Assembly: GCA_046704545.1 (NCBI GenBank)
Contig: JBJKRT010000009.1
Span: 42,456-106,455, forward strand
DNA length: 64,000 nt
Direction: 5' to 3'
From: Longimicrobiales bacterium
Lineage (GTDB): Bacteria > Gemmatimonadota > Gemmatimonadetes > Longimicrobiales > Gaopeijiaceae
The notes beneath the pieces were generated by a model. The model was not told the DNA's origin and did no database searches. It worked only from the letters and a program-made list of their open reading frames with translations. The first letter of the stretch is position 1, and each line of letters opens with the position of its first letter. The translations under genes were made by a program, and so were the position numbers. This document shows, piece by piece, positions 1 through 64,000 of this stretch.

Positions 1-305
1 TAGCCTTCCATGTATCCCGCCGGAGACCGCAGGACGCAGTAGCTCCGGTACTCGTGCGACTCGCCCGGGTCGATCAGCGGCTGGAGGCCGACCACCCCCT
101 CCCCGTCCACCTCGGTGTCCTCTCCGACGGCGTCGTGAATCAGCCAGTGGCGGAAGAGGAGTTGAGCCGGCAGGTCGCTCTCGTTCGCCACGTGGATCTC
201 GTACGAGAACACGAAGGTCCCCTCGGACGGGTCGGAGTCGGCGAGTGAAAAGCTCGGCTCAACCCGCACGCGGATTCCGTCGGTAGCCTTCTCGTAGGGC
301 GTCAT
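1..305 (-). CDS. apaG: ApaG (DUF525) protein, N-terminal 101 codons; gene runs off the left edge
   Basis: Own translation of the minus strand from ATG 305-303 gives MTPYEKATDGIRVRVEPSFSLADSDPSEGTFVFSYEIHVANESDLPAQLLFRHWLIHDAVGEDTEVDGEGVVGLQPLIDPGESHEYRSYCVLRSPAGYMEG, open to base 1. It shows ApaG hallmarks (RHW.I.D, GEGVVG..P.L.PGE..Y.S, G.M.G). It is absent from the ORF track because it is edge-truncated. Confidence 0.8.
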   Translation of the reverse strand, partial: MTPYEKATDGIRVRVEPSFSLADSDPSEGTFVFSYEIHVANESDLPAQLLFRHWLIHDAVGEDTEVDGEGVVGLQPLIDPGESHEYRSYCVLRSPAGYMEG

Positions 306-420
306 GATGGCGGTACTCGCGTGAACGTGGGTCCCTATGGGATCATACGCTCGGACACCGGGGACATTCCACCCCCGTCGCGCATGACGAGGATGTCGGG
401 GACCGGCGGAAGCCGGCCGC

Positions 421-945
421 TCAGCTTCGATCGATAACGATCGTGTAGGTGTTGTTCACGTCGAAGACGATCGCCGAGCCCAGCAGCTCCAGCAGCGCGT
501 TACCCAGCTGGGGATCCTTGGTCTGCACCGAGACGCCGATCAGCGTATGCGTGTTCGGGTCGCCGGGCAGGCCACCGGGTAGGCTCCAGTTCTCATAATC
601 GAGCGTATACCCGTCTCGCTTGAATGAGAAGTTCGCCGGAAGGTAGGACACGAGGCCCGGTGGCACGACGCCGAGCGCGGACTCCGGTGGCCATCCGTGC
701 TTGTCGGCGTTGTAGTTGAGCGCCGCGACCTTCACGACGTTCATCGTGCCCGCGACATCGGCCGCCCGCGCCCGCTGGATCATGTTCTTGAGGTTCGGGA
801 TCGCGAGCCCCGCGAGGATGCCCACGATCGCCACCGCCACGAGCAGCTCGACCAGCGTGAAGCCGCCGCGTCGATTCGCGTCGCGGCCCGATCCGGTCTT
901 TCGAACGACGGGGCGTCTCCCCGGACAACGCAGGCGCATGATCAT
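421..945 (-). CDS. Prepilin-type N-terminal cleavage/methylation domain protein (type IV pilin or T2SS pseudopilin-like)
   Basis: Track ORF 421..1299(-) trimmed to the internal ATG at 945 (MIMRLRC...). It carries the class III signal motif GFTLVELLVAVAIVGILAGLAIP with Glu at +5. The start overlaps the upstream stop by 4 nt (ATGA). The discarded upstream codons are Arg/Pro-rich and overlap the neighbouring gene. Confidence 0.8.
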   Translation of the reverse strand: MIMRLRCPGRRPVVRKTGSGRDANRRGGFTLVELLVAVAIVGILAGLAIPNLKNMIQRARAADVAGTMNVVKVAALNYNADKHGWPPESALGVVPPGLVSYLPANFSFKRDGYTLDYENWSLPGGLPGDPNTHTLIGVSVQTKDPQLGNALLELLGSAIVFDVNNTYTIVIDRS

Positions 946-1445
946 CCTCCGGTCAGCCCCCTCGCGGCGTCCCCTACGAAGTCCTGCAACGACTGGGAAG
1001 AGTCGTACTCGAGGGTCGCCTTTCCGTTCGTCCCGACCAGCTGATACGAGCCACCGATACGATTGTAGCTGACCCCCGGGGTCACGCTTCCCGCCTCGGG
1101 CAGGCTGTCGGGTAGCGCTCCGTGCTGTAGCCGGTAGGCCTCGATGCGCTGCGCCTGCAGGTACATCGCGAGCCGAAGGCTCTTTTCCTGCTGCGCGGGC
1201 GGGGGACCTTCGATCGGGTGGACGTTCACCCACGCGGGCGGAGCGATGAGCAGGTACACGGCGAACACCGCCAAGTTGATGCCCAACGGGAGCATCCACT
1301 TCGGCTGTTTCTTCGGGCGCGGCTTGTCACGGGCGGCAGCGTCTTTCGCCGCCGCGTGCTTGAGCACGGCGGCGACCGCATCGGCTGCCTCCTCACCGCT
1401 CCCTTCCTTGGCGTGGAAAGGCCGTGGCTGGTCCTCGGAGCTCAT
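942..1445 (-). CDS. Hypothetical membrane protein, translationally coupled to the pilin-like gene
   Basis: 167-aa ORF with a charged N-terminus and one hydrophobic segment (WMLPLGINLAVFAVYLLIAPPAW). GC3-rich codon usage. 4-nt overlap with the downstream gene. No family recognised. Confidence 0.6.
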   Translation of the reverse strand: MSSEDQPRPFHAKEGSGEEAADAVAAVLKHAAAKDAAARDKPRPKKQPKWMLPLGINLAVFAVYLLIAPPAWVNVHPIEGPPPAQQEKSLRLAMYLQAQRIEAYRLQHGALPDSLPEAGSVTPGVSYNRIGGSYQLVGTNGKATLEYDSSQSLQDFVGDAARGLTGG

Positions 1446-1723
1446 TCCCTGGGGGGTTGGAACGGGAATCCGAGCAAGAAATCTTGCTTGTCAGTCCAAG
1501 ATACCATGGCAGGGGTGTGGCACCCAAGGCTTTTGAGCGAATGGCGGGCGTCTTGAAATGTGCGCCCATTCTAGAGGTTCCGGAGTCGAAGGACCAGCCC
1601 CGGTGAAGGGCTCCACGCCCGGTGTGCGTCGGCCACCAGGACCCGCGGCAATGTGCTGGACGCCCCTCGTTCGGGGGCCTAGCTTCGAGAAACGGCCAGG
1701 AATCCCCCTTCGACCCTCATTTC

Positions 1724-2410
1724 ATGTCGGATCCCGCGCGCGGGCTCTCCCGCTCCGTGGAAGACTACCTGAAGGCGATCTACGGCATCTCCGAGCGAGG
1801 GGACGCCGCCTCCACGAGCGCCATCGCGGACGCGCTCGCCGTCCAGCCCGCTTCGGTCACCGGCATGGTCAAGCGCTTGGCGGAGTCCGGCCTTCTCGAG
1901 CATGCCCCGTATCGAGGGGTCCGCCTCACCTCCAGGGGACACCTCGAAGCCCTCAAGGTCCTGCGGCGGCATCGCATCGTGGAGACGTACCTGTGCGAGC
2001 GCCTCGGCTATTCCTGGGACGACGTGCACGACGAAGCGGAGCGCCTGGAGCATGCCGTGTCCGACGAGCTCGTGGAGCGCATGGCGGAGGCCCTCCACTC
2101 GCCGAGCCACGATCCCCACGGAGCCCCCATCCCCACCCGCGCGGGAGAGATCGAGGAGACCGACTCCGTGACGCTGGCCGACGTCGCCCCGGGTGATACG
2201 GTGCGAATCCGGGCGGTACGCGACGAGGACCCCGAGCAGCTGCGCTCCCTCGAAGCGGAAGGCCTGACGCCCGGCGTGCGCCTGAAGGTGGAAGCCTCGG
2301 ACTCGGCGCCGGCGGAGCTCCTCGTGAGCCTCGGCCCCCCGGCGCACGAACGTCGGCGCGTATCGCTCGACCTGGCCCGGCTGATCTTCGTCGTCTCCGA
2401 CACACCATGA
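1724..2410 (+). CDS. DtxR/MntR-family metal-dependent transcriptional repressor
   Basis: Track ORF 1622..2410 trimmed to ATG 1724 (MSDPARGLSRSVEDYLKAIYGISERG...). Winged-helix N-terminus, metal-site helix RHRIVETYLCERLGYSWDDVHDEAERLEH, and a C-terminal FeoA/SH3-like domain. Confidence 0.85.
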   Translation: MSDPARGLSRSVEDYLKAIYGISERGDAASTSAIADALAVQPASVTGMVKRLAESGLLEHAPYRGVRLTSRGHLEALKVLRRHRIVETYLCERLGYSWDDVHDEAERLEHAVSDELVERMAEALHSPSHDPHGAPIPTRAGEIEETDSVTLADVAPGDTVRIRAVRDEDPEQLRSLEAEGLTPGVRLKVEASDSAPAELLVSLGPPAHERRRVSLDLARLIFVVSDTP

Positions 2411-3051
2411 CTCCGGCAGCGCGCCCACGACCGCTCGTGGTGGGCGTCGCGGGTGGCAGCGGCTCCGGAAAGTCCACCGTGGTCGAGGAGCTCGTGCGCG
2501 GGCTGGGACCCGAGCGGACGGCCGTCGTCCATCATGATGCGTACTATCGCGACCTCAGCTCGCTCGACCCCGTGGAGCGGCAGGACGTCAACTTCGATCA
2601 TCCGGACAGCCTGGAGACCGAGCTCCTGGTGGAGCATCTCGGGCGGCTCCTCGCCGGAGAGGAGGTGAGGGTTCCGGTCTACGATTTCCGGACCCACACC
2701 CGCGAGCCCGGCCCCGGAACGCCACTCGCGCCGCGGCCCGTTCTCATCCTGGACGGTGTCCTCGTGCTCTCCGAGCCGCGGCTGCGTGAGCTCGTGGATC
2801 TTCGGGTGTTCGTCGATACCGATCCCGACGTCCGCCTGCTGCGGCGGATCCGCCGGGACCTCACGGAGCGAGGACGCACCATCGACTCGATCCTGGATCA
2901 GTACGAGCGCGCCGTCCGCCCGATGCACCTGGAATTCGTCGAGCCGAGCAGGCGCTGGGCCGATGTCCTGATCGGGGGAGGAGGTCACAATCGCCGGGCG
3001 GTGGACCACCTCATCGCCAGGATCGAATCCATCCTGGCCGGCGGCGCGTGA
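2407..3051 (+). CDS. udk: Uridine kinase
   Basis: P-loop VGVAGGSGSGKST, then NFDHPDSLE, ILDGVLVL and DTDPDVRLLRRIRRD motifs typical of Udk. The ATG overlaps the upstream stop (ATGA). Confidence 0.85.
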   Translation: MTPAARPRPLVVGVAGGSGSGKSTVVEELVRGLGPERTAVVHHDAYYRDLSSLDPVERQDVNFDHPDSLETELLVEHLGRLLAGEEVRVPVYDFRTHTREPGPGTPLAPRPVLILDGVLVLSEPRLRELVDLRVFVDTDPDVRLLRRIRRDLTERGRTIDSILDQYERAVRPMHLEFVEPSRRWADVLIGGGGHNRRAVDHLIARIESILAGGA

Positions 3052-3123
3052 GGGAAGCGTAGCGGGCGCTGAACCCGCCGCATATGTTGAGATGCTTCCC
3101 AACAAATCCCTCGAGCTCGGGCC

Positions 3124-4065
3124 ATGTCCATCACGACTGACCTCCTTGCCCACGTTCCCCTCCTGCGGGAGCTGGCACCCGCCGACCTGGAGCGGATCGC
3201 TTCGGTGACGCGCCGCCAGGAGTTCGAGCCGGGTGAGAACATCGTGGAGATCGGCGACCCCGGACGCTCGCTCTACCTGGTCCTCAAGGGCCATGTGCGT
3301 GTGCTCTATCCGGCGATGAGCGCGGACTTCGAGCTCGCGCGCCTGGAGGGGGGAGATTTCTTCGGCGAGATGGCCCTGCTCAACGGAAAGCCGCGCAGCG
3401 CCACGGTGCGCGCGGTCGATCGGGTGGAAGCGCTGGTGCTCGACAAGGAGGAGTTTCGCCGAATCCTGATCGACACGCCCCAGGTCGCCGTCGAGCTCCT
3501 CGAGGCGATGTCGGTGCGCATACGCAATGCCGACGAGCAGATCAGCACGTTGAGCGACAAGGCGGTGCGGGATCCGCTGACCGGGCTCCTGAACCGGAGG
3601 GCGTTCGACGACCGCATGGGCGAGGAGATCGAGCGTGTCCGGCGATACGGGACTCACTTCTCCCTGATCCTGGCGGACCTCGACGGGTTCAACAGCGTCA
3701 ACGACGTCCTCGGACACGACGCCGGCGACGAGGTGCTCGCGTGGGTGGGGCGGATCTTGATCGAGCATACCCGGGCGGCGGACGTCCCCTTCCGGATCGG
3801 AGGGGAGGAATTCGCGATCCTCTGCCCCTCCACCGACGCTCCGCTGGCACGTACGATGGTGCGCCGGCTCGTGGGTGTCATTGCGGAAGCGACGCCCCCC
3901 GTCGGGCATGCCCTGACGCTCACGATGTCGGGTGGGTACGCGGAGTGTCCGGAGCACGGAAGGACCGTCAAAGAGGTCTACGAGGTGGCCGAACGAGCGC
4001 TGCGGACCGCAAAGGCGGGCGGGCGCAACCAGGTGTGCGGTCCCGAGAAGACGGCGCATCCCTGA
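3124..4065 (+). CDS. Cyclic-nucleotide-binding domain / GGDEF diguanylate cyclase fusion
   Basis: N-terminal cNMP-binding fold (GDFFGEMALLNGKPRSATVRA). C-terminal GGDEF domain (DPLTGLLNRRAF, DLDGFNSVND, RIGGEEF). An RxxD I-site (RAAD) lies five residues before GGEEF. Confidence 0.85.
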   Translation: MSITTDLLAHVPLLRELAPADLERIASVTRRQEFEPGENIVEIGDPGRSLYLVLKGHVRVLYPAMSADFELARLEGGDFFGEMALLNGKPRSATVRAVDRVEALVLDKEEFRRILIDTPQVAVELLEAMSVRIRNADEQISTLSDKAVRDPLTGLLNRRAFDDRMGEEIERVRRYGTHFSLILADLDGFNSVNDVLGHDAGDEVLAWVGRILIEHTRAADVPFRIGGEEFAILCPSTDAPLARTMVRRLVGVIAEATPPVGHALTLTMSGGYAECPEHGRTVKEVYEVAERALRTAKAGGRNQVCGPEKTAHP

Positions 4066-4101
4066 GCATCGAACGGCTCCTCGCCGACCGGCTCGCCCGC
4101 T

Positions 4102-6618
4102 TCAGTCGAACCAGTGCGTGAGCCGGTCGAGCGCTCCGAGCAGATCCGGCTCGGTCTCCAGAACCGGCCGTAGGGGATCCTCTAGCATGCGCTTCATTCG
4201 TTTCGGCAACGAGCGCATGGTATGCCTGGCCAGAGTCAGCCGGCGATTCACCTCGCGCCACCGAAGCGGTGCCGACACGGTGGCTCCGGGCAGCGGCCGC
4301 ACGGTGAAGGGCGCCGCCAGGAGGCGCCCGTGCCCGTTCTGCACGACATCGATGTAGACCTTTCCTTCGCGCCGACCTGGATTGCGGGTCAACGTGGCGA
4401 TGTCGGACCGTTCGGCCGCGACGACGCGTGCGAGCAGCTCGGCGAGCGTACGAGACTGCTCGTAGGTGACACGGCGGCCGAGCGGCACGAGAACGTGCAG
4501 TCCCGAGGAGCCGCTGGTCTTCACGAACGAGGGAAGACCGATCTCGTCGCTCAGCTCGTGCAACGTCCGCGCGATCTCCACGACATGGCCGAACGGGGCA
4601 TCCTTGGGATCCAGGTCCAGGATGCACCAGTCGGGCCGCCCCAACGACGAGATCCGGCTCGACCAGACATGCAGCGGGATGGTGCCGAGGTTGACCACGT
4701 AGAGGAGCGCATCGACGTCGTCCACCACGAAGTAGGACAGCTCCCGTCCCGAGCCTTCGCTCCACAGCGTCACGCGGCGGATCCAGTCCGGAGCGTAGGG
4801 AGGCGCGTCCTTCTGGAAGAACGACTTCCCGTCGATGCCGTCCGGGTAGCGCGTCATCACCAGCGGACGGTCCTCCAGGTAGGGAAGCATCCACTCCGCG
4901 ACGGCACGATGGTACTCGATCAGGTCGCCCTTGGTGTAGCCTTCCTCGGGCCAGAAGACCTTGTCGAGGTTGGTGAAGGCGACGCTGCGGTCCTCCATGG
5001 CCACGCCCCGCGGAGCGGCGGGCTCCGACTCCACGACGGCCTCCGACATCTCGATGCACTCGTCGGGGCGCTTGTCCGGCCGCAGGCGGGAGAACGCGGG
5101 CTGGCGCGCGAGTCCGTCCTCGGTCGTCTCCTTGTAGGCGACCTCGATCACGAGCTCGGGGCGGACCCAGTGGTGCCCCTTCCCCCGCGGCACCTGCCCC
5201 GCACCGCACGGACACTCCGGTATCACCCTCTCTCCGAGGGCGTTGTGAAGCTCGTCGAGCAGCGCATCGGTGAAGCCGCTCCCGACCCTGCCCCGGTAGT
5301 GCAGCACGTCGTCTACGTATCGGGCGATGTGGAGGGCGCCGAAGCCCGAGCGCGAACCCTTGGGGTCCGTCCATCCGACCACCACGAAGTCTTCGACGCG
5401 GATCGCGCGGACCTTCATCCAGGAACGCGACCGTCCTCCCCGATAAGGGGCGTCGGCCTTCTTGCCCACGACACCCTCGAGCCCCATGCCACGGACCTGC
5501 GCGTAGAGGGCCTCGCCCTGTTCCGCGACGTGGTCCGAGTAACGGATCGGCCCCACGGTCGGAAGGAGGTCGTGCAGGATCTCCTTTCGCCGGAGCAGCG
5601 GCAGGCTGCGAACGTCGAAGCCTTCGATGGCCAGGAGGTCGAACGCATACAGGGTGGCGGGAAGCTCCACGCTCGCTCTCAAGGCATCCACGCGGCTCGA
5701 GACGCGGCCGCGCCGTTGCAGCCTCGCGAAGGACGGCAATCCCGCCGGATCGTGGACGACCACTTCCCCGTCCAGGACGAGCCCCTCGTAGGGGAGACCG
5801 CGCACCGCACGGGCGATCTCGGGAAAGGTCGCGGTCAGATCGTTCCCGGCCCGTGAGCGGAGCTCGGGCTCCCCCACCCGTCGCTCGGCCAGCATCCGGT
5901 ATCCGTCGTACTTGAGCTCGAAGACCCAGCCCGCCCTCGTGAAGGGGCGTTCCGCAGTCGTCGCGAGCATGACCTCCACGTCGGCGGCACGCACGTCGCC
6001 GAGAGGCGCCCCCGCTGCCGCCACCCGCGCGGCCAGGGCCTCGGCATGCTCGTCCGCCGAGGCGAGCTCTTCCACCGTGAGCCCTGAAAACACGGAATCG
6101 TCGGGGTACGACTCGGTGCCGCCGTCGGGGTCCATGTGCTCGTCCCGTTCCTTGATGAGCAGCCACGACTTCGGCGATTGACGGGTCTTCACGAGCGTCC
6201 ATCGGCCACGGAGCTTGTGGCCGTGCAGCTCGAACAGGAGCTTGCCCTTCTCCAGTCCGAGCGCCGGATCCTCCACCGGCTCCCACACGCCCCGGTCCCA
6301 CACGATCATCGAGCCGGCCCCGTATTCCCCTTCGGGGATGAGCCCCTCGAACTCCGCGTACTCCAGGGGATGATCCTCCGTGCGGACCGCCAGGCGCTTG
6401 TCGCTCTGATTCGGGGAGGGTCCCTTGGGCACGGCCCACGACAGGAGGACGCCGTCCAGCTCCAGCCGCAGGTCCCAATGCAACGATCGGGCGGCGTGCT
6501 TCTGGACGACGAAGATGCTCCCCCCGGCGACCACCTCCCCTCCGAAGGGCTCGGGCGTGCGCGAAGCGCGGCGCTTCTCGCGGTAGGCGGTGAGACGTTC
6601 GTCGCGGGAGGGAGTCAT
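4102..6618 (-). CDS. ligD: ATP-dependent DNA ligase LigD, three-domain form (phosphoesterase - ligase - polymerase/primase)
   Basis: Track ORF 4102..6846(-) trimmed to ATG 6618 (MTPSRDERLTAYREKR...). PE domain (FVVQKHAARSLHWDLRLE, HPLEYAEFEG), ligase adenylation motif FELKYDGYR, and a C-terminal LigD polymerase domain (KTSGSSGLHVLVPL). Confidence 0.9.
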   Translation of the reverse strand: MTPSRDERLTAYREKRRASRTPEPFGGEVVAGGSIFVVQKHAARSLHWDLRLELDGVLLSWAVPKGPSPNQSDKRLAVRTEDHPLEYAEFEGLIPEGEYGAGSMIVWDRGVWEPVEDPALGLEKGKLLFELHGHKLRGRWTLVKTRQSPKSWLLIKERDEHMDPDGGTESYPDDSVFSGLTVEELASADEHAEALAARVAAAGAPLGDVRAADVEVMLATTAERPFTRAGWVFELKYDGYRMLAERRVGEPELRSRAGNDLTATFPEIARAVRGLPYEGLVLDGEVVVHDPAGLPSFARLQRRGRVSSRVDALRASVELPATLYAFDLLAIEGFDVRSLPLLRRKEILHDLLPTVGPIRYSDHVAEQGEALYAQVRGMGLEGVVGKKADAPYRGGRSRSWMKVRAIRVEDFVVVGWTDPKGSRSGFGALHIARYVDDVLHYRGRVGSGFTDALLDELHNALGERVIPECPCGAGQVPRGKGHHWVRPELVIEVAYKETTEDGLARQPAFSRLRPDKRPDECIEMSEAVVESEPAAPRGVAMEDRSVAFTNLDKVFWPEEGYTKGDLIEYHRAVAEWMLPYLEDRPLVMTRYPDGIDGKSFFQKDAPPYAPDWIRRVTLWSEGSGRELSYFVVDDVDALLYVVNLGTIPLHVWSSRISSLGRPDWCILDLDPKDAPFGHVVEIARTLHELSDEIGLPSFVKTSGSSGLHVLVPLGRRVTYEQSRTLAELLARVVAAERSDIATLTRNPGRREGKVYIDVVQNGHGRLLAAPFTVRPLPGATVSAPLRWREVNRRLTLARHTMRSLPKRMKRMLEDPLRPVLETEPDLLGALDRLTHWFD

Positions 6619-6922
6619 GCGCGGAGGATAGGGCGACGGGCTCTCTTCGCCAACGGTGTGGAGGTGCGGGAGGAGCCGTGCGCCTCCACGGGCCCGCTCG
6701 GTACTGCCTGGGGGATTCGTTCGGACCTCGCTTAGCGGCGCGTCGCCGTGGGTTACTCGCCCGGCTACCATCTTCGGCTGCGACGCGCCGATGACCCGTG
6801 GGGGCGCGCGCCTCTTCCCCCACCGCATTTCCAACCGTACCCGCATACCCTACAATTCAGCTTGTGCGCACGGTCGTGCTGGAGGCCGTTCAAGCGGATC
6901 CATCAACCACGGTCGCAGCCTC

Positions 6923-9046
6923 ATGAAGACGCCTTTCTCGCGCCTCCTACCGGCGCATCTCGCCCGTTCGCTTCCCGTCCTCGTCCTCGCGCTCCTCCTT
7001 CCCGCCGGCGCCCGGCCCGCGCGCGCCCAGTCCAACTCGAGCGGATTCGTGAAGGAATTCGGCACGATGTGGACCTTCGACGCGCCACCGCTGAAGTACT
7101 GGCAGGAGACGTACGATTTCCACCCGGACCAGGGCTGGCTCGACCACGTGCGTCTCTCGGCCGTCCGGATTCCGGGGTGCTCGGCTTCGTTCGTGTCGAA
7201 GGACGGCCTCGTGATGACCAACCATCACTGCGCACGGAGCTGCATCACCGCGGTGTCGCCGGCCGACACGAGCTACCAGTCCACCGGCTTCGTGGCGCCA
7301 GGCATGGCCGAAGAGAAGAAGTGCCCGGGCATGTGGGCGGACCAGCTCCAGTCGATCGAGGACGTCACACCGCAGGTGCGGGCGGCGGTCACCGCAACCG
7401 ATGCCGTGCGCCAGTCCGAGCAGCGGGACTCGGCCATATCGGCCATCGCGCACCAGTGCGACGAGTCCACCGGCCTCAACTGCCAGGTCGTGACGTTCTA
7501 CCAGGGCGGCATGTACTCGCTCTACCGCTACAAGCGGTTCACCGACGTCCGCCTGGTGATGGCTCCCGAGGAGCAGGCCGCCTTCTTCGGAGGTGATCCG
7601 GACAACTTCACCTATCCTCGCTACGACATGGACATCACGCTTCTCCGCGTCTACGAGGACGGCAAGCCGCGCACCGGGGACTACTTCCGCTGGAGCCCGA
7701 ACGGTGCCGCCGAGGGCGACCTGACCTTCGTGGTCGGAAACCCCGGATCGACGGGACGGCTGCTCACTGTCGCCCAGATGAAGTACCTGCGCGACGTGGT
7801 CTATCCCGCCACGCTCGCCCGATACGAGCGTACGCTCTCCGTCGTCCAGAAGCTCTCCGCGCGCAGCGAGGCGGACCGGCGTCGCTACGAGAACACGATC
7901 TTCGGGCTCGAGAACTCCCGGAAGGCCGTGAACGGCTATCTGACCGGCCTGCTCGACCAGGACAAGATGGCCCGCAAGCAGGCGTTCGAGCGTGACTTCC
8001 GGAACCGCATCGATGCCAACCCGACCCTGAAGGCCCGCTACGGAGGAGCCTGGGACGCGATCGCGAAAGCCCTCGACGACGAGCGCTCCTTCGCGCTGCA
8101 GAGCCGGTGGTACGGCTACGGGAGCTCCCAGCTCCTGAACGTGGCCGGCCAGATCGTGCTCCTGCCGCAGGAAGCCGCGCTTCCCGATTCGCTCCGCCTC
8201 CCCGGCTTCCGCTCGGAGCGCATCGACCGCGTCCGTGGCATGCTGAAGCGCGACCGCCCCTTCGACCTCGAGGTGGAGCGCCTCACCCTCACCTCCGCCC
8301 TCGAGGCCGCCCGCTCGGAGCTTCCGCCGAACGACCCGTTCCTGACGGCGGTGCTCGCGGGACGTACGCCGTCGGCCACGGTCGACGCGCTCCTGAGCGG
8401 GACCAAGCTCACCGACCCGGCCGTGCGGACCGCGCTCGTCGACGGGGGTGCCGCAGCCGTGAACGCGTCCGAGGATCCACTCATCGTGCTGGCGCGCAAG
8501 ATCGCGCCGTTCAACCTCGAGGTCGCGCGGCGGGAACGTCCGCTCGAGGCGGCCATCTCCAACAACGCGGAGCTCATCGGGCGAGCCATCTTCGAGGCGT
8601 ACGGCCGCTCACTCCCGCCGGATGCGACCTTCACGCTGCGGATCAGCGACGGCGTGGTGAAGCGTTATCCGATGAACGGAACGGTCGCGCCGTACAAGAC
8701 CTCGTTCTACGGTCTGTACGCACGCTCCGCGGAGTTCGACGATCAGGCGCCCTGGAACCTCGCGCCGCGATGGAAGGCGGCGGTCGGTGAGCTCGACCTG
8801 TCCACGCCACTCGATTTCGTGACCACCAACGACATCATCGGTGGGAACTCGGGGAGCCCCCTGATCAACCGGGATGCCGAGATCGTGGGACTCGCGTTTG
8901 ACGGCAATATCCAGTTCCTGCCGAACCGCTTCATCTTCAGCGACGACGTGGGACGGACGGTCGCCGTGCACTCGGCGGGGATCATCGAGGCCTTGAGGAA
9001 GGTCTACAAGGCGGCGTGGATCGCGGACGAGCTGCAGGGGAGGTAG
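6923..9046 (+). CDS. S46-family dipeptidyl-peptidase (DPP7/DPP11-like), secreted
   Basis: Track ORF trimmed to ATG 6923 (MKTPFSRLL... signal peptide ending ARA-QS). N-terminal GMWTFD and GCSASFVS..GLVMTNHHC (His) motifs. C-terminal IIGGNSGSP (Ser) chymotrypsin-fold motif. Confidence 0.85.
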   Translation: MKTPFSRLLPAHLARSLPVLVLALLLPAGARPARAQSNSSGFVKEFGTMWTFDAPPLKYWQETYDFHPDQGWLDHVRLSAVRIPGCSASFVSKDGLVMTNHHCARSCITAVSPADTSYQSTGFVAPGMAEEKKCPGMWADQLQSIEDVTPQVRAAVTATDAVRQSEQRDSAISAIAHQCDESTGLNCQVVTFYQGGMYSLYRYKRFTDVRLVMAPEEQAAFFGGDPDNFTYPRYDMDITLLRVYEDGKPRTGDYFRWSPNGAAEGDLTFVVGNPGSTGRLLTVAQMKYLRDVVYPATLARYERTLSVVQKLSARSEADRRRYENTIFGLENSRKAVNGYLTGLLDQDKMARKQAFERDFRNRIDANPTLKARYGGAWDAIAKALDDERSFALQSRWYGYGSSQLLNVAGQIVLLPQEAALPDSLRLPGFRSERIDRVRGMLKRDRPFDLEVERLTLTSALEAARSELPPNDPFLTAVLAGRTPSATVDALLSGTKLTDPAVRTALVDGGAAAVNASEDPLIVLARKIAPFNLEVARRERPLEAAISNNAELIGRAIFEAYGRSLPPDATFTLRISDGVVKRYPMNGTVAPYKTSFYGLYARSAEFDDQAPWNLAPRWKAAVGELDLSTPLDFVTTNDIIGGNSGSPLINRDAEIVGLAFDGNIQFLPNRFIFSDDVGRTVAVHSAGIIEALRKVYKAAWIADELQGR

Positions 9047-9070
9047 CTCGGGCGGGTGTGACGAGCTGAC

Positions 9071-9135
9071 GAGTGGCCCGCCTCCGCTCTCGGGCTGTCG
9101 CCACGGAGCTGCGGCGGGCCACTCGTGCCTTTTTT
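9071..9135 (+). terminator. Intrinsic terminator after the S46 peptidase gene
   Basis: 12-bp perfect stem GAGTGGCCCGCC (9071-9082) / GGCGGGCCACTC (9113-9124), followed by GTGCCTTTTTT. Confidence 0.7.
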
Positions 9136-9173
9136 CGTTGCGTCGCGTGCGGGCGTGAACATACGTTTTCGCC

Positions 9174-10049
9174 ATGACCTCCCGCGCCATCGGTACCTCG
9201 ACCATTTCCTTTGGCCTCGTGTCCCTCCCGGTGAAGCTCTATTCGACCGGGGAATCGGCACGTCGCATCTCCTTCAACATGATCCACAAGGGGTGCGGCA
9301 CCCGCGTGACGCAGCAGTATATCTGCCCAACCGACGACGTCGTCGTCCCCCGCGACGAGATCGTGAAGGGTTACGAGTTCTCGAAGGGGCAGTACGTGCT
9401 CTTCGACGACGAGGAGCTCAAGGTCCTGGAGTCGCCCAAGTCCGACGCCATCGAGATCGTGAGCTTCGTGCCCGCCGACCGGGTGGACCGGCTCTACTAC
9501 AACAAGGCCTACTACCTGGGGCCGGACAAAGGCGGCGCCCGCGCGTACCGGTTGCTGTCGGCGGCGCTCGAGCGGACCGGCCGCGTGGCGGTGGCCAAGC
9601 ACGCGACGCGGGGCAAGGAATACCTGGTGGCCGTGCGGCCGTACGAGGGAGGTCTTCTTCTCGAACAACTGTACTACGCGGACGAGCTGCGGTCCTTCGA
9701 CGAGATCCCCGTCGACGAGGGTGAGATCGACGAGAGCGAGCTCGAATTGGCGATCCGCCTCATCGACCAGGCAGCCTCGGACGAGTTCGAGCCGGAGGCG
9801 TTCAAGGACGAGGTCTACGAGAAGACGCTCGAGCTGATCCAGCGGAAGGTCGAGGGCAAGGAGATCACGGCGGAGCCCACCGAGGAATCCAGGACGCAGA
9901 TCATCGACCTGATGGCCGCGCTGAAGGCGTCGATCGCGGAGCAGGAGGGCGAAGGACGGAAGCCGGCGACACGCGCGGGCAAGAAGTCCGGTTCGAAGAA
10001 GTCTTCGACCAGGAAGAAGTCTCCGTCCAAGAAGGCCGCATCGGGCTGA
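9174..10049 (+). CDS. ku: Ku protein (non-homologous end joining)
   Basis: N-terminus RAIGTSTISFGLVSLPVKLYS is the canonical bacterial Ku start. Lys/Ser-rich basic C-terminal tail. Confidence 0.9.
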   Translation: MTSRAIGTSTISFGLVSLPVKLYSTGESARRISFNMIHKGCGTRVTQQYICPTDDVVVPRDEIVKGYEFSKGQYVLFDDEELKVLESPKSDAIEIVSFVPADRVDRLYYNKAYYLGPDKGGARAYRLLSAALERTGRVAVAKHATRGKEYLVAVRPYEGGLLLEQLYYADELRSFDEIPVDEGEIDESELELAIRLIDQAASDEFEPEAFKDEVYEKTLELIQRKVEGKEITAEPTEESRTQIIDLMAALKASIAEQEGEGRKPATRAGKKSGSKKSSTRKKSPSKKAASG

Positions 10050-10071
10050 TCCGTCTCTCCATGTCGAGGCC

Positions 10072-10911
10072 ATGAAAGGGTACACGACCCGCGAAGTGGC
10101 CGAGGTCGTCGGCCTCCCCACCTCCACCATCCTGACCTGGGCCCACAGTGGCCTGCTCTCTCCGCGGCGGGGACCGCGAGGTGCCTACGTATTCTCCTTC
10201 CAGGACGTGGCGCTGCTCCGCGGTGCACGCATGCTACTGGAATCGGAGGTCCCCACGCGCCGGGTCCGCGAGGCACTCGAGCGTCTGCGGGAGCAGCTGC
10301 CCGCCGGTCGTCCTCTGAGCGCCGTCCTCGTATCGGCGGAGGGCGGACGCGTGGTCGCACGCGACGACGATCGCGTCTGGGACCCCGGCACCGGACAGAT
10401 GCACATGGACTTCTCCGGAAGCCCGGGCAAAGGCGAAGGCCCCATCGAGCCGCGACGCTTCGTTTCGCCCGAGGTCGGGGAGCCGACATCCGCGGACGAA
10501 TGGTACGACCATGGCGTGGATCTGGAAGCTGCGGAGCCCGACGGCGCGCGCTCGGCGTACGAGCGGGCGCTCGTGCTCGACCCCGAGCACCCCGAGGCCC
10601 ACCTGAACCTCGGGAGGCTCGTCCACGAGGCGGGTGATCTCGCCGCCGCGGAGTACCACTATCGACGCACCTTGATGGTCGACCCCGAGAACGCACGGGC
10701 GTTCTACAACCTCGGCGTGGCGCTCGAAGACCAGGGTCACCGGGCCGGCGCAACCGATGCGTACGAGGCTGCGCTGCGGCTCGACCCGGACCTTGCAGCC
10801 GCCCACTTCAACCTCTCCATGCTGTACGAGAAGGTCGGTCGAGAAGCGGACGCGCTGGCGCATCTGGTGGCCTACAAGCGCGTCCTTCGGGGAGGCGGGG
10901 CAACCCCCTGA
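10072..10911 (+). CDS. MerR-type HTH domain protein with C-terminal TPR repeats
   Basis: YTTREVAEVVGLPTSTILTWAHSGLL matches a MerR-like HTH. The C-terminal half has TPR-like A..Y..AL.LDP repeats (three clear copies). Confidence 0.7.
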   Translation: MKGYTTREVAEVVGLPTSTILTWAHSGLLSPRRGPRGAYVFSFQDVALLRGARMLLESEVPTRRVREALERLREQLPAGRPLSAVLVSAEGGRVVARDDDRVWDPGTGQMHMDFSGSPGKGEGPIEPRRFVSPEVGEPTSADEWYDHGVDLEAAEPDGARSAYERALVLDPEHPEAHLNLGRLVHEAGDLAAAEYHYRRTLMVDPENARAFYNLGVALEDQGHRAGATDAYEAALRLDPDLAAAHFNLSMLYEKVGREADALAHLVAYKRVLRGGGATP

Positions 10912-11031
10912 GCTCGCGTCGAAAGGCAGCGCTTCAAGAGGGAATTTTCGGGGTTGACAAGGTCCCCGCTTTAGGTCACGCTCAAAGCAGCTAATTGAGG
11001 CCCTCCCTAGGCCTTAGCAAGCGGTGTCAGC

Positions 11032-12662
<1,631 letters not shown>

Positions 12663-12666
<4 letters not shown>

Positions 12667-14135
12667 GTGACGAGAGCAAGTGGACGGCGCCCCCTCGGGT
12701 GCTGGCGGTCGACGACGAGGCGGTGGTCTGCGAGAGCATCCGCCGCGTGCTCGTGCCCGAGGGCTACCAGGTCACGACGACCACCTCGTCGCGTGAGGCG
12801 CTGGACCTCGTCAAGAAGGAGGTCTTCGACCTGCTCCTGCTGGATATCAAGATGCCCGAGGTCGACGGCATCGAGATCCTGCGCCGGGTGAGCGATGCCT
12901 CCCCGGAGACCGAAGTCATCATCGTCACCGGCTACGCCACGATCGAGACGGCCGTGGAAGCCATCAAGCTGGGCGCGTTCGACTACCTCGAAAAGCCGGT
13001 GAGTCCTCCGCAGCTCCTGGTGGCCGTGGCGCGGGCGCTCGAGCGCAAGCAGCTCGTCGATCTCACCCAGCGCCTGCGCTCCGAGCTGGAAACGCGCTAC
13101 AGCATCGGCAACGTCATCTGCTCTTCGACCGGGATGCGGCGGGTCATGCAGCTCGTCGCGAAGGTAGCGCCCACCAGCAGCACCGTCCTCATCACCGGTG
13201 AGACGGGAACGGGCAAGGACCTCATCGCCCGCGCCGTCCACTACAACAGCTCCCGCAGAGACGCCGCCTTCGTCGTGGCCGACTGCGCGTCGCTCAGCGA
13301 TACGCTGCTGGAGTCGGAGATCTTCGGACACGTGCGCGGTGCGTTCACCGGCGCCGTACGCGACCGAAAGGGCCTCGCGGAGACCGCTCGCGGCGGAACG
13401 CTCTTCCTGGACGAGATCAGCACGATGCCTCCCTCCGTGCAGGGGAGCCTCCTGCGCCTCATCCAGGAGCGTGAGATCCGCCCGGTCGGCGCGGACAAGT
13501 CCGTTTCCGTGGACGTACGTCTGATTGCGGCCACGAACCGCGACCTCCAGGAGATGGTCGAGGAGGGCTCGTTCCGGGAAGACCTCTTCTATCGGCTGAG
13601 CGTCTTCACGATCCGGATCCCGCCGCTGCGCGAGCGCCGCGAGGAGATCCCGCTCCTCGCACACCACTTCGTCAAGCGGTTCGCGCAGCAGTTCAAGAAG
13701 GAGATCGACGGGATCACACCCCGGGCGATGGCGGCCCTGGAAGCCCACGACTGGCCGGGCAACGTCCGAGAGCTCGAGCACGCCATGGAGCGAGCCGTTC
13801 TGCTGGCCGAGAACCGCGCGATCGACCTCGAGGCGATCCCCACGATGATGGGGCATGCCTCCTCGGCCGAATGGGACGACGTGCCCCAGGATGCCCGCGC
13901 GCTCGCCGCCCGCAAGAAGGAGCTCCGCGAAGAAGCCGTGGAGCGGGTGGAGAAGCTGTTCGTTCTCAAGGCCCTCCAGAGCGCGGAGTGGAACGTGACC
14001 CACGCCGCGGAAGCCGTCGGCATGAAGCGACCGAACCTGCACGCCCTCATGCGCAAGCACGGCATCACCGGCCCGCAGAGCTCGGAAGAGGACGGCCCGG
14101 ATGGACCGGATGGACCGGAGTCGTTGTCGGAGTAG
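12663..14135 (+). CDS. Sigma-54-dependent response regulator (NtrC family: REC - AAA+ - Fis-type HTH)
   Basis: REC domain (VLAVDDE...LLLLDIKMPEVDG). Walker A GETGTGKD, sigma-54 contact loop GAFTGA, and a C-terminal HTH (WNVTHAAEAVGMKRPNLHALMRKHG). The ATG overlaps the kinase stop (ATGA). Confidence 0.9.
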
Positions 14136-14144
14136 GCCTTTCCC

Positions 14145-14169
14145 CGGTGTATGGCAACATAATACACCG
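14145..14169. promoter_or_regulatory. Inverted repeat CGGTGTAT-N9-ATACACCG, candidate enhancer-binding-protein site
   Basis: Read directly: GGTGTAT 14146-14152 and ATACACC 14162-14168. It lies about 220 bp upstream of the sigma-54 promoter. Confidence 0.35.
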
Positions 14170-14262
14170 TATACAGGGCACATACGCACGCCCTATCTCC
14201 TTGTCATTGTTGAAGTTACAGACCTCCACTCCGGGGTGGTCGTTCAGGCTCGCCCCGACACT

Positions 14263-14279
14263 GTATGCGCTGCGCATAC
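14263..14279. promoter_or_regulatory. Perfect 17-bp palindrome GTATGCGC-T-GCGCATAC, candidate upstream activator site
   Basis: Read directly. Its centre (14271) is about 107 bp upstream of the -24 GG, a typical distance for NtrC-family enhancers. It shares the GTAT/ATAC half-site flavour with the 14145 repeat. Confidence 0.45.
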
Positions 14280-14376
14280 GGTTCGCTGGATCCAGGACCG
14301 GAAGAAGCGCCGACTGCCACACTCCAAGACCCTGTGGCTAAACGACTTACGAGAATCTTGCACTTTTCGTCACAAA

Positions 14377-14392
14377 CGGCACGCCCCTTGCC
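14377..14392 (+). promoter_or_regulatory. Sigma-54 (-24/-12) promoter
   Basis: cGGCACGccccTTGCc. GG is at 14378-14379 and GC at 14390-14391, with the canonical spacing of consensus TGGCACG-N4-TTGCW. It lies directly upstream of the pseudo-receiver / REC / cytochrome operon and downstream of an NtrC-type activator gene. Confidence 0.7.
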
Positions 14393-14462
14393 TTTCTCGT
14401 AAGTGCCGGGAGCCAATGAGGGCTCGACCGGCGGGATCGGCCCCCCTGGGCCGGAGGAGGAT

Positions 14463-14873
14463 GTGACGGTGTCGTCGACAGTCTTGCTGGCGGACTCCGA
14501 GCGCGCGGCCTCGTTGGCCGCCAGGCTCGCACCACCGGACCGCAAGGTCGCGTGGTACACGAGTCTCGAGGAGCTCATCCGCGAGCAGCCGTTGTCGTCC
14601 GTCTCCGTGCTCGTCCTTCACTCGGAGCAGCAGCCGAAGGGCGTGATGCTCTCGCTGCTGGGCCGGATGAGCGTCGAGTACCCCGGCATGCAGAAGCTCG
14701 CGGTGATGGAGGGGACACCGCCCCTCCCCATCGCCGAGTATCTGACCGCCTGCGGCGTCGCGCTGTTTCTGACGGAGCCGCAGGAGGAGCACCTGGATCA
14801 GCTGATCTCGGTCTTGAACCGGATGCGCGAGCAGACGGGTTGGATCGTCGGCTCGCGCCGAGAGGAGGCCTGA
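14463..14873 (+). CDS. Receiver-like (pseudo-receiver) domain protein lacking the phospho-acceptor Asp
   Basis: Track ORF 14403..14873. The GTG at 14403 sits at the predicted sigma-54 transcription start, so in-frame GTG 14463 or 14469 is preferred; both follow the RBS GGAGGAGG (14453-14460). CheY-like beta/alpha pattern (VLLADSE..., SVLVLHSE...), but His replaces the acceptor Asp. The start is uncertain by a few codons. Confidence 0.6.
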   Translation: MTVSSTVLLADSERAASLAARLAPPDRKVAWYTSLEELIREQPLSSVSVLVLHSEQQPKGVMLSLLGRMSVEYPGMQKLAVMEGTPPLPIAEYLTACGVALFLTEPQEEHLDQLISVLNRMREQTGWIVGSRREEA

Positions 14874-14877
14874 AGCC

Positions 14878-15510
14878 ATGAACGCCATCAAGAACAGGGT
14901 GATGTTCGTCGACGATGAGGAGGCGGTCCGGGTCAGCTGGAACCGGTTCCTGTCGGAGCAGGGATTCGACGTCAGCACCGCAACGGACGGAGCCGTAGCC
15001 ATCTCGGAGCTGAGGGACCACCCGGTCGACGTGGTCGTGTCCGACCTTCGGATGCCGACGATCGACGGGGTCGAGCTCCTGGCCTGGCTGCGGGAGGAAC
15101 AGCCGGACACCCGGTTCATCATGCTGACCGGGTACGGCACGGAAGAGGTGGAGCGGCGCGTCAGGGATCTCGGTGCGTTCGAGTATCTCAACAAGCCGAT
15201 CAGCCCCGATACGCTCGCGGCCGTGGTGACGGCGGCGACGCATCTCAAGCTCGTCGACCTCGACCCGGTGCAGGAGGAAGAGCCCGAGGTCGCCGAAGCG
15301 GTGGTCGAGGAGGTGGTCGAAGCCGCCCAGCCGGCGAAGACCCGTGAGAAGAGCAAGCTCCGGGAATGGGCCGAGATCGTGGGAGGCCTCGTGGCCGCGC
15401 CGATCATGGGCCTGACCTTCGTGATCTTCCTGCCGGTCATCGGCTTCGTCGGCCTGATGTGGTACGTCGGACGCGCCCTCGTGGACGCCGTTTCAGCCCC
15501 GCGGGGCTGA
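14878..15510 (+). CDS. CheY-like receiver domain protein with acidic linker and C-terminal transmembrane anchor
   Basis: Canonical REC (VMFVDDEE, VVVSDLRMPTIDG, LTGYG, YLNKP). It is followed by an EEEPEVAEAVVEEVVE linker and a hydrophobic tail (IVGGLVAAPIMGLTFVIFLPVIGFVGLMWYV). No output domain. Confidence 0.8.
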   Translation: MNAIKNRVMFVDDEEAVRVSWNRFLSEQGFDVSTATDGAVAISELRDHPVDVVVSDLRMPTIDGVELLAWLREEQPDTRFIMLTGYGTEEVERRVRDLGAFEYLNKPISPDTLAAVVTAATHLKLVDLDPVQEEEPEVAEAVVEEVVEAAQPAKTREKSKLREWAEIVGGLVAAPIMGLTFVIFLPVIGFVGLMWYVGRALVDAVSAPRG

Positions 15511-15528
15511 GTCAGGATATCGAAGAGG

Positions 15529-17694
15529 ATGGATACGCACGCGGACGGAACGGCCGTGAAGCTCCTCGGGATTCTGGTCGCGCTCGCCCTCGGGACGAGC
15601 GCGGCCCCCGTGGCCGGCCAGACCGCCGATCAGGTACGAACCGTATGCGCCTCGTGCCATGAGAATCTGGACCTGGCGCGCTTCGAGCACTTCGAGCACG
15701 GAGACACCGTCGGGTGCCTGTCGTGCCACCACATCGGGTTCAGCAACGATTCCGCGACGGTGGTGGCTGAACGTGACAGCGTCTGCGCCTCCTGCCATAC
15801 GAAGCTGTCGCCCGAGCATCTCGGGCACACGGGCAAGGGAGCGCCCACGTGCACGACGTGCCACTCCATCCACGACGATCCCCCCAACGTCGCGGACGCG
15901 GGGGCGAACATCTCCGCGCGGTGCACGACGTGTCACGAGAAACGGCACGTGCTGCACGCGGACGTCCAGAACGGTCCGGTCTGCACGCAGTGTCACACGC
16001 TGCACGCGGTCGATGCCGCGAAGTCTGCCGGCACCACCCCGTCCGACCGATGCACGACGTGCCATCAGCCGCACCCCACTCACCAGAAGGGTGAGGACGG
16101 CCACGCACTTTGCACGCAGTGCCACGCGGTCGACGGACCGTCGCTGAAGGGCGAGACGACGGAGCAACGCTCGGAGCTGTGCGCGAAGTGCCACGAGGGG
16201 CACGCCACGCACACCGAGGTGAAGGAGGGAACGGTCCCGACCTGCACGGAATGCCACTCCATCGCCACCGACCCGCCAGGCGTGAAGGCCGGCCCGGCCA
16301 TTTCGTACCGGTGTGCGGTGTGCCACAAGAAGGCCATGGCCGACTACGAGTTCGGCGGCCATGCGGCGGGGCTCAAGAAGGGTGACCCGAACCCCGACCT
16401 GCCGACCTGCATCACGTGCCACCCACCACACCAGGACCCGGGAACCGTCCAGACGTCGGTACGGCTCGAAGCCACCAAGCACTGCATCGAGTGCCACTCC
16501 GACCCGAAGCTGACGAAGAAATACGGCCTTCCCGTGAACGCCGTAGCGTCGTACGAGAAGGACTACCACGGCGCCACGCTGCTCTTCCTGGCCGACAACC
16601 CGGACGCCAAGCAGGCGCCCGACGTGCTGACCTGCGAGGACTGCCACGGCCCGCACGCCGTGGGGTGGAGCGGGAAGAAGGCCGTCGCGCAGGTGTGCCT
16701 GCGGTGCCACAAGAAGGGAGACCCCAAGCTCGCCAGCGCATGGCTCGGGCACGCCCCGGTCACCGCCAGGAACCAGATCGTCATCTGGCTCGTCAGGGTC
16801 TTCTACTTCCTGATGATCCCGACCGTGCTGATCGGCCTGGCACTCCACATCGCCTTCGAGCTACGGCACCAGAGACGCCAGGGCGCCCACCTCCGGGAGG
16901 CGCTCCGGGCGCTCCCCGGCCGCCTCTTCGGTCACAGGATCGAGGGCGAGTCCAACGAGATGGTGCCGCGCTTCAACGTGATGGAGCGCCTGGAGCACTG
17001 GGGTGCCGGCATCACCTTCGTGCTCCTGGCAGTCACGGGGCTACCGCAGAAGCAGCCCAACGGGCACATCAGCCACGCGATCATCGACTTCTTCGGCGGC
17101 ATCGGCAGCACGCGCTACATCCATCGCGTGGCGGGCTTCACGTTCGTAGCCCTCCTGCTGCTCCATATCGTGGGTAGCGCCAGCGCGGCGATGCGGAACA
17201 AGAAGATCCCCGACATGGTGCCGAGGCCCCATGACCTCCGAGATGCGCTCCAGATGCTCTGGCACCGACTCAAGGGCACGCCGGCACCGCGGATCGGACG
17301 GTTCGACTTCGCCGAGAAGTTCGAGTACTGGGGCCTCTTCCTGGGCGGGATCATCATGAGCGTCACCGGCGTCTCGCTGGTGTGGCCCCAGGTCATCACG
17401 CACTACCTCCCCGGGATCGTCTTGGCGGCCGCGCGCACCGTCCACGGATTCGAGGCCACGTTCGCCGTCCTGGTCGTCCTCCTCTGGCACACGTGGAGCG
17501 TGATCCTCAGGCCGGAGATCTTCCCGCTGGACACGGCGATGTTCACGGGCAAGATCAGCCTCGAGCGCCTCAGGGAGGAGCACCGGGCGGAGTACGACCG
17601 TCGGTTCGGTCGTGGCGGAGAGACGGGCGGGCCGGCGCACGACCGTCCGTTCGGGGCCGCCGACGAGGGTGCCGTGCCGGAGGCCGGCGACTGA
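15529..17694 (+). CDS. Multiheme c-type cytochrome (15 CxxCH) fused to a membrane diheme cytochrome b (FdnI / Ni-Fe hydrogenase cytochrome b type)
   Basis: Signal peptide, then 15 CxxCH motifs counted by hand within about 370 aa. A linker TM follows, then a four-helix domain with conserved His (ERLEHWG, RYIHRVAGF...LLLLHIV, TVHGFE...LLWHTW). Confidence 0.85.
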   Translation: MDTHADGTAVKLLGILVALALGTSAAPVAGQTADQVRTVCASCHENLDLARFEHFEHGDTVGCLSCHHIGFSNDSATVVAERDSVCASCHTKLSPEHLGHTGKGAPTCTTCHSIHDDPPNVADAGANISARCTTCHEKRHVLHADVQNGPVCTQCHTLHAVDAAKSAGTTPSDRCTTCHQPHPTHQKGEDGHALCTQCHAVDGPSLKGETTEQRSELCAKCHEGHATHTEVKEGTVPTCTECHSIATDPPGVKAGPAISYRCAVCHKKAMADYEFGGHAAGLKKGDPNPDLPTCITCHPPHQDPGTVQTSVRLEATKHCIECHSDPKLTKKYGLPVNAVASYEKDYHGATLLFLADNPDAKQAPDVLTCEDCHGPHAVGWSGKKAVAQVCLRCHKKGDPKLASAWLGHAPVTARNQIVIWLVRVFYFLMIPTVLIGLALHIAFELRHQRRQGAHLREALRALPGRLFGHRIEGESNEMVPRFNVMERLEHWGAGITFVLLAVTGLPQKQPNGHISHAIIDFFGGIGSTRYIHRVAGFTFVALLLLHIVGSASAAMRNKKIPDMVPRPHDLRDALQMLWHRLKGTPAPRIGRFDFAEKFEYWGLFLGGIIMSVTGVSLVWPQVITHYLPGIVLAAARTVHGFEATFAVLVVLLWHTWSVILRPEIFPLDTAMFTGKISLERLREEHRAEYDRRFGRGGETGGPAHDRPFGAADEGAVPEAGD

Positions 17695-17717
17695 CGACGA
17701 CCGAAGCGGCTGGTGAG

Positions 17718-17766
17718 ACGGAGGGGCTCCGGCGGCGTAACGTCCGACCGGAGCCCTTCTCCGTTT
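17718..17766 (+). terminator. Intrinsic terminator after the cytochrome gene
   Basis: ACGGAGGGGCTCCGG (17718-17732) pairs with CCGGAGCCCTTCTCCGT (17748-17764) and is followed by TTT. Confidence 0.6.
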
Positions 17767-17799
17767 GACGAGGGAGGACGCCCCGATCATCCTCAACGG

Positions 17800-19047
17800 A
17801 TGAACGTCCCTCCACGCTCCTCGGGTCTCGTCGCGTCGCTCGTGCTCGGCGCCGTTCTCACGCTCGTTGCGGGTGCCTGTGCAGGCCCCAGCGCACGACA
17901 TCCGGCCGGTCCGACGCCGGCGGCTTCGACAGGTGGCGGGCCGCTCGCACCACCCTCCCCTCCCCTCCACACCCGCGGCCGCTTCATCGTCGACCGGCAG
18001 GGCCGAAGGGTCCAGCTACAGGCCGTCAGCTGGTACGGCGCCGAGTCGAAGGACTTCGTGGTCGGCGGCCTCCAGACGCGGCCGCTGGATTCGATCGCCC
18101 AGGAGATCCGCAGCCTCGGCTTCAACGCCGTCCGGCTTCCGTGGTCGAACGAGCTCGTCGAGCACGACCCGGTGGTCCCCGCTCGCGCGCTCACGGCGAA
18201 CCCCGCGCTGGAGGGCCTCCACGCGCTGGACGTCCTCGACCGCGTCGTGGCGGCGCTGACGGGGCGCGGTGTCATGGTCATCCTGGACAATCACAACAGC
18301 GACGCCGAGTGGTGCTGCGGCCGCGACGGCAACGAGCTCTGGTACAACGCACGGTATCCCGAGTCGAGCTGGATCGCCGACTGGAAGGCGATGGCACGCC
18401 GCTACCGACACGACCCGCTCGTCGTCGGCGTGGACCTGCGCAACGAGCCGCGCATCCGCGCGACGTGGGGCGGCCCCCCCGCGACCGACTGGCACGCCGC
18501 GGCGGAGCGGGGAGGCAACGCGGTTCTGGGCGTGAACCCGAATCTGCTCGTGATCGTGGAAGGCGTGGCGTATGCTTCGAACCTCTCCGGTGTCGACAGC
18601 CTGCCCGTCACCCTCGACGTGCCGGATCGCGTCGTGTACGAAGCGCACGACTATGCCTGGTTCGAGCCGCACGCGAGCTACGACGAGTGGGTGAGCAAGA
18701 TCACCCCCCACTGGGGCTACCTGGTCACGGGTCCCCGGCCCCGACCGCTCTGGATCGGCGAGTTCGGCACCTGCTACACGCGGCCCGGCTGCGTCCACAG
18801 CGACGACCCGAAGGCGTACGGCTCCTGGTTCACCGATCTGACGCGCTACATCCGCGCCCACTCGGTCGATTGGTCGTACTGGGCGATCAACGGCACCCAG
18901 ACCACCGGAGCCAAACGCACGTTCGGAGCGGTCGAGGGGTATGGCGTGCTCGACTCCACGTGGAGCGCCCCGTCGAGCCGCGAGCACATGCAGGCGCTCC
19001 GCTCTATCATGAACATTGGGAAGCCTTCGCCGGGAGGAGCCTCGTGA
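17800..19047 (+). CDS. Glycoside hydrolase family 5 (cellulase-like) lipoprotein
   Basis: Track ORF trimmed to ATG 17800, which is downstream of the terminator. Lipobox LVAGAC. GH5 motifs VILDNHN, DLRNEP (acid/base Glu) and LWIGEFG (nucleophile Glu). Confidence 0.8.
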   Translation: MNVPPRSSGLVASLVLGAVLTLVAGACAGPSARHPAGPTPAASTGGGPLAPPSPPLHTRGRFIVDRQGRRVQLQAVSWYGAESKDFVVGGLQTRPLDSIAQEIRSLGFNAVRLPWSNELVEHDPVVPARALTANPALEGLHALDVLDRVVAALTGRGVMVILDNHNSDAEWCCGRDGNELWYNARYPESSWIADWKAMARRYRHDPLVVGVDLRNEPRIRATWGGPPATDWHAAAERGGNAVLGVNPNLLVIVEGVAYASNLSGVDSLPVTLDVPDRVVYEAHDYAWFEPHASYDEWVSKITPHWGYLVTGPRPRPLWIGEFGTCYTRPGCVHSDDPKAYGSWFTDLTRYIRAHSVDWSYWAINGTQTTGAKRTFGAVEGYGVLDSTWSAPSSREHMQALRSIMNIGKPSPGGAS

Positions 19048-20933
19048 GCGACGGACTGGAGCGGGTCGCGGTCTCCATCGCGGAGCGCCACGAGGAGGTG
19101 GCTCGCTCCGTGGCGCGCCGCATCGCGACGATCGTTCGCGGAAAGAACGCGTCGGGAGAAGCCGCGGTGCTGGGCCTGGCCACGGGGTCGACGCCGCTCG
19201 GAGTCTACCGCGAGCTGATCCGCATGCACCGCGACGAGGGGCTCGACTTCTCCCAGGTCGTGACGTTCAACCTCGACGAGTACGTGCCGATGGATCCGGG
19301 GAGCCTGCAGAGCTACCACCGGTTCATGCACGAGAACTTCTTCGACCACGTGAACGTGCCACCGGAGAACGTGCATATCCCGCGTGGTGACCTCGGCCCC
19401 GACGAGACGGAGTCCCACTGCGCGGCGTACGAGCGCGCGATCGCTGAGGCCGGCGGCATCGACTTCCAGATCCTCGGCATCGGGCGCACGGGACACATCG
19501 GCTTCAACGAGCCGGGCGCGGGCCGGGGATCGCGGACACGCATGGTCTTCCTCGATTCGCTCACGCGCAAGGACGCCGCCTCCGACTTCTTCGGCGAGCC
19601 GAACGTTCCGTTCCGGGCCGTCACCATGGGCATCGGGACGATTCTGGAGGCTCGCGAGATCGCGCTGATCGCGACCGGCGAGCACAAGGCGCCGATCGTG
19701 AAGCGCGCGGTCGAAGGGCCGGCACATCCCGACGTGCCGGCGACCTATCTGCAGGACCACTCGAACGTCACGTTCTATCTCGACATGGCCGCCGCGGCGC
19801 GCCTGACGCGCATCGAGACGCCCTGGATCACCGGAGAGGTGACCTGGACGGAGGCCCTGGAGATGCGCGCCGTGCTCTGGCTCAGCCGGCACACGGGCAA
19901 ATCGATCCTGCGCCTGGAGACGCAGGACTACCGCGACAATCACCTGGCGTCGCTCGTGGCGCGGTACGGCTCCGCCCCTCCGATGAACGGCAATGCCTTC
20001 AACGCGCTGGTCTCCAAGATCCACGGGAAGAGCAAGCTGCCCCAGGGCCGGCGCGTCCTCGTGTTCTCCCCCCCTCCGGACGACGACGTCATCTCGATGG
20101 GCGGGATCCTGAGGAAGCTCGTCGAGAACGACAACGAGATCACGGTCGCCTACCAGACCTCGGGCAACATCGCGGTCTTCGACCACGACGTGCGGCGGTA
20201 TCTCGACATGATCCGCCGCGTGGCCCGCACGTTCGAGCTGGACATGCCGGGGATGGCGACGCTCGACCGGACGGTGCACGAGAGCCTGGAGCGCAAGGTC
20301 CCGGGCTCCGCGGACACGCCGGACGTCCAGGAGCTCAAGCGCGTCATCCGCGAGACGGAAGCCGTCTCGGCGCTCGAGGCCGTCGGGATCCAGCGCGACC
20401 GGGCTCGCTTCCTGAATCTCCCGTTCTACCGGACGGGCCTGGTACGCAAGGATCCGATCGCCCAGGAGGACGTGCGCCTCACACGCGAGGTCGTCGAAGA
20501 AGTCTCTCCCGACATCGTGTTCGCGGCCGGGGACCTCTCCGACCCCCACGGGACCCACCGGATGTGCCTCGAGGCCGTCCAGCAGGCGATGGAGACCTAC
20601 GAGGGCCCGGAGCCCGAGATCTGGCTCTACCGCGGCGCATGGGAAGAGTGGGGTGTGGACGAGGCGAGCGTGCTGGTGCCGATGTCGAGCGAGGAGCTAC
20701 GCCTCAAGATCCAGGCGATCTTCAAGCACCAGTCGCAGAAGGACACCGCCCCCTTCCCCGGCCCCGACGAGCGCGAGTTCTGGCAGCGCGTGGAGGAGCG
20801 CAACATCGGCACCGCACGCCTCCTGGAGCAGCTCGGGCTGCCCGCGTACTACGCCATGGAGGCCTACGTCGTCCTCAGAAACGGCGAGCCGCTACGCAAT
20901 CCCCTGGTCGCGACCAGCACGCTGGGCCGGTAG
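19044..20933 (+). CDS. nagB: Glucosamine-6-phosphate deaminase (NagB) fused to a C-terminal LmbE/PIG-L deacetylase-like domain
   Basis: Only the C-terminal 629 codons of track ORF 18141..20933 look real. GTG 19044 follows the RBS GGGAGGAG and overlaps the GH5 stop (GTGA). NagB motifs LGLATGSTP, FNLDEY and LGIGRTGHIGFNEPG. LmbE-like VLVFSPPPDDDVISMGG. Confidence 0.8.
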   Translation: MSDGLERVAVSIAERHEEVARSVARRIATIVRGKNASGEAAVLGLATGSTPLGVYRELIRMHRDEGLDFSQVVTFNLDEYVPMDPGSLQSYHRFMHENFFDHVNVPPENVHIPRGDLGPDETESHCAAYERAIAEAGGIDFQILGIGRTGHIGFNEPGAGRGSRTRMVFLDSLTRKDAASDFFGEPNVPFRAVTMGIGTILEAREIALIATGEHKAPIVKRAVEGPAHPDVPATYLQDHSNVTFYLDMAAAARLTRIETPWITGEVTWTEALEMRAVLWLSRHTGKSILRLETQDYRDNHLASLVARYGSAPPMNGNAFNALVSKIHGKSKLPQGRRVLVFSPPPDDDVISMGGILRKLVENDNEITVAYQTSGNIAVFDHDVRRYLDMIRRVARTFELDMPGMATLDRTVHESLERKVPGSADTPDVQELKRVIRETEAVSALEAVGIQRDRARFLNLPFYRTGLVRKDPIAQEDVRLTREVVEEVSPDIVFAAGDLSDPHGTHRMCLEAVQQAMETYEGPEPEIWLYRGAWEEWGVDEASVLVPMSSEELRLKIQAIFKHQSQKDTAPFPGPDEREFWQRVEERNIGTARLLEQLGLPAYYAMEAYVVLRNGEPLRNPLVATSTLGR

Positions 20934-21082
20934 CGGAGCGCACCGGGCGTCCGAATATAAATCCCGTGCCCCATTATAAAAATCACTATCTAGAAAATAG
21001 CGCTCGCTTCCGCTACTCTATGATCGACCCTCCGCGATAGACCGGCCGTACAGTCCGGTCAGAACCGCCGTGGAGGCGAATC

Positions 21083-22447
21083 ATGCCCAAGTCCAGGGTG
21101 CTCATCATGGGAGCCGCGGGCCGCGACTTCCACAACTTCAACACCTTCTATCGCGACAACCCCGACTACGAGGTCGTCGCGTTCACCGCGACCCAGATTC
21201 CCGACATCGACGGCCGGAAATACCCGGCTGAGCTCGCCGGGTCGCTCTACCCCGACGGTATCCCGATCGAGCCCGAGACCAGGCTCGGGGAGCTGATCGC
21301 CGAGCACCACGTGGACGAAGTCGTCTTCGCATACAGCGACGTGCCCCACGAGTACGTCATGCACGTGGGCGCGAAGGTGAACGCGCTCGGTCCGGACTTC
21401 CGCCTCATGGGCGCAGAGCGGACGCTGCTGAAGAGCACGAAGCCGGTCGTGGCGGTGTGCGCGGTCCGCACGGGTAGCGGCAAGAGCCAGACGACACGCC
21501 GTGTCGCGGAGATCCTTACGGAGGCGGGCCTGAAGGTGGCCGCCATCCGCCATCCCATGCCGTACGGGGACCTCGTGAAGCAGGCGGTCCAGCGGTTCGC
21601 CACCATCGACGACCTGGCCGCGCAGAACTGCACCATCGAGGAGATGGAGGAGTACGAGCCGCACATCGTGCGCGGCACGATCGTGTACGCCGGCGTGGAC
21701 TACGAAGCCATCCTGCGCGAGGCGGAGAAGGAGGCCGACGTCATCCTGTGGGACGGCGGCAACAACGACACGCCGTTCTACCGGCCGGACCTCATGATCA
21801 CCGTGGCCGACCCGCACAGGGCCGGGCACGAGGACACCTACTATCCGGGCGAGACGAATTTCCGACTGGCGGACGTCATTGTCATCAATAAAGTCGACAC
21901 TGCCGATCGCACCAAAGTCGATCATATTCGTAACAGTATCAGAAAACTCAATCCGCAGGCCATCGTCATCGAGGCGGCCAGTCCGATCACGGTCGAGGAT
22001 TCGTCGCTCGTCACGGGCAAGCGTGCCCTGGTGGTCGAGGACGGACCGACGCTGACGCACGGCGGCATGAAGTACGGCGCCGGCGTGGTCGCGGCCGAGA
22101 AGCTGGGGGCATCCGAGCTGGTCGATCCGCGCCCCTTCACGACCGGAAAGATCACGCGCACGTTCGAGCGCTATCCCGACATCGGCACCCTGCTGCCGGC
22201 CATGGGCTACGGCGACGAGCAGGTGAAGGATCTGGAGGCCACGATCAACCGCGCGGATTGCGACGTCGTGGTGATCGGAACGCCGATCGACCTGCGCCGG
22301 ATCATCGACATCCGCCACCCGTCGGTCCGGGTGACGTACGACCTGCAGGAGATCGGACAGCCGGACCTCCGCGACGTCCTCGAGCCGGTGCTCCGGAAGG
22401 CTTCGGCACCCGCTTCGCACGAGGCGCTCGAGGCCGCGGTCTCGTGA
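21083..22447 (+). CDS. COG2403-type P-loop GTPase-like protein (cyclic 2,3-diphosphoglycerate synthetase family)
   Basis: G1 RTGSGKSQT, G3-like WDGGNND, G4 INKVD. N-terminal Rossmann-like VLIMGAAGRDFHNF. The family assignment is from memory of COG2403 architecture. Confidence 0.6.
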   Translation: MPKSRVLIMGAAGRDFHNFNTFYRDNPDYEVVAFTATQIPDIDGRKYPAELAGSLYPDGIPIEPETRLGELIAEHHVDEVVFAYSDVPHEYVMHVGAKVNALGPDFRLMGAERTLLKSTKPVVAVCAVRTGSGKSQTTRRVAEILTEAGLKVAAIRHPMPYGDLVKQAVQRFATIDDLAAQNCTIEEMEEYEPHIVRGTIVYAGVDYEAILREAEKEADVILWDGGNNDTPFYRPDLMITVADPHRAGHEDTYYPGETNFRLADVIVINKVDTADRTKVDHIRNSIRKLNPQAIVIEAASPITVEDSSLVTGKRALVVEDGPTLTHGGMKYGAGVVAAEKLGASELVDPRPFTTGKITRTFERYPDIGTLLPAMGYGDEQVKDLEATINRADCDVVVIGTPIDLRRIIDIRHPSVRVTYDLQEIGQPDLRDVLEPVLRKASAPASHEALEAAVS

Positions 22448-22448
22448 C

Positions 22449-23393
22449 ATGTCCGCGAAGACGGCCGTGGTGGCCCTCGGGGGGAATGCCATCTCCCCGA
22501 GGGGCCAACCGGATACGATCGCCAATCAGTTCAGGCGCACGAGGGACAGCCTCGAGTCGATCGTCCACCTGATCGACGAGGGCTACAACCTCGCCATCAC
22601 GCACGGGAACGGCCCGCAGGTGGGGAATGCCCTCCTGCGGGTCGAGCTCGCGCGGGGTAAGGCGCCCATCCTCCCGCTCGGCATCTGCGTGGCCGATACC
22701 GAGGGCGGCATGGGCTACATGATCGAGCAGTCCCTGCAGAACCGGTTCCGGCGGGAAGGGATCGCCAGGGACGTCGTCACGGTGGTCACGCAGGTGCTCG
22801 TCGACCGGGACGACCCCTCCGTCGCCAATCCCACCAAATACGTCGGGCAGTTCTACGACGGAGACGAGGCCCGACACCTCCAGGAGCGGGACGGCTGGGT
22901 CATGCGCCGCGACGACGCACGCGGCGGATGGCGTCGCGTGGTTCCTTCACCGATGCCGCTGGAGATCGTGAACCACCGGCCGATCCGCCAGCTCGTGGAG
23001 GCCGGGACGGTCGTGATCGCGGCCGGAGGCGGCGGCATCCCCGTCTACATCGACGAGCACGGGGACTACGAGGGCATCGACGCCGTCGTGGACAAAGACC
23101 GTGCGGCGGCGATCCTCGCCCGTGACATCGGCGCGCACGAGCTCTTCATCATCACGGACGTGCCCGAGGTGTGCCTCGACTTCGGCACGCCGCGAGAGCG
23201 GCCGCTCCGCGACGTGCGCGTGGACGAGATCCTGGCGCTGCGCGACGGGCAGTTCCCGCCGGGCTCGATGGGGCCGAAGATCGAGGCGGCCGTGACGTTT
23301 CTGGAGCACGGCGGCGACGAGGTCGTCATTACCTCGATCGAGCGGCTGCACGAGGCGCTGGAAGGCACCAGAGGGACGCACATCCGGCGGTAG
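22449..23393 (+). CDS. arcC: Carbamate kinase
   Basis: VVALGGNAI and THGNGPQVG motifs with a C-terminal amino-acid-kinase fold. It starts 1 nt after the upstream stop. Confidence 0.85.
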   Translation: MSAKTAVVALGGNAISPRGQPDTIANQFRRTRDSLESIVHLIDEGYNLAITHGNGPQVGNALLRVELARGKAPILPLGICVADTEGGMGYMIEQSLQNRFRREGIARDVVTVVTQVLVDRDDPSVANPTKYVGQFYDGDEARHLQERDGWVMRRDDARGGWRRVVPSPMPLEIVNHRPIRQLVEAGTVVIAAGGGGIPVYIDEHGDYEGIDAVVDKDRAAAILARDIGAHELFIITDVPEVCLDFGTPRERPLRDVRVDEILALRDGQFPPGSMGPKIEAAVTFLEHGGDEVVITSIERLHEALEGTRGTHIRR

Positions 23394-23513
23394 CCCGGGC
23401 CGCGTCGCCGCAGTGCTCCGTAGACGGACGCACGCCCCTATGGCCTGATCGCCCTCCACGGGCCAAGTTGGCTGCGCTCTCTGGTACGCGCTTCCACCCC
23501 ACCCACGAGCTCC

Positions 23514-25292
23514 ATGCACCTGACGTCGCTCGACTGGATCGTCGTCCTCGTCTCGATCGTACTCTCGTTCCTGCCGGCGATCCTGCTGGCCAAGCGTGCG
23601 GGCACGAGCACGGCGGAGTTCTTCACCTCGGGCCGTGCCGCGCCGTGGTGGCTGGTGGGCGTCTCGATGGTGGCCACCACGTTCAGCACCGACACGCCGA
23701 ACCTCGTCACCAACATGGTGCGCGAGAACGGTGTGGCCGACAACTGGCTCTGGTGGTCGTTCCTGCTCACCGGAATGATGACGGTGTTCTTCTACGCGCG
23801 GCTGTGGCGGCGCTCGCGCGTGCTCACCGACCTCGAGTTCTACGAGATCCGCTATTCGGGCAAGCCCGCTTCGTTCGTGCGTGGCTTCCGTGCCGTCTAC
23901 CTCGGGCTCCTGTTCAACTGCGTCATCATGGCGTCCGTGAACCTGGCCGCCGTGAAGATCGCCAACGTCGTCCTCGGCTGGCCGATGATGAAGACGCTCG
24001 TCTTCTGCTCGGTCATCAACATCGCGTTCGCCGCGACGTCGGGCCTGTGGGGCGTGCTGGTCACCGACTTCTTCCAGTTCGGCATCGCGATGACCGGCGC
24101 GTTCGCGGTCGCCATCTACTCGCTCAGGCAACCGCAGGTGGGCGGTCTCTCCGGCCTCGTGACGAAGCTCGGGCCGAAGACCCTCGACCTTCTGCCCAAC
24201 TTCGGTGACTGGAAGCTCGCGGCCGCGGTGCTCATCATCCCGATCACGATCCAGTGGTGGTCCGTCTGGTATCCGGGCTCGGAGCCCGGGGGCGGCAGCT
24301 ACATCGCGCAGCGCATGCTCGCGTCGAAGTCGGAGAAGGACGCGCTCGGTGGCACGCTCCTGTTCAACGTCGCGCACTACGCCCTCCGGCCGTGGCCCTG
24401 GATCATCGTGGCGCTGTCGTCGATGCTGGTCTTCCCGCACCTGTCCGACATCGCCCATGCCTTCCCCTACGTGGATCCGAAGCTGATCGGACCCGACATG
24501 GCCTATCCGGCCATGCTCAAGTTCCTGCCTTCGGGCCTGCTCGGGCTCATGGTGGCGGGCATGCTCGCCGCGTACGTCTCGACGCTGTCGACCCACCTCA
24601 ACTGGGGCACGTCGTACCTGGTTCACGACTTCTACCGGCGCTTCCTCGTGAAGGGCCGGCAGGAGAAGCATTACGTGCTGGTGGGCCGGCTCGTCACGGC
24701 GTGCCTGATGGTCGCCGCGGCCCTGCTGACGACGGTGCTCAGCACCGCCAAGGAAGCGTTCGACCTGATGCTCTCCGTCGGCGCGGGCACGGGGCTCATC
24801 TACCTGCTGCGCTGGTTCTGGTGGCGGCTCAACGCGTGGAGCGAGATCGCCGCCATGGTGAGCTCGTTCCTCGTGGCCCTCGCCTTCTTCGTCGCGGGCA
24901 AGCTCGGCCACCCGGTCGATACGTCCGTCTCCCTCGTGGCGACCGTGGCGAGCACGACGGTCGTGTGGCTGGTGGTCACGTACCTGACGGCGCCCGTCTC
25001 GCGAGAGCGCCTCGTCTCGTTCTACCGGCTGGTACGGCCGGCGGGACCCGGCTGGAAGGTCATCCGGGACGAGGCGGGCCTGGAGCCCTCACCCGACTCC
25101 CTCCCGCTCGCGATGCTGGGCTGGGTGCTGGGCATCACGTTCGTCTATTCGGCCCTGTTCGGCACGGGAAGCTATCTGTACGACAGAATTCCCCAGGCCG
25201 TGATGTGGACGGTGGTGTTCGTGATCAGCGGCGCGGGCCTCGTCCGGATCCTGCCCCGCTTCTGGACGAGTCAGGAGCCCGCCTCGGAATAG
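23514..25292 (+). CDS. Sodium:solute symporter (SSS) family transporter
   Basis: 592 aa and highly hydrophobic. The N-terminus (DWIVVLVSIVLSFLPAILLAKRAGTSTAEFFTSGRAAPWW) is typical of SSS proteins. Confidence 0.8.
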   Translation: MHLTSLDWIVVLVSIVLSFLPAILLAKRAGTSTAEFFTSGRAAPWWLVGVSMVATTFSTDTPNLVTNMVRENGVADNWLWWSFLLTGMMTVFFYARLWRRSRVLTDLEFYEIRYSGKPASFVRGFRAVYLGLLFNCVIMASVNLAAVKIANVVLGWPMMKTLVFCSVINIAFAATSGLWGVLVTDFFQFGIAMTGAFAVAIYSLRQPQVGGLSGLVTKLGPKTLDLLPNFGDWKLAAAVLIIPITIQWWSVWYPGSEPGGGSYIAQRMLASKSEKDALGGTLLFNVAHYALRPWPWIIVALSSMLVFPHLSDIAHAFPYVDPKLIGPDMAYPAMLKFLPSGLLGLMVAGMLAAYVSTLSTHLNWGTSYLVHDFYRRFLVKGRQEKHYVLVGRLVTACLMVAAALLTTVLSTAKEAFDLMLSVGAGTGLIYLLRWFWWRLNAWSEIAAMVSSFLVALAFFVAGKLGHPVDTSVSLVATVASTTVVWLVVTYLTAPVSRERLVSFYRLVRPAGPGWKVIRDEAGLEPSPDSLPLAMLGWVLGITFVYSALFGTGSYLYDRIPQAVMWTVVFVISGAGLVRILPRFWTSQEPASE

Positions 25293-25402
25293 CGGGCTGG
25301 CCCGCCCCGTTCTTTGCCGCTCGGAACCTCGTCGGATATAGTTCCACGTTCGCCGCGGCGTCCGGTGGATCCGGACCCATCCCTCCAGGGCACTCGTGAC
25401 GC

Positions 25403-27049
25403 ATGGACCCTCGCCTCCGACATCCGCACAACGCCCTAAGCCACATGCTGCGCCTCACCCTCGCCTCGGTGCTGGGCCTCCTCGTCCTCATGTCCTCCAG
25501 GGCCCGCCCGGTGGCCGCGCAAAGCACACCCTACGTCGCGGTGCTGGACCCGGCCTACCAGGATCTCGACCTCCTGGTCTCGGCGGGTCTGGTCCAGGAC
25601 ATCATCGTCGGGGAGCGGCCGTATTCACGCGCAGCTTTCCGCCGCTTCGTGGCCGAAGCGACACGGCGTGTCGGGAATCACCCCGAGTCCCCCGCGATCC
25701 GCGAGGCGCTCGAGCGGCTGACCCGGCGTTTCGCCGACCAGGCACCGGCGTCGCGCTACGTCCACCTGGCGCCGGCCCGCTTCGACGTCGTCGGAACCAA
25801 CAGCCCGTATCGACCGATCACGAGCCATTCGCGCGGCGACAGCATCAAGGCGTCGCTGAACCCTCTGCTCCAGAACAACCAGGGGCGCGTGCTGGACGAC
25901 GGGTTGACCGCCGCCGTCGAGGGTGGCCTGGATGTACAGATAGGTCACCTCGCCGGAGAGGTGACCCCCCGTGTCTACCTGGGCGTCCCGAGCGGCTCGG
26001 CCGGTACCCACCTCTCCGCTCAGATCGTGGACGCGTACGCGCGCGCGGTGTTCGGACCCGTCGCCTTCGACATCGGACGCAACAGCGTCACGTTGGGCTA
26101 CGGCGTGTACGGGGGCCCGCTCCTCTCGGTCAACCCGCGAGGGCTCGACATGGCCCGCCTGTCCGCGGACCGGCCCGTGCGGTTGCCCGGGGCGCTCAGC
26201 GCGTTGGGCCTCTGGCAGGCTTCGATCGCGATCGCGGACATGGGCAAGAACCGGGACGTCCCGTACGCCAAGCAGATCATGATGCGGCTGAGCGCCCGCC
26301 CGAGCCGCTACTTCGAGCTCGGCATCAATTACACGAACATGCAGGGCGGAAACGGGTCGCCCAGAGCGACCCTCTACGAGCGGCTCTACGACCTCTTCTT
26401 CTTCTGGAAGAACGGAGGCTACTACCAGATCTCCGACAAGGTGGCCGGCGCCGACTTCCGCGTGTCCGTGCCGCAGATCCACGCCGCCTGGTACGTGAAC
26501 TTCGCCACAACCGACGACCGGGGGCGCTTCCAGCAGCCCGCCCGGGGCTACTGGAACGACGCCATCTGGACGACGGGCGCCAAGGTGACGAACCTCGGTC
26601 CGGAGGGGCGGCTGGGTCTCGATCTGGAGTGGGTGCGGGCGGGCCCCCGGATCTACACGCACCACCAGTTCACTTCCGGACAGACGGTCGACGGGCGCGT
26701 GCTGGGCAACGCGCTCGGGCCGAACGCATGGCAGGTGCTGGCCCGTGCCAACTGGATGGGGCGTACGTCACGTATCCGGGTCACGGCCGCCTGGGAGCGG
26801 TACTCCGCCGACGAATACTACTGGGCCTTGATTCCCGGCGGAGGGCCGTGGGACTTCAAGTGGTACAAGGCCTACGGAGCCCCTCCGGAGATCCGCCGCC
26901 GACTCGTGGCAGACTACACGAGGTACGACGGGTGGCACCACCTGGAGACGTCGATCCGCCTGGGCTACGAGCACGTCACTCGCTTCAACTTCACGGGACC
27001 GAACCGAAACGACCTGCTCGGGCAGGTGACGCTGCGCTATCTCTGGTAG
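25403..27049 (+). CDS. Wzi-like capsule-assembly outer-membrane beta-barrel protein
   Basis: Signal peptide (alternative start ATG 25445). N-terminal Y.DLDLLVSAGLV motif resembling Wzi. Alternating beta-strand pattern and a C-terminal aromatic residue (LRYLW). Family call from memory. Confidence 0.55.
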   Translation: MDPRLRHPHNALSHMLRLTLASVLGLLVLMSSRARPVAAQSTPYVAVLDPAYQDLDLLVSAGLVQDIIVGERPYSRAAFRRFVAEATRRVGNHPESPAIREALERLTRRFADQAPASRYVHLAPARFDVVGTNSPYRPITSHSRGDSIKASLNPLLQNNQGRVLDDGLTAAVEGGLDVQIGHLAGEVTPRVYLGVPSGSAGTHLSAQIVDAYARAVFGPVAFDIGRNSVTLGYGVYGGPLLSVNPRGLDMARLSADRPVRLPGALSALGLWQASIAIADMGKNRDVPYAKQIMMRLSARPSRYFELGINYTNMQGGNGSPRATLYERLYDLFFFWKNGGYYQISDKVAGADFRVSVPQIHAAWYVNFATTDDRGRFQQPARGYWNDAIWTTGAKVTNLGPEGRLGLDLEWVRAGPRIYTHHQFTSGQTVDGRVLGNALGPNAWQVLARANWMGRTSRIRVTAAWERYSADEYYWALIPGGGPWDFKWYKAYGAPPEIRRRLVADYTRYDGWHHLETSIRLGYEHVTRFNFTGPNRNDLLGQVTLRYLW

Positions 27050-27067
27050 TGGCGGGCGGCAGGAACG

Positions 27068-27961
27068 TCAGCTGCCACGCGCAGTATCCGACGACTCCGT
27101 GCCCATGTACGGCGCGATGCGCTCGTACACGGCCTCCGCGCTGATGCCCGCCGTCGATTGGATCACGCTGAAGCGGTGATCGCCCGCCCCCAGAAACGCG
27201 TCGTGGGCCGACCAGCCCTCCCAGGCGGAGGCCCCCCAGACGCTGGGGCCCAGCCATCCGCCGGGCTCGACGGCATGGTAAAGCTCTTCGAAGGAGCCTC
27301 GAGCCTCGACGAACGTGTGGTAGAGCGAGTACTCCGTCCACCCACGTCTGCGCAGGAGCTCCGAGCGCCACCCGGGACCGCGCGCGCCACGAGCCTGCGG
27401 CGGGCCTCCCGACTCCTCCAGGTAGTCGAGCAGGGCGCGGACGGACGCCGTGTGGAGCATGACGGGCGTCACTCCGTGATTCCACCTCGACCGGGGAAGT
27501 CCGAGGAGGGTGGCGGAGGTCTCGTACCAGCGCCGGTGGCCATCCTCGGCCATGCGTATGATCCGCGCACGCCCACCCGGGAAGAGCCAATCGGTCGTCG
27601 TCCGCTTGACCGCCAGTACGTCCGCGTCGAGCGTGAGGTAGTAGGGTGTGGAAACGCGCCGGCTCGCCTCCAGCTTGGCGATCTGCTGGACGTTGTGGCC
27701 GAACATCGCCCCCCACCTTCTCGCTCGGAGCCTCGCCCGAAGGCTTCGCGTCTCCGGTACGACGTCGGCATCCGTGAGCGCTCTGGGCGACCACTGCGCG
27801 AACACGTCGCAAGCGGTGTCAGCGGCCTCCGGCCGCGTGACGATCCAGATCCGGCCGATCCCCTCGACGAACCGGCGTAACGTCGACGCGAGAATGCGTG
27901 CGCGTCCCATGTCACGCGGGTGCAGCGGCAGAACGGCGTCGAAGGTCACAGGCTCGGCCAT
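27068..27961 (-). CDS. Hypothetical protein, nucleotide-diphospho-sugar-transferase-like (DxD motif)
   Basis: 297-aa ORF with good codon bias. YYLTLDADVLAV is a DxD-type motif. It lies immediately downstream of the Omp85 gene on the same strand. Confidence 0.6.
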   Translation of the reverse strand: MAEPVTFDAVLPLHPRDMGRARILASTLRRFVEGIGRIWIVTRPEAADTACDVFAQWSPRALTDADVVPETRSLRARLRARRWGAMFGHNVQQIAKLEASRRVSTPYYLTLDADVLAVKRTTTDWLFPGGRARIIRMAEDGHRRWYETSATLLGLPRSRWNHGVTPVMLHTASVRALLDYLEESGGPPQARGARGPGWRSELLRRRGWTEYSLYHTFVEARGSFEELYHAVEPGGWLGPSVWGASAWEGWSAHDAFLGAGDHRFSVIQSTAGISAEAVYERIAPYMGTESSDTARGS

Positions 27962-27972
27962 GGCCTTGCCGC

Positions 27973-29766
27973 TCAGAAGGTCCCGGGCCCGCGCTGGAAG
28001 CGGCGGCTTTGGTTCCAGCGCGGTGTTCGGATGCCGAAACGAAGCTGGTTCATCTCGAACGTGATCCGGAAGATCGGCCGACCGCCTCGTCCGAGCGGGA
28101 AGGAGATCTCGGGAATCCAGACGTTACGGGAGTTCGCCGGCTCGGCGATGCGGAGCCCGAACCCGGCACTCCCCAACCATCCGGAATTGACACCGAAAGG
28201 GACGTCTCCCGCCCACGTCCGTCCCGCGTCGATGAAGACCGTCGCACCCAACCCCAGGCCGCTCCAATCGGGCCACGGAAAGACGAAGCGATCCTCGGCG
28301 ATCAGGAGGAGGCGTTGTCCGCCGGGCACCGCGTCGTCGGGAAGTGAGCGTACCCCGTCGCGCCCCCCGAGGGTGAGCTGGAACGGAATGTTGGTCTTCC
28401 ATCCACCGCCCGCGGTCGCGGAAAAGAAGAACGTCTGCCACGGAAGCCACCCTCTTCCCCACCCGTACAGCGCCGTCTGCGCCAGGAGATCGTGCCAGCC
28501 TCCGTTGGCCCGACCACCCTCGGCGGACAGCATGAGTCCGGCGAGCGAGCGCCCGACCGGCGCCAGGAGCGTCGTGTAGAGGCGTCCGTACGTGTCATGG
28601 ACGTCGGGCACGTCGCTGGGCACGCCGATGCCCAGCGAGCGTCCGATGCTGACGCCCCCGAAGAAGCCGAGCTTGACGATGTCTCGTTCTTTCAGCGCGT
28701 CGATACCGGTGTAGTCGCGGTAACGGATGCGGCGCGCGCCGACGTGCAGGGCCAATCGGGTCGCGCCACGCGCTCCGGTCTGTGCGGCGAACGAAGGCGG
28801 CAGCGCGGCCTGCCCCGGCTGCGCCCCCCCGAAGTCGTTGTTCTGCACCAGCTCGGGCGAGCCATGGGGCTGCACGATATTGCGCTCCAGGCTCATCCCG
28901 AGGATCCAGGAGCGGGTGGGCTCGCCCAGGCGGATGGCTGCGGCGAGCTCCTCACGGTCGTGGAACATGGGCATGAGGACCTGCGTGAGCGATCCATTCC
29001 CCCCGGTCCCGTAGGAGTAGAACCCGGCGCCGCGGTCGACCAGCTCGGAGGCGGCGAAGCGACTCACGTCACCGACGAACCCGTGGTTGAATTGCTGGAA
29101 GAAGTAGGAGCCCGCCTTGGCCTTGCCCGCGCGGAGCTCCGCGTCGGTCGTACCGAAGAAACGGGGGGTGAAGATCCGGAAGCCGTTGTCCTGCCGCTCC
29201 CGCCAGGCATGATGGTCGACCTGCGCGGTGATGCCGTTCCCCAGGAAGTTTCCCTCCAGCAACTGGACGTGCTCCAGGTTCACGTGTCCCGCATCGTACG
29301 TGGCGTTCACGTCCACGACCGTCGACCAGCTGTCGCGAGTCTGGACGCGGATCGTCTTGACGCCCGGAGCCGTCTCGAACGTATCGATCCGGACCTGGTC
29401 GATGAAGTTGTACCGGTTCAGGATCCGCTGAGACTCCGCCACGAGAAAGGGATTGAAGCAATCGCCCTTGTGAATCAGCAACTCGCGGCGGATGAAGGAG
29501 CGGGTCGTCGTGACGTGAACGAAGTCGGCCGCAGCGAACGCCCACCGGAGGAAGAAGGGGTTGTGGCCGGACCTGGGAAAGACGTTGTGGTTCTCGATCT
29601 CGACATGGCCGACGACGCCGTTCGGGCAGCGCCTGCCTGCATCCGCCTGGGCCGCCAGACCGCGTGCACCCAGAAGCTGAACGACGGCCAGAACGATCCA
29701 TGTGGTCCGAGCCGCCGTGCGACGGCCACCGTGGAGGGCGAGCGGCGGGGATCCCCTCACGAGCAC
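27973..29766 (-). CDS. Omp85/BamA/TamA-family outer-membrane protein (POTRA plus surface-antigen barrel)
   Basis: GTG start and signal peptide (LLGARGLAAQA). POTRA-like segment (VVGHVEIENHNVF...RRELLIHKGDCFNPFLVAESQRILNRYNFIDQVRI). C-terminal barrel ending in Phe. Confidence 0.75.
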   Translation of the reverse strand: MLVRGSPPLALHGGRRTAARTTWIVLAVVQLLGARGLAAQADAGRRCPNGVVGHVEIENHNVFPRSGHNPFFLRWAFAAADFVHVTTTRSFIRRELLIHKGDCFNPFLVAESQRILNRYNFIDQVRIDTFETAPGVKTIRVQTRDSWSTVVDVNATYDAGHVNLEHVQLLEGNFLGNGITAQVDHHAWRERQDNGFRIFTPRFFGTTDAELRAGKAKAGSYFFQQFNHGFVGDVSRFAASELVDRGAGFYSYGTGGNGSLTQVLMPMFHDREELAAAIRLGEPTRSWILGMSLERNIVQPHGSPELVQNNDFGGAQPGQAALPPSFAAQTGARGATRLALHVGARRIRYRDYTGIDALKERDIVKLGFFGGVSIGRSLGIGVPSDVPDVHDTYGRLYTTLLAPVGRSLAGLMLSAEGGRANGGWHDLLAQTALYGWGRGWLPWQTFFFSATAGGGWKTNIPFQLTLGGRDGVRSLPDDAVPGGQRLLLIAEDRFVFPWPDWSGLGLGATVFIDAGRTWAGDVPFGVNSGWLGSAGFGLRIAEPANSRNVWIPEISFPLGRGGRPIFRITFEMNQLRFGIRTPRWNQSRRFQRGPGTF

Positions 29767-29817
29767 ATCTGGCGCGAGACGGCGAGGAGGCTGCTCTCGT
29801 TCCGGGCGCTGCAGAGA

Positions 29818-29834
29818 CCGATCATCATGATCGG
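29818..29834. promoter_or_regulatory. Perfect 17-bp palindrome CCGATCAT-C-ATGATCGG in a divergent promoter region
   Basis: Read directly. It lies between the Omp85 operon (minus) and the glycosyltransferase/ABC/Spt operon (plus). Confidence 0.4.
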
Positions 29835-30018
29835 CGTAGCAAAGCTGAGAAGTGGGCGTGCGGCTGCGTTCATCGAAGACTCTGGCGCGGTCGCGCCGGG
29901 CGGACCAACGGTGCTCTGCGGGGGTCGTCGCCTTATACTAGTCGGACCGCCTCGGAACGTCACGCCTGACCCGACCCGCCGTGCATGCGCTCTCTCCGCC
30001 ACCGTTGAAGATCCGTTC

Positions 30019-30885
30019 GTGAGCGATCTCGATCGAGGCTACCTGACCCTGGCCACGGGACCCCGCCAGTACCTGGAGCTGGCAGTGGACATGGCGCTGT
30101 CGCTCAAGGAGCACACCGAGCTTCCCGTGGCGCTCGTCGCGGACGAGGAAGCGGCTCGTGTGGCTCGGCAGGTGTACGGCGGCGTCTTCGACCGCGTCGT
30201 TCTTCTGCCGGAGCGATTCCGCCTGGGTCGCGCACGGAAATACGGTACGGCGGAGGCGAGTCCTTTCCGGGAAACGATCTTCCTGGATGCCGATGCGTTC
30301 GTGCTGGCGCCCCCCGACGGGCTCTTTCGCGTCCTCCGTGAGGCAACCGTGGTGATGGTGGGAGGGCGACTCGGTCCGGAGGAGGACCGGGATCACCACG
30401 GATTCTCCACTCGCGCACTCATGAAGACCTTCGAGCTCGACGCGTACCTGAAGACGAACTCGGGGCTCTTCGCCTTCCGGAACCCCGAAGCTCGCGCGTT
30501 CATGGAGGAGTGTCTCGAGACGTTCCGCGACGAGATCCGTCCGCGCGTCCGCTGGCACCGCTTTCGTGGAGCGTGGCTGGGCGACGAGATCGCCTTCGGC
30601 GTCGTGGGCGGCCGCCGGAACGTAGCGACCTTCCCTGAGCCGGGGCCGATGTTCTGGCCGAACGAGTTCGCCGACCTCGATCTCGAGCATCCGGATCGGC
30701 CCTTCCTCCACCTTCTGGGCCCCCTCCCGGATCCGATCTTTCAGTCACTGCTCGAGGCGGCCCGGGTCCGGCGAGCCCGAGCGGGACTCCCGAAGTCCAC
30801 CCTCGCCCACCTGCACCAGGAGATGGAGCGCTTCACGAGCGAAGGGACACTCATGCGCGCGGCCCGAACCCTCCGGCTCCGCTGA
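30019..30885 (+). CDS. Glycosyltransferase-like protein (GT-A fold, GT8-like, DxD)
   Basis: Only the C-terminal part of track ORF 28492..30885 is plausible; the rest is antisense to Omp85. First in-frame start is GTG 30019. The IFLDADAFVL DxD motif follows a YLTLATG N-terminus typical of GT8-like proteins. Confidence 0.6.
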   Translation: MSDLDRGYLTLATGPRQYLELAVDMALSLKEHTELPVALVADEEAARVARQVYGGVFDRVVLLPERFRLGRARKYGTAEASPFRETIFLDADAFVLAPPDGLFRVLREATVVMVGGRLGPEEDRDHHGFSTRALMKTFELDAYLKTNSGLFAFRNPEARAFMEECLETFRDEIRPRVRWHRFRGAWLGDEIAFGVVGGRRNVATFPEPGPMFWPNEFADLDLEHPDRPFLHLLGPLPDPIFQSLLEAARVRRARAGLPKSTLAHLHQEMERFTSEGTLMRAARTLRLR

Positions 30886-30908
30886 AGCGGGGCGCGATCC
30901 GTAACGCG

Positions 30909-32756
30909 ATGCTGCTTCCGCGAGGATTCCTCGACGCCGACATCCGTCGCGTCATCCGCCACTACGCTCGCGTGGTGGGGGCCCGGCCGAGGCACATCTT
31001 GATTCCGGTGGCCCTGGCATTCCTGGCGGCCGGCTTCGAGGGCGCCTCGTTCTCGCTCCTCATTCCCCTGAGTCGAGCGGTCTCGGGAAACAGCTTCGAC
31101 TTCCTGCACGGATCGAAGGTGTTCGGTTGGATCGCCCGGATCCTTCCGGCGTCGCTGGCCTCGTCTCCCCGACGCGATGCCTATCTCGTGCTCGCGATCC
31201 TGGGACTGGCGCTCGTGAGCCGTGTCGGCAAGGTGCTGTCCGAGCTCGGCCGGGCGGTCTACGCGAACTCGAGGAACGAGGCGTACTTCGCCGGCGTCCA
31301 GGAGGAGACCTTCGGCCGTATCCTGGGGTTCGGGCGTCTGTATTTCGAGCGCGAGTCGCTTGGACGCCTCGACGTGGAGCTGAGCTGGTCGAAATCGGTG
31401 GTCGACCTTCTGGACAGCGTCGAGGGGTTCCTCAAGCACGCCCTCAGCATGATCGCGAAGGTCGTGGTCATGGTCGCCCTGTCCATTCCGTTGTCGATCA
31501 CGGTCGCGATCGCCTTCCCGGGCATCCTCCTGGGCACGGGTCGCATCTCCAGAGCAATCGAGCGGCGTGCTCAGGAAGGGGCCGACCTGGAGATCCGCTC
31601 GAAGCGCCAGGTGCTGGATCTCCTCGCCACCGTACCGCTGGTGAAGGCCTTCAACCAGGAGCGGGAGGCGAGGGCCTCCTACCGAGCGATCCTCGGTGAC
31701 CTGAGAGGCGTGGGCGCCCGTCGGCGCAACCTGATGGCGCTCCGATGGCCCGTGGAAGAGATCTCCGTCCTGCTCACGATCATCCTGGCCCAGGCGGTCG
31801 TGATCCTCACCAGCGCGAGCTACCTTCCCGGAGACCTGGTCAAGCTCGCGGTCTTCCTCGTCCTGGTCCAGCAGACCATGCCGAACATGAAGTCGTTCGG
31901 GGCCCTCGCCAGCGCGCTGGCCGACCAGCGACCCAAGCTCAGGGCGCTCGCCCGCCTGCTCAGCGACACGGACAAATACAGGGTCGAGTCGGGCACACGC
32001 GTCTTCACGGGCCTGCGGCACGGCATCGAGGTCCGGAGCCTCTCCTTCGCCTATGCCGACGGTACAGCCGTCTTGAAGAACGTCACGGCGAAGATCCCTG
32101 CGGACTCGTTCACCGGGGTGGTAGGAGAGAGCGGATCGGGCAAAAGCACCCTCACGGACCTCATCGCCCGCTTCTACGACTGTCCTCCGGGAACGGTGCT
32201 GCTGGACGGCATCGACATCCGCGAGTTCTCGCTCTCCTCGCTCTATCGCCGCATGACCATCGTGAGCCAGGACGTCTGGCTCCTGAACCGTACGCTCCGA
32301 GGGAATCTCCTGTACGGTCTCCACGACCCACCGGACGACGACGCGCTCCTCGAGCTCCTCTCCGATCTGCAGCTCGGCCCGTTCCTGCGAGAGCATCCGA
32401 GCCCGCTCGACGTGGTCATCGGGGATCACGGCGTCCAGCTCTCCGGAGGACAACGCCAGCGCATCGCCATAGCGCGAGCCCTGCTCCGAAAGCCGGAGAT
32501 CCTGATCCTGGACGAGGCCACATCCGCGCTGGACAGCGTCGTCGAGAGGCGGGTTGCCGAGGAGATCGATCGCAGATTCCGGGGCAGAACGATGCTCGTG
32601 GTCGCCCATCGCCTTTCGACGCTGCGCGACGCCGACCAGATTCTCGTCCTCAAGCACGGGCGCATCGTCGAGGCCGGCGGCTGGGACGAGCTCTTGAGCG
32701 CCGGCGGAGAGTTCGCGGCGCTGCACGAGGCGCAGTTCGCGACCGAGACGGTCTGA
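30909..32756 (+). CDS. ABC exporter, fused permease/ATPase (MsbA-like)
   Basis: Six-TM N-terminal half. Walker A GESGSGKST, signature LSGGQRQR, Walker B ILILDEATSALD. Confidence 0.9.
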   Translation: MLLPRGFLDADIRRVIRHYARVVGARPRHILIPVALAFLAAGFEGASFSLLIPLSRAVSGNSFDFLHGSKVFGWIARILPASLASSPRRDAYLVLAILGLALVSRVGKVLSELGRAVYANSRNEAYFAGVQEETFGRILGFGRLYFERESLGRLDVELSWSKSVVDLLDSVEGFLKHALSMIAKVVVMVALSIPLSITVAIAFPGILLGTGRISRAIERRAQEGADLEIRSKRQVLDLLATVPLVKAFNQEREARASYRAILGDLRGVGARRRNLMALRWPVEEISVLLTIILAQAVVILTSASYLPGDLVKLAVFLVLVQQTMPNMKSFGALASALADQRPKLRALARLLSDTDKYRVESGTRVFTGLRHGIEVRSLSFAYADGTAVLKNVTAKIPADSFTGVVGESGSGKSTLTDLIARFYDCPPGTVLLDGIDIREFSLSSLYRRMTIVSQDVWLLNRTLRGNLLYGLHDPPDDDALLELLSDLQLGPFLREHPSPLDVVIGDHGVQLSGGQRQRIAIARALLRKPEILILDEATSALDSVVERRVAEEIDRRFRGRTMLVVAHRLSTLRDADQILVLKHGRIVEAGGWDELLSAGGEFAALHEAQFATETV

Positions 32757-32782
32757 GAGATGCGACGGAGCGGGAGGCGAGC

Positions 32783-33982
32783 GTGAGCGGGGACGTATGG
32801 AGCAAGGTCCGCGAATACCGCGTAGCAGAAGAAGCCCGCGAGCGCGGTCTGTATCCCTACTTCCGCACCTTCGAGAAGAACGACGGCCCCGAAGCCGTCG
32901 TCGATGGGCGCCGCGTGGTCATGTTCGGGTCCAACAACTACCTGGGCCTGACGACGCATCCGAAGGTCCGCGAGGCCGCCCGAGACGCCGTCCGCGATCT
33001 CGGGACGAGCATGACGGGCTCTCGCCTCGTGAACGGGACCATGCGACTCCACTACGACCTGGAGGAGAGGCTGGCCGATTTCTACGGGCGCGAATCGGCC
33101 CTGGTCTTCACGACCGGCTACCAGGTCAATCTGGCCGTTTGCTCCGCCCTGCTCGGCCCGGGTGACGTCGCACTGATCGACCGGGGCGTACACGCCTCGA
33201 TCTACGACGGCGTACGGCTCGCGATGGCCAACGGCGCGCGAATGGAGCGCTTCGGCCACAACTCCGCCGAATCCCTGGAGCGCCACCTGTCCAGGCTGCA
33301 AGACGCCGAGAGCGCGCTCGTCCTCGTCGATGGGGTGTTCAGCGCCGACGGTGAGGTCGCCAGGCTGGATGAGCTCGTGCCGGCAGCGCGCGCGCACGGA
33401 GCCCGCACGATGATCGACGACGCCCACGGCCTCGGCGTGATCGGCCCGGAAGGCCGGGGCACGGCCCACCACTTCGGGCTCGAGTCGGATGTGGACCTGA
33501 TCGGCGGGACGTTCAGCAAGGCGCTCGCGAGCGTGGGCGGCTTCGTCGTGGGGGATTCGGCGGTGCTCGACTTCGTCCGACACCACGCGCCGTCGTTCCT
33601 GTTCGCTGCGAGCGGGGCTCCGTCCTCCGTGGCCGCGGCGATGGCCGCCCTGGAGGTCATGCGGGAGGAGCGCTGGCGCATCGACCGGCTCCGGGAGAAC
33701 TACGAGTACATGATCCGGGAGCTGAAGGGACTGGGCTTCGAGATCGGCCCGACGAGCACCGCGGTCGTGCCCATCCACGTCGGCGACGACAATCGCACCC
33801 TCGCCGTCTGGCAGGACCTCTTCGAGGAGCACGCGATCTACACGAACCCGTTCGTCTCCCATAGCGTCGCTCCCGGAAGCGCCCTGATCCGGACGAGTTA
33901 CATGGCGACGCACGAGCGTACACACCTCGACCGCGGCCTCGCGGCCTTCGAGGCCGTGGGCAGGAAGCATGGCTTGATCTGA
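32783..33982 (+). CDS. Alpha-oxoamine synthase, serine-palmitoyltransferase-like
   Basis: Real part of track ORF 31745..33982. GTG 32783 follows the RBS GGGAGG. Motifs FGSNNYLGL and DDAHG. The PLP-lysine motif GGTFSKALASVGGFVVG resembles bacterial Spt (GTFSKS.G..GGFV) more than BioF or Kbl. Confidence 0.75.
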   Translation: MSGDVWSKVREYRVAEEARERGLYPYFRTFEKNDGPEAVVDGRRVVMFGSNNYLGLTTHPKVREAARDAVRDLGTSMTGSRLVNGTMRLHYDLEERLADFYGRESALVFTTGYQVNLAVCSALLGPGDVALIDRGVHASIYDGVRLAMANGARMERFGHNSAESLERHLSRLQDAESALVLVDGVFSADGEVARLDELVPAARAHGARTMIDDAHGLGVIGPEGRGTAHHFGLESDVDLIGGTFSKALASVGGFVVGDSAVLDFVRHHAPSFLFAASGAPSSVAAAMAALEVMREERWRIDRLRENYEYMIRELKGLGFEIGPTSTAVVPIHVGDDNRTLAVWQDLFEEHAIYTNPFVSHSVAPGSALIRTSYMATHERTHLDRGLAAFEAVGRKHGLI

Positions 33983-34974
33983 TGAACGGCCCCGTGCTGC
34001 TGACCGGAGGCTCCGGCTTCCTCGGGTCCCACATCGCCGACCTCCTGTCCTCTGGCGGTGTGGAGGTGCGCGCGCTCGTGCGGACCACCAGCGACGTGCG
34101 GCACCTCTCGTCGCTCGCCGGCGTGGATCTCGTACACGGAAGCCTCGGAGACCCGGCCTCGCTCGTGGAGGCGGCCCGCGGTGTGCGCGGGATCATTCAC
34201 GCGGCGGGCCTCGTCAAGGCGAGGCGCCCGGACGACTTCGAGCGCGTGAACACCGAGGGGACCCAGCGTCTCCTGGACGCCGCCCGGACTGCGGCTCCGG
34301 ACCTGGAGCGGTTCGTGCACGTGTCGTCGCTCGCGGCCCTCGGACCGAGCGCCGACGGACGGCCTCGGCCTCAGGATGCGCCCCCCGCACCGCTCACGGC
34401 CTACGGACGCAGCAAGCTCGCAGCCGAGCGGCTGGTGCGGGATGCCTCGGCACGGATCCGGACGGTCGTGGTCCGCCCGCCTGTGATCCACGGACCGCGC
34501 GATCGAGAGACGCTCGCGTTCTACCGGGCCGTCAAGCTGGGTGTCCTTCCCCTCACCGGATCGCCCGATTCGGTGCTGAGCATGGTGTACGCGACCGACT
34601 GCGCGAACGCGTGTGTACGGGCGCTCGACGCCGACGTCGCGAGCGGGTCGGCGTTCGACGTGGAGGACGGAGTCCCGGAGACGCTGGCGACGCTCATCGG
34701 ACACATCGAAGCCGCGCTGGGCACCCGGGCGCGCGTCCGCATCCCGATCCCGGGCGTCGTGCTGTACGCCGCCGCTTTGGCTACGGAAGCGTTCGGGCGT
34801 ATCTCCGGACGCACCGTGATGCTCACGAGGGACAAGGCGCGTGAGCTGCGTGCCCCGCATTGGGTCTGCGACGGTGCGGATGCTCGCCGGACGCTCCGGT
34901 GGACGCCCGAGGTAACGTTCGCCGAAGGAGCACATCGAGCGGCCGAGTGGTACCGCGAGGCCGGCTGGCTGTGA
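33982..34974 (+). CDS. NAD(P)-dependent epimerase/dehydratase-family SDR (candidate ketosphingoid/ceramide reductase)
   Basis: Rossmann motif LLTGGSGFLGSH and catalytic YGRSK (YxxxK). The ATG overlaps the upstream TGA by 1 nt. Confidence 0.8.
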   Translation: MNGPVLLTGGSGFLGSHIADLLSSGGVEVRALVRTTSDVRHLSSLAGVDLVHGSLGDPASLVEAARGVRGIIHAAGLVKARRPDDFERVNTEGTQRLLDAARTAAPDLERFVHVSSLAALGPSADGRPRPQDAPPAPLTAYGRSKLAAERLVRDASARIRTVVVRPPVIHGPRDRETLAFYRAVKLGVLPLTGSPDSVLSMVYATDCANACVRALDADVASGSAFDVEDGVPETLATLIGHIEAALGTRARVRIPIPGVVLYAAALATEAFGRISGRTVMLTRDKARELRAPHWVCDGADARRTLRWTPEVTFAEGAHRAAEWYREAGWL

Positions 34975-35081
34975 GCGCCGATGGGCCGCCTTTCCCGGAC
35001 CGAGGGGATGACGCGACGTTTCGACGGGCCCACATTACACCGGGTTATCGACGTCCACGCCACTGCGCTCCGAGGTTGGCT

Positions 35082-35321
35082 TTGACCCCCTACGAGTTTC
35101 TATCTCACCTCCTCGTCACCGAGTTCGGCGTGCAGGAAGACAGGATCGTCCCCGGGTCCACCCTCACCTCCCTCGGTCTCGACTCGCTGTCGGCGGCGGA
35201 GCTCGTCCGGGAGATCGAGAGGGAGTTCGGAATCGTCCTCTCCGACGAGCAAGCGAGCTTCGAAACGCTCGGCGATGCGGCGGCCATCATCGACGATCTC
35301 GTCCGAGCCGACCAGGCCTGA
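35082..35321 (+). CDS. Acyl carrier protein
   Basis: C-terminal 79 codons of track ORF 34860..35321. TTG 35082 (or 35076) follows GAGG. Phosphopantetheine site LGLDSLSAAELV, with Ser at about residue 35 as in ACPs. Confidence 0.7.
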   Translation: MTPYEFLSHLLVTEFGVQEDRIVPGSTLTSLGLDSLSAAELVREIEREFGIVLSDEQASFETLGDAAAIIDDLVRADQA

Positions 35322-35329
35322 GACGCGAG

Positions 35330-36562
35330 ATGCCGCGAAGGGTTTTCATCAGCGGGATGGGGCTCGTCTCCCCTCTCGGCAACGAGGTCGAGACGGCGTT
35401 CGAGAAGCTCTACTCGGGCGCGTCGGCGGTCCGCCGGGTCGATTCGGGATCGGGCATGGCCGGAGGCGACGCCATCGTCGCCCCGGCGGAGTTCGAGACC
35501 GACCCCACCATCCCTCGCGTCAAGTCCCGGCTGATGGCGCGTGCCGCGAAGATGGCGGTGCTCGCGACCGGCTCCGCCCTGTCGTCGTCGGGTCTCGAGC
35601 CGGGTGGGCCCTGGGGAAGCGCGGCCGGCATCTACGTGGGCTCGGGCCTGGGCGGATCGGAGGCCCTCGAGGACCACTATCGGGCGTACTTCGCCACGCC
35701 GCCACGCCGTTCGAGGCCCGCGACCACCCCCATGATCATGGCCAGCGGGCCGGCATCCCACATGAGCATGCACTTCGGCCTGACGGGACCGTCGCTCACG
35801 TACTCCGTGGCGTGCGTGTCCTCGGCCGTCGCCATCGGGGAGGCGTTCCGCGCGATCCGCGACGGGTATCTGGAAACCGCGATCGCGGGCGGTGCCGAGG
35901 CCCAGCTGAACGAAGGCACTGTCGCGGCATGGATGGCATTGGGCGCGCTGGCGAAGGAGCATGCCGAAGGCCCTGCCGCATCCAGCAGACCGTTCGACGC
36001 GGAGCGGACCGGTCTCGTGCTCGGGGAGGGCGCCGCGATCCTGGTACTCGAAAGCGAAGAAGCGTTGGCCGCCCGCGGCGGCGAGGCCCTCGCCGAAGTG
36101 GTCGGCTACGGGATGTCGTGCGACGCCCAGAGCCTCACCGAGCCCGACGAGCGCGGACAGGTCCTGGCCATGCGACGGGCCCTGGCCGACGCGAGGGTCG
36201 CACCCGGTGAGATCGGGTACGTGAATGCGCATGCCACGGGCACACCGACCGGGGACAGGGTGGAGTGGACGGCGATCTCGACGGTATTCGGCGAGCGTGC
36301 CGGCCGGGTCCCCGTCAGCTCGTCCAAGGGTGCCCACGGACACCTCGTCGGAGCGACGAGCGCGCTGGAGACGATCTGGACCGTCCTGGCCCTGAGAACG
36401 GGACGTATTCCGCCCACCGCCAACCTCACCCACCCCGATCCCGACTGTCCCCTCGACTGTGTTCCGCAGGTGGGACGAGAGGTCGAAGGGCTCCGGTATG
36501 CGCTGTCGAACTCGTTCGCCTTCGGAGGGACGAACGGAGCGCTGGTCGTGGCGAAGACCTGA
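35330..36562 (+). CDS. Beta-ketoacyl-ACP synthase (KAS I/II type)
   Basis: VFISGMGLVSPLG. Active-site Cys in SVACVSSAVAIG, and His residues in NAHATGTP and GAHGHLVGA. Confidence 0.85.
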   Translation: MPRRVFISGMGLVSPLGNEVETAFEKLYSGASAVRRVDSGSGMAGGDAIVAPAEFETDPTIPRVKSRLMARAAKMAVLATGSALSSSGLEPGGPWGSAAGIYVGSGLGGSEALEDHYRAYFATPPRRSRPATTPMIMASGPASHMSMHFGLTGPSLTYSVACVSSAVAIGEAFRAIRDGYLETAIAGGAEAQLNEGTVAAWMALGALAKEHAEGPAASSRPFDAERTGLVLGEGAAILVLESEEALAARGGEALAEVVGYGMSCDAQSLTEPDERGQVLAMRRALADARVAPGEIGYVNAHATGTPTGDRVEWTAISTVFGERAGRVPVSSSKGAHGHLVGATSALETIWTVLALRTGRIPPTANLTHPDPDCPLDCVPQVGREVEGLRYALSNSFAFGGTNGALVVAKT

Positions 36563-36607
36563 CGACCCGAAGGTCCGGAGCACCTCGGAGCGAAGGCGCC
36601 GTGAACT

Positions 36608-37732
36608 TCAGATCCGCTTCTGGAAGACACGCCAGACCCGGTAGGCTTCTCCGCCCAGGCTCTCCAGGGTAGCGTTGAGGTCGTGGTTGTCCTCCAGGAC
36701 CCACGAGGCCTCGACGTCGCGCACGCCGAAATCGGCGGCCTGGCGGAAGGCCTCCTCGAGAAGCAGGGACAGCCCCCCCATCCTCCGGAACCGCGGCAGC
36801 ACACCCGCCAGCATGATCCGAAACCACGGCGCACGTCGCCGCGCCCGCAACAGCCGGAGCCAGTTGAACGGAAGGAGCCGGCCGCTCCGGTCGGCGGCCA
36901 TCGCCCTTCCGTACTCGGGCAGGAAGAGGCCGAAAGCGACCATCTCGCCCTCGGAGTACACGGCCAACGACCCTTCGGGGACCATGAGCGGCTTGAGCTC
37001 GTGGGCAATGAAGAGCCACTCCTCGAACGAGAGCGGCACGAAGCCCCACTGCTCCCTCCAGCATTCGCCGTAGACCTGCCAGCATCCGTGCATGACGCTG
37101 TCGAAGTCCCGGAAGTCGATCGGACCGACGGTGAGGTCGAGCTTGCCGCGGATCCGCTCTCCCAATCGGCTCAGACGCGGCACCAGACGGGTCTCCAGGC
37201 TGTCGAGGGCTACGTGCCAGGCCAGAAGATCGGCGCCCTTTTCGTATCCGGCACCGGTGAACAGATCCGCGTAGTACGGAGGATTCCACGGAGTCATGAA
37301 CGTCTGAGGATGCTCGAATCCCTCGACGAGAATGCCTCCCTCGTAGTTCGTGGACGGACTCACGGGTCCCGTGACGAGCGCGCTTCCGCGCTCCTCGAGC
37401 CATGCCTCGGCGGCCGCGAGCAGGGCCGTCGCCACATTCTGGTCATCTACCGACTCGAAGAAGCCGACGAAACCCGGGTCGTTTCCCTCGTCCGCGGCCC
37501 GACGATTCAGGATGGCGGCCACGCGGCCGACCGGGCGACCCGCCTCCTCCGCCAGGAACAGGCCCCGTTCCGCGTCGCGGAAGAGCGGGTTCGCCTTCGG
37601 ATCCAGGATCGACCGGACGCTCATGCGAAGCGGCGGAATCCAGGCGGGGTAGGCACTCTTGTCCAGGATGGCCCACGGTGCGGCGACGAATCGCCGCAGG
37701 CCGGACCTTCCGGAAAGCTCCTGGATCTTCAC
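36608..37732 (-). CDS. Two-lobed GNAT-superfamily N-acyltransferase (candidate bacterial ceramide synthase)
   Basis: 374-aa ORF convergent with the KAS gene. N-terminus (FVAAPWAILDKSAYPAWIPPL...GRPVGRVAAI) and C-terminus (RFRRMGGLSLLL...ASWVLEDN) match the GNAT-like family as I recall it. The functional call is inference from context. Confidence 0.6.
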   Translation of the reverse strand: MKIQELSGRSGLRRFVAAPWAILDKSAYPAWIPPLRMSVRSILDPKANPLFRDAERGLFLAEEAGRPVGRVAAILNRRAADEGNDPGFVGFFESVDDQNVATALLAAAEAWLEERGSALVTGPVSPSTNYEGGILVEGFEHPQTFMTPWNPPYYADLFTGAGYEKGADLLAWHVALDSLETRLVPRLSRLGERIRGKLDLTVGPIDFRDFDSVMHGCWQVYGECWREQWGFVPLSFEEWLFIAHELKPLMVPEGSLAVYSEGEMVAFGLFLPEYGRAMAADRSGRLLPFNWLRLLRARRRAPWFRIMLAGVLPRFRRMGGLSLLLEEAFRQAADFGVRDVEASWVLEDNHDLNATLESLGGEAYRVWRVFQKRI

Positions 37733-37771
37733 TGGGCAGGATGGGGCAAGAATCGTCCTCCGTGTTCCGCG

Positions 37772-38914
37772 TCAGCGACTTCCTCGTCGAGCCGCTTCTT
37801 CCACGGCGCCGACAATGATCTCCGGCCCGCGGGACACCCAACGCCGAAACGATTCGACGCGCTCCGGAGAGGGTACGGGAGGCGAGGCCCAGAACGCGTC
37901 CAGGTCGCGAAAAGACCCCGTCGTTGCGAGGCCTGCCCGCCGAACATCAGCGGCATTGAACGCCTGTTCGTAGTGATCGTCCACCGGCACCGCCAGAATG
38001 GGCTTTCCGAGCTGGAACGCTTCGCAGAGCGACTCGAACCCTGCGGTTCCGACATACGCCCGGCAACCCGCAAGGTGGTCGAGGAACGCCGTGTCGTCCA
38101 GTTCGTGCACACGGAAACCGACCTGTTCGGGTAGGTCCTGCCCCTCCCCGCCACCAGGCACGTAGCAGTGTACCGCAACGTCGGGATGGCGCGCCTGCCA
38201 TGCCGCAACCTCCCGTGCGTACCCGGCGTTGAGCGCATACGCCAACAGGTAATCTCCGTCGGTGGCGGCACGCAGAGCCGTATCCGGCCTCAGGAGCGGA
38301 GGAGCGACCCGGACGGCCCCGACATCGGGCAGCTCGTCGAACGAGAGACCGAGCACGGTATCCGCTCCGGACGTCGAGATCCTGGACAGCAGCGTGAGAC
38401 CCAGGCGGCCGGATCCGCCCGGGGGCGGGTCGGCCGCTCCCGGATGATCCATCAGGTACGTATGAGCCACGGCCACACGGGGCGTGCGTACGGACGGCAA
38501 GCTCAGGAGGTCGACGAAGCCGGCAATCAGGTCGAAGAAATTCACGACGACATCGGGGCGGTACTCGCGGAGGCCGCGCCGCATCGCGAGAGCGGAGGAC
38601 ACGTACTTCGCCAGGCGGCGGGTGTTGTACGCCGCAGTCCGGAGCACGCTCATTCCCCGGGACTGCCGGTCGGGCACCAGAGTGGGCGCCGGAAAGGTGT
38701 GGAGCGGGGCGTCCAGGCCGCGGGCGAAGTACTCCGGGGCCGGGTGCACGGAGCTGACCCCGAGGTACACCGCGACGACTTCGTGCCCGGCATCTGCCAG
38801 AAAGCGGCGGACGGCGAGCGCCTGGGTCATGTGGCCTCGCCCTTCGCCCTGCACTGCGAAAGCCACGCGGAGGGTGCGGTTCCTCAACCGAGCGGATTCA
38901 TGGAAGATCGGCAT
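37772..38914 (-). CDS. Glycosyltransferase, GT-B fold (GT28/MGT-like)
   Basis: Track ORF trimmed to ATG 38914 (MPIFHESARL...). LRVAFAVQGEGRGHMTQALAV is the G.G.GH N-terminal motif of MurG/MGT-type transferases. Confidence 0.7.
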   Translation of the reverse strand: MPIFHESARLRNRTLRVAFAVQGEGRGHMTQALAVRRFLADAGHEVVAVYLGVSSVHPAPEYFARGLDAPLHTFPAPTLVPDRQSRGMSVLRTAAYNTRRLAKYVSSALAMRRGLREYRPDVVVNFFDLIAGFVDLLSLPSVRTPRVAVAHTYLMDHPGAADPPPGGSGRLGLTLLSRISTSGADTVLGLSFDELPDVGAVRVAPPLLRPDTALRAATDGDYLLAYALNAGYAREVAAWQARHPDVAVHCYVPGGGEGQDLPEQVGFRVHELDDTAFLDHLAGCRAYVGTAGFESLCEAFQLGKPILAVPVDDHYEQAFNAADVRRAGLATTGSFRDLDAFWASPPVPSPERVESFRRWVSRGPEIIVGAVEEAARRGSR

Positions 38915-39115
38915 CCCTGGCTCTGGGTGCGACAAGCCTGGCGCCCCAACTTGTATGCCGTTCCAGGGGCTGTCCAGCGGACCGCCACCGTCGGTGCTCG
39001 CGGCCGGCACCGCCCCCGGCGCGCCGGCGACAAGCCGGATCGACTTGCCCGCACGGCATGAAAACGGGTACCATCTTTCGTTTGCTGGACGACTTTCCCT
39101 GCCTCTCCGGCCCGC

Positions 39116-40594
39116 ATGTCTCTCCTCATCACCACGCTCTACGTGCTCGCCGCCCTGCTGGGCGCGTCGTTTGCCGTTGCGGAGTTGCGTCTCCTGGTGC
39201 GGTTCCTACGCAATCGGGAGTCCGTTCGAGCGTCGGTACGGTCTCACATGAGACGGGTCGCGGTAGCGGGCGGCGACGACACGCTGCCGCCCACGGTCAC
39301 CATCCAGCTTCCGCTCTACAACGAGCGACTGACGGCCCGCCAGGTGATCCTCGCGGCGGCGGCCCAGAGCTACCCGCCGGATCGCTTCGACATTCAGGTG
39401 CTGGACGACTCGACCGACGAGACGACGGCGGTGGTCGAGCAGGCGGTGCGCGAGGTGAGGGAAAAAGGCATCCGGATCGAGCATATCCATCGTTCCGTGC
39501 GAACCGGATACAAGGCCGGCGCGCTCGCCGCCGGGCTGGAGCGTTCCGAAGCGGAGTTCGTGGCGGTCTTCGACGCCGACTTCACGCCCCCGCCGGACTT
39601 CCTCCGACGCGGGCTGGTGGAGGAGGACGCGTTCCAGGATCCGACGGTCGCCTTCGTTCAGACCCGATGGACGTGGCACTCCGTGGGCGGCCTCTTTCAC
39701 GCGGCCCTCGCGCTTCTCCTCGACCGCCACTTCTACGTCCAGAAGCCCGCACGCGCGTTCGCGCGCCAGGTGACGACCTTCAACGGCTCCGGCGGCATCT
39801 GGCGGCGAGACGCGATCGACGCAGCGGGCGGATGGTCCGCCGACACGCTCACGGAGGATCTCGACCTGAGCTTCCGTTGCGCGCTGGCGGGTTGGCACGG
39901 GCGATACGTGCACGACATCGGCGTGCCCAACGAGCTGCCCGCGAACATGCGGTCGTTCAAGCTCCAGCAGCTCCGGTGGGCGCGCGGCAACGCCCAGTGC
40001 TTCCGCAAGCTGCGAAGCCGGGTCATGGATTCGAACAATCGGCTCCGGGACCGCTGGGAAGAGGTATTCCTCCTGGCCGGCTACGGCATCCACCCGGTTC
40101 TTCTGGTCAACCTGGCACTCTGGCCGTGGGCGGTCCTGTACGTCGATCGGACGTTCTTCTGGGTCATGCAGGCCGTCATGTCGCTCGCCACGCTCGTCGC
40201 CCCGATCAGCTTCCTGATCACGCTTCGCGAACGCGGCGACCGATGGAGCCTGGATTTGATCGGTCAGATCCTCGCCGGCATGTGCATCGGCATCGGCCTC
40301 ATGGTCAACAACACCGCGGGCCAACTCCAGGGCTTCCTGCCGGGCAGCGGTGAGTTCGCGCGGACCCCGAAGGGCCGGCCGTCGGGCGGCGGCACGGCCG
40401 CTCAGGCGGCGCGTCCGTACTTCAGCCCACTGCATTGGACCTTCTTCGCAGAGGTCGCCGTCCTCGCTTATTGCCTTCTCACGAGCGCGCTTCTCATGAC
40501 CCACGGTGCCGCCGTGTGGGCGCTCCCTCTCCTGTTCTGGGGGATGTGCATCGGGCTCGTGGCACGGCTACAGCTCCTGCCCCAACCCGTCTGA
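39116..40594 (+). CDS. Membrane glycosyltransferase family 2 (D,D,D,QxxRW type)
   Basis: LDDSTDET, FDADF, TEDLDLS and QQLRWARG motifs. N- and C-terminal TM segments. Confidence 0.85.
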   Translation: MSLLITTLYVLAALLGASFAVAELRLLVRFLRNRESVRASVRSHMRRVAVAGGDDTLPPTVTIQLPLYNERLTARQVILAAAAQSYPPDRFDIQVLDDSTDETTAVVEQAVREVREKGIRIEHIHRSVRTGYKAGALAAGLERSEAEFVAVFDADFTPPPDFLRRGLVEEDAFQDPTVAFVQTRWTWHSVGGLFHAALALLLDRHFYVQKPARAFARQVTTFNGSGGIWRRDAIDAAGGWSADTLTEDLDLSFRCALAGWHGRYVHDIGVPNELPANMRSFKLQQLRWARGNAQCFRKLRSRVMDSNNRLRDRWEEVFLLAGYGIHPVLLVNLALWPWAVLYVDRTFFWVMQAVMSLATLVAPISFLITLRERGDRWSLDLIGQILAGMCIGIGLMVNNTAGQLQGFLPGSGEFARTPKGRPSGGGTAAQAARPYFSPLHWTFFAEVAVLAYCLLTSALLMTHGAAVWALPLLFWGMCIGLVARLQLLPQPV

Positions 40595-40619
40595 GCGGCG
40601 AGCCGCGAGGCACCGGAGC

Positions 40620-42629
40620 TCAGGCTCCCTTCCCTTCCAGGGTCAGCACCTCGAACGGCTCCAGCCGAAAGACGTGCGGCGCACCGGCCTCGAGCCGCAC
40701 GGGTCCACCCGCGCCCCCACCGTCCTTCCACGGGGATGCGAGGCTCCACGACCTTGGCGCCCCCTCGGGAAGCTCGAGCGCACGCTCGACGTCCACCTCC
40801 ATCGATTGCGGCCGGTCGCTCGGATTCCTCAGCACGAGGATGCCCTTGGCCGGTGACCACGACGCCCACCCGTACGGCTCGAGCTCCAGCGGATCGCCGC
40901 CGATCCAGTGCGTGTCGACGAGCGTCGACGCATTTCGCCGAGACCAGCGCGCGGCTTCGGCGAGGTCGTCCCAGTTCTCGTCGCTCAGCAGCGAGGGCGT
41001 GATGTACATCTCCTGGAGCTGAGTCCCGGTTCCGAAGTAGTCACGGATCTCGCTGCGGAAGTCGTGGCCCGGATCGCTGTTCAGCCCGTTGGCGTACTTC
41101 GCGTAGATGAGGCCGTGCAGCATCAGTGAGTTCAGCGGATAGAGCGGCCCCTTCGCGACGATGCCGCGGTGGGTGTCGCCGTCGCGGTACGTGATCCACT
41201 GCTGGCGCTTGGTGCCCACGCCCGCGAACGAGTGGTCGTCCCCGCCACGCCAGATCGAGTCACAGTGCTTGAGCCAGAACGGCGACGGATACGTGCCCGT
41301 CGTGAGGTTCACGTACAGGTCGGGCTCGATGCGGCGCAGGTCCCCGATCAGCGAGATCATCGCGTCGAAGTCGCTGTCGAACCTGCTGCCCGGCACGACG
41401 CTCGAGGCGTTGCCCGTGCCGTCGAACTTGAACTGGTTCACCCCGTACTTCTCGATGAACCGGACGCACGTGTCGTGGAAGAGCTTGTAGTACTTCGGAC
41501 CCGACAGGGCGAACCCGCCGGAGTTCATCTCCAGTCCGTGCGCCTTGCCGTACGCGAGCCGCTCCTGGCGAGGCTTCCCGTAGCCGCCCCACGGCGACAG
41601 CCACACGCCCGGCTCGGCGCCGTAGCGCTCGGCCGCCTTGCGCACGTTGGTGAACCCGTCGGGAAAGCCCGAGTCGAAATGCCAGAGCGTCTTCGGGTCG
41701 TCCCATCCGTCGTCGAAGAGGTACGAGTCGAGCGTCACGTCGCGCTTCTCGTGCAACTCCTGACCGAACGCCCGGATGGCCGCGAGGGCCCCCGCTTCGC
41801 CGTAGCGATTGAAGTAGCCGAGGTCGTACCACGAGTTGTAATGCAGGAACGTCCGGTACGGGTGAGCGCGCTCGCGCTCCACGTACTCCAGGAAGCCCCG
41901 ACGAAGCTGCCCCGCCGGCGTGCTGCCCACCACCGACGACACGGTGAACGTCGTGCCCGGGCGCAACGGGAGGTCTCGTGGAAGCACGGCTCGGGCACGC
42001 GCTCCCTCGAGCGAGGCGTGGGACAGGGGATGCTCGAATCCCAGGTAGACGTCCCCCGACACGATCGGCGAGCCCCGCACCGTCCCGAACACCGCGGCGT
42101 TCGAAAGGTCGACATCGACGAGCACGATGCGCTTCACCGGGACCTGGCTCCTGGTAGGCCGCAGCGTGATCTCCTGCCTCAGGTACTTCGACCCCTGCCG
42201 GCCCACGGCGCTCCACTCCGCGCGTAGTCCCGTCGCCGGATCCTCCAGCTCGACCACGACCCGGGAGCCCGGCACCCGATCCACGAAGCGGGAAGCGTGC
42301 TCGTCGACCGCGAGCTTCTCCGTGCGCGGCCCCCCGAGGATGCGCATCGCCGAAGCGCGCAGCGCGCTCCCGTCCGCCAGCTCGAGCACGAACGCTTCCT
42401 TCGGCGCCGGAATCGAACGGCGGTTCAGCGTGTCGTGCAGCGCCACCGGGCGGAACGAGCCACCCTCGGTCGTCCAGGTGCCCGCGATACCGTCCGTCGT
42501 GAGCGAGACCTCGCCGCCCGAAAGGTGAACACGCGCCAGGCCCGGGAAGACGCCCAGGCCCACGGAAAGCACGGCCGCACGCTCCATGAAGTCACGGCGC
42601 GTGATGGGAGGTCTGTCATGCGAAGTCAT
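40620..42629 (-). CDS. Tat-exported putative glycoside hydrolase (alpha-galactosidase/GH36-like TIM barrel)
   Basis: Track ORF trimmed to ATG 42629. Twin-arginine motif TRRDFMERAA. The YNSWYDLGY...YLFDDGWDD region is reminiscent of clan-D alpha-galactosidases. Family call is tentative. Confidence 0.5.
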   Translation of the reverse strand: MTSHDRPPITRRDFMERAAVLSVGLGVFPGLARVHLSGGEVSLTTDGIAGTWTTEGGSFRPVALHDTLNRRSIPAPKEAFVLELADGSALRASAMRILGGPRTEKLAVDEHASRFVDRVPGSRVVVELEDPATGLRAEWSAVGRQGSKYLRQEITLRPTRSQVPVKRIVLVDVDLSNAAVFGTVRGSPIVSGDVYLGFEHPLSHASLEGARARAVLPRDLPLRPGTTFTVSSVVGSTPAGQLRRGFLEYVERERAHPYRTFLHYNSWYDLGYFNRYGEAGALAAIRAFGQELHEKRDVTLDSYLFDDGWDDPKTLWHFDSGFPDGFTNVRKAAERYGAEPGVWLSPWGGYGKPRQERLAYGKAHGLEMNSGGFALSGPKYYKLFHDTCVRFIEKYGVNQFKFDGTGNASSVVPGSRFDSDFDAMISLIGDLRRIEPDLYVNLTTGTYPSPFWLKHCDSIWRGGDDHSFAGVGTKRQQWITYRDGDTHRGIVAKGPLYPLNSLMLHGLIYAKYANGLNSDPGHDFRSEIRDYFGTGTQLQEMYITPSLLSDENWDDLAEAARWSRRNASTLVDTHWIGGDPLELEPYGWASWSPAKGILVLRNPSDRPQSMEVDVERALELPEGAPRSWSLASPWKDGGGAGGPVRLEAGAPHVFRLEPFEVLTLEGKGA

Positions 42630-42847
42630 GCGGGCCCTCTGGTCTTCTGGATCGGGATCGGCGCGGATCGATTCCACGCCCGGACTGTCCTTGTACCCAC
42701 GCCATCGGGTGATGGTCGCGGAGGAAACGGAGCTCGAAGCCCTCGTGCGAAGAGGAAGAGACCGTGGCGGTCAGAGTACCCTCCGGAGCGAGGACGAGCC
42801 AGTGGCGAGCGGGAGGGGCTCCACGGCCGAAGCTACCCGTGCGCCTC

Positions 42848-44392
42848 TCACCGCCCGACCACCACCCGGTTCCTCCCCGCGTGCTTGGCCTGGTAGAGCG
42901 CCTCGTCCGACGCCTGGAGCAACCGATCCGGGGAGTCGGCGTGAAGGCCGAGGGCCGCGACACCCAGGCTCGCCGTGACGTGGTAGGTCGTGCCGTCGGG
43001 AGATCGGAGGTCGGTCTGCTCGAGCTTTCTGCGCACCCGCTCGGCCATCACTCGAGCGCCGGCGGCGTTCGTCTCGGGCAGGAGGAGCGCCAGCTCTTCT
43101 CCGCCGATGCGTGCCGCCTCGTCGACGTCCCGGCACACCCCCCGCAGGATCGCGGCGGTCTCGCGCAGCACGTCGTCTCCGGCAGCGTGGCCATGCGTGT
43201 CGTTCACGCCCTTGAAGTGGTCTAGATCGAGCAGCACCAACGACAATGGGCGGTCGTAGCGCTGCGCGCGATCGATCTCCCGCTGGAGCGCCTCCATGAA
43301 GTGGCGTCGATTGGCGAGCCCCGTAAGCTCGTCCGTGTTGGCGAGCTTCTCCAGCTTCGCGTGCGCCTCGAGAAGCGGGGTCACGTCGCGAAGGACGAGC
43401 GCGGACCGACCCGGTGCGCCGCGCCGGTCGAGCGAGGTCACCGTGACCTCGAAGGAGCGCTCGGCCCCCCCCGCCTCCACGGAGGTCCGGAGGCGGATCC
43501 GTGAAGAGGTCTCGGATTCCTGTCGCGTCCGCGCCCAGAGCGTTCCGAGCGATACCGGCACGTCCCCGTACGCACGCAGCCCCAGCACGTGCTCGGCGGC
43601 CCTGTTTGCGTCCACGACGCGCCCTTTGCCGTCCATGACGACCACCGGGTCCTGAAGCTCGACCATCACCAGGGTCCGAGCGACGGGCCCGAGCGTCAGA
43701 AGTCGCTGGCGCAGCAATCCCCAGGCGAGAAGCGCGGAGGCTACGCCGAACCCGGCGGAGCTCAGATCGGCCCAGTCCGCCGACGTACTCCACACGAGGT
43801 GGGCGAGGATCGGCCCGACACCCACGAGACCCGCTCCAACGGCGACAACGCTTCGCGCGCGCGAGCCCGGCGTGCGCGCCAGGTACGCGACGAGGGCCGC
43901 CGTGGCCCCGACCACGGTCGCCGCGGCGACCAGGATCTGCACGACATACCACGCGCCACGGTCGACGCGCAGGCCCACGAGGCCGTTCATCGCGACGAGC
44001 CCGGTCCCCCGCACCACCCACGTGCCGATGCCGGGGATCAAGGACAGCACCAGGGTGACGACCGAGACCGCGTACACGCCCCACACGGGCCACCGCAGCA
44101 GGTCGCGCCCGCGACCGGCGTACGCGAGGGCGAACCACAGCCACGTGACCGGCGCCACGGCCAGGGCCGCATCCTCGACCCTCAGGAGCAAGGGCACGGT
44201 CGACAGCGTGGGGCTGAGCACCGTGAGAAGGTGCAGCAGCGCCCACAGCCCGCTGACCGCCGCGAGCAGCGCGAGCGCCGTCACGGACGGCTCCCGCCTG
44301 CGCGCCCACAGGTACTCCAGGTCACGGAGCACCAGCAGGACCGCAAGGAGCGGCCCCAGCGCCCACGGCGTGAGTTGGAGCGACCAGATCAT
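42848..44392 (-). CDS. Membrane-bound PAS-GGDEF diguanylate cyclase
   Basis: About seven N-terminal hydrophobic segments, a PAS-like region, and a GGDEF domain (DELTGLANRRHF, DLDHFKGVND, RIGGEELALL). Confidence 0.85.
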   Translation of the reverse strand: MIWSLQLTPWALGPLLAVLLVLRDLEYLWARRREPSVTALALLAAVSGLWALLHLLTVLSPTLSTVPLLLRVEDAALAVAPVTWLWFALAYAGRGRDLLRWPVWGVYAVSVVTLVLSLIPGIGTWVVRGTGLVAMNGLVGLRVDRGAWYVVQILVAAATVVGATAALVAYLARTPGSRARSVVAVGAGLVGVGPILAHLVWSTSADWADLSSAGFGVASALLAWGLLRQRLLTLGPVARTLVMVELQDPVVVMDGKGRVVDANRAAEHVLGLRAYGDVPVSLGTLWARTRQESETSSRIRLRTSVEAGGAERSFEVTVTSLDRRGAPGRSALVLRDVTPLLEAHAKLEKLANTDELTGLANRRHFMEALQREIDRAQRYDRPLSLVLLDLDHFKGVNDTHGHAAGDDVLRETAAILRGVCRDVDEAARIGGEELALLLPETNAAGARVMAERVRRKLEQTDLRSPDGTTYHVTASLGVAALGLHADSPDRLLQASDEALYQAKHAGRNRVVVGR

Positions 44393-44470
44393 GGACGTGC
44401 CTCCCGGCGCAGGACCTCGGACCCCGTCGACGCGCTCCCGCCGCCGCGGCCGCTCAGAGGCCCGCGGCGA

Positions 44471-46432
44471 TCAGCTTCCGCCTCCCTTCACCCACTCGTT
44501 GTTCGACCGGTCGATGTCCGGAAGCTTCGTCTGGGGATCGAGCGTGACGCTCGTCACCTCGCCCTTCTCGGGCACGTGGTAAACGAAGTCGTCACCCGTC
44601 GCCCAGATCTGGACCGGGAGCTTCTCGTTCAGCGTTCGGCCGTCGGCGAAGCCGATCCGGATCAGGACCGGCATGACCAGCCCCTTCTTGTTCTCGAGGT
44701 GCACGAATGCACCCGTGGAGTCCTGCTGCACGGACGTCACCGCCTGATCCAGAACATCCGTGCTCGCGAACCATCCGCGCCAGAACCACGACAGGTCCCT
44801 GCCGCTCACGCTCTCCATGGTGCGGAAGAAATCCCACGGCTTGGGATGCTTGAACGCCCACTCGTCCGTGTACAGTCGCATGGCCTTCTTGAACGTCTTC
44901 TCGCCCATGATCACCTCACGTAGGAGCACGAGGCCGTAGGCCGGCTTGTCGTACGCGAGCAGCCCGAGCCCGGCGTCGCGGATGTCGTCGGGATAGGTGA
45001 GGATCGGCTGGTCCGCGACGGGCGATTGCATCGCACGGGCGATGCGCGGAGCCGTGGTCGCCAGCGTTTTCAACGCCGACGGCCCATAGAAGGCGATGTG
45101 CGAATAGTGGTTGATGAACGTGTTGAATCCCTCGTCCATCCAGGCGTAGCGGCGCTCGTCGCTACCCACGGTCATGGGATACCAGGTATGGCCGAACTCG
45201 TGATCTTCGACGCTGAACAGGCTGCGATCGCGCGCCCGCACCGAGCAGAAGACGATTCCGGGGTACTCCATGCCGCCCACGATGCCCGCGACGCTCACGG
45301 CCGACGAGTACGGGTAGTGCCGCCACTGCTGCGAGTAGTAGGAGATGGTGTGGTGCAGGTACTGGGTCGAGTTCTCCCACCCTGGCCGCTCCTTGGTCCC
45401 GAGTCCCTCCTTCGGGTAGACCGACTGCAGGAGCACGCCGTCCCAGCCGGCCGCGTTCCAGATGAAGGCCCGGGAGGTGGCCCACGCGAAGTCGCGTGAA
45501 TCCTTGATGCGGAATTTCCACGTGAGCGGGCCCGAGCCGGCGGGCCGGACGTCCTTCGTGCCGACCTCGCTCTCGGTCACGATCGGGACCGTCTCGCTGC
45601 TGCTCCGGGCCTTCCGGAGCCGCTCGATCTCCTGGTGGGTGAGCACCTCGTCGGGGTTGAGCAGCTTGCCGCTGCCGAACACGAGCATGTCGTGCGGCAC
45701 CGTGATCGAGACGTCGAACGTCCCGTACTCCAGGTAGAACTCCCCCTGTCCGAGGTAGGGCATGGGGTTCCACCCGTGGACGTCGTCGTAGACGTACATG
45801 CGCGGATACCACTGGGCGATCTCGTAGATCCATCCCTGCTGCGCGTGGAAGCGTCCCATACGGTCCGCCCCGTAATGGGGCACGACGAACGACCAGTCGA
45901 ACTCGAGCTGCAGGTGGTCGCCCTTGGGCTTCATGTCGCGGTGGAGGTCGATGCGCATGCGGGTCCCGTCCACCGTATACGATGGGGTGTAGCGCTTCCC
46001 GTCCTGGATGACGGCCACCGACTTCAGCTTGTCGCCGCCGCCCGAGAACGCGCCCCGCCAGCGGGCCTGGGAGTTGATGATCGCACCGCGGCTGTTGCGC
46101 GCGAACAGGTTCTGCTCGAGCTGGATCCAGAGGTATCCCAGCGAATCCGGCGAGTTGTTCGTGTAGTCGATGACCTCGTGTCCGATCACCTCGTGCGCAG
46201 CCGTGTCGAGCGTCGCATGCAGGTGATAGTCCGCCTCCTGTTGCCAGTACTCCGGCCCCGGAGCGCCGTCCGCCGTGCGGATCTCGTTGGCCTCCGGCAT
46301 CGGGTACGGCGCGAACATCGCCTGGTTCGTGGGGGGAAGCGACGCCGCTCGGGATTGGGCGTGGGCGGCGGACGCCGCCAGGAAGGTGAGCAAGGCGCCC
46401 GCGACGACGCCTTTCGCACAGGAGATGCGCAT
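44471..46432 (-). CDS. M1-family zinc metallopeptidase (aminopeptidase N-like), secreted
   Basis: Signal peptide. Zincin motif HEFGHTWYP followed by WMDEGF (third Zn ligand). Confidence 0.85.
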   Translation of the reverse strand: MRISCAKGVVAGALLTFLAASAAHAQSRAASLPPTNQAMFAPYPMPEANEIRTADGAPGPEYWQQEADYHLHATLDTAAHEVIGHEVIDYTNNSPDSLGYLWIQLEQNLFARNSRGAIINSQARWRGAFSGGGDKLKSVAVIQDGKRYTPSYTVDGTRMRIDLHRDMKPKGDHLQLEFDWSFVVPHYGADRMGRFHAQQGWIYEIAQWYPRMYVYDDVHGWNPMPYLGQGEFYLEYGTFDVSITVPHDMLVFGSGKLLNPDEVLTHQEIERLRKARSSSETVPIVTESEVGTKDVRPAGSGPLTWKFRIKDSRDFAWATSRAFIWNAAGWDGVLLQSVYPKEGLGTKERPGWENSTQYLHHTISYYSQQWRHYPYSSAVSVAGIVGGMEYPGIVFCSVRARDRSLFSVEDHEFGHTWYPMTVGSDERRYAWMDEGFNTFINHYSHIAFYGPSALKTLATTAPRIARAMQSPVADQPILTYPDDIRDAGLGLLAYDKPAYGLVLLREVIMGEKTFKKAMRLYTDEWAFKHPKPWDFFRTMESVSGRDLSWFWRGWFASTDVLDQAVTSVQQDSTGAFVHLENKKGLVMPVLIRIGFADGRTLNEKLPVQIWATGDDFVYHVPEKGEVTSVTLDPQTKLPDIDRSNNEWVKGGGS

Positions 46433-46593
46433 GGATCTGCCTCGACAGGGAAACGAACGGCTGTACCCCGCGGCGTGACGACCCGCCCCGTCACGAGGAG
46501 ACGAACCGTGAACGATAGAGCCGACCGCCCGGCTGGGCCAACCGCGACCGACCTGTGTCGACGAGGCATCCCCAGACCGGGAGGAGCCGAACG

Positions 46594-46629
46594 CGACACG
46601 GGGCGCCCCCTCCGGAGGGCGCCCCGTGT
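46594..46629 (-). terminator. GC-rich hairpin downstream of the POT transporter gene
   Basis: 14-bp perfect stem GACACGGGGCGCCC / GGGCGCCCCGTGTC with an 8-nt loop. Only a weak U-tract on the minus strand. Confidence 0.5.
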
Positions 46630-46652
46630 CTACGACGCTGCGGGCGCAGGCG

Positions 46653-48158
46653 TCAGTGGATGCCGCCCATGAGCTTCTTCATCGGCCGGATGAGCAGGAA
46701 CATGATCACGGCCGCCCCGAGCGTGCCCATCGAAACTCCGAAGAAGATCTGCTGCAGCGGTACGCTGGCGAAGAGTCCCGCCACGCGGCCGGCAATGAAG
46801 TTCCCGGTGGCGTCGGCGAGGAACCAGATCCCCATCATCTGACCGACGATGCGCGCGGGCGCGAGCTTCGTCATCGCGCTCAACCCGACCGGGCTCAGCG
46901 AGAGCTCGCCCAGCTCCTGGACGAAGTAGAAGCCGAGGAGCCACTGGATACCGACGCGCGTGCCCGGATCGCCGTGCGTGATGTGGAGCGCGGCGGGGAC
47001 CATGAGCAGGTAGGCCAGCCCGGAGAAGAGCAGCCCCAACGCGAACTTCGTCGGCGTGGACGGCTCCGCCTTCCGCTTCCCGAGCCACACCCAGAGGATG
47101 CCGAAGAGCGGTGCCATGGTCACGACGAAGAGCGGCCCGACGGCCTGCCACCAGCTCGACGGAAAGCCCAGGCCGAAAATCGAGTTGTGCGTGTAGCGGT
47201 CCGCGAAGAGGTTGAGCGTGGAGCCCGCCTGCTCGAACCCGGCCCAGAAGACCGCCGCCGCGAAGTAGAAGACGACGATCGCCCAGATGCGCTTGCGCTC
47301 GACCGGCGTCCACCCGCCCTTGATGAAGAGTCCTGCGAAGTAGAGGATCGGCATCGCGACGAGGAGCGCGCCGACCACGTCGCTCACGCGGTCGACCGTG
47401 ATGCCGACCAGGCCGGAAACGGTCAGCACGAGCGGAATCACGATGACGGCCGCGAGCAGGCTCAGTCCGATGCGGAGCGTGCGCACGTCCTTGGCGTGCT
47501 CTTCGGGCGTGCCCTTGTGCACGTGCAGTCCTGCGTCGCCGAGGTACTTGGCGCCGAGCCACCGGTACTGGATGAGGCCGAGGATCATGCCGACCGTGAC
47601 CGCGCCGAACCCGTAGCGCCACTGGATGGTCTGCCCGAGCCATCCGGTGACGAACGGAGCGACGAGCGCGCCCAGGTTGATTCCCATGTAGAAGATCGAG
47701 AAGCCCGCGTCCCTGCGGGTGTGATCCTCGCCGTACAGCGCGCCGACCATCGTGCTCACGTTCGGCTTGAGCAGCCCCGTACCGATCGTGATGAGGCCGA
47801 GCCCCGTGTAGAACATCTTCCGGCTCGGGAAGGTTAGGCAGAGGTTGCCCGCCGCGATGATCGCACCGCCCCAGAAGACCGCCCGGCGCGCGCCGAGGAA
47901 CCGGTCGGCGATCCACCCTCCGGGGAGGTTCGTCATGTAGACCATGGCGACGTACGTGCCGTACAGAGCACCCGCCGTGGCCACCGTGAGCCCGAGGCCG
48001 TGGTGGATCACGGCGTCGGTCATGTAGAGGATGAGGAGCGCTCTCCCGCCGTAGTAGGAGAACCGCTCGAACATCTCCGTCATGAAGAGGGTGGCCAGGC
48101 CCCGGGGATGGCCGAAGAACGTCTTGTCCGTCGGTACGTTGACCGGCTGGGCGCTCAC
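46653..48158 (-). CDS. Proton-dependent oligopeptide transporter (POT/PTR2, DtpT-like)
   Basis: PTR2 signature FGHPRGLATLFMTEMFERFSYYGGRALLILYM. The track ORF extends to 48266, but GTG 48158, preceded by GGAGA, gives a typical N-terminal length. Confidence 0.85.
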   Translation of the reverse strand: MSAQPVNVPTDKTFFGHPRGLATLFMTEMFERFSYYGGRALLILYMTDAVIHHGLGLTVATAGALYGTYVAMVYMTNLPGGWIADRFLGARRAVFWGGAIIAAGNLCLTFPSRKMFYTGLGLITIGTGLLKPNVSTMVGALYGEDHTRRDAGFSIFYMGINLGALVAPFVTGWLGQTIQWRYGFGAVTVGMILGLIQYRWLGAKYLGDAGLHVHKGTPEEHAKDVRTLRIGLSLLAAVIVIPLVLTVSGLVGITVDRVSDVVGALLVAMPILYFAGLFIKGGWTPVERKRIWAIVVFYFAAAVFWAGFEQAGSTLNLFADRYTHNSIFGLGFPSSWWQAVGPLFVVTMAPLFGILWVWLGKRKAEPSTPTKFALGLLFSGLAYLLMVPAALHITHGDPGTRVGIQWLLGFYFVQELGELSLSPVGLSAMTKLAPARIVGQMMGIWFLADATGNFIAGRVAGLFASVPLQQIFFGVSMGTLGAAVIMFLLIRPMKKLMGGIH

Positions 48159-48301
48159 GCTCGGATCTCCGTCTCGGAGTGGGGTGGAATCCTCGTCGGG
48201 CACCCGGCCGACGGGCACCGCGAAGCCCTGATTTCGGGCATGCGGTGGCTCAGCGCAAGAGGACACGCTGGACAGGGACGGTGCAACGCCGCTTCCTTGT
48301 G

Positions 48302-48517
48302 ATGTCGGAGCAGTCCCGTCGGCCCCAAACCCGAGCGTCGATCGCCGTGAGCAGCGCCGCGACCTTCCTGCTGGCCCATCCCATCTTGCTCGTCCCGATC
48401 CTCCTTCTGGCGGCGATGGTGGTGTTGGCCGTCCTGAAGAAGCTGCTCAAGATCGCGGCGGTGCTCTTGATCGCCGGCGCGCTCTACGTGCTCCTCGTCC
48501 GCTACTTCGGGGGGTAG
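48302..48517 (+). CDS. Small hypothetical membrane protein (two TM segments)
   Basis: Internal ATG of track ORF 48179..48517 (MSEQSRRPQTRASIAV...). Two hydrophobic helices and GC3-rich codons. Confidence 0.45.
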   Translation: MSEQSRRPQTRASIAVSSAATFLLAHPILLVPILLLAAMVVLAVLKKLLKIAAVLLIAGALYVLLVRYFGG

Positions 48518-48616
48518 GAGGCCGGAGCCCGCGGACCGGCGCACCCTGGTTACAGCCGAACGGAACGCCGATATTGGTTCTTTCGCCCCGTCGACCCGAT
48601 CCGAGAGGAACCCTCC

Positions 48617-49204
48617 ATGCGCAGACTCGCAGCGCTCGGCCTCCTCGTGGGAACGCTCTACGCGGCGGCGCCGACACCCGTGACCGCCCAGCAGGCTCAG
48701 GCGCACTTCCTGGCCGTCGGCCAGAAGGCGCCCGACTTTTCGCTGCCGGGCGCGACCCGCTACGGGGTCCTCGCCAATCCGGTGAAGCTGAGCGACTACC
48801 GCGGTGAGACCGTCGTCCTCGCGTTCTTCTACCAGGTGAGGACGCCTGGCTGAACGGTCCAGATGACAGCGTACCGTGATCAGTACGCAAGCCTCTTCCA
48901 CGATGGGCGACACGTCGTCGTCATCGGCATCTCCAACGACTCACCGCAGGCGCTGCACTCCTGGCTGCACGACGCGGACTTCCCGTTCCTGTTCGCGAGC
49001 GAGGCGGGCAACGACGCCGCCACGTATGCGTCCTTCGGTGGTGTGGTTCGGCCGAAGAGCCACCAGATCGGCAGCCGGACCGTCATCGTGATCGACCCCA
49101 AAGGGCGGATCGCCGGCGTGATTCCGAAGTTCAACCAGGTCGATCCCGCCGCCTACAAGAAGCTCGGACAGATGATCGACAAGGTGACGCCGTCGGCGAA
49201 CTGA
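48617..49204 (+). CDS. Exported BCP/AhpC-TSA peroxiredoxin with in-frame TGA at the peroxidatic position (candidate selenocysteine, or a TGC-to-TGA pseudogene)
   Basis: Track ORFs 48617..48853 and 48863..49204 are in the same frame, separated only by TGA 48851-48853. Read-through gives VVLAFFYQVRTPG-U-TVQMTAYRDQY...VVVIGISNDS, which aligns with E. coli Bcp [23 protein letters not shown]...VLGISTD. The conserved Thr and Arg (SRTVIVID) are kept. There is no Cys elsewhere in the protein. It has a signal peptide. Confidence 0.65.
48869..48888 (+). promoter_or_regulatory. Candidate bacterial SECIS hairpin
   Basis: GCGUAC (48869-48874) / GUACGC (48883-48888) forms a 6-bp stem with loop CGUGAUCA. 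The stem starts 15 nt after the UGA, and the loop lies about 22-29 nt after it. The stem is short, so this is only suggestive. Confidence 0.3.
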
Positions 49205-49226
49205 CGGCTCCGAAGGATCCACGAGC

Positions 49227-49256
49227 GGTGGGGGGCACCGTCCGGTGCTCCCCACC
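49227..49256. terminator. Bidirectional hairpin between convergent peroxiredoxin and thioredoxin-like genes
   Basis: GGTGGGGGGCACCG / CGGTGCTCCCCACC gives a 14-position stem with one G-T wobble. Confidence 0.5.
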
Positions 49257-49259
49257 TGC

Positions 49260-49802
49260 TCATGGAGATCCCATCAGCTTCTTGACCTCGGCCGTCAGGT
49301 CCTGCTTCGGACCGACGCCGCTGTAGACCACCTTCCCCTTCGCGTTCAGCATCACCACGACGGACGTGGTGGGGGCATGGTAGGCACGAACCGCCGTGCC
49401 GTTTCCGTCCCACAGGTACGGATAGCCCGGATCGTGCGATGCGAGATGGCGTCGCACGCGCCGACGCGTCTGCGCGACCGCAACGGCGACCGCGACCACG
49501 CTCATCCGGTGACCCCAGCGCTTCTCGATGCGATCCAGCTGAGGCTGCAATGCCTGGCAGTACTCGCACCAGGTGGCCCAGAACTCGATGAGGGCCGGCT
49601 CCCCCTTCTTCACGTAGTGGAGGAGCTGCACCGGCTTGCCTTCGAGGTTCTGGACCTGGACGGCCGGCGCCTCGGTGCCCACCGGAAGGCCCACGACGGC
49701 CTCGTCCGCCTGGGCGCTCGACGCCCCGGGAACGAGCAGGGTCGCGCACAACGTCAGGATCGCCGCAGTCGCGAGGCGGCCGGGGAGGGTCGGAGGATTC
49801 AT
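49260..49802 (-). CDS. TlpA/ResA-like periplasmic thioredoxin-fold protein
   Basis: Track ORF trimmed to ATG 49802, which overlaps the CcdA stop (ATGA). Signal peptide. Active site EFWATWCEYCQ (CxxC). Confidence 0.8.
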   Translation of the reverse strand: MNPPTLPGRLATAAILTLCATLLVPGASSAQADEAVVGLPVGTEAPAVQVQNLEGKPVQLLHYVKKGEPALIEFWATWCEYCQALQPQLDRIEKRWGHRMSVVAVAVAVAQTRRRVRRHLASHDPGYPYLWDGNGTAVRAYHAPTTSVVVMLNAKGKVVYSGVGPKQDLTAEVKKLMGSP

Positions 49803-50530
49803 AGGTTGTATCCCGCCTGTACGAAGTAGTACTCGGCCATGACGAACATGATGAGGGCCGCCAAGCGTTTGGCCCACACCATCCACTTACCCGAACGCGG
49901 AAGCAGGACGAGAGTTCCGGAGAACAGCCCGACGGCGACGAGCAGCGCGCTCATCCCCAGGGAGAAGACGAACAGGTAGACGAAGCCCATGAAGCCCGCC
50001 TTCGTGGCCGCCACCCAGGTCAGCACGACCGCGAACGCGGGGGCTCCGCACGGAGCGGCGACCACGCCCGCGCCGGCCCCCATGAGCAGGACGGCTCCGT
50101 AGGAGCCGCCGTGCTGACGGTCCGCCCACGCCAGCAACCGCCTCGGCACGGGCACCGTGAAGACGTCCAGCATGGTCAGCCCGAAGAGCAGCAGGAGGTT
50201 GCCCACCGCCAAGCGCGCCCATGGACTCGCGCTGACCGTGCCGAACAGCGTACCGGTGAGCCCGGCGGCGAGCCCCAGCGACGCATACACCAGCGCCATC
50301 CCCAGGACGTAGGTCAGCGTGAGTCCGACGGTGCGCAGGCGACCCTGACCCTCGCGACTCGTGCCCGCGATGACCGACACGGTGATCGGAATCATCGGGT
50401 AGACGCACGGTGTGAGGCTGGTGAGCACACCCGCGCCGAAGAGCGTGGCGCACGCCACGAGTGGGCTCGCCGAAAGCGACGAGGCGAGCCCGGAGGACTG
50501 TCCGGCCTGGACCAGCGCGGGCAGGATCAC
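49799..50530 (-). CDS. ccdA: CcdA/DsbD-family transmembrane thiol-disulfide electron transporter
   Basis: GTG start. Six hydrophobic segments. Conserved membrane-embedded Cys in LTPCVYPMIP and APCGAPAF. Confidence 0.85.
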   Translation of the reverse strand: MILPALVQAGQSSGLASSLSASPLVACATLFGAGVLTSLTPCVYPMIPITVSVIAGTSREGQGRLRTVGLTLTYVLGMALVYASLGLAAGLTGTLFGTVSASPWARLAVGNLLLLFGLTMLDVFTVPVPRRLLAWADRQHGGSYGAVLLMGAGAGVVAAPCGAPAFAVVLTWVAATKAGFMGFVYLFVFSLGMSALLVAVGLFSGTLVLLPRSGKWMVWAKRLAALIMFVMAEYYFVQAGYNL

Positions 50531-50543
50531 GCCGGTGCGAGGC

Positions 50544-51077
50544 TCACTGCGATTTCGACCAGTTGACGATCGGGAAGATGGGGAACGCCCCTCCGTGATG
50601 GATGATGTTCAGGAGCCCGATCTGCACGCCGCTCAACGACTCGGCGTAGTTGATGATCCCGAACTGCAGCCCACGGTGGTCCATGTTGGCGACGTTCACG
50701 AACCCGACCTGCCCACCGTTCCCATGGTCCACCGAGTTCACGAGACCCCACTGGAGCCCCTCCATGGCGCCCTGTACCAGGTTCACCGCGTTGAGCTGGA
50801 CGCCGGTGAAGTCGCCCTGGGCGAGCCCGGCCAATCCCCACTGCACCCCGAGGAACGACCTCGTGGTATGGCTGACCAATCCGATGTCCAGACCCGTCAC
50901 GGAGCTGCTGCGCCCGTAGAAGAGGCTCAACCGAATGCCCCGGATCGAGTCCGACTCGGGAAAGAGCTGCATCGGGGTGATGAGCGCGATCTGGAACGGA
51001 TGGGTGCTCTGAGCGGCGAGACGTCCCGGGGCGAGTACGGCGGCCCCGAGCAACGCGGCCAGTAGGAGTCTCTTCAT
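50544..51077 (-). CDS. Secreted repeat protein with G-[VL]-Q-x-G-[LIV]-x-N type repeats
   Basis: Signal peptide, then about seven degenerate 13-16-aa repeats (GLDIGLVS, GVQWGLAG, GVQLNAVN, GLQWGLVN, QVGFVNVAN, GLQFGIIN, GVQIGLLN). The tail FPIFPIVNW resembles the Leptospira LA_2272-type surface repeat family as I recall it. Confidence 0.6.
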   Translation of the reverse strand: MKRLLLAALLGAAVLAPGRLAAQSTHPFQIALITPMQLFPESDSIRGIRLSLFYGRSSSVTGLDIGLVSHTTRSFLGVQWGLAGLAQGDFTGVQLNAVNLVQGAMEGLQWGLVNSVDHGNGGQVGFVNVANMDHRGLQFGIINYAESLSGVQIGLLNIIHHGGAFPIFPIVNWSKSQ

Positions 51078-51234
51078 CGATCGGATCTCCGAAATCAGGG
51101 TGGCGCGGCCCCGGACGATCGTCGAGGCCCGCCACCAACACTGGCACCGAGCCGCCGGACGGTCCAGCGCCGGAGCGTCACTGTGACAGCCGGGGAGCGG
51201 AGGCGCTCCCCCGCAGCCCCGGCGTCTTCGCGCG

Positions 51235-51762
51235 CTACAGCTCCACCCAGATGGGCGGATGCTCCATCGCCTCCAGGAACTTCAGCATGTCGTCGGGCCG
51301 CAACGTCGTCGTCATCGTGTTGACCAGCGGATGGAAGCTCCAGAAGTCGTAGCCGCGCAGCCCCGTGTCCAGCGCTACGGACACCTCGCCTCCGTGATCG
51401 TTGATCACGCCGAACGGCGTCACGGCACCCGGAGTCACCCCGAGGTACTTCATGAGCCGTCCGGGACTCCCGAACGAGAGCCGCTTCATGTCGAGCTTAC
51501 CGGCCAGGGCCGCCAGATCCACGGGACAGTCCTCTCTGGCCACCACGAGGCACATGACACCCTTCTTGTCGCGCACGAACAGGTTCTTCGTATGTGCGCC
51601 CGGCAACTCGCCGCGAAGCGACTTCGCCTCGTCCACGGTGAACACCGCCGGATGATGCACCGTGCTCGGCTCGATCCCGAGCCCGTCCAGGACCTCGAGC
51701 AGGCGCTCCGGGGTCGCGGGCCGGCTCCCGTCGGCGAGCAGAGGCTCGAGGTCGTCCGTCAT
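51235..51762 (-). CDS. YbaK/ProX-type aminoacyl-tRNA editing domain protein
   Basis: HTKNLFVRDKKG and GVTPGAVTPFG motifs. The ATG overlaps the upstream stop (ATGA). Confidence 0.75.
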   Translation of the reverse strand: MTDDLEPLLADGSRPATPERLLEVLDGLGIEPSTVHHPAVFTVDEAKSLRGELPGAHTKNLFVRDKKGVMCLVVAREDCPVDLAALAGKLDMKRLSFGSPGRLMKYLGVTPGAVTPFGVINDHGGEVSVALDTGLRGYDFWSFHPLVNTMTTTLRPDDMLKFLEAMEHPPIWVEL

Positions 51763-52673
51763 AGGATCCGCTCCAGAAATGTGAGGATCTCGTGCGCGAG
51801 TGATTCGGTGGTCGCGGGCGACAGGATGTCTCCTGCCAACACGTGATGGCTGGGGTCTCCGTCTCCCTCCACCCGGTGCATGTGCACCTCCGCGGAGCCG
51901 AGCCGAGCGAGCGCCCTACGGGTCGCGCGCGGCGCCACCACCCTGTCGTGCTTCGAGTACGCCACGAACACCGGCACCGTCACGGTCTCGAGCGGGAGGG
52001 CCCGCACGTCGCGCACCAGCCTCATGAGCGGCAACAGCGCCGACGACGGGTAGCGAACGGTCCAGTGGTGCGCCTGGCGCTCGTTCTCGGGCTCGAATCG
52101 GCGCTCCTTTCCGACCAGCAGCCGCGCGACGAGGCCTCCGACCGGCCAGGCGAGCATCGGCGCCGCCGGATGGCGCAAACCGAAGTTGGGTGACACGAGC
52201 ACGAGCGCGGCGAGCGACCCGCGCCATTCGGGCTGGGTGGCCGCCCACATCGCCAGGGATCCCCCGGTCGACGTGCCCATGAGGACGACGCGCCTGCCGA
52301 GCCGCGCCCCGATCCGCAGCGCTTCGTCCGTGTCCGCGAGCCAGTCCGCCACCGTGGCCTCGCCCATCGCCGCGCCGTCCCGACCGTGACCCGTGAGGCG
52401 CGTGTAGTACACGTTCGCCTCCAGCCCCTCGGCCACGAGCCGGGGAAGCGGCTCCACCTCGTGCCGATCGGCGCTGAAGCCGTGCAGATAGACCAGCGAA
52501 AGAGCGGTCTGTGCATGCCGGGCAGCGTCCGCCCACACGATCGTCTTCGCGGCGTCGGGCCGCAGCGCGGGCACCTCGGCCTCCGAAGACGTCAGCCATG
52601 CGTCCAGATCGTCGGGGAGCTTCACGTGCGCTTCCGTTCCGGTTGTCGCGCGTCCCCGGACGATCCGCTCCAT
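51759..52673 (-). CDS. Alpha/beta hydrolase (lysophospholipase/monoacylglycerol-lipase-like)
   Basis: LVYLHGFS oxyanion region and nucleophile elbow GTSTGGS. Confidence 0.75.
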   Translation of the reverse strand: MERIVRGRATTGTEAHVKLPDDLDAWLTSSEAEVPALRPDAAKTIVWADAARHAQTALSLVYLHGFSADRHEVEPLPRLVAEGLEANVYYTRLTGHGRDGAAMGEATVADWLADTDEALRIGARLGRRVVLMGTSTGGSLAMWAATQPEWRGSLAALVLVSPNFGLRHPAAPMLAWPVGGLVARLLVGKERRFEPENERQAHHWTVRYPSSALLPLMRLVRDVRALPLETVTVPVFVAYSKHDRVVAPRATRRALARLGSAEVHMHRVEGDGDPSHHVLAGDILSPATTESLAHEILTFLERIL

Positions 52674-52681
52674 GGTGGGCG

Positions 52682-53911
52682 TCAGCCGCTCTTCCGATTC
52701 GCCACCAGCTTCTTCAGATCCTGGCCGAGCTGCTTCGACATGTAGCCGGCGAGCCCCGACACCGCCTGGGCCTCGTTGACCTGGATCAGCCCGATGCTGA
52801 ACACGGGAATCGCCTTGGCGTTCTTGGCCTTCGGCACCTTCACCGCCGAGAAGCCCAGCTGCGCACCGGCCTCGAGCTTCTTGAGGATCACCGGGGTGAG
52901 CGGTGTCATGACCCGGATCGGCTTCCCGGTGTCGGCGTCGCCGCTCCAGATGATGTCGGCCTTCCCGAGAGGTCCGAAGTGCAGCAGGTACGTCGTCTCA
53001 CCGGCGATCGGGTGGGGAAGGTCGGCCTCCAGCATGAGCGCCGGGGTCATCACGAGCTTCGGGACGTCGAACGTATAGCCGAGCGAATCCAGAATCGCGT
53101 GCGCCTGGACAATCTGCGTGCTGTCGAGTCCGGACGTGGACCGCAGAACCGGTTGCACCGCGACCGTGACCAGGATGTTGCTACGACGCGCGCTCGTCTC
53201 GGTTCGAGCCCCGCCCAACCCTCCTCCCGGATTGACCTGCACGGGCGTCGGATCCGTCCAGGGAAGGAACTGCTGTATGTCCCAGAGGTCGTTCGCGCTG
53301 TCGACGAACTGGAAGGGGCTGTTGGGCTTCGCGCTGTCGGCCGCCGCCGCCCGACAGATCGTGCTGGAGGTCCCCTGGCAGGCCCTGCGGACGGCACTGC
53401 GCACGAAGACCATCCCCTCGCAGGGGGCCGCCGCCGCCTGCACGGAATCCGCGTGAGCGCTGTCCGCCTGTGCGCGTGCCGCGGCCTGCACGCCGGTCAT
53501 CGCGCGTTGCAGCACGGCCTTGATGGTGTCGCGCCGCTGTTGCCTCACCGCGCGCAGCGAGTCGCTGTTCGTCTCCACGATGCGGCGCGCGAGGGCCTGG
53601 TCGTCGTGGAACCACGTCTTCACCCGGCCCTCGACGGCGTCATTCGAGTCCAGCGAGGGCACGATCGAGGTGTCTTCGAGCGCGACGGCCTCGGCGATGG
53701 AGTCGAGGCGGTTGAAGCGATTCACCTGCGGCTGCATCTCGTGATCCAGCGCGTCGAGGCGAGAGAGCGGCCGGACGCAGCTCCGCGAACGCGCCAGCTC
53801 CGTGGCTGCCATGCCCGCGGGCGCCTTGTCCTGCGCTGCGAGCCCGGCGGCCGTGGCCGCGGACACGAAGAACAGCGCGAGGGTGACGATCGGACGAGCG
53901 AGGGTTCTCAA
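52682..53911 (-). CDS. Hypothetical secreted protein
   Basis: 409-aa ORF with a TTG start after GGAG. It has a signal peptide, four Cys and an Ala/Gln-rich helical N-terminal half. No family recognised. Confidence 0.6.
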   Translation of the reverse strand: MRTLARPIVTLALFFVSAATAAGLAAQDKAPAGMAATELARSRSCVRPLSRLDALDHEMQPQVNRFNRLDSIAEAVALEDTSIVPSLDSNDAVEGRVKTWFHDDQALARRIVETNSDSLRAVRQQRRDTIKAVLQRAMTGVQAAARAQADSAHADSVQAAAAPCEGMVFVRSAVRRACQGTSSTICRAAAADSAKPNSPFQFVDSANDLWDIQQFLPWTDPTPVQVNPGGGLGGARTETSARRSNILVTVAVQPVLRSTSGLDSTQIVQAHAILDSLGYTFDVPKLVMTPALMLEADLPHPIAGETTYLLHFGPLGKADIIWSGDADTGKPIRVMTPLTPVILKKLEAGAQLGFSAVKVPKAKNAKAIPVFSIGLIQVNEAQAVSGLAGYMSKQLGQDLKKLVANRKSG

Positions 53912-54073
53912 TTACATACTCCGTCAGGCTGGGTCGATTCGAACGGATACGATAGCGCGATTGGGCCGAAAAAGGTCCCGGCGCGTCAGCCGCGGGCCTC
54001 GGCGGTCGCGGCGGTGTGGCGCACGGGTCTTCGGCACCTCATCATTGGTGGTCATCCCGAAAGGAGCAATCCG

Positions 54074-54532
54074 ATGGCTTCAGCGGAAACGGGACACCCG
54101 GTGCTCACGGACGAGCGTACCGGGCTCCCCAACCGACTTCAGTTCGAGACAGTCTACCGCTTTCTCTTCTACGGCGCCGACCGCGGCGTACCGTTGACGC
54201 TGATGATGCTGGAGCTGGAGGCAGATGACGAGGCCTCGTTCGTCGGTGCGGCCCATCGCCTGGGGGACGCGACCCGAAGCTCCGATCTGCTCGCCCACCT
54301 CGGCGACGGAAGGTTCGTGATCCTCCTGCTCGGGTGCAACCAGCACGGTGGGCGTCTCGCGGCCGACCGCCTCTCCGGTGTGCTCGGCAGCGTGCGTGGC
54401 ATACGGTTCTCCATCGCGTTGGCGGCATGGCACGAAGAGATGAAGGAGCGCGCCGAGCTCCTGAACGCGGCCGCGAAAGCTCTTGAAGAAGCACGTGCCG
54501 CCGGCGGCGGCGAGGAGATCGGAGTGGCGTGA
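54074..54532 (+). CDS. Stand-alone degenerate GGDEF domain protein (GDGRF in place of GGDEF)
   Basis: C-terminal 152 codons of track ORF 52511..54532. ATG 54074 follows the RBS AAGGAG. It has the DERTGLPNRLQF start of a GGDEF fold, but the active site reads HLGDGRFVILL. Confidence 0.7.
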   Translation: MASAETGHPVLTDERTGLPNRLQFETVYRFLFYGADRGVPLTLMMLELEADDEASFVGAAHRLGDATRSSDLLAHLGDGRFVILLLGCNQHGGRLAADRLSGVLGSVRGIRFSIALAAWHEEMKERAELLNAAAKALEEARAAGGGEEIGVA

Positions 54533-55662
54533 GCGAGCACGAGGAGGTGCAACCGGAAGCGTCGACGGGCGACCCGGCTTCGGATCGCCTCAGGAGGGGG
54601 TTCCTGATGGTGCTGACCGCACTCATCACGGTCCTCTTCCTCTTCATGATCCGAGAGTTCCTCATGGCCATCCTGCTGGCGGCGATCTTCGCCGGCATGG
54701 CACGTCCGGTGCGCGACCGCCTCCAACGTCGCTTCGGCGGGCGTGGCAGGCTCGCATCGGCCAGCACGCTGGTGCTCATCATCCTCGTCGTCATCCTTCC
54801 TCTGACCGCGTTTTTCGGTCTGGTGGCGAAGCAGGCGCTGGACGTGAGCCAGGCCGCAGGCCCGTGGATCGAGCGCCAGATATCGGAAATGGACCAGGTC
54901 GATCAGCACCTGAGGCACATGCCCGTGCTCGACCGGTTCCCGGAGATCCGAGGCTTGCTGCCGAGCAGCGAACAGGTGGGAGCGAAGGCGGGGGAGGTGG
55001 CGTCCAAGGTCGGCTCCTTCCTGGTGAACGGCCTCGCCAGCGTCACGAAGGGGACGGTCGGGTTCCTGTTCCAGCTCTTCATCATGCTGTACGCCATGTA
55101 CTTCTTCCTGGTGAGCGGCGCCGGCATGCTGAAGTGGATCCTGTACTACATCCCGCTCTCGGCCGAGGACGAGGGACGGCTGCTGGAGCGGTTCACTTCC
55201 GTGGCCCGGGCTACGCTCAAGGGCTCGCTGCTCATCGGCGTGGTGCAGGGCACGGTGACCGGCATCGGGTTCTGGATCACCGGGGTGCCGAGCGCGGCCT
55301 TCTGGGGCACGGTGACGATCGTGATGTCGATGGTGCCGGCGATCGGGGCGCTGCTGGTCTGGGCCCCGGCCGTCCTCTACCTGCTGGTCACCGGACACGT
55401 CGGGGGCGGACTGGCGCTCCTCGCGTGGTGCGGCGTGGGCGTGAGCAGCCTCGACAACTTCCTGCGACCCGTTCTCGTGGGACGTGACACGAAGATGTCC
55501 GACCTCATGGTGCTCCTGAGCACGCTCGGGGGCATCACGCTGTTCGGGATGGCGGGATTCATCGTAGGCCCCATCGTCGCGGCGCTTTTCGTCACCGTCT
55601 GGCACCTGTACGGTGAGGCGTTCCGCGAGATGCTGCCCGGCGAGCCTCCGGCGGAGGCGTAA
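54529..55662 (+). CDS. AI-2E family (PerM/YhhT, UPF0118) transporter
   Basis: GTG start overlapping the upstream TGA. Eight hydrophobic segments. The ALLVWAPAVLYLL...LDNFLRP region is typical of the family. Confidence 0.8.
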   Translation: MSEHEEVQPEASTGDPASDRLRRGFLMVLTALITVLFLFMIREFLMAILLAAIFAGMARPVRDRLQRRFGGRGRLASASTLVLIILVVILPLTAFFGLVAKQALDVSQAAGPWIERQISEMDQVDQHLRHMPVLDRFPEIRGLLPSSEQVGAKAGEVASKVGSFLVNGLASVTKGTVGFLFQLFIMLYAMYFFLVSGAGMLKWILYYIPLSAEDEGRLLERFTSVARATLKGSLLIGVVQGTVTGIGFWITGVPSAAFWGTVTIVMSMVPAIGALLVWAPAVLYLLVTGHVGGGLALLAWCGVGVSSLDNFLRPVLVGRDTKMSDLMVLLSTLGGITLFGMAGFIVGPIVAALFVTVWHLYGEAFREMLPGEPPAEA

Positions 55663-55665
55663 GGG

Positions 55666-57102
55666 TCAGTACAGCCCGACCTGTCCCTTCACGGAGGCGA
55701 TGAGCTTGGCCGGGTCGTAGGCGACGCCCTGCTTGAACACCATCCGCACGCGGCGCACGTCGGAGATGTGCGTGGCGGGATCACCGTCGACGACCACCAG
55801 GTCGGCCTGCTTTCCCACCGCAATCGAGCCGACCCGGTCGGCGCGGCCGAGGTACTTCGCTCCGTTCAGCGTGCAGATCCGGATCGCCTCGGTCGGCGTG
55901 AAGCCGGCCTCGACGAGGAGCTCCAGCTCGCGCTGATCCGAGTAGCCCGCGATCACGCCGCCGTAGCCCGTCGGATCCGTTCCCGCGATCAGCAATCCGC
56001 CCGCGCGCGCGAAGCGGAGCTCCATCGCTTCCTCCCTGGGGAACAGGGTGCGGAAGAGGGAGGCGGTATCGCGTTGCGTGCGGGCCCATCGATCCTTGAA
56101 CCGCTGGCGGAGGATCGGATCAAGCACCTCGATGCCGGGGGGAATCGGGCGGCCCGGCGTGAACGTCTCGAAGACCGGAAGCGTGGACGTCACGGCGACA
56201 TGGTGGGCGATGAGCGTGTCGACCAGCGCCTTGAAGGCCGGCCCCTTGGGGTCCACGCGGTCGAGGGCGGCCTGACCTGCGCGTTGGCCGGGGCAGACGT
56301 CGGGCTTCTTGTCTTTCACGAAATCCGTCGACACGAAGAACCCGTGCTCGAGATCGTCGATCCCCAGATCCGCCGCCTCGCGGTACGTCACCGAGCAAAG
56401 GTGGCCGGTGATCTTCAAGCCACGCGCGTGCGCCTCGTCGATGGCGGCTCCGAGCTCCGCACGCGTGATGTCCATGTAGGCCTTGAAGGACGTCGCGCCC
56501 GCGTCGGCCCAGAAGTCCACCATACGCTTGGCGTCGGCGGCGCCCGTGAGGACGTGGAACTGATCCAGCCCCAGGCCGGGACCCTCGAGGTAGGGAGCCG
56601 TGGCGTCGATCCACGGTCCCGGCTTTCTTCCCGCCCGGATATCCGCCGTGATGCCGAAGTCGCCGTAGCCGTTCATGTCACCCGTGGTCCGCATCGTGGT
56701 GACGCCGCCCGCCAGGTACAGACGGGTGAAGCTCTCCGCCACGTTCGCGTAGACACCGCGCGCCGTCGGGTAGAAGAGATGCTCGTGCATCATCACGAGT
56801 CCCGGCATGACCGAGCTGCCGCTGAGGTCCAGCACGCGTGCACCCGACGGGACCTGGACCGAGCCCGACGGCCCGAGGGCCGCGATGTCGCCGTTCCGGA
56901 TGACGAGCGTCTGGTCGGCGCGCGCCGGCGCGCCGGTTCCGTCGATCACCCGGACGTGCGTGAGCGCCACCACCGGCGTGTCGAGCGCAACGTAGCGGAG
57001 GACGTTACGGGAGAGGGTCGGACGCTGGGCGGCGGCGGGGGAAGATCCGAGCGCGAGGAGCAGCGCCGCGAGAAACGGTGGAATCCACGGATGCGTTTTC
57101 AT
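55666..57102 (-). CDS. Secreted amidohydrolase-family metallohydrolase
   Basis: Track ORF trimmed to ATG 57102 (signal peptide MKTHPWIPPFLAALLLALGSSPAAAQ). VIDGTG...IRNGDI...MPGLVMMHEHL matches the amidohydrolase N-terminal metal motif. Confidence 0.8.
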   Translation of the reverse strand: MKTHPWIPPFLAALLLALGSSPAAAQRPTLSRNVLRYVALDTPVVALTHVRVIDGTGAPARADQTLVIRNGDIAALGPSGSVQVPSGARVLDLSGSSVMPGLVMMHEHLFYPTARGVYANVAESFTRLYLAGGVTTMRTTGDMNGYGDFGITADIRAGRKPGPWIDATAPYLEGPGLGLDQFHVLTGAADAKRMVDFWADAGATSFKAYMDITRAELGAAIDEAHARGLKITGHLCSVTYREAADLGIDDLEHGFFVSTDFVKDKKPDVCPGQRAGQAALDRVDPKGPAFKALVDTLIAHHVAVTSTLPVFETFTPGRPIPPGIEVLDPILRQRFKDRWARTQRDTASLFRTLFPREEAMELRFARAGGLLIAGTDPTGYGGVIAGYSDQRELELLVEAGFTPTEAIRICTLNGAKYLGRADRVGSIAVGKQADLVVVDGDPATHISDVRRVRMVFKQGVAYDPAKLIASVKGQVGLY

Positions 57103-57339
57103 GGAGGGAGAGTACGACTCGGGATCGGCCGCGTCCACAGATTTCGGGGTGCGGGCGCTTCCCGACCTCCTTCCGCTCACACGGGAATATGGGCCCCGCA
57201 GGACGGCGACCGCCGGTCACGGATCCGCAGCGGATGCCCGCCCGAGTTCGAGACACCCACGGTATCGCACGAAGACCGGGTCCTTCCTACCTTCTTCTCC
57301 GTCACCCGCTCACCTCCAACTCCACCCAGGTGGATCTAC

Positions 57340-60300
57340 ATGCGACATCTGCCCTCACGAGTCGCCCAAACCGCTGCAGGCACGGGCCCGTTCGCGGTCG
57401 CCCTGGCGCTCCTCACCCTCTGCATCGCCGCCCCCGTTCCGACGGCGGCCCAGCACATCCCTCGCACCGCGTATGCCGGCATGCGCTGGCGCTCGATCGG
57501 CCCCAACCGCTCCGGCAACGTCTACGCGGTCGCCGGTGTCCCGGACAATCCCGCCGTCTACTACCTCGGCCTGCCCGAGGGAGGCGTCTGGAAGAGCTCC
57601 GACGGGGGGACCGTCTGGAACCCGATCTTCGATCAGGTGCACGTGCCCTCGATCGGTTCCGTGGTCGTGGCTCCGGCCGATCCGAACGTCGTATACGTCG
57701 GGACGGGCGACCCGACGGGATGGTCGTTCACGCCCGGCAACGGCGTCTACAAGTCCACCGACGCGGGTAAGACATGGACGCACGTGGGCCTCGACAGCAC
57801 GCGCTACATCCCGACGATGCTGGTGAGCCCGAACGACCCGAACGAGGTGCTGGCCGGAGCCTTCGGCTCCCGGCAGCGGGGCGGCGGCGCGAACACCGCC
57901 ACCGGCGTCTACCGCTCGACCGACGGCGGCAAGACCTGGACGCGAACGCTCGACCTCGACCCGTACACGGGCGTCACGAACCTGAGGCACGACTATCAGG
58001 ACCCGCAGGTCGTGTACGCAAGCGTCCAGCGCCATGCCTTCGGGCTCACGAGCGCCCAGCGCAGGGCGCTCGAGCCGCTCGGGTCCGGCATCTTCAAGTC
58101 GACGGACGGAGGGGCCACCTGGAAGCCCATCGCCGGGCAGGGTCTCCCCCACACCGCGCGCGGGTTCGAGATCGGCGTCGCCTCCGGCACCCAGGGACAG
58201 CGCCTGTACGCGGAAGCGCAGGGCGCGGGACGCGATGCCGGCGGCGTCTACCGCTCCGATGACGGCGGCGCCACCTGGACGCTGGGAACGCACCGGATCG
58301 CGAGCGCCGGCGGTCGCATCTACGTCGATCCGACGAATCCCGACGTGGTCTACCTCATGGGCACGTCGATGTACCGCTCCGTCGACGGCGCGCACAGCTT
58401 CAAGTCGTTCAAGGGCTCACCGGGAGGCGACGACGAGCGCGACCTGTGGATCGACCCGCAGAACGGCAGTCGCATGCTCCTGGGAGCGGATCAGGGGCCA
58501 TCCGTCTCCATGGACGGCGGCAAGACCTGGACGCCCTGGTACAACCTGATCAACGGCCAGTTCTACAACGTCTTCACGGACAACCACTTTCCCTATCGCG
58601 TCTGCGGCGCACAGCAGGACAGCGGAACGGCGTGCGTGCTGAGCCGCAGCGACTGGGGTGAGATCACGCAGAGCGACTGGTCGACGGCGAGCGGCTTCGA
58701 GGCGGGCGTCGTCCTCACCGACCCGCTCCACCCGTACTGGGTGTACACGCAGGGTTGGTACCACACGCTCCGGCGCCTCGACCGCAGGACGGGCCAGGTC
58801 GCCGTCCTGTACTCCCCGACGCCCGAGGATCACTTCCTCTGGTCGCCTCCCATGGCCTTCTCTCCCGAGGATCCCCACACGCTCTATCTGGGCGCCCAGT
58901 GGATCCTGGCCTCCAGCGACAACGCTCGGACGTGGCACCACATCAGCCCGGATCTGACGGTACCGGCGGGCGGCAAGCCCGCGAAGACGGGCAGACGGGG
59001 CGCCCCGTCGCTCCAGTCGATCGCCCCGTCGCCGGCGGCGGCCGGAGAGATCTGGGCCGGCACGACGAACGGGCTCATCCAGCTCACACGCGACGGGGGC
59101 AAGACGTGGACGAACGTGACGCCGAAGGATATGCCGGCGGGCGTCGTCGCCCACATCGACGCGTCGAGCCACGATGCCGGCACGGCCTACGCCGTGGTCC
59201 AGGCGCCTCTGGACAATCACCCCTATATCTTCCGCACCCGCGACTTCGGAGAGAGCTGGGAGAAGATCGTCACGGGCCTGCCCGCCGACGCCGGCGCCCG
59301 CGTGGTGCGTGAAGACCCGGTGGAGCCGAACCTGCTCTATGCAGGAACGGTGAAGGGCGCGTGGGTCTCGTTCGACCAGGGCGACCACTGGCAGTCGCTG
59401 CAGCTCAACCTGCCCACCACGGTCGTCAGCGACATGACTATCCACGGCGCCGATCTCGACATCTCGACCTACGGTCGCGGCCTGTGGATCCTGGACGACG
59501 TGACCCCGCTCCGGCAGGAGACCGAAGCGATCGCGGCACGCCAAGCCTACCTGTTCCGGCCGGACACCACGTACCGCGTGCGGTGGGACAACTACCAGGA
59601 CACGCCGCTGCCTCCCGAGGTGCCGGCCGGCAAGAACCCGCCGGAAGGAGCGATCCTGGACTATTACCTGCCGCAGGCCGCGCACGGACCGGTCACGCTC
59701 TCGATCTACGATCAGGACGGCGGCCTCATCCGGCGCTACACGAGCCACCGGCCACCGCCCGACACGACCATGACGAACGTGCCGACCTACTGGCTGGCCT
59801 CGCCGGTCGTGCTGCCGACGTCCGCCGGAGAGCACAGGATCGCGTGGAACCTCCGCTACACCACTCCGCCGGCGCTGAACTACGGATACTACGGCGGCCT
59901 CCTCGACTACGAGGAGTACACGCTGACCTGGCACGCCATCGAGGGACACACGCCACGCAGAGTCCCGACCGGACCGATCGTGGCGCCGGGTACCTACAAG
60001 GTGGAGCTGACCGTCGACGGTCGAAGCTACACTCGCCAGCTGACGGTCGTGAACGACCCGAGGGACTCGGTCTCCCAGGCCGACATCGAAGATCAGCTCG
60101 CGTTCGAGCGGCGCATGATGGCCGGCATGGCGGCCAGCTACGACGGATTCAACGCCGTCCACCGCCTCAGAGGCGTCCTGGCCCAGGACATGACCAAGCT
60201 CCACGGCGGCTCACTCGCCAAGGCCGCCAAAGCGCTCGATGACAAGGCCTCCGATCTCACCCTGGCGAGCGCCACCGGGTTCGGACCCGCGAACCGCGAT

Positions 60301-60543
60301 CTGGCTCGTCATCTCGAGGACATGGAATTCGGAGACGTGAAGCCGACGCCGAGCGACCTGGCGGCGGCCGAGCTGGACTGCCGACAGATCGACAAGGCTT
60401 CGGTAGCGCTGACGTCCTTGGTATCGACGGACGTTCCCAGCCTCAACGAGAGGCTCGCCCGTGCCCACCTGACGAAGCTGCCTTCGCTCACGGTGCCGGC
60501 CAGGCCGGCGTGCACGGTCAGGAGCACGTCGACGACGAAATGA
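57340..60543 (+). CDS. BNR/Asp-box repeat protein (sortilin/Vps10-like beta-propellers), secreted
   Basis: Real part of track ORF 55768..60543, starting at ATG 57340 with a signal peptide. At least eight Asp-box motifs (SSDGGTVW, STDAGKTW, STDGGKTW, STDGGATW, SDDGGATW, SMDGGKTW, TRDGGKTW, TRDFGESW). Confidence 0.85.
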   Translation: MRHLPSRVAQTAAGTGPFAVALALLTLCIAAPVPTAAQHIPRTAYAGMRWRSIGPNRSGNVYAVAGVPDNPAVYYLGLPEGGVWKSSDGGTVWNPIFDQVHVPSIGSVVVAPADPNVVYVGTGDPTGWSFTPGNGVYKSTDAGKTWTHVGLDSTRYIPTMLVSPNDPNEVLAGAFGSRQRGGGANTATGVYRSTDGGKTWTRTLDLDPYTGVTNLRHDYQDPQVVYASVQRHAFGLTSAQRRALEPLGSGIFKSTDGGATWKPIAGQGLPHTARGFEIGVASGTQGQRLYAEAQGAGRDAGGVYRSDDGGATWTLGTHRIASAGGRIYVDPTNPDVVYLMGTSMYRSVDGAHSFKSFKGSPGGDDERDLWIDPQNGSRMLLGADQGPSVSMDGGKTWTPWYNLINGQFYNVFTDNHFPYRVCGAQQDSGTACVLSRSDWGEITQSDWSTASGFEAGVVLTDPLHPYWVYTQGWYHTLRRLDRRTGQVAVLYSPTPEDHFLWSPPMAFSPEDPHTLYLGAQWILASSDNARTWHHISPDLTVPAGGKPAKTGRRGAPSLQSIAPSPAAAGEIWAGTTNGLIQLTRDGGKTWTNVTPKDMPAGVVAHIDASSHDAGTAYAVVQAPLDNHPYIFRTRDFGESWEKIVTGLPADAGARVVREDPVEPNLLYAGTVKGAWVSFDQGDHWQSLQLNLPTTVVSDMTIHGADLDISTYGRGLWILDDVTPLRQETEAIAARQAYLFRPDTTYRVRWDNYQDTPLPPEVPAGKNPPEGAILDYYLPQAAHGPVTLSIYDQDGGLIRRYTSHRPPPDTTMTNVPTYWLASPVVLPTSAGEHRIAWNLRYTTPPALNYGYYGGLLDYEEYTLTWHAIEGHTPRRVPTGPIVAPGTYKVELTVDGRSYTRQLTVVNDPRDSVSQADIEDQLAFERRMMAGMAASYDGFNAVHRLRGVLAQDMTKLHGGSLAKAAKALDDKASDLTLASATGFGPANRDLARHLEDMEFGDVKPTPSDLAAAELDCRQIDKASVALTSLVSTDVPSLNERLARAHLTKLPSLTVPARPACTVRSTSTTK

Positions 60544-60550
60544 AGCAGTC

Positions 60551-60578
60551 GGGGCCGAGAGCGTTCGCTCCCGGCCCC
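60551..60578. terminator. GC-rich hairpin (first of two) between convergent genes
   Basis: GGGGCCG-A-GAGCG-TT-CGCTC-C-CGGCCCC. Confidence 0.5.
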
Positions 60579-60589
60579 CCGTTCCGGCG

Positions 60590-60626
60590 AAGGAGGGGGA
60601 ACGGCCCTGGGCCGTTCCCCCTCCTT
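60590..60626. terminator. 17-bp perfect hairpin, probable bidirectional terminator
   Basis: AAGGAGGGGGAACGGCC-ctg-GGCCGTTCCCCCTCCTT, followed by GCTTTCGG. Confidence 0.6.
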
Positions 60627-60637
60627 GCTTTCGGACG

Positions 60638-60991
60638 CTATTCCAGCACCTCGATGCTGTCGGGCGCGTTCGGAACGACGCAGATGAACTCGAACGGCTC
60701 GTCGCCTTCGGCCTTGTACGAATGGGGCGTGCCTGCAGCGATGTAGACCACGTCGCCCTCCTCCACCCGGTGGATCTCGTCACCCACCGTGATGGTGGCC
60801 CGTCCTCTGAGCACATACTGCTCGTGCTCCACCCTGTTGGTATGGCGAGGCATTCCACCCCCGGGCTCCATGATGAAGCGGCGCATGGCGAAGTTCGGCC
60901 CCTGGTCGGGGCCGATGAGCACCTGCCTGACCGTAGCCGAGCCGCCTTTCACCTCTTCGGCCGGAATCGTCTTCGCGGGTCGTACGGACAT
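60638..60991 (-). CDS. Cupin-domain protein
   Basis: Track ORF trimmed to ATG 60991, preceded by AAGGAG. Cupin motifs GGGMPRHTNRVEHEQYVLRG and GDVVYIAAGTPHSY. Confidence 0.8.
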   Translation of the reverse strand: MSVRPAKTIPAEEVKGGSATVRQVLIGPDQGPNFAMRRFIMEPGGGMPRHTNRVEHEQYVLRGRATITVGDEIHRVEEGDVVYIAAGTPHSYKAEGDEPFEFICVVPNAPDSIEVLE

Positions 60992-61082
60992 CTCGCTCAC
61001 TCCTTCCTGGAGCTGGAAACACTCACCGACCCGTTGAAGCTGGCGAGTCGGGGACGTGGGGTCCAGCGTAGCCTGAACGTAC

Positions 61083-61120
61083 GAAGAGGGGGTGGGCCCG
61101 AACGGGCCCACCCCCTCTTC
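61083..61120. terminator. Near-perfect 38-nt palindromic hairpin downstream of the malic enzyme gene
   Basis: GAAGAGGGGGTGGGCCCG-AA-CGGGCCCACCCCCTCTTC. There is no clear U-tract on the minus strand. Confidence 0.45.
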
Positions 61121-61138
61121 TCCTGCATTCCGGCGGAA

Positions 61139-62806
61139 TTACCGGTAGTGCTTGTAGACCGGGTCGAACATGGCCGCCTCGACGACCGCCCCCAGATCGA
61201 CGGGCCGTGGAGCACGCGCGAGACCTCGCTCGAACGCCACCGTGGCCACCGCCTCGGCGATGTGCGCCGAGACTTCCCGGATGCGTTTCAGCGACGGGTA
61301 GATGCGACCCTGGCGCAGGTCGTTCTCGTTGACGAGCCCCGCCAGCGTCCGTGCCGCCTCGAAGAACATCTCGTCGGTGCACTCCGAGGCTTCCGACACG
61401 ATGAGCCCCAGGCCGACCCCGGGGAATACGTAGGCGTTGTTGCCCTGCCCCGGTACGAAGCGCTTGCCGTCGAGCTCGACCGGCCCGAACGGGCTTCCAC
61501 TCGCGAAGATCGCCCGTCCTTCCGACCAGGTGTACGCCTGCTCCGCCGTGCACTCCGACTTCGAGGTCGGGTTCGACAGAGCGAAGATGATCGGACGCTC
61601 GTTGAGACGGGCCATCTCTTCGACGATCGGCTGCGTGAACGTCTGAGGACGTCCGGACACCCCGACGATGGCGCCGGGCTGGAGGCGGCGGATCGCCTCG
61701 AGAAAGTCCGTCGTCGGCTCCGCGTCGTGGGCGAACGGCTTCTTGTGGCTCGCAAGGTCGGTGCGGCTCTTCACCACCAGACCCTTCGAGTCGAAGAACC
61801 AGCACTTCTGGCGCGCCTCCTCCTCGGTCATCCCGTCGTGAACGAGCGCAGCCGTGATGAGGTTGCCGATACCGACCCCCGCCTCTCCAGCGCCGAGGAA
61901 GAGATAATTCCGGTCGGCGAGCTTCTGGCCCGTGATCCGCAGCGCCGAGTAGACGCCGGCCAGCGCGACCCCCGCGGTTCCCTGGATGTCGTCGTCGAAC
62001 GAGCAGAAGCCGACCCGATACTTCTCAAGGAGCCGGAATGCGTTGTGCGTGGCGAAGTCTTCCAGCTGGACCACTGCCTTGGGGAATACTTCCGCCACCG
62101 CTTCGAAGAACTCGTCGATGAGCTCGTCGTACGCTTCCCCGCGTAGCCTGTGGCGTGGGATGCCGAGGTAGAGCGGATCTTCGAGCAGGCTCTCGTTGTC
62201 GGTGCCCACGTCGAGCGTGACGGGCAGGGTCTGGGTCGGATGGATTCCGGCGCACGCGCTGTACAGCGACAGCTTGCCGATGGGAATCCCCATGCCGTCG
62301 GCTCCGAGGTCGCCGAGCCCCAGAATCCTCTCGCCGTCGGTAACCACGATGATGCGCACGTCTTCGTGCGGCCAGTTCCGCAGAACCTCCTTCACGTGCC
62401 CGCGATCGTAGGCCGACACGTACAGGCCCCGTGACTGGCGATAGATATGGCCGAACTCCTGACACGCCTGACCGACGACCGGCGTGTAGACGATCGGCAT
62501 GAGGTCCTCGATGTTGTCCAGGAGCACACGATAGAACAGCATCTCGTTGCGGTCCTGAAGCGAGATCAAGGCGATGTACCGCTCCAGGTCGTCGTGCTTC
62601 CTGCGCAGGTTCTCGAGAACCCGGGTAACCTGGAGCTCCTGTGTGGCGACCCGGGGAGGCAACAGCCCCCTCAGGCCCAGGGCCTCGCGCTCGGGCTCCG
62701 TGAACGCGGTCCCCTTGTTGAAGACTGGGTCGTGCAGGAGCTTGGTGCCCCGCGGGAAATCGGATGGAAGGGGAAGCGCCTTCTGGGCGTCCTCTAAGGT
62801 CTTCAT
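61139..62806 (-). CDS. maeA: NAD(P)-dependent malic enzyme (large, MaeA/SfcA type)
   Basis: Track ORF trimmed to ATG 62806. Motifs NKGTAFTEPEREALGLRGLLPP, VYTPVVGQACQ, VVTDGERILGLGDLG and FLGAGEAGVGIG. Confidence 0.9.
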   Translation of the reverse strand: MKTLEDAQKALPLPSDFPRGTKLLHDPVFNKGTAFTEPEREALGLRGLLPPRVATQELQVTRVLENLRRKHDDLERYIALISLQDRNEMLFYRVLLDNIEDLMPIVYTPVVGQACQEFGHIYRQSRGLYVSAYDRGHVKEVLRNWPHEDVRIIVVTDGERILGLGDLGADGMGIPIGKLSLYSACAGIHPTQTLPVTLDVGTDNESLLEDPLYLGIPRHRLRGEAYDELIDEFFEAVAEVFPKAVVQLEDFATHNAFRLLEKYRVGFCSFDDDIQGTAGVALAGVYSALRITGQKLADRNYLFLGAGEAGVGIGNLITAALVHDGMTEEEARQKCWFFDSKGLVVKSRTDLASHKKPFAHDAEPTTDFLEAIRRLQPGAIVGVSGRPQTFTQPIVEEMARLNERPIIFALSNPTSKSECTAEQAYTWSEGRAIFASGSPFGPVELDGKRFVPGQGNNAYVFPGVGLGLIVSEASECTDEMFFEAARTLAGLVNENDLRQGRIYPSLKRIREVSAHIAEAVATVAFERGLARAPRPVDLGAVVEAAMFDPVYKHYR

Positions 62807-63063
62807 GATCTCTGCCGCCTCGACAGGTCTCTGGTGTATCTCGAGGTCGGGCTGGCCAGGGGGCAGGCCGCCATCCCAACACGTGCGTGGGAGGATCCGA
62901 CAGGTCGCCGAACAGGCGGATAGCAACCTGCTTGCCCTGAATCATCACCCTTTTTCCAGCCTCCGGCAACGGCTTCGGCGCCGGTCCCCACGGACGCGCT
63001 CACGATCCGCAAAGGGCCTGTGCCAGAACGGTTTCCCGCTCTGACGAGAGGGCGGTCAGGGTA

Positions 63064-63103
63064 CAAAAGAAAGGCCCGACGGAGGCTTGCGCCTCGTCGG
63101 GCC
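63064..63103 (-). terminator. Intrinsic terminator of repeat copy 1
   Basis: Minus strand reads GGCCCGACGAGGC-GCAA-GCCUCCGUCGGGCC followed by UUUCUUUUG. Confidence 0.75.
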
Positions 63104-63366
63104 TAAGGTGGGGGCAACCTGCGACCCTCCCGCCAACAGGATACCCCACACCTTCTTTCGGTACTCACGAGCGATCCGCATCGACCTCCCGTTTTCCCCA
63201 TGTTTGGGTCGCCGAAAGTTCCTGCCCTAAACTCTCGACGACCCTGGAGCTGCCACCCGGCGAGGGCGGGTAGAGGTTGCTGGACCTCGTCCCGTCGGGC
63301 AATCAGCCCCGAACTTGCTGCACCTAGTCTACCTCCAGCCCCACCAGAGTGCTGTCGGGGGAAATC
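63064..63366 (-). ncRNA. Candidate structured non-coding RNA, copy 1 (unclassified; 5' end approximate)
   Basis: Conserved core ends in an intrinsic terminator on the minus strand. A 15-bp hairpin (63206-63244) and other stems are supported by G-U and compensatory changes between copies. A 1-nt indel between copies breaks the only small ORF. Confidence 0.5.
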
Positions 63367-63522
63367 AGATGGATTTTGTAGGAAAACACCCCACAGAAGT
63401 CCGGAGCTCGGCAGGGGCCACGGCCGCCTCCAGGACCGGTGGGCCGGACCGTCGCGGGCATGTTATCCTCACACCCGACGAACCCGGAGCCCCGGTGCTC
63501 CGTCCGGACGCCGCTCACGGAC

Positions 63523-63562
63523 GAAGAAAAGGCCCGACGGAGGCTTGCGCTTCCGCCGGGCC
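63523..63562 (-). terminator. Intrinsic terminator of repeat copy 2
   Basis: Minus strand reads GGCCCGGCGGAAGC-GCAA-GCCUCCGUCGGGCC followed by UUUUCUUC. The arm substitution gives a G-U pair on the minus strand but an A-C mismatch on the plus strand. Confidence 0.7.
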
Positions 63563-63824
63563 CGAGGTGGGGGCAACCTGCGACCCTCCCGCCAACAGGA
63601 TACCCCACACCTTCTTTCAGTACTCGCGGGCGATCCGTCTCGACCTCCCGTTTTCCCATGTTTGGGTCGCCGAAAGTCCCTGCCCTAGACGATCGACGAC
63701 CCTGGAGCTGCCACCCGGCGAGGGCGGGTAGAGGTTGCTGGACCTCGTCCCGTCGGGCGATCAGCCCCGAACTTGCTGCACCTAGTCTACGTCCGGCCCC
63801 GCCGGAGTGCTGTCGGGGGAAATC
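63523..63824 (-). ncRNA. Candidate structured non-coding RNA, copy 2 (unclassified; 5' end approximate)
   Basis: Same architecture as copy 1, shifted by 458 bp. Confidence 0.5.
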
Positions 63825-63981
63825 AGATGGATTTTGTAGGAACACACCCCACAGAGATCGGGAGCCCGGCAGGGGGTACGCCTCCCTCCAAGGACCGGCG
63901 GACCGAACCATGCATGCACATGCTAGTCGCACATTGACGACCGCGATGCTCGGTGTCTTGTCCGCAACGCCGCTCGCGGAC

Positions 63982-64000
63982 AAAAAAAGGCCCGACGGAG
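63982..64000 (-). terminator. Terminator of repeat copy 3 (partial; only the 3' arm and U-tract are in the window)
   Basis: CTCCGTCGGGCC followed by TTTTTTTG on the minus strand. Confidence 0.5.

Follow-up and report, generated by a model that had tools for sequence, protein, structure and literature searches.

The window, a 64,000-nucleotide stretch from the genome of an uncultured Longimicrobiales bacterium (contig JBJKRT010000009.1), contains a locus that probably encodes a three-enzyme bacterial ceramide pathway within a glycolipid cluster, in which a private acyl carrier protein (ACP) and β-ketoacyl-ACP synthase (KAS) would feed serine palmitoyltransferase (Spt). What appears to be new here is the joining of a known ceramide pathway to a private ACP and KAS instead of a fatty-acid-activating enzyme. 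Bacterial sphingolipids were long considered rare, and their enzymes have been defined only recently. To our knowledge, the delivery of acyl substrates to these enzymes has been worked out only in Rhodobacteria, where it involves AcpR and AasR. The host phylum, Gemmatimonadota, is widespread in soil and sea and has few cultured members.

Organization of the locus

The five core genes are present as described in the initial annotation. An Spt-like α-oxoamine synthase (AOS; 32783..33982, plus strand, 399 residues, containing GTFSKALASVGGFV) is followed on the same strand by a CerR-like extended SDR, a predicted 3-keto reductase (33982..34974, 330 residues, PF01370 and PF01073), a dedicated ACP (ACP-A; 35082..35321, 79 residues, PF00550), and a dedicated FabF-like KAS (KAS-A; 35330..36562, 410 residues). 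The fifth gene encodes a bCerS-family tandem-GNAT N-acyltransferase (36608..37732, 374 residues, PF00583 matched in the C-terminal half only); it lies on the minus strand, convergent to the KAS gene as originally described, approximately 2.6 kb from Spt. The overlap claimed for the SDR and AOS genes is also borne out, the ATG of the former and the stop codon of the latter sharing one base. ACP-A starts with a TTG codon preceded by a GAGG ribosome-binding site, and 8 nt separate its stop codon from the KAS start; a gap of 45 bp lies between the KAS and bCerS genes. Coding frames in the locus have GC3 values of 0.84–0.86, as expected in a genome of 67% GC, indicating that they are real genes. 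In locus L041, which derives from an independent assembly, the gene order is kept and the proteins are 79–87% identical.

The α-oxoamine synthase belongs to the Spt clade

By phylogeny and profile matching, the AOS is a member of the Spt clade, apart from Kbl, BioF, and HemA. In trees with references from these three families (CqsA was left out), it falls inside an Spt clade with support of 93/90, and of 94 with sequences added. The clade has 35 rows: the window protein, 14 Spt from Pseudomonadota, of which four pass the NCBIfam Spt cut-off, and the cluster proteins of Gemmatimonadota. It excludes Kbl and BioF of E. coli as well as one Kbl and five HemA of equivalog level, in agreement with the Spt-like character first proposed for the enzyme. 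The top PDB match is Spt of Sphingobacterium multivorum (363 bits); all others score at most 260, the next, at approximately 260 bits, being a BioF/Kbl enzyme and the Spt of S. paucimobilis. The AOS motifs HASI, DDAH, GTFSK, and LIRTS (His, Asp-x-x-His, the PLP lysine, and Arg, respectively) align with those of S. multivorum Spt (PDB entry 8guh). Assignment as a sulfonolipid cysteate-C-fatty acyltransferase (CapB/Cfat) was considered and rejected: Cfat structures match with 218 bits versus 363 for Spt, and no cysteate synthase-like gene was found among the cluster genes scanned.

The two best NCBIfam models for the AOS are both Spt models, despite scores under all three Spt equivalog cut-offs (CFB, the best, 445.5 bits against 640; BetaP 378.5 against 500; AlphaP 291 against 670), models that were built for phyla other than that of the host. 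The BioF/Kbl family scores 355. Because the AOS lies below every Spt cut-off, its sequence leaves room for an amino-acid substrate other than serine. Use of, for example, alanine, glycine, or cysteate would replace canonical ceramide with a different amino lipid, for instance a 1-deoxy-sphingoid or sulfonolipid-like one, and would be consistent with the sub-cut-off scores, with the long stem of the AOS within the Spt clade (0.74–0.78 substitutions per site), and with the abundance of 1-deoxy and sulfono ceramides in environmental bacteria (PMC11334938). We nevertheless consider a non-serine substrate improbable, given the conservation of catalytic-motif residues relative to S. multivorum Spt, the presence of canonical partners in bCerS and CerR, the cysteate acyltransferase match far under that to Spt, and the lack of a cysteate synthase-like gene among those scanned. 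The preferred assignment is therefore a serine-using Spt.

N-acyltransferase and reductase

An AlphaFold2 model of the GNAT (pLDDT 82, pTM 0.83) best matches tandem-repeat GNAT structures (7q3a, 5kf1, 2wpw, MshD, and FemX), and the predicted fold accords with the two-lobed architecture suggested earlier. A profile of the GNAT family gave full-length matches in 31 of 401 Pseudomonadota genomes (E 1e-45 to 1e-103). These 31 include all 25 genomes with a strong Spt-AlphaP match (E<=1e-120) and all 14 above the Spt cut-off. Given this strict co-occurrence of the family with genuine Pseudomonadota Spt, the window GNAT is read as a putative bCerS, consistent with the ceramide synthase role proposed for it. 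In one such locus, L061, an AMP-binding enzyme, SDR, ACP, and Spt are followed by the GNAT approximately 9 kb downstream, mirroring the published aasR-cerR-acpR-spt...cerS layout (PMC11324152).

Homologs of the window SDR (29–36% identity, E 1e-17 to 1e-37) directly flank Spt in six Pseudomonadota loci (L061–L065 and L075), and belong to the same Pfam families. Given this homology to the reductase beside Spt in Caulobacter-type loci, the SDR is read as a probable CerR, and its initial placement in the ceramide core stands.

A private ACP–KAS pair

On sequence and genomic position, the ACP–KAS pair is not housekeeping. The cluster plsX-fabH-fabD-fabG-acpP-fabF sits separately, on contig C65, and its acpP is distinct from ACP-A, which is 82% identical to the 79-residue ACP of L041 in keeping with the dedicated carrier that had been claimed. 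KAS-A reaches 388.6 bits with the fabF equivalog model TIGR03150 (cut-off 493.75), as against 608 for the housekeeping FabF, and retains the catalytic Cys, His, His, and Lys (ACVSS, NAHATGT, and SSSKGAHGH aligned with FabF). Identification of KAS-A as the housekeeping FabF was rejected on its sub-cut-off score, its position outside the fab cluster, and its separate clade. A second ACP–KAS pair in this genome, on contig C69, has a KAS of another clade, KAS-B; the Cys-His-His triad is kept in both enzymes. KAS-A and KAS-B form sister clades, split from FabF with support of 100. The KAS-A clade comprises the window enzyme and the KAS genes of L041, L101, and L102, which always lie on the same strand behind Spt, CerR, and ACP.

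The same-strand order Spt-SDR-ACP-KAS is found in five contigs (L041, L101, L102, L109, and that bearing P0167), with KAS identity down to approximately 60%. It is very improbable that the ACP and KAS are mere neighboring fatty-acid paralogs without a sphingolipid role: most Gemmatimonadota triads do without the pair, as this would predict, but the order is kept down to that level of KAS identity, spacing is tight (only 8 nt from ACP to KAS), FabF is separate from the KAS clades, and a complete housekeeping fab cluster sits elsewhere.

The KAS had been proposed to stand in for an acyl-ACP synthetase. No AMP-binding (acyl-ACP synthetase) gene was found among the cluster genes scanned, and no AasR-type synthetase was found in the genome (G000), where the AasR-like L061 protein has at best a 26%-identical match, on contig C6; with the genome only 85.7% complete, an AasR could have been overlooked. 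Taken with the status of KAS-A as an extra paralog relative to FabF, and its synteny with Spt, CerR, and ACP, this favors the proposed replacement, and we infer that Spt draws on a private ACP charged by the KAS, the acyl donor being assembled on this carrier. Spt proteins from ACP/KAS-linked loci group together in a separate subclade (support 100), which suggests co-adaptation of Spt with the carrier. No dedicated KR, DH, or ER was found alongside the KAS, so housekeeping enzymes would have to accept the private ACP for a round of elongation to be completed on it. In L103 an ACP follows the SDR with no KAS, and most Gemmatimonadota triads have no ACP–KAS match nearby, so the KAS is dispensable for the core chemistry. 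One KAS-A relative adjoins an LpxL-like lipid A acyltransferase, and a GNAT2-DegT pair neighbors another KAS relative in G113. On these contexts, the KAS–ACP module serves acyl supply in general and is not specific to Spt.

The second pair bears on which ceramide chain is served. In relatives it adjoins bCerS, and the KAS genes there fall in the KAS-B clade; in L101 and L102 a same-strand pair precedes bCerS, overlapping it in L102, and in G113, away from any Spt, a related pair neighbors a bCerS-like GNAT. Together with the 45 bp between KAS-A and the convergent bCerS gene, these arrangements would suit the same ceramide core with the window pair feeding the amide chain of bCerS, not the long-chain-base precursor of Spt, in which case the amide chain might be β-oxo, β-hydroxy, or unusually long. 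This is unlikely, however: the bCerS-adjacent KAS is of the other clade, which this genome carries on C69, members of the KAS-A clade are without exception encoded behind a same-strand Spt-CerR-ACP, and the distinct subclade of ACP/KAS-linked Spt suggests co-adaptation with the carrier. Supply of Spt by the window pair remains the preferred reading. It may tentatively be extended to a scheme, possible although short of an even chance, in which a Gemmatimonadota lineage has exchanged fatty-acid activation by AasR for two private type II mini-synthase modules, ACP-A/KAS-A for the co-evolved Spt subclade and ACP-B/KAS-B for bCerS.

Head-group and export neighbors

Upstream of Spt lies an MsbA/HepA-like ABC exporter (30909..32756, plus strand, 615 residues, PF00005 and PF00664), a candidate lipid flippase that scores 363 bits on the HepA model and 311 on the MsbA model, both under the cut-offs. 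An ABC exporter is also found upstream of Spt in L041, and another inside the L103 cluster. The preceding gene (30019..30885, plus strand) encodes a 288-residue GT-A-like protein without a confident family, having a DADAF motif and only a weak Mannosyl_trans3 match; it is probably the first gene of the ABC–Spt operon, and L041 has a 287-residue gene at this position. Beyond the GNAT are a GT-B glycosyltransferase (37772..39010, minus strand, Glyco_trans_1_3, MJ1255-like, start codon uncertain), found next to the GNAT also in L041, L101, and L103, and a 492-residue membrane GT2 protein (39116..40594, plus strand), conserved in L041 and L103. The latter matches GT21, the ceramide glucosyltransferase family (PF13506, E 1.7e-11), as well as PF13632 and PF13641; its CelA, PgaC, and HpnI-like matches are all below cut-off.

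Three envelope neighbors, a Wzi-like barrel (25403–27049, plus strand), a conserved DUF6492 protein (27068–27961, minus strand), and a conserved 597-residue Omp85/POTRA-like protein (27973–29766, minus strand), may belong to the same system, judging by synteny; the latter two are syntenic in L041. The two glycosyltransferases and the MsbA-like exporter beside the core make a glycosylated ceramide the most likely product, and the cluster bears on sphingolipid export through a candidate flippase and candidate outer-membrane components.

Distribution in Gemmatimonadota

The ceramide core gene set is common across the phylum and not special to this genome. Of the 150 Gemmatimonadota species sampled, 85 have an adjacent Spt–bCerS pair, with bCerS directly downstream of Spt (gap 15–231 bp), so that ceramide capacity is predicted in more than half of them. 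CerR is also adjacent in all eight Spt–bCerS loci examined, giving the triad order Spt-bCerS-SDR; that of G106 is SDR-Spt-bCerS. No paper was found that ties Gemmatimonadota to sphingolipids or reports their lipids. The initial statement that sphingolipids are undescribed in such organisms is accordingly uncontradicted by the literature searched; large surveys may already include the phylum.

Proposed pathway

In the proposed scheme, the KAS would draw an acyl primer from the housekeeping pool and condense it with malonyl-ACP-A, the cycle being finished by housekeeping FabG, FabZ, and FabI. The resulting chain-extended acyl-ACP-A would be the long acyl thioester that Spt joins to serine, forming 3-ketosphinganine. 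The tandem-GNAT bCerS would attach the amide-linked acyl chain, probably supplied by the second ACP–KAS pair on C69, and CerR would reduce the 3-keto group. The two glycosyltransferases would then glycosylate the product, for which the MsbA-like ABC protein would serve as a flippase or exporter toward the outer membrane.

The locus offers a concrete alternative for acyl supply, a discrete ACP–KAS pair and, in relatives, one pair per acyl chain. Such a supply would provide a means of controlling chain length independently of bulk fatty-acid synthesis. If two modules do operate, both ceramide chains would come from the housekeeping pool by condensation on separate carriers, the lengths of the long-chain base and the N-acyl chain would be controlled independently, and unusual, probably extra-long, outer-membrane glycosphingolipids would be expected in Gemmatimonadota.

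Comparison with known systems

The Caulobacter/Rhodobacteria-type ceramide pathway comprises Spt, AcpR, AasR, CerR, and bCerS, and its AasR loads the private ACP from free fatty acid (PMC11324152, PMC9386255, PMC11087976). The window shares the three core enzyme families, a dedicated ACP adjoining Spt and CerR, and nearby glycosyltransferases and an export gene. In contrast to that pathway, it belongs to a gemmatimonadotal host and has no AasR among the cluster genes scanned, with a FabF-like KAS following the ACP. The gene order is spt-cerR-acp-kas, as opposed to aasR-cerR-acpR-spt, and bCerS is convergent and adjacent where the Caulobacter-type gene is approximately 9 kb away. The plain Gemmatimonadota triads are homologous to the window Spt (43–49% identity), bCerS (33–42%), and CerR (33–41%), but in those loci the three genes follow one another on one strand and neither an ACP nor a KAS was matched, both of which the window has, and the window Spt falls in the ACP/KAS-linked subclade, apart from plain-triad Spt.

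Dedicated ACP and KAS II pairs for special acyl chains are found in NodF/NodE and in rhizobial AcpXL with FabF1XL/FabF2XL. Likened by gene roles, these resemble the window pair as a private ACP and FabF-like enzyme that would supply one acyltransferase. In the window, however, the consuming enzymes would be Spt and probably bCerS, and the pair has no dedicated dehydratase or reductase. The SgaAB system of Pseudomonas fluorescens MYb115 carries out PKS-dependent sphingolipid synthesis, giving long-chain sphinganines; there too a ketosynthase-based unit feeds an α-oxoamine synthase, which provides a precedent for a carrier-built acyl donor (PMC12134224). SgaA is a monomodular type I PKS, whereas the ketosynthase and ACP of the window are discrete type II proteins, set beside a canonical bCerS and CerR.

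Gene organization of the locus

The window has a GC content of 67% and is part of contig C9 of a 4.1-Mb metagenome-assembled genome (MAG; G000, completeness 85.7%), and public homologues of its genes carry the names Longimicrobiales, Gemmatimonadales, Gemmatimonadaceae or Gemmatimonadota. Searching the MAG for 16S gave no hit, and assignment to the phylum relies on these names. A 399-residue alpha-oxoamine synthase (AOS; 32783-33982, + strand), containing GTFSKALASVGGFV, is followed by an extended SDR (33982-34974, +); one base is shared by the AOS stop and the SDR start. A 79-residue ACP (35082-35321, +), with a TTG start preceded by a GAGG site, and a FabF-like KAS (35330-36562, +) complete the forward-strand genes, and a 374-residue GNAT is convergent with them (36608-37732, −). 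The initial annotation had placed five genes at these positions, and this is borne out by gene calls and by a third-position GC bias typical of real genes in all five. Scanning 29700-40700 for promoters and terminators gave no signal above shuffled expectation. Two further proteins flank the cluster: one of 288 residues (30019-30885, +) is GT-A-like with a DADAF motif, without a confident family, and one of 685 residues (40620-42677, −) has no Pfam or NCBIfam match.

The synthase groups with Spt

The two highest-scoring NCBIfam models for the AOS are Spt models (CFB, 445 bits; BetaP, 378 bits), against 355 bits for the BioF/Kbl family, 339 for BioF, 329 for Kbl and 236 for HemA; the AOS lies below the curated cut-off of every one of these models, Spt included. 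Its best match among solved structures is Sphingobacterium multivorum Spt (363 bits), approximately 100 bits ahead of the runners-up, S. paucimobilis Spt and a BioF/Kbl enzyme (approximately 260 bits each). Lower matches are Kbl (220 bits), cysteate-C-fatty acyltransferase (218 bits), and BioF and ALAS (≤195 bits). When the AOS is aligned with the S. multivorum enzyme, the catalytic motifs (His, Asp-x-x-His, PLP-Lys and Arg) of the two proteins coincide.

A tree of 59 sequences, in which reference labels came from curated HMM cut-offs or E. coli annotation and CqsA was left out, was calculated with IQ-TREE (careful run). It contains a single Spt clade of exactly 35 sequences (93 ultrafast bootstrap/90 SH-aLRT), comprising the window AOS, that of an independent assembly with the same gene order (L041), the cluster-linked Gemmatimonadota AOS, 14 Pseudomonadota Spt (four of which exceed the Spt-AlphaP cut-off), and the sequences of L001 and L045, two loci described below. 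E. coli Kbl and BioF, one equivalog-level Kbl and five equivalog-level HemA fall outside. The Spt-like assignment made at first reading thus holds against Kbl, BioF and HemA, and these comparisons identify the window synthase as a predicted Spt.

Two AOS paralogues of the same genome (contigs C60 and C94) lie outside the clade on long branches and are BioF/Kbl-like by HMM score. Scanning genome contigs with the AOS as a single protein recovered just distant AOS relatives, with 31-45% identity, and no named Gemmatimonadota was among their sources.

The GNAT and SDR belong with Spt

Pfam detects a GNAT domain solely in the C-terminal half of the window GNAT, and NCBIfam has no model for the protein. 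The description of this GNAT as two-lobed is apt, because its AlphaFold2 model (pLDDT 82) matches tandem-repeat GNATs along the whole length. A profile built from 20 Gemmatimonadota homologues was searched against 401 evenly sampled Pseudomonadota genomes, giving full-length matches in 31 (E 1e-45 to 1e-103); one of these, G538, is unpublished and was excluded from trees. The NCBIfam Spt-AlphaP model matched 25 of the same 401 genomes at E ≤ 1e-120, all within the 31, as are all 14 genomes above the Spt cut-off. In several of the Pseudomonadota genomes the GNAT lies 1-13 kb from Spt. One such locus (L061) has an AMP-binding enzyme, SDR, ACP and Spt, with the GNAT approximately 9 kb downstream, the order of the published Caulobacter layout, aasR-cerR-acpR-spt...cerS (PMC11324152). 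That the family is present in every strong-Spt genome of the sample agrees with the ceramide synthase role proposed in the initial annotation, and on this distribution the window GNAT is assigned as bCerS. One proteobacterial member of the family is named "dATP pyrophosphohydrolase" at NCBI; a literature search on this annotation found nothing relevant.

The window SDR shares 29-36% identity with the SDR immediately beside Spt in six Pseudomonadota loci. Eight fetched Gemmatimonadota loci have a three-gene Spt-GNAT-SDR triad, and its SDR shares 33-41% identity with that of the window; in genome G106 the triad is ordered SDR-Spt-GNAT. These identities and neighbors point to the window SDR being CerR.

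A second bCerS-like GNAT, 34% identical to the first, is encoded on contig C4 of the window genome (L040:8074-9195, −). It adjoins an FAD-linked oxidase and a member of the PAP2_3 family, which includes sphingomyelin and IPC synthase-type enzymes, and may belong to another system for lipid acylation or head-group addition.

The ACP-KAS pair is distinct from housekeeping fatty acid synthesis

On contig C65 the genome has a plsX-fabH-fabD-fabG-acpP-fabF cluster of the usual kind. The FabF encoded there scores 608 bits with the FabF model, above the 494-bit cut-off, against 389 bits for the window KAS. Contig C69 carries a second ACP-KAS pair, an orphan away from the ceramide cluster (L105:3866-5326, −), which adjoins genes for a 1096-residue F510_1955-like glycosylhydrolase and nicotinate phosphoribosyltransferase; its KAS is 53% identical to that of the window. 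In the KAS tree, two sister clades are each separate from FabF with support of 100. KAS-A comprises the enzymes that follow the SDR, including that of the window, and KAS-B those beside the GNAT in relatives, including the C69 copy. The Cys-His-His-Lys catalytic residues are kept in all members of both.

Among contigs with close GNAT or KAS homologues, the same-strand order Spt-SDR-ACP-KAS recurs in L041, L101, L102, L109 and the P0167 contig. The entire L041 cluster is syntenic with that of the window, with protein identities of 79-87%. On the P0167 contig the Spt-SDR order continues as ACP-KAS-ACP-KAS, a second ACP-KAS pair lies upstream of the GNAT and co-directional with it in L101 and L102, and in L103 an ACP follows the SDR and an ACP-KAS pair is elsewhere in the cluster. 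A subclade of its own (support 100, long stem) unites the Spt of ACP/KAS-linked loci, apart from the Gemmatimonadota Spt of plain triads. KAS of the window type (E ≤ 1e-120) were found just in G000 and G113 among 150 species representatives, and the named metagenomic KAS homologues with 60-72% identity come from Gemmatimonadota MAGs. The cluster genes that were scanned include no AasR-like acyl-ACP synthetase gene, and the best match in the 85.7% complete genome is 26% identical. With this and the order kept in relatives, the earlier proposal of a KAS where the acyl-ACP synthetase would be is supported, and the ACP-KAS pair is likely to be part of the ceramide system.

Other acyltransferases, too, have relatives of the KAS as neighbors: an LpxL-like enzyme and, in G113, a bCerS-like GNAT accompanied by a DegT aminotransferase. 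The ACP-KAS module therefore seems to be a private unit of general use in acyl supply. The G113 genome (2.0 Mb) is of the same family as the window organism. In its locus L108 (contig C20, approximately 8300-14200), the ACP-KAS pair, with a KAS 56% identical to that of the window, is divergent from the GNAT. Genes for the DegT-type aminotransferase and for a Wzi-like barrel follow the GNAT, and no Spt lies in the vicinity; the product could be an amino lipid, for instance an N-acylated amino-sugar. On the P0238 contig (ENA ERZ27256612, a Burkholderiales MAG), an ACP-KAS pair with a KAS 58% identical to that of the window lies near squalene-hopene cyclase genes, in divergent orientation to an LpxL-like lipid A acyltransferase gene, an arrangement resembling the rhizobial AcpXL system.

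Distribution in Gemmatimonadota

An AOS (E ≤ 1e-89) with a same-strand GNAT match directly downstream was found in 85 of 150 sampled Gemmatimonadota species genomes (83 without the unpublished G057 and G097). The AOS reaches E ≤ 1e-98 in 84 of the 85, and the gap between the matches is 15-231 bp (median 33). The plain triad also occurs in G127, G058, G082 and G142, each assembled as a single contig and perhaps an isolate genome. Neither gene was found, among the genomes searched, in a genus of the window's own family with seven mostly complete genomes. Literature searches for sphingolipids, ceramide or Spt in this phylum, also under the names Gemmatimonadetes and Gemmatimonas, found nothing relevant. 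A Black Sea survey records Spt-like genes in 38 phyla; its main text and two supplementary files do not mention Gemmatimonadota.

Three loci have unusual settings. A 1.0-Mb MAG labelled Acholeplasmataceae (G153; L001/L046) carries an Spt 45% identical to that of the window and, at the end of a contig, part of a bCerS-family gene, which may reflect a binning error or gene transfer, being unexpected in a wall-less group. The AOS of L032 (G077, contig C9, 8338-9468) has a very long branch and lies inside a reported 1649-residue open frame, which may be a fusion or just a long frame that stays open in GC-rich sequence; this AOS has an SDR approximately 4 kb to its upstream side and a bCerS-like GNAT (41% identity) approximately 4 kb to its downstream side. 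In L045 (GCA_963679965.1, 1-13756) a GNAT-Spt pair lies convergent with a FabF-like KAS from another clade. Around them are three sulfotransferase genes, one Stealth protein gene, and GT64 and Gly_transf_sug genes, which suggests sulfated or phospho-glycosylated sphingolipids in this further Gemmatimonadota lineage.

Proposed pathway and comparison with known systems

The reading of the locus as a ceramide core is well supported, and we hold it to be very probable. The core pathway itself is ordinary; the novelty of the locus lies in the ACP-KAS wiring, the dual ACP-KAS modules of relatives and the phylum-wide prediction of ceramides. From the enzyme families, their distinctness from housekeeping genes and their synteny, all shown above, we infer the following route. 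KAS-A would condense malonyl-ACP-A with an acyl primer taken from housekeeping synthesis, and housekeeping reductases and dehydratase would finish the elongation cycle. Spt would use acyl-ACP-A and serine as substrates, and bCerS would acylate the product, probably with ACP-B as acyl donor. CerR is placed after bCerS, as the putative ketone reductase, because acylation precedes ketone reduction in the Caulobacter model (PMC11087976). The lipid may then be glycosylated by the GT-B and GT2/GT21 enzymes and exported by the MsbA/HepA-like ABC protein.

NodFE and AcpXL/FabF2XL would be functional analogues of the ACP-KAS pair. The nearest precedent for a KAS feeding an AOS is SgaA with SgaB, in which a ketosynthase feeds an AOS in sphingolipid synthesis (PMC12134224); SgaA is a type I PKS.

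Follow-up and report, generated by a model that had tools for sequence, protein, structure and literature searches.

The window analysed here, a stretch of 64,000 nucleotides (64 kb) from a Longimicrobiales bacterium, contains a peroxiredoxin (Prx) gene in which an in-frame TGA stands where the catalytic cysteine is expected. The question was whether this gene is broken, is read as two products, or is decoded at the TGA as selenocysteine (Sec). A preliminary description of the DNA had proposed a selenoprotein candidate. Conservation of the TGA among relatives, selection on both sides of it and a hairpin frozen behind it supported this proposal, and the gene was concluded, with a probability of about 0.88, to encode a selenocysteine-containing peroxiredoxin (Sec-Prx).

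Translation of the region gave two ORFs in one frame, 48617-48853 (78 aa) and 48863-49204 (113 aa), and the only separator was the TGA at 48851-48853, as had been described. The read-through translation was ...VLAFFYQVRTPG-TGA-TVQMTAYRDQY.... Pfam analysis of the 195-aa read-through product assigned residues 34-166 to AhpC-TSA (E = 3e-23, 82.4 bits against a cutoff of 26). In PDB alignments the TGA fell on the peroxidatic Cys of solved Bcp/PrxQ structures (T-P-G-TGA-T against T-x-x-C-T), and the count of Cys residues in the window protein was 0; the earlier claims on both points were borne out. The features of the locus are listed in Table 1.

Table 1. Features of the predicted Sec-peroxiredoxin locus and its neighbours (positions in the window)
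Feature	Position	Strand	Basis or remark
Shine-Dalgarno-like GAGAGGA	48603..48609	+	7 nt 5' of the ATG, read from the sequence
Sec-peroxiredoxin CDS (predicted), complete	48617..49204	+	195 codons plus stop, TGA 48851-48853 read through
Predicted Sec-type signal peptide (MRRLAALGLLVGTLYAAAPTPVTA|QQ), cleavage approximate	48617..48688	+	Inspection; basic n-region, hydrophobic core, small residues at -3/-1
Tyr72 codon, slot of the universal Pro in PxxxTxxC	48830..48832	+	Comparison of Sec and Cys forms
Catalytic Thr76 codon (TxxU motif)	48842..48844	+	Alignments; T in 89/93 Sec forms
UGA, predicted selenocysteine codon U79, peroxidatic position	48851..48853	+	TGA in relatives, Cys in distant homologues
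Predicted bacterial SECIS, stem GCGUAC/GUACGC, loop CGUGAUCA	48869..48888	+	Frozen synonymous sites in relatives
Active-site Arg154 codon	49076..49078	+	R154 column invariant in homologue alignment
Terminal stop, also TGA	49202..49204	+	Not followed by a SECIS-like hairpin
Strong G+C-rich hairpin at the converging ends of prx and the tlpA-like gene	49223..49261	.	Fold -39.9 kcal/mol, z = -5.45, 0/200 shuffles as stable
TlpA/ResA-like exported thioredoxin, WCEYC motif	49260..49802	-	Pfam Redoxin, AhpC-TSA, Thioredoxin
CcdA-type membrane thiol-disulfide electron transporter, DsbD transmembrane domain only	49799..50530	-	Pfam DsbD_TM E = 7e-43; NCBIfam DsbD-related matches

The catalytic Thr and Arg had been called intact, which was correct. 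The Prx set of Thr, peroxidatic Cys/Sec and Arg was present in full as T76, U79 and R154, but the Pro of the PxxxTxxC motif was absent and Tyr72 stood in its place. At this position (-7) the 93 Sec forms had F in 86 cases and Y in 7, while P was found in 51 of 52 Cys forms. With Tyr72 for the motif Pro, the window protein is a Prx-fold enzyme whose active-site motif deviates from the usual one, and its peroxidase activity is assumed. The AlphaFold model of a relative with 63% identity (P0001) showed the Prx fold with a pLDDT of 89, and the best PDB matches of this model were the Bcp proteins 2ywn, 3hjp and 9a4d_B, with target TM-scores of 0.81-0.82. No Cys was found in the mature region of the Sec forms (90/90), and the Cys forms carried the peroxidatic Cys alone. 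Judged from these residues, the mechanism of the Sec forms is 1-Cys-like, without a resolving Cys.

Comparison with relatives showed that the TGA was conserved without exception. All 26 copies on metagenome and assembly contigs, and all 81 copies from 79 species-representative GTDB genomes, had TGA as the active-site codon; the loci L128 and L178 likewise had TGA, giving 109 of 109 related copies overall. With L128 included, the genome set consisted of 82 copies in 80 species-representative genomes. The records of 76 of these 80 genomes were labelled Gemmatimonadota (Longimicrobiales, Gemmatimonadales and Candidatus Palauibacter); the other four, labelled Gammaproteobacteria (three) and Methanobacteriota (one), were taken to be mis-binned or mislabelled. 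Three genomes carried tandem paralogues (L017, L108 and L121), with TGA in both copies. The closest relative was found in an uncultured Gemmatimonadaceae MAG (87% identity). The 90 distinct coding sequences, all with TGA, had pairwise identities of 57-100%.

The best 120 database homologues contained about 45 fragments of 112-120 aa (65-78% identity) that started at the Met three codons past the TGA, and a second group of full-length proteins of about 190-205 aa (about 50% identity) with Cys. In 60 full-length homologues, the column of the TGA was occupied by Cys in 57, W in 2 and L in 1. The two W forms and the L form belong to the Sec clade, and the one W form with its DNA examined was a TGA translated wrongly under code 4.

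A codon alignment of 23 orthologues gave dN/dS of about 0.12 before the TGA and about 0.21 after it. Synonymous sites were close to saturated (pS about 0.6), and no frameshift or additional stop was present in any orthologue. Both halves of the gene are under purifying selection. Gene decay had been named at the outset as a finding that would weigh against a selenoprotein; the orthologue alignment showed no decay, and distant homologues had Cys at the position of the TGA.

These data bear on the explanation that the gene is a pseudogene, or that a sequencing or assembly error turned TGC into TGA. TGC and TGA are one base change apart, public annotation gives fragments of this gene (for example P0039, a 'redoxin domain-containing protein' of 113 aa), and a near-identical relative with TGC is known (P0001 compared with L097). 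However, the invariant TGA was present in about 100 assemblies made independently, complete long-read chromosomes among them, which excluded the sequencing error considered in the preliminary description. The low dN/dS (0.12-0.21) on both sides, the lack of frameshifts and further stops, and the retention of TGA by both tandem paralogues argued against decay. Pseudogene and sequencing error were thus ruled out, as extremely unlikely readings of a conserved and selected gene.

A second explanation was a genetic code (4 or 25) under which this organism would read TGA as an amino acid, as in the translation by the JGI gene caller of the relative P0044, where TGA was read as Trp. In the window, which has 67.5% G+C, TGA terminated 29 of 40 GC3-supported ORFs, this gene included, and therefore acts as a true stop in this organism. 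When translated under code 4, P0044 overran the real stop of the gene into non-coding sequence, and the single other in-frame TGA with a two-sided coding signal was an ordinary gene junction. An altered code is vanishingly unlikely.

TGC was seen only once inside the Sec clade, in P0001, which is nearly identical to the TGA form L097 and retains the full hairpin. P0001 recalls the "remnant SECIS" cases reported earlier (PMC1794560). The neighbour-joining tree had a Cys root and points to about three Sec/Cys switches, P0001 among them.

Directly behind the TGA, a hairpin with a 6-bp stem and an 8-nt loop was found after a spacer of 15 nt. Its presence and position (48869-48888) had been described correctly; the structure was not unusually stable by itself. 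Its fold energy was about -7 kcal/mol, the element being short, and single-sequence folding in a 76-nt context gave z = 0.17. The significance of the hairpin emerges only by comparison with relatives. Among 108 copies there were three sequence variants, which differed in the loop alone, and the stem was constant, in line with the stem-loop expected past the TGA. The codons of the element in the 90 distinct coding sequences were Ala GCG in 90/90, Tyr TAC in 90/90, Arg CGT in 89/90 and Asp GAT in 87/90. CGT and GAT are minority codons in the rest of the gene; here they are fixed and place G-U in the loop. The mean synonymous codon entropy was 0.23-0.26 bit at the element against 1.13-1.16 bit elsewhere. 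In the 23-sequence set, the element had the lowest entropy of 72 windows, and 0 of 100000 permutations were as low (p < 1e-5).

RNAalifold analysis recovered the stem at 48869-48888 as the sole helix. It gave no covariation support, the stem being constant in all copies; where a stem never varies, covariation is impossible. Rfam scans gave no family match to the hairpin, and a permissive one yielded only noise. Five independent Cys forms with the same peptide had five different sequences in this region; one kept an intact stem, two had a weakened one and the other two had lost it. The peptide A-Y-R-D-Q-Y-A by itself tends to encode the hairpin, so the structure alone is weak evidence and the case rests on the frozen synonymous sites. 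A bacterial SECIS has been described (PMC1088965) as a stem-loop immediately 3' of the UGA whose small apical loop contains G, and the geometry of the 48869-48888 element agrees with this description. A longer lower stem, in which GGCU over the UGA would pair with AGCC, was rejected; it would have required a 17-nt asymmetric internal loop, and its GGG variants were uncompensated.

The position of the frozen nucleotides also bears on the possibility that the locus makes two products, a 78-residue exported peptide and a 113-residue cytoplasmic fragment that restarts at ATG 48863, or that the UGA is read through at a low level by near-cognate tRNAs (Trp/Cys) with no Sec machinery involved. Low-level UGA read-through is common in bacteria, an ATG does lie three codons past the TGA, and both ORFs were predicted by gene callers. 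However, this Met is conserved in the Cys forms too (TVQM/TIQM) and is no dedicated start codon, and the frozen nucleotides lie 3' of ATG 48863, a place where no ribosome-binding site is expected. Both fragments would be without a catalytic residue, and the C-terminal one would have no signal peptide. A Trp inserted at the active site would be inactive, and the 'W' form checked in the database was the code-4 artefact mentioned above. Both versions of this explanation were considered very unlikely.

For the preferred reading, decoding of the UGA as Sec, the following steps are proposed. During translation, SelB carrying Sec-tRNA(Sec) would bind the 48869-48888 hairpin, with the G-U in its apical loop, and Sec would be inserted at UGA 48851-48853, yielding a precursor of 195 residues.

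The genes for this machinery were searched for near the locus. With tblastn (E. coli SelA, SelB and SelD as queries) and ARAGORN, neither the 64-kb window nor the related loci, covered at 0.5 Mb and then at 1.9 Mb, yielded a selA, selB, selD or tRNA-Sec; ARAGORN and Rfam scans over the window likewise gave no tRNA-Sec. The sel genes are simply not linked to the Sec-Prx locus. A scan of in-frame TGAs revealed no other selenoprotein gene in the window; the gene-junction TGA mentioned above, the only other one with coding signal on both sides, lies at 15508. The supplements of the 2016 selenium-utilisation survey and of the Secmarker paper had no Gemmatimonadetes entries. The Challenger Deep supplements had no per-MAG table of sel genes. 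In a published MAG set, selA and selD were each reported in 0.864 of the Gemmatimonadota MAGs (Fig. 3a source data, PMC8938466). MAG B74T1B5, the source of the Sec-Prx locus L141, belongs to that set (PMC8938466).

In three Longimicrobiales loci (L151, L157 and L173), a second and unrelated Sec-type gene, FYRGHW-TGA-PYC, was found within 10 kb of the Sec-Prx gene. Its hairpin was CAGCUC-GUG-GAGCUG, with a 15-nt spacer equal to that of the Sec-Prx gene, and its product is a putative exported Prx-like protein. The frequency of selA and selD in the MAGs and this second gene provide indirect support for Sec decoding in the lineage.

The remaining explanation was that SelB-dependent decoding inserts Cys and not Sec at the UGA, through a Cys-charged tRNA(Sec)-like tRNA, and that the product is an ordinary Cys-peroxiredoxin. 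Such recoding systems have been published, reportedly by Mukai et al. among others, and the present evidence fits Sec and Cys at the UGA alike. Against it stand the presence of selA and selD at the frequency given above, the change of the motif Pro to F/Y in the Sec clade, which is unexpected if the residue stayed Cys, and the fact that a plain TGC would be simpler and yet was found once in the clade (P0001). Insertion of Cys was therefore regarded as unlikely.

The N-terminus of the Sec-Prx precursor resembled a signal peptide (Table 1), with an alternative cleavage site after AQA at residue 29. Inspection by eye showed similar signal-peptide-like N-termini in all full-length orthologues, and in the AlphaFold model of P0001 the N-terminus was unstructured and of low confidence. 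The window peroxiredoxin is probably exported.

Downstream of prx, on the opposite strand, lies a pair of genes for a TlpA-like thioredoxin and a CcdA/DsbD-type protein, which had been noticed as a likely reductant system. The tlpA-like product matched NCBIfam ResA, DsbE and TlpA, all below the cutoff. Its start was set at ATG 49802, which gives a 4-nt overlap with the ccdA stop and agrees with the length of the L001 and L007 orthologues (180-181 aa). The G+C-rich hairpin between prx and the tlpA-like gene had no T tract, and its last two bases overlapped the stop codon of the tlpA-like gene; it is a probable bidirectional terminator. A scan for consensus promoters and terminators gave nothing useful and missed this hairpin.

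The neighbourhood was conserved. TlpA-like and DsbD_TM genes lay within 6 kb of prx (<=6 kb) in 78 of the 96 Sec-Prx loci that could be evaluated, 77 of them with the same convergent layout. The pair also adjoined two Cys-form genes (L175 and L177). The TlpA-like thioredoxin is the probable direct reductant of the Sec-Prx. Since Cys is absent from the mature protein, a second molecule must provide the resolving group.

On this basis, the following pathway is proposed. The signal peptide would direct the precursor to the cell envelope by way of the Sec translocon. In the envelope the U79 selenolate, aided by Thr76 and Arg154, would reduce H2O2 or organic peroxides and become a selenenic acid, which the neighbouring CxxC TlpA/ResA-like thioredoxin would resolve. 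The CcdA/DsbD-type membrane protein would then return the TlpA/ResA-like protein to its reduced state, with electrons from cytoplasmic thioredoxin.

The best precedent for this arrangement is the ScsB -> TlpA -> PprX pathway of Caulobacter crescentus, in which an exported PrxQ-type Prx is reduced by TlpA, and TlpA by a DsbD-family protein (PMC3322552). Genes for predicted counterparts of the three components lie together here. PprX uses Cys with a resolving Cys and has ScsB as its membrane partner, whereas the membrane protein here is a minimal CcdA with the transmembrane domain only. An envelope peroxidase is proposed from the gene linkage and the Caulobacter precedent, and it is rather likely that the TlpA/CcdA pathway of the envelope serves the Sec-Prx.

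Comparison with known selenoproteins showed that the family itself was not new. Peroxiredoxins with Sec in a TxxU motif form an established family, and ocean metagenomes contain many of them (PMC13188914, PMC2398784, PMC1794560). The Sargasso Sea list of 2005 contains a "Peroxiredoxin" entry, AACY01587908, which aligns with the window protein over 156 residues at 67% identity; its sequence (...VLAFFFRVRTRGuTVQMRAYRDQYASLF...) marks it as a direct orthologue. The GOS list of 2008 contains JCVI_READ_1288519 and JCVI_READ_1095898793142 from the same group. The 'Peroxiredoxin (Prx), TxxU' family of the Sargasso/GOS lists and the window protein have PF00578, the TxxU motif and the position of the UGA in common. 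The Sargasso/GOS ORFs begin at an internal Met (MAPDF...), so that no signal peptide is visible in them; the entries have neither taxonomy nor gene neighbourhood and were pooled with unrelated Sec-Prx under one family name. Because direct orthologues are present in the 2005 and 2008 supplements, the finding at the level of the family is not new. The preliminary description had called an exported selenoperoxiredoxin beside its reductant unusual; this was an overestimate, given these orthologues and the known export of a PrxQ-type enzyme fed by TlpA and a DsbD-family protein (PMC3322552).

A Sec-peroxiredoxin has been verified experimentally in Eubacterium acidaminophilum (PMC13188914). This protein, PrxU, likewise has Sec for the peroxidatic Cys in an AhpC/TSA-fold peroxidase (PMC13188914). 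The window protein scored 41.9 bits with the PrxU model (NF040737 peroxi_PrxU) against a cutoff of 270 and is thus no member of PrxU. It differs from PrxU in its predicted signal peptide, in F/Y for the motif Pro and in the lack of a second redox Cys. The PrxU host is an anaerobic Firmicute, whereas the hosts of the window protein and its orthologues are largely aerobic, high-G+C Gemmatimonadota.

The best sequence and structure matches were the Bcp proteins of E. coli and archaea, which have the same Thr, Arg and peroxidatic position. The score with the BCP model NF006960 was 59 bits against a cutoff of 140, and Prx1-type structures scored nearly as well; in the whole NCBIfam scan the window protein reached no cutoff. 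The resolving Cys at +5 of BCP/PrxQ was absent, whereas distant Bcp-type loci had CTxxxC. Compared with Bcp, the window protein lacks the motif Pro, has Sec for Cys and is predicted to be exported. The UxxC Prx-like thiol:disulfide oxidoreductase selenoproteins share with it the thioredoxin fold and a SECIS just past the UGA; their motif is UxxC and not TxxU, they form a different subfamily, and none was found in the window.

Three points appear to be new: the Gemmatimonadota host with the breadth of conservation, the likely export with the linkage to TlpA/CcdA, and F/Y in place of the motif Pro. The selenoproteome papers mention none of these points in their main texts.

A wider evolutionary account was also considered. 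The switch to Sec may have been accompanied by a rebuilding of the active site, in which the Pro was lost and no resolving Cys was kept. The outcome would be an exported 'one-selenol' peroxidase that needs a thioredoxin in trans and is near-universal in several Gemmatimonadota orders, with a SECIS recruited from a hairpin latent in the A-Y-R-D-Q-Y-A codons. This account is tentative, at somewhat less than even odds. If it is true, the recruitment of a SECIS from a latent hairpin would be a concrete example of how a Cys-to-Sec conversion begins.

The locus represents no new kind of system, and its practical value is annotation correction. Public databases carry the gene as two separate "redoxin" fragments or in a wrong translation with Trp, and it is recognised by no curated NCBIfam model; as a result, a predicted envelope antioxidant enzyme is systematically missing from Gemmatimonadota annotations. 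No mention of selenium was found in the Gemmatimonadota genomics papers examined. The relatives provide a large natural set for comparing Sec and Cys forms with a linked active-site change, which bears on what Sec adds to peroxiredoxin chemistry. If the present reading is true, a widespread phylum of soil, marine and sponge-associated bacteria would rely on selenium for an envelope peroxidase.

Alignment of the active-site region showed that the predicted selenocysteine peroxiredoxin (Sec-Prx) and its homologues differed at the proline of PxxxTxxC, a motif universal among peroxiredoxins (codon 48830–48832 in the window). Proline was absent from all 93 homologues with TGA at the active site (Sec forms), being replaced by phenylalanine in 86 and tyrosine in 7, whereas 51 of the 52 homologues with a Cys codon (Cys forms) carried it. 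The only Cys form lacking this proline was a TGC variant nested inside the Sec clade. The catalytic threonine was replaced by glycine in four Sec paralogues, in the related loci L017 (3811), L108 (14308), L121 (10920), and L023.

The TGC variant (protein P0001; L091, 1246–1818) was at a distance of 0.01 from the TGA form of L097 (TGA at 6540), and it kept the full SECIS hairpin and the phenylalanine at position −7. The source of P0001 was a single 2-kb contig; its TGC represents either a very recent change from Sec to Cys or a base-call error. Other database proteins had tryptophan (P0044 and P0081) or leucine (P0031) at the active site, P0081 and P0031 being known as protein sequences. The DNA of P0044 (L178, 548–1120) had TGA at the active site and the standard hairpin; the gene call had been made under genetic code 4 and overran the genuine TGA stop.

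Nucleotide constraint was also found directly 5' of the UGA (48845–48850 in the window, and in the orthologues). The codon at −2 ended in T, as CGT in 55/57 of the 90-CDS set and CCT in 14/14 of the 23-sequence set, both of which are rare codons, and the codon at −1 was GGC in 80/90. Sec insertion is possibly influenced by this sequence context. On either side of the stem, the flanking bases (48868 and 48889 in the window) varied jointly among the orthologues, being mostly A..A, with about 11 G..G and a few A..C. Watson-Crick pairing is impossible for these combinations, and their joint change could be due to common descent or to closure of the stem by a non-canonical pair.

Some genomes had two Sec-Prx paralogues near each other: L017 (2792 and 3811), L108 (10235 and 14308), and L121 (10235 and 10920). 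The second type had a RARGxG-U motif and a longer N-terminus, which, judged from its sequence (GAAACRSD in L017), may be lipoprotein-like. In three Longimicrobiales genomes, a second selenoprotein candidate was located less than 10 kb from Sec-Prx. It was a predicted exported Prx-like protein with the motif FYRGHW-U-PYC, scoring below every NCBIfam cutoff, and its gene had a hairpin (CAGCUC-GUG-GAGCUG) with a 15-nt spacer, equal to that of the Prx SECIS.

Coordinates of the features (window positions unless a locus is named)
Feature	Position	Strand	Remarks
TGA of second selenoprotein candidate	L151 19695; L157 19759; L173 19404
Very stable hairpin	49223–49261		spacer of convergent prx and tlpA-like genes; −39.9 kcal/mol, z = −5.45
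Exported 177-aa protein, VC2662 / LA_2272-repeat family	50544–51077	−	directly upstream of ccdA, same strand
LigD	4102–6846	−	phosphoesterase, ligase, primase-polymerase domains
Ku	9174–10049	+	partner of LigD
721-aa multihaem cytochrome c	15529–17694	+	paired CXXCH, c7/c3-like; fused to cytochrome b561-type membrane domain
1591-aa ORF	55768–60543	+	high GC3
Two long ORFs	57355–58395; 58417–60204	−	overlap 1591-aa ORF; either strand may be coding, 57.3–60.2 kb

The hairpin downstream of prx, which lacks a T tract, is likely a terminator acting in both directions; a consensus terminator scan did not pick it up. The VC2662 / LA_2272-repeat gene was close to Sec-Prx in only 3 related loci; therefore, it is probably outside the proposed reductant module (tlpA-like and ccdA).

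Elsewhere in the window, the 1591-aa ORF was overlapped by an amidohydrolase gene as well as by the two minus-strand ORFs, which had no Pfam match; nor did several further long ORFs (27973–29766, 35105–36583, 40620–42677, and 52682–53911). Genes for a histidine kinase, a sigma-54 activator, and a response regulator (11032–15510) were located upstream of the multihaem cytochrome c fusion. A peptidase S46 gene was located between the LigD and Ku genes, and the LigD and Ku pair is a non-homologous end-joining system.

Follow-up and report, generated by a model that had tools for sequence, protein, structure and literature searches.

The tandem repeats directly upstream of the malic enzyme gene maeA are best explained as an array of tandemly duplicated, independently transcribed genes for a trans-acting sRNA of about 257 nt, which would be encoded on the minus strand, would belong to a family of the Gemmatimonadota, and would have the maeA leader as its best candidate target. 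We assign a probability of roughly 0.6 to this reading. The RNA is probably a regulator, and the neighboring malic enzyme mRNA is the best candidate for the message that it regulates. The in silico evidence comprises the repeat itself, its non-coding status, a covarying structure, the promoter-like element and the terminator that accompany every copy, the distribution of the family, and an enriched complementarity to the leader; transcription, the start site, action in trans, the target, and a regulator are predictions made from these sequence features.

A Tandem Array of 458-bp Units

The window, i.e., the whole 64-kb stretch of DNA that was analyzed, contains a single array at 63063-64000, with a period of 458, 2.0 copies, and 86% matches (TRF), and a repeat-family search yielded unit-to-unit spacings of 458/459/458. 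The sequence GGCCCGACGGAG, which had been described as the opening of the unit, indeed recurs at 63073, 63531, and 63989. A 40-nt segment of the core has two exact occurrences in the 64-kb window, compared to none in 100 shuffles. Copy 1 (63064-63521, minus strand) is a complete 458-bp unit that adjoins maeA, and copy 2 (63522-63979, minus strand) is also complete, with spacer, putative operator and promoter, RNA, and terminator; both are delimited by TRF, the repeat families, and the alignment of the copies. The distal copy 3 is represented by its 3' end (63980-64000, minus strand), which is seen in the sequence and by BLAST, and which consists of the 3' arm of the terminator, CUCCGUCGGGCC, and the U-tract; BLAST aligned unit positions 438-458 to 64000-63981. 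The preliminary description had claimed a tandem array with a period of 458 bp and at least three copies. This is correct, albeit only just, because 21 nt of the third copy lie in the window and its remainder lies past the window edge, so that the copy number is at least three. BLAST of the unit within the window found this one locus only. The 458-bp repeat is a genuine tandem array.

Each unit is built of a divergent spacer, followed by a conserved promoter region and then the roughly 257-nt RNA. The spacers of copies 1 and 2 share 63.5% identity (104 columns), whereas promoter and RNA together reach 91.6%, with 28 substitutions and two indels in 357 columns. The proposed division into a conserved core and a divergent spacer stands, but the core includes about 75 nt of promoter and operator and is not identical with the RNA. 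The alignment has six gap columns in total, two of which (-1 and +1) are situated in the RNA part and cancel each other, as had been noticed before.

Coding Status and Transcribed Strand

Judged by its reading frames, the 458-bp unit is non-coding, as had been proposed. A 32-codon ORF has suffered a frameshift in copy 2, and in the related locus L001 it is cut short to 17 codons. The frameshift had been recognized correctly, but this is not the sole ORF, because longer ORFs of 219, 162, and 138 aa also run across the repeats. Comparison of the copies and of relatives shows that indels break the frames of the repeat ORFs, one of them a 1-nt indel within the invariant hairpin described below, and none of these ORFs matches a Pfam family. 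In addition, the 458-bp period is not divisible by 3, and the invariant stretch is devoid of synonymous-type variation.

It is scarcely credible that the array consists of repeated small-protein genes or type I toxin-antitoxin loci (LDR or Ibs/Sib-like), that it is mobile or repetitive DNA, or that it is an artefact of the assembly. The E. coli LDR loci are tandem repeats of about 0.5 kb with short ORFs and strong hairpins, which the units resemble, and the window stops inside the array. However, the toxin-antitoxin assignment was rejected, because neither a conserved ORF frame nor a Pfam match was found. A match to a mobile element, which had been named as evidence against an RNA gene array, was absent: the unit is unmatched by blastn in 72,556 plasmids and 50,697 phages, and a 20-mer from the 3' hairpin (block C, see below) had no match in viral contigs. 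The array position is furthermore syntenic in relatives. An artefact is contradicted by the 8% divergence of the tandem copies and by two-copy arrays inside contigs of 419 and 636 kb. Close relatives have one, two, or three copies.

On the minus strand each core ends in a stem-loop and a U-tract, in agreement with the earlier observation (63103-63064 and 63562-63523). In copy 1 the intrinsic terminator (63064-63103, minus strand) is a GC-rich stem-loop of 31 nt (63103-63073), followed by UUUCUUUUG (63072-63064), and is backed by the fold and by compensatory stem changes. In copy 2 (63523-63562, minus strand) fold and covariation place the stem at 63562-63531 and the U-tract at 63530-63523. An A-to-G substitution in an arm preserves pairing, as G-U, solely on the minus strand, as had been pointed out, and G-U pairs on this strand are frequent throughout the family. 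This confinement of G-U pairs supports the earlier choice of the minus strand as the predicted transcribed strand. A simple consensus scan detected neither the promoter nor the terminator of the unit. The terminator escaped because its stem carries a bulge, which is beyond the rule of the scan, and the promoter because the rule expects a spacer of 16-18 nt, whereas that of the family has 21-23 nt.

Promoter and Operator-Like Elements

Pattern matching and conservation in the family revealed a core promoter-like element, CCGACA-N21-TAGACT, in copy 1 (63326-63358, minus strand) and in copy 2 (63784-63816, minus strand). Its general form, CCYGACR-N21-23-TANNNT, is present in all 41 distinct upstream regions of the family. 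An operator-like inverted repeat, TGTGGGG-N5-CCTACA, is found at 63377-63395 in copy 1 (minus strand; family motif, alignment of the copies) and in the same register (+458) at 63835-63853 in copy 2 (minus strand). The family version GTVGG-N7-CCNAC, which 34 of these 41 regions contain, is located 17-18 nt upstream of CCYGACR and is a likely candidate for the binding site of a regulator. By these in silico features the copies are transcription units in their own right, each equipped with a promoter-like element and a terminator. The combination of GTVGG-N7-CCNAC and CCYGACR represents a regulon signature that can be used for genome-wide searches.

Structure of the Predicted RNA

The RNA of copy 2 is predicted to comprise about 256 nt (63523-63778, minus strand), based on the conservation edge at the promoter, the match to the covariance model R1, the invariant loop, and the terminator. 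Conservation in this copy begins at the promoter, and the start of the RNA was placed 6-8 nt past the predicted -10 element. The R1 model matched copy 2 at 63771-63661 with 114.1 bits (E 2.3e-18) and copy 1 with 123.5 bits (E 4.4e-20).

In copy 1 the model and covariation define a 5' domain (63203-63313, minus strand) of two long hairpins, A and B. Hairpin A begins with P1, GGGGCUG/CAGCUCC (63310-63304 with 63252-63246, minus strand), which is followed by P2, P3, and P4, and the model places a C-rich internal loop, CCCGCCCUCGCC, at 63270-63259 (minus strand). Hairpin B (63244-63206, minus strand), also from the model, exposes the loop GGGCAGG at 63227-63221. A variable central hairpin is predicted at 63153-63200 (minus strand) from family sequences and the MFE fold; it has a GAA/AGUA internal loop in short-form relatives and is exchanged for a region about 120-130 nt longer in long-form relatives. 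The 3' hairpin, block C (63107-63152, minus strand), is defined by covariation of its stem and by its retention alone in mini genes. Its apical 23 nt, CCUGUUGGCGGGAGGGUCGCAGG (63140-63118 in copy 1, 63599-63577 in copy 2), are the same in every family member. This invariance is partly circular for 28 metagenome members, because these were fished with a 21-mer from the loop, and counts as independent evidence only where maeA-linked copies had been identified by BLAST or the covariance model. The tip displays GGGAGG, and the 23-nt stretch is the candidate seed of the predicted RNA.

In the 5' domain 95.8% of the cells are paired, and 13 pairs are changed on both sides. The covariation amounts to 78 cells, compared to 17.6 +/- 4.9 after shuffling and 6-17 for slid controls, in an alignment that had been fitted to the model it tests. 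Compensatory changes were also found in 12 of 30 pairs of the 3' hairpin and the terminator, and the MFE z-scores are -4.8 and -3.1.

The sequence of P1 (with its G3-U pair) equals that of the E. coli tmRNA acceptor stem, and the following GACGGGA resembles the 5' end of tmRNA (E. coli ssrA). We treat this as a lead only. Hairpin A might accordingly be imagined as a tRNA or tmRNA mimic that RNase P, AlaRS, or SmpB would read, e.g., in a processing step that frees the 3' part. P1 and P2 form a nearly continuous helix of 14 bp, and 34 of the 43 distinct members have G-U as the third pair of P1. Yet such a mimic is highly improbable. ARAGORN found no tRNA or tmRNA gene in the window and in L001, and Rfam tRNA and tmRNA models gave no match even at E values up to 10. 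Membership in these classes was rejected, because T-arm, CCA end, and tag reading frame are all absent and only the 7-bp P1 is alike; the pseudoknots of tmRNA are also missing, and the 3' strand of P1 is followed by A, U, or G and then GGG. An identity element of the tRNA-Ala type (G3-U70) was also discarded, as the third pair is not invariant but replaced by G-C (6) or A-U (3) among the 43 members, and P1 as such differs in L095, L101, and L111.

Distribution and Forms of the Family

The covariance model yielded 47 matches in Gemmatimonadota contigs (E 1e-21 to 1e-6), 43 of them distinct, and no match in 62 maeA loci from other phyla. Among the loci searched, the predicted RNA family is restricted to Gemmatimonadota. 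The loci contain one to three tandem copies, mostly upstream of maeA, and several have other contexts. A unit precedes maeA in 13 of 18 Gemmatimonadota genomes, which had been chosen by the similarity of maeA (73-93% amino acid identity). The size of the predicted RNA varies from about 190 to 390 nt among relatives. Mini genes (L018:1547-1640, L089, and L092) consist only of promoter, 3' hairpin, and terminator hairpin, which argues that the loop can work alone, as seeds do. The 21-mer search of the metagenome collection was expected to give a few chance matches, and two loci (L091/L112) that contain the 21-mer look like such matches, because stem arms, terminator, and promoter are absent around it. 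The pattern CGACGGGACNNNNNCCAGCAANNNNNTACCCGCC contained one N too many, and its zero matches carry no meaning.

In locus L090 the downstream gene is convergent to the RNA, and, as read from the sequence, this also seems to be the case in L096, L099, and L101. On the upstream side, many of the loci with listed upstream genes have a DEAD-box helicase gene and a conserved hypothetical gene of 136-150 aa just in front of the RNA. The 136-aa hypothetical protein has no Pfam family.

The maeA Gene and the Improbable Reading as Stacked Leaders

The maeA gene (61139-62806, minus strand) encodes an NAD-dependent malic enzyme of 555 aa, as judged from the ORF and from homologues with PF00390 and PF03949, for which the sources give the name NAD-dependent malic enzyme. 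A putative promoter, TTGCCG-N17-GATGAT (62941-62969, minus strand), was read from the sequence; it was missed by the consensus scan, and the aligned leaders of relatives have TTGCCN-17-GAnnnT as a conserved motif. The predicted 5' leader, from sequence and leader alignment, extends from 62940 to 62807 on the minus strand. In L015 a promoter of the RNA type would drive maeA directly, which suggests that the RNA and maeA belong to one regulatory circle.

Two readings had been put forward in the preliminary description, i.e., an array of multi-copy sRNA genes and stacked cis-regulatory leaders. In the latter case regulated termination in each unit, by a riboswitch or attenuator, would control read-through into maeA. 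Tandem riboswitches and attenuators are likewise structured RNAs with intrinsic terminators, arranged in tandem and co-oriented upstream of a metabolic gene. The units share the strand of maeA and lie directly upstream of it in most loci, a terminator closes each unit, and the promoter of L015 would fit an origin of the RNA from a maeA leader. However, every copy has its own promoter and operator, whereas tandem riboswitches share one promoter, and a conserved promoter-like motif of maeA is placed between the last terminator and the gene. Also, the RNA occurs beside convergent genes or without maeA nearby, the mini genes have no 5' domain that could be an aptamer, and the terminator is long and GC-rich without a visible anti-terminator alternative. 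No association of the RNA with ligand-related genes was found apart from maeA. Membership among riboswitches or cis leaders was thus rejected on the grounds of the separate promoters, the convergent downstream genes, and the mini genes, and stacked leaders appear quite improbable. The sRNA gene array is favored over them because of its own promoters (41/41) and covarying terminators, the loci without a co-oriented gene, and the mini genes.

Complementarity to the maeA Leader

The leader contains two C-rich sites on the minus strand. Site 1, GAUCCUCCC (62897-62889), is complementary to the loop of block C, and site 2, CCUGCCC (62867-62861), is complementary to the loop of hairpin B. In the relatives, CCCUCCC is the best-conserved motif of the leader, at a near-fixed position of -82 to -99 from the AUG, and CCUGCCC follows about 30-35 nt downstream of CCCUCCC(G). 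The candidate site is situated about 85 nt upstream of the start codon and away from the ribosome binding site, a position that counts against the preferred reading. The Shine-Dalgarno sequence GAGG is part of a CCUCGA/UCGAGG hairpin.

Of 26 RNA-linked maeA leaders, 18 contain an uninterrupted Watson-Crick match of 9 nt or more to loop C; these are not 18 independent events, because the leaders are mutually related. The controls were positive in 28 of 2731 random windows of the same loci, in none of four unlinked Gemmatimonadota leaders, and in two of 62 outgroup leaders. For loop B, complements of at least 7 nt were found in 18 of 26 leaders vs. 87 of 2731 windows. Overall, the loop-leader complementarity is about 70-fold above background, for loops that had been picked after inspection of the data. 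In the present window, loop C has 6 nt of Watson-Crick complementarity (9 bp with one G-U pair; -19.4 kcal/mol), which is within background, and loop B alone stands out. Co-folding of the whole RNA and the leader did not produce the loop-leader helices but diffuse GC-rich pairings, with a gain of only -2.2 kcal/mol for the window.

If the array encodes trans-acting sRNAs, a regulator that binds the inverted repeat might switch on all copies, and the copy number would set the RNA dose. The exposed G-rich loops would then act in trans by pairing with C-rich sequences. In the maeA leader, the 5'-proximal CCCUCCC(G) could pair with loop C and CCUGCCC with loop B, and the pairing might alter the folding or stability of the leader, leading to a change of malic enzyme synthesis. 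A search of the window for further target-like sites found none above chance. Elsewhere, a perfect 24-nt antisense match to the invariant loop, which looked like a target, was found in the 5' UTR of a gene (L115/L119) whose product is secreted. It was discarded as the contig is probably not from Gemmatimonadota, because the named homologues of the protein are from Vicinamibacterales (Acidobacteriota), and as a few 21-mer matches in that collection are to be expected by chance.

Possible Roles of the 5' Domain

The large 5' domain is strongly conserved, which exceeds the needs of a plain base-pairing sRNA and counts against the preferred reading. It is possible, though unlikely, that the RNA instead binds protein, as a scaffold, sponge, or sensor in a ribonucleoprotein. 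The invariant loop and the 5' hairpin would then be protein or ligand sites, and the complementarity to the maeA leader would be incidental or due to a common binding partner. In line with this, the internal loops of hairpin A and the 23-nt loop are conserved far beyond the needs of pairing, the GAA/AGUA loop of the short-form central hairpin has a sarcin-ricin-like sequence pattern, and the helicase and hypothetical genes lie just upstream in many of the loci with listed upstream genes. The weak match to the leader in the window and the co-folding result point in the same direction. On the other hand, no partner protein was found, and the 136-aa protein belongs to no Pfam family. A protein sponge of the CsrB/RsmZ type was rejected, because the RNAs contain 6-12 GGA motifs compared to 7-12 expected from dinucleotide shuffles, which, unlike in CsrB, is no enrichment. 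Furthermore, the mini genes have retained the 3' hairpin alone, as would be expected for a seed-like loop, and the enrichment of complementarity in the leaders also speaks for base pairing.

A long shot is a combination of both functions, in which the 5' domain would be a metabolite or protein sensor that gates the seed. This would be a trans-acting "riboswitch-sRNA", produced from a dose-tunable array, which would link a metabolic signal with the synthesis of malic enzyme. In hairpin A the C-rich internal loop (CCCGCC, CCCUC) is able to pair with GGCGGGAGGG at the tip of the 3' hairpin, and this masking helix might hide the seed until the 5' domain binds its signal. The helix is beyond the reach of covariation, because all positions involved are invariant.

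Implications

Gemmatimonadota are common in soil and sediment and have few cultured members. If the reading as trans-acting sRNA genes is true, it would provide this phylum with a well-defined sRNA family, with a covarying structure, a recognizable promoter and operator, and a gene dose of one to at least three. The candidate target is concrete and testable and belongs to central carbon metabolism, where malic enzyme acts at the malate/pyruvate node. With their one invariant loop, the mini, compact, short, and long forms represent a natural series for the separation of the functions of the seed and the 5' domain.

Comparison with Known RNAs

The absence of a match to a known RNA family, noted from the sequence at first sight, was borne out by Rfam 15. 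No match was found in the whole window at the gathering threshold, the region 60000-64000 gave only sub-threshold matches on terminator hairpins at E values up to 1, and a long-form relative (L002:5400-6010) gave nothing relevant at E values up to 10. Searches of the literature by taxon, motif, or sequence found no description of this RNA family, and no published regulatory RNA of Gemmatimonadota was found.

Multi-copy clusters and an invariant loop motif are shared with the Cuckoo RNAs (CcsR, RSs0680) of Alphaproteobacteria, which are clustered in up to nine copies and combine one invariant loop motif with freely covarying stems and a modular number of hairpins (PMC4615179). However, the loop of the Cuckoo RNAs is C-rich (CCUCCUCCC, anti-Shine-Dalgarno-like) and would pair with G-rich sequences, whereas the loops of the Gemmatimonadota RNA are G-rich (GGGAGGG, GGGCAGG) and the candidate targets are C-rich. 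Size, structure, and phylum are also different.

The RNA family is new, and in its organization it is nearest to NsiR1. In Nostoc/Anabaena, NsiR1 is encoded by tandem, slightly divergent gene copies directly upstream of hetF, the copies have their own promoters with a common regulatory motif, and the targets of the sRNA include the neighboring gene, through its 5' UTR, as well as others (PMC9045159). The two differ in size, as NsiR1 has about 60 nt, in contrast to about 190-390 nt and a large conserved 5' domain in the Gemmatimonadota RNA. NsiR1.1 is antisense to the 5' UTR of hetF, whereas the RNA described here is encoded on the same strand as maeA and would need to act in trans. NsiR1 also stems from another phylum and has no similarity in sequence or structure (no Rfam match), and the regulation of maeA is a prediction. 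What both systems have in common is the arrangement of multiple, slightly divergent tandem copies in front of a protein gene, with individual promoters or promoter-like elements that carry a shared motif.

Tandem Array of a Non-coding Unit Upstream of maeA

Tandem Repeats Finder reported a single array at 63063-64000 (period 458, 2.0 copies, 86% matches), and a repeat finder recovered in-register repeat families at spacings of 458/459/458. The unit opening GGCCCGACGGAG is found at 63073, 63531, and 63989, and the 64 kb contain exactly two copies of a 40-nt core segment, versus none in 100 shuffles. The window contains two complete units (63064-63521 and 63522-63979, minus strand), followed by the initial 21 nt of another unit; the 458-bp period and the minimum of three copies proposed in the preliminary description are thus real. 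In the minus-strand alignment of copy 1, which is nearest to maeA, and copy 2, the first 104 columns form the spacer (63.5% identity), while the remaining 357 columns have 91.6% identity, with 28 substitutions and, as noticed before, two single-base indels that cancel out. Two-copy arrays are also internal to 419-kb and 636-kb contigs of relatives. Therefore, the tandem copies are not merely collapsed-repeat artefacts, and an assembly artefact was rejected.

Judged from its sequence, the unit is non-coding, in agreement with the earlier claim. The small 32-codon ORF is indeed frameshifted in copy 2, and it meets a stop after 17 codons in a relative. It is not the sole ORF, as had been stated, because longer ones cross the repeats; these have no Pfam match. 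The period is not divisible by three, and family members differ by a 1-nt indel within the most conserved hairpin (GUCCUG versus GUCUG). Coding and toxin-antitoxin readings were rejected on these grounds, and a mobile element was rejected because blastn found no match to the unit in plasmids or phages. The unit had been matched to no RNA family, and Rfam 15 likewise gave no match at the gathering threshold in the whole window, nothing relevant on the array region at E up to 1, and nothing relevant on a long-form relative at E up to 10. ARAGORN detected no tRNA or tmRNA, and a literature search by taxon, motif, and sequence string found no published description of the RNA.

The cupin gene downstream of maeA lies between two perfect 18-bp inverted repeats (60590-60626, AAGGAGGGGGAACGGCCC/..., and 61083-61120, GAAGAGGGGGTGGGCCCG/...), which resemble bidirectional terminator hairpins. 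Weak sub-threshold Rfam matches (Pxr, Scr6925, miRNAs) are merely these hairpins. The mechanical ORF list also contains a 1591-aa ORF (55768-60543, plus strand). Over roughly its first 500 residues, this ORF resembles GC-driven read-through of low complexity, and the real gene start is probably much later, near the signal-peptide-like MRHLPSRVAQTAAGTGPFAVALALLTL.

Promoter-like Elements and Predicted Architecture of the RNA

The following coordinates refer to copy 1, minus strand. The fast-evolving spacer is followed by an operator-like inverted repeat, TGTGGGG-N5-CCTACA (63395-63377), and a core promoter-like element, CCGACA-N21-TAGACT (63358-63326). Across the family, 41/41 distinct upstream regions share CCYGACR-N21-23-TANNNT, and in 34 of the 41, GTVGG-N7-CCNAC precedes it by 17-18 nt. 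A spacing of 21 nt exceeds that of a standard -35/-10 pair. Because of this spacing and its likeness to the right half-site CCCTACA, we infer that CCYGACR may be a third regulator half-site.

The 5' domain (63313-63203) contains hairpin A, which begins with helix P1 (GGGGCUG/CAGCUCC) followed by P2, and in which the near-invariant internal loops GACGGGAC and UACCCGCCCUCGCC flank P3 and P4, as well as hairpin B with the loop GGGCAGG (63227-63221). In the covariance model alignment, which is fitted to the model, 95.8% of the cells are paired and 13 pairs are changed on both sides. These changes comprise 78 cells in the fitted alignment, versus 17.6 +/- 4.9 after shuffling and 6-17 for slid partners. 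P3 and P4 show almost no variation, and the count is therefore uninformative for these two helices. The 7-bp stem P1 is identical to that of E. coli ssrA (tmRNA), with a G-U at pair 3. No family test bears this likeness out, and in 9/43 members another pair takes the place of the G-U.

A variable central hairpin (about 63200-63153) leads to the 3' hairpin (63152-63107), the stem of which covaries. Its apical 23 nt, CCUGUUGGCGGGAGGGUCGCAGG (63140-63118, loop C, predicted tip GGGAGG), are identical across every member, which is partly circular for metagenome members, as these were fetched with a 21-mer from this loop. In the short-form central hairpin (window 63153-63200 and relatives), GAA faces AGUA in a conserved internal loop (GGGAAAGCG ... 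CGCGAGUACC); this is the sequence signature of a sarcin-ricin/loop-E type motif and is absent from long forms. The terminator that had been described at the end of each core was recovered as a 31-nt GC-rich stem-loop plus UUUCUUUUG (63103-63064), with compensatory stem changes in the family. The minus strand has many G-U pairs, each of which would become a C-A mismatch in a transcript of the opposite strand; this fixes the predicted direction of transcription as originally proposed. MFE z-scores were -4.8 and -3.1.

Distribution, Forms, and Genomic Contexts

The adjacent maeA encodes an NAD-dependent malic enzyme. Its closest homologues are from Gemmatimonadota and Longimicrobiales MAGs, and in the contigs of these homologues the unit immediately precedes maeA in the same orientation. 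The covariance model of the 5' domain found 47 instances, 43 of them distinct (E 1e-21 to 1e-6, rough values). It detected no instance in 62 maeA loci of other phyla or in five maeA loci of Gemmatimonadota, including two with upstream truncation. Loci of relatives (L numbers) have one copy (L003, L009, L010, L011, and others), two (L002, L008, L017, L024), or three (L018, L093), the window at least three; array periods are 353-531 bp. The metagenome scan with the loop 21-mer yielded 32 loci, of which 28 are family members. L115 (12364-12384, plus strand) and L119 contain a perfect antisense match of 24 nt to the invariant loop, at positions -42 to -18 relative to a gene for a secreted protein. 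Named homologues of this protein are from Vicinamibacterales (Acidobacteriota), not Gemmatimonadota, and the match is most likely a chance 21-mer match.

The predicted RNA has a long form (~385 nt; L002, L011, L014) with a structured central region ~120-130 nt longer, a short form (~255 nt; window, L009, L024), a compact form (~190 nt; L090, L096, L118, L095) with the 5' domain joined straight onto the 3' hairpin, and a mini form (~80-100 nt). Mini genes (L018:1547-1640; L089, minus strand, ~186-206; L092:7961-8088) lack the 5' domain and consist of the family promoter, the invariant 3' hairpin, and a terminator hairpin; the promoter and the 3' hairpin are adjacent or separated by one or two small hairpins. 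The U-tract is not clear in L089, and in L018 a three-gene array begins with the mini gene.

On the evidence of gene neighborhoods, the family is not tied to maeA. Compact genes lie between a gene for threonine dehydratase, which precedes them, and a convergently oriented one for a phosphodiesterase (L090 annotation), a cupin gene is next after the RNA in L111/L100, and the downstream gene is apparently convergent in L099 and L101. Nevertheless, the position is syntenic, with a conserved gene for a 136-150 aa hypothetical protein upstream (61% identity, L002 versus L090) and the same phosphodiesterase family downstream. In L098 (minus strand), a short remnant like the MaeA N-terminus (…NEGTAFTDAGRE…) lies ~60-130 nt past the RNA terminator without an intact maeA; this one stretch suggests that maeA was lost while the RNA gene stayed. 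The modular forms and non-maeA contexts argue for free-standing genes rather than leaders. Of the two readings initially offered, the sRNA gene array is thus favored, while stacked cis-acting leaders or a riboswitch are disfavored by the promoter-like element of each copy, the non-maeA contexts, and the mini genes.

Many relatives have a DEAD-box RNA helicase gene and the overlapping 136-150 aa protein gene immediately upstream of the RNA locus (L001:7479-9268; L002:3117-4811; L003; L004; L090:3379-3789). The small protein belongs to no Pfam family, and a functional link of either gene with the RNA is possible. A protein-binding RNA is a serious rival to a base-pairing sRNA: hairpin A and the full 23 nt are conserved beyond pairing needs, and the GAA/AGUA loop of short forms and the helicase gene point the same way. 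However, the analysis identified no partner, and GGA motifs showed no enrichment.

The maeA Leader as a Candidate Target

A conserved promoter-like motif, TTGCCN-17-GAnnnT (62969-62941, minus strand), is located between the last terminator and maeA. In most RNA-linked loci, the best-conserved leader element, (A/G)ACCCUCCCG, lies 82-99 nt before the AUG, with CCUGCCC ~30-35 nt beyond it, and the Shine-Dalgarno GAGG lies inside a CCUCGA/UCGAGG hairpin. Both conserved G-rich loops are complementary to these two C-rich motifs. For the loops, which were picked after data inspection, and for related leaders, the counts of which are not independent, at least 9 nt of Watson-Crick complementarity to loop C occur in 18/26 RNA-linked leaders (controls: 28/2731 random 110-nt windows of the same loci, 0/4 unlinked Gemmatimonadota leaders, 2/62 outgroup leaders), and at least 7 nt to loop B also in 18/26 (87/2731, 1/4, and 2/62, respectively). 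In the window, loop C reaches 6 Watson-Crick nt, or 9 bp with one G-U, which is within background; only loop B stands out (7 nt). Whole-molecule co-folding was uninformative. The RNA may pair via loops B and C with the leader motifs, the order of the sites being compatible with an antiparallel two-site interaction. The candidate site is far from the ribosome binding site, and pairing could affect stability, refolding, activation, or repression.

The leader (window 62807-62969, minus strand, and relatives) is itself a conserved structured element. Cis pairing is possible between its 5'-proximal CCCUCCC(G) and a G-run further downstream (GGUGGGGGUG or GGGAUGG); the G-run has an alternative partner in CCCCACC, with which it can form a separate hairpin. 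The leader looks switchable, independent of the upstream RNA.

In L015 (4800-4965), which has no RNA, maeA lies directly behind an RNA-type promoter, CCCTACA-N17-CCCGACAGC-N21-TAGAAT. Such a promoter also directly precedes maeA in L013, where no RNA gene was detected on the contig, which is truncated there. Both leaders are unrelated to that of RNA-linked loci. In view of the L015 arrangement, a shared regulator seems to control the RNA and maeA. The two loci suggest that one regulator acts on maeA directly in some lineages and on the RNA in others.

Comparison With Known sRNA Arrays

We class the RNA as a new family within an established kind, tandem sRNA genes. Among known cases, NsiR1 of Nostoc is the most similar in organisation: hetF is preceded by 12 tandem copies, all of which have a promoter of their own with a shared motif, and NsiR1 regulates the hetF 5' UTR as well as further targets (PMC9045159). 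The cuckoo/CcsR RNAs (PMC4615179) likewise occur as clusters of copies and combine an invariant motif in the loops with stems that covary freely; however, the cuckoo/CcsR loops are C-rich, the opposite polarity to the G-rich loops found here. In contrast to NsiR1 and cuckoo/CcsR, this RNA has 190-390 nt, a large conserved 5' domain, which might add a sensing or protein-binding function, and G-rich loops, and it belongs to another phylum.
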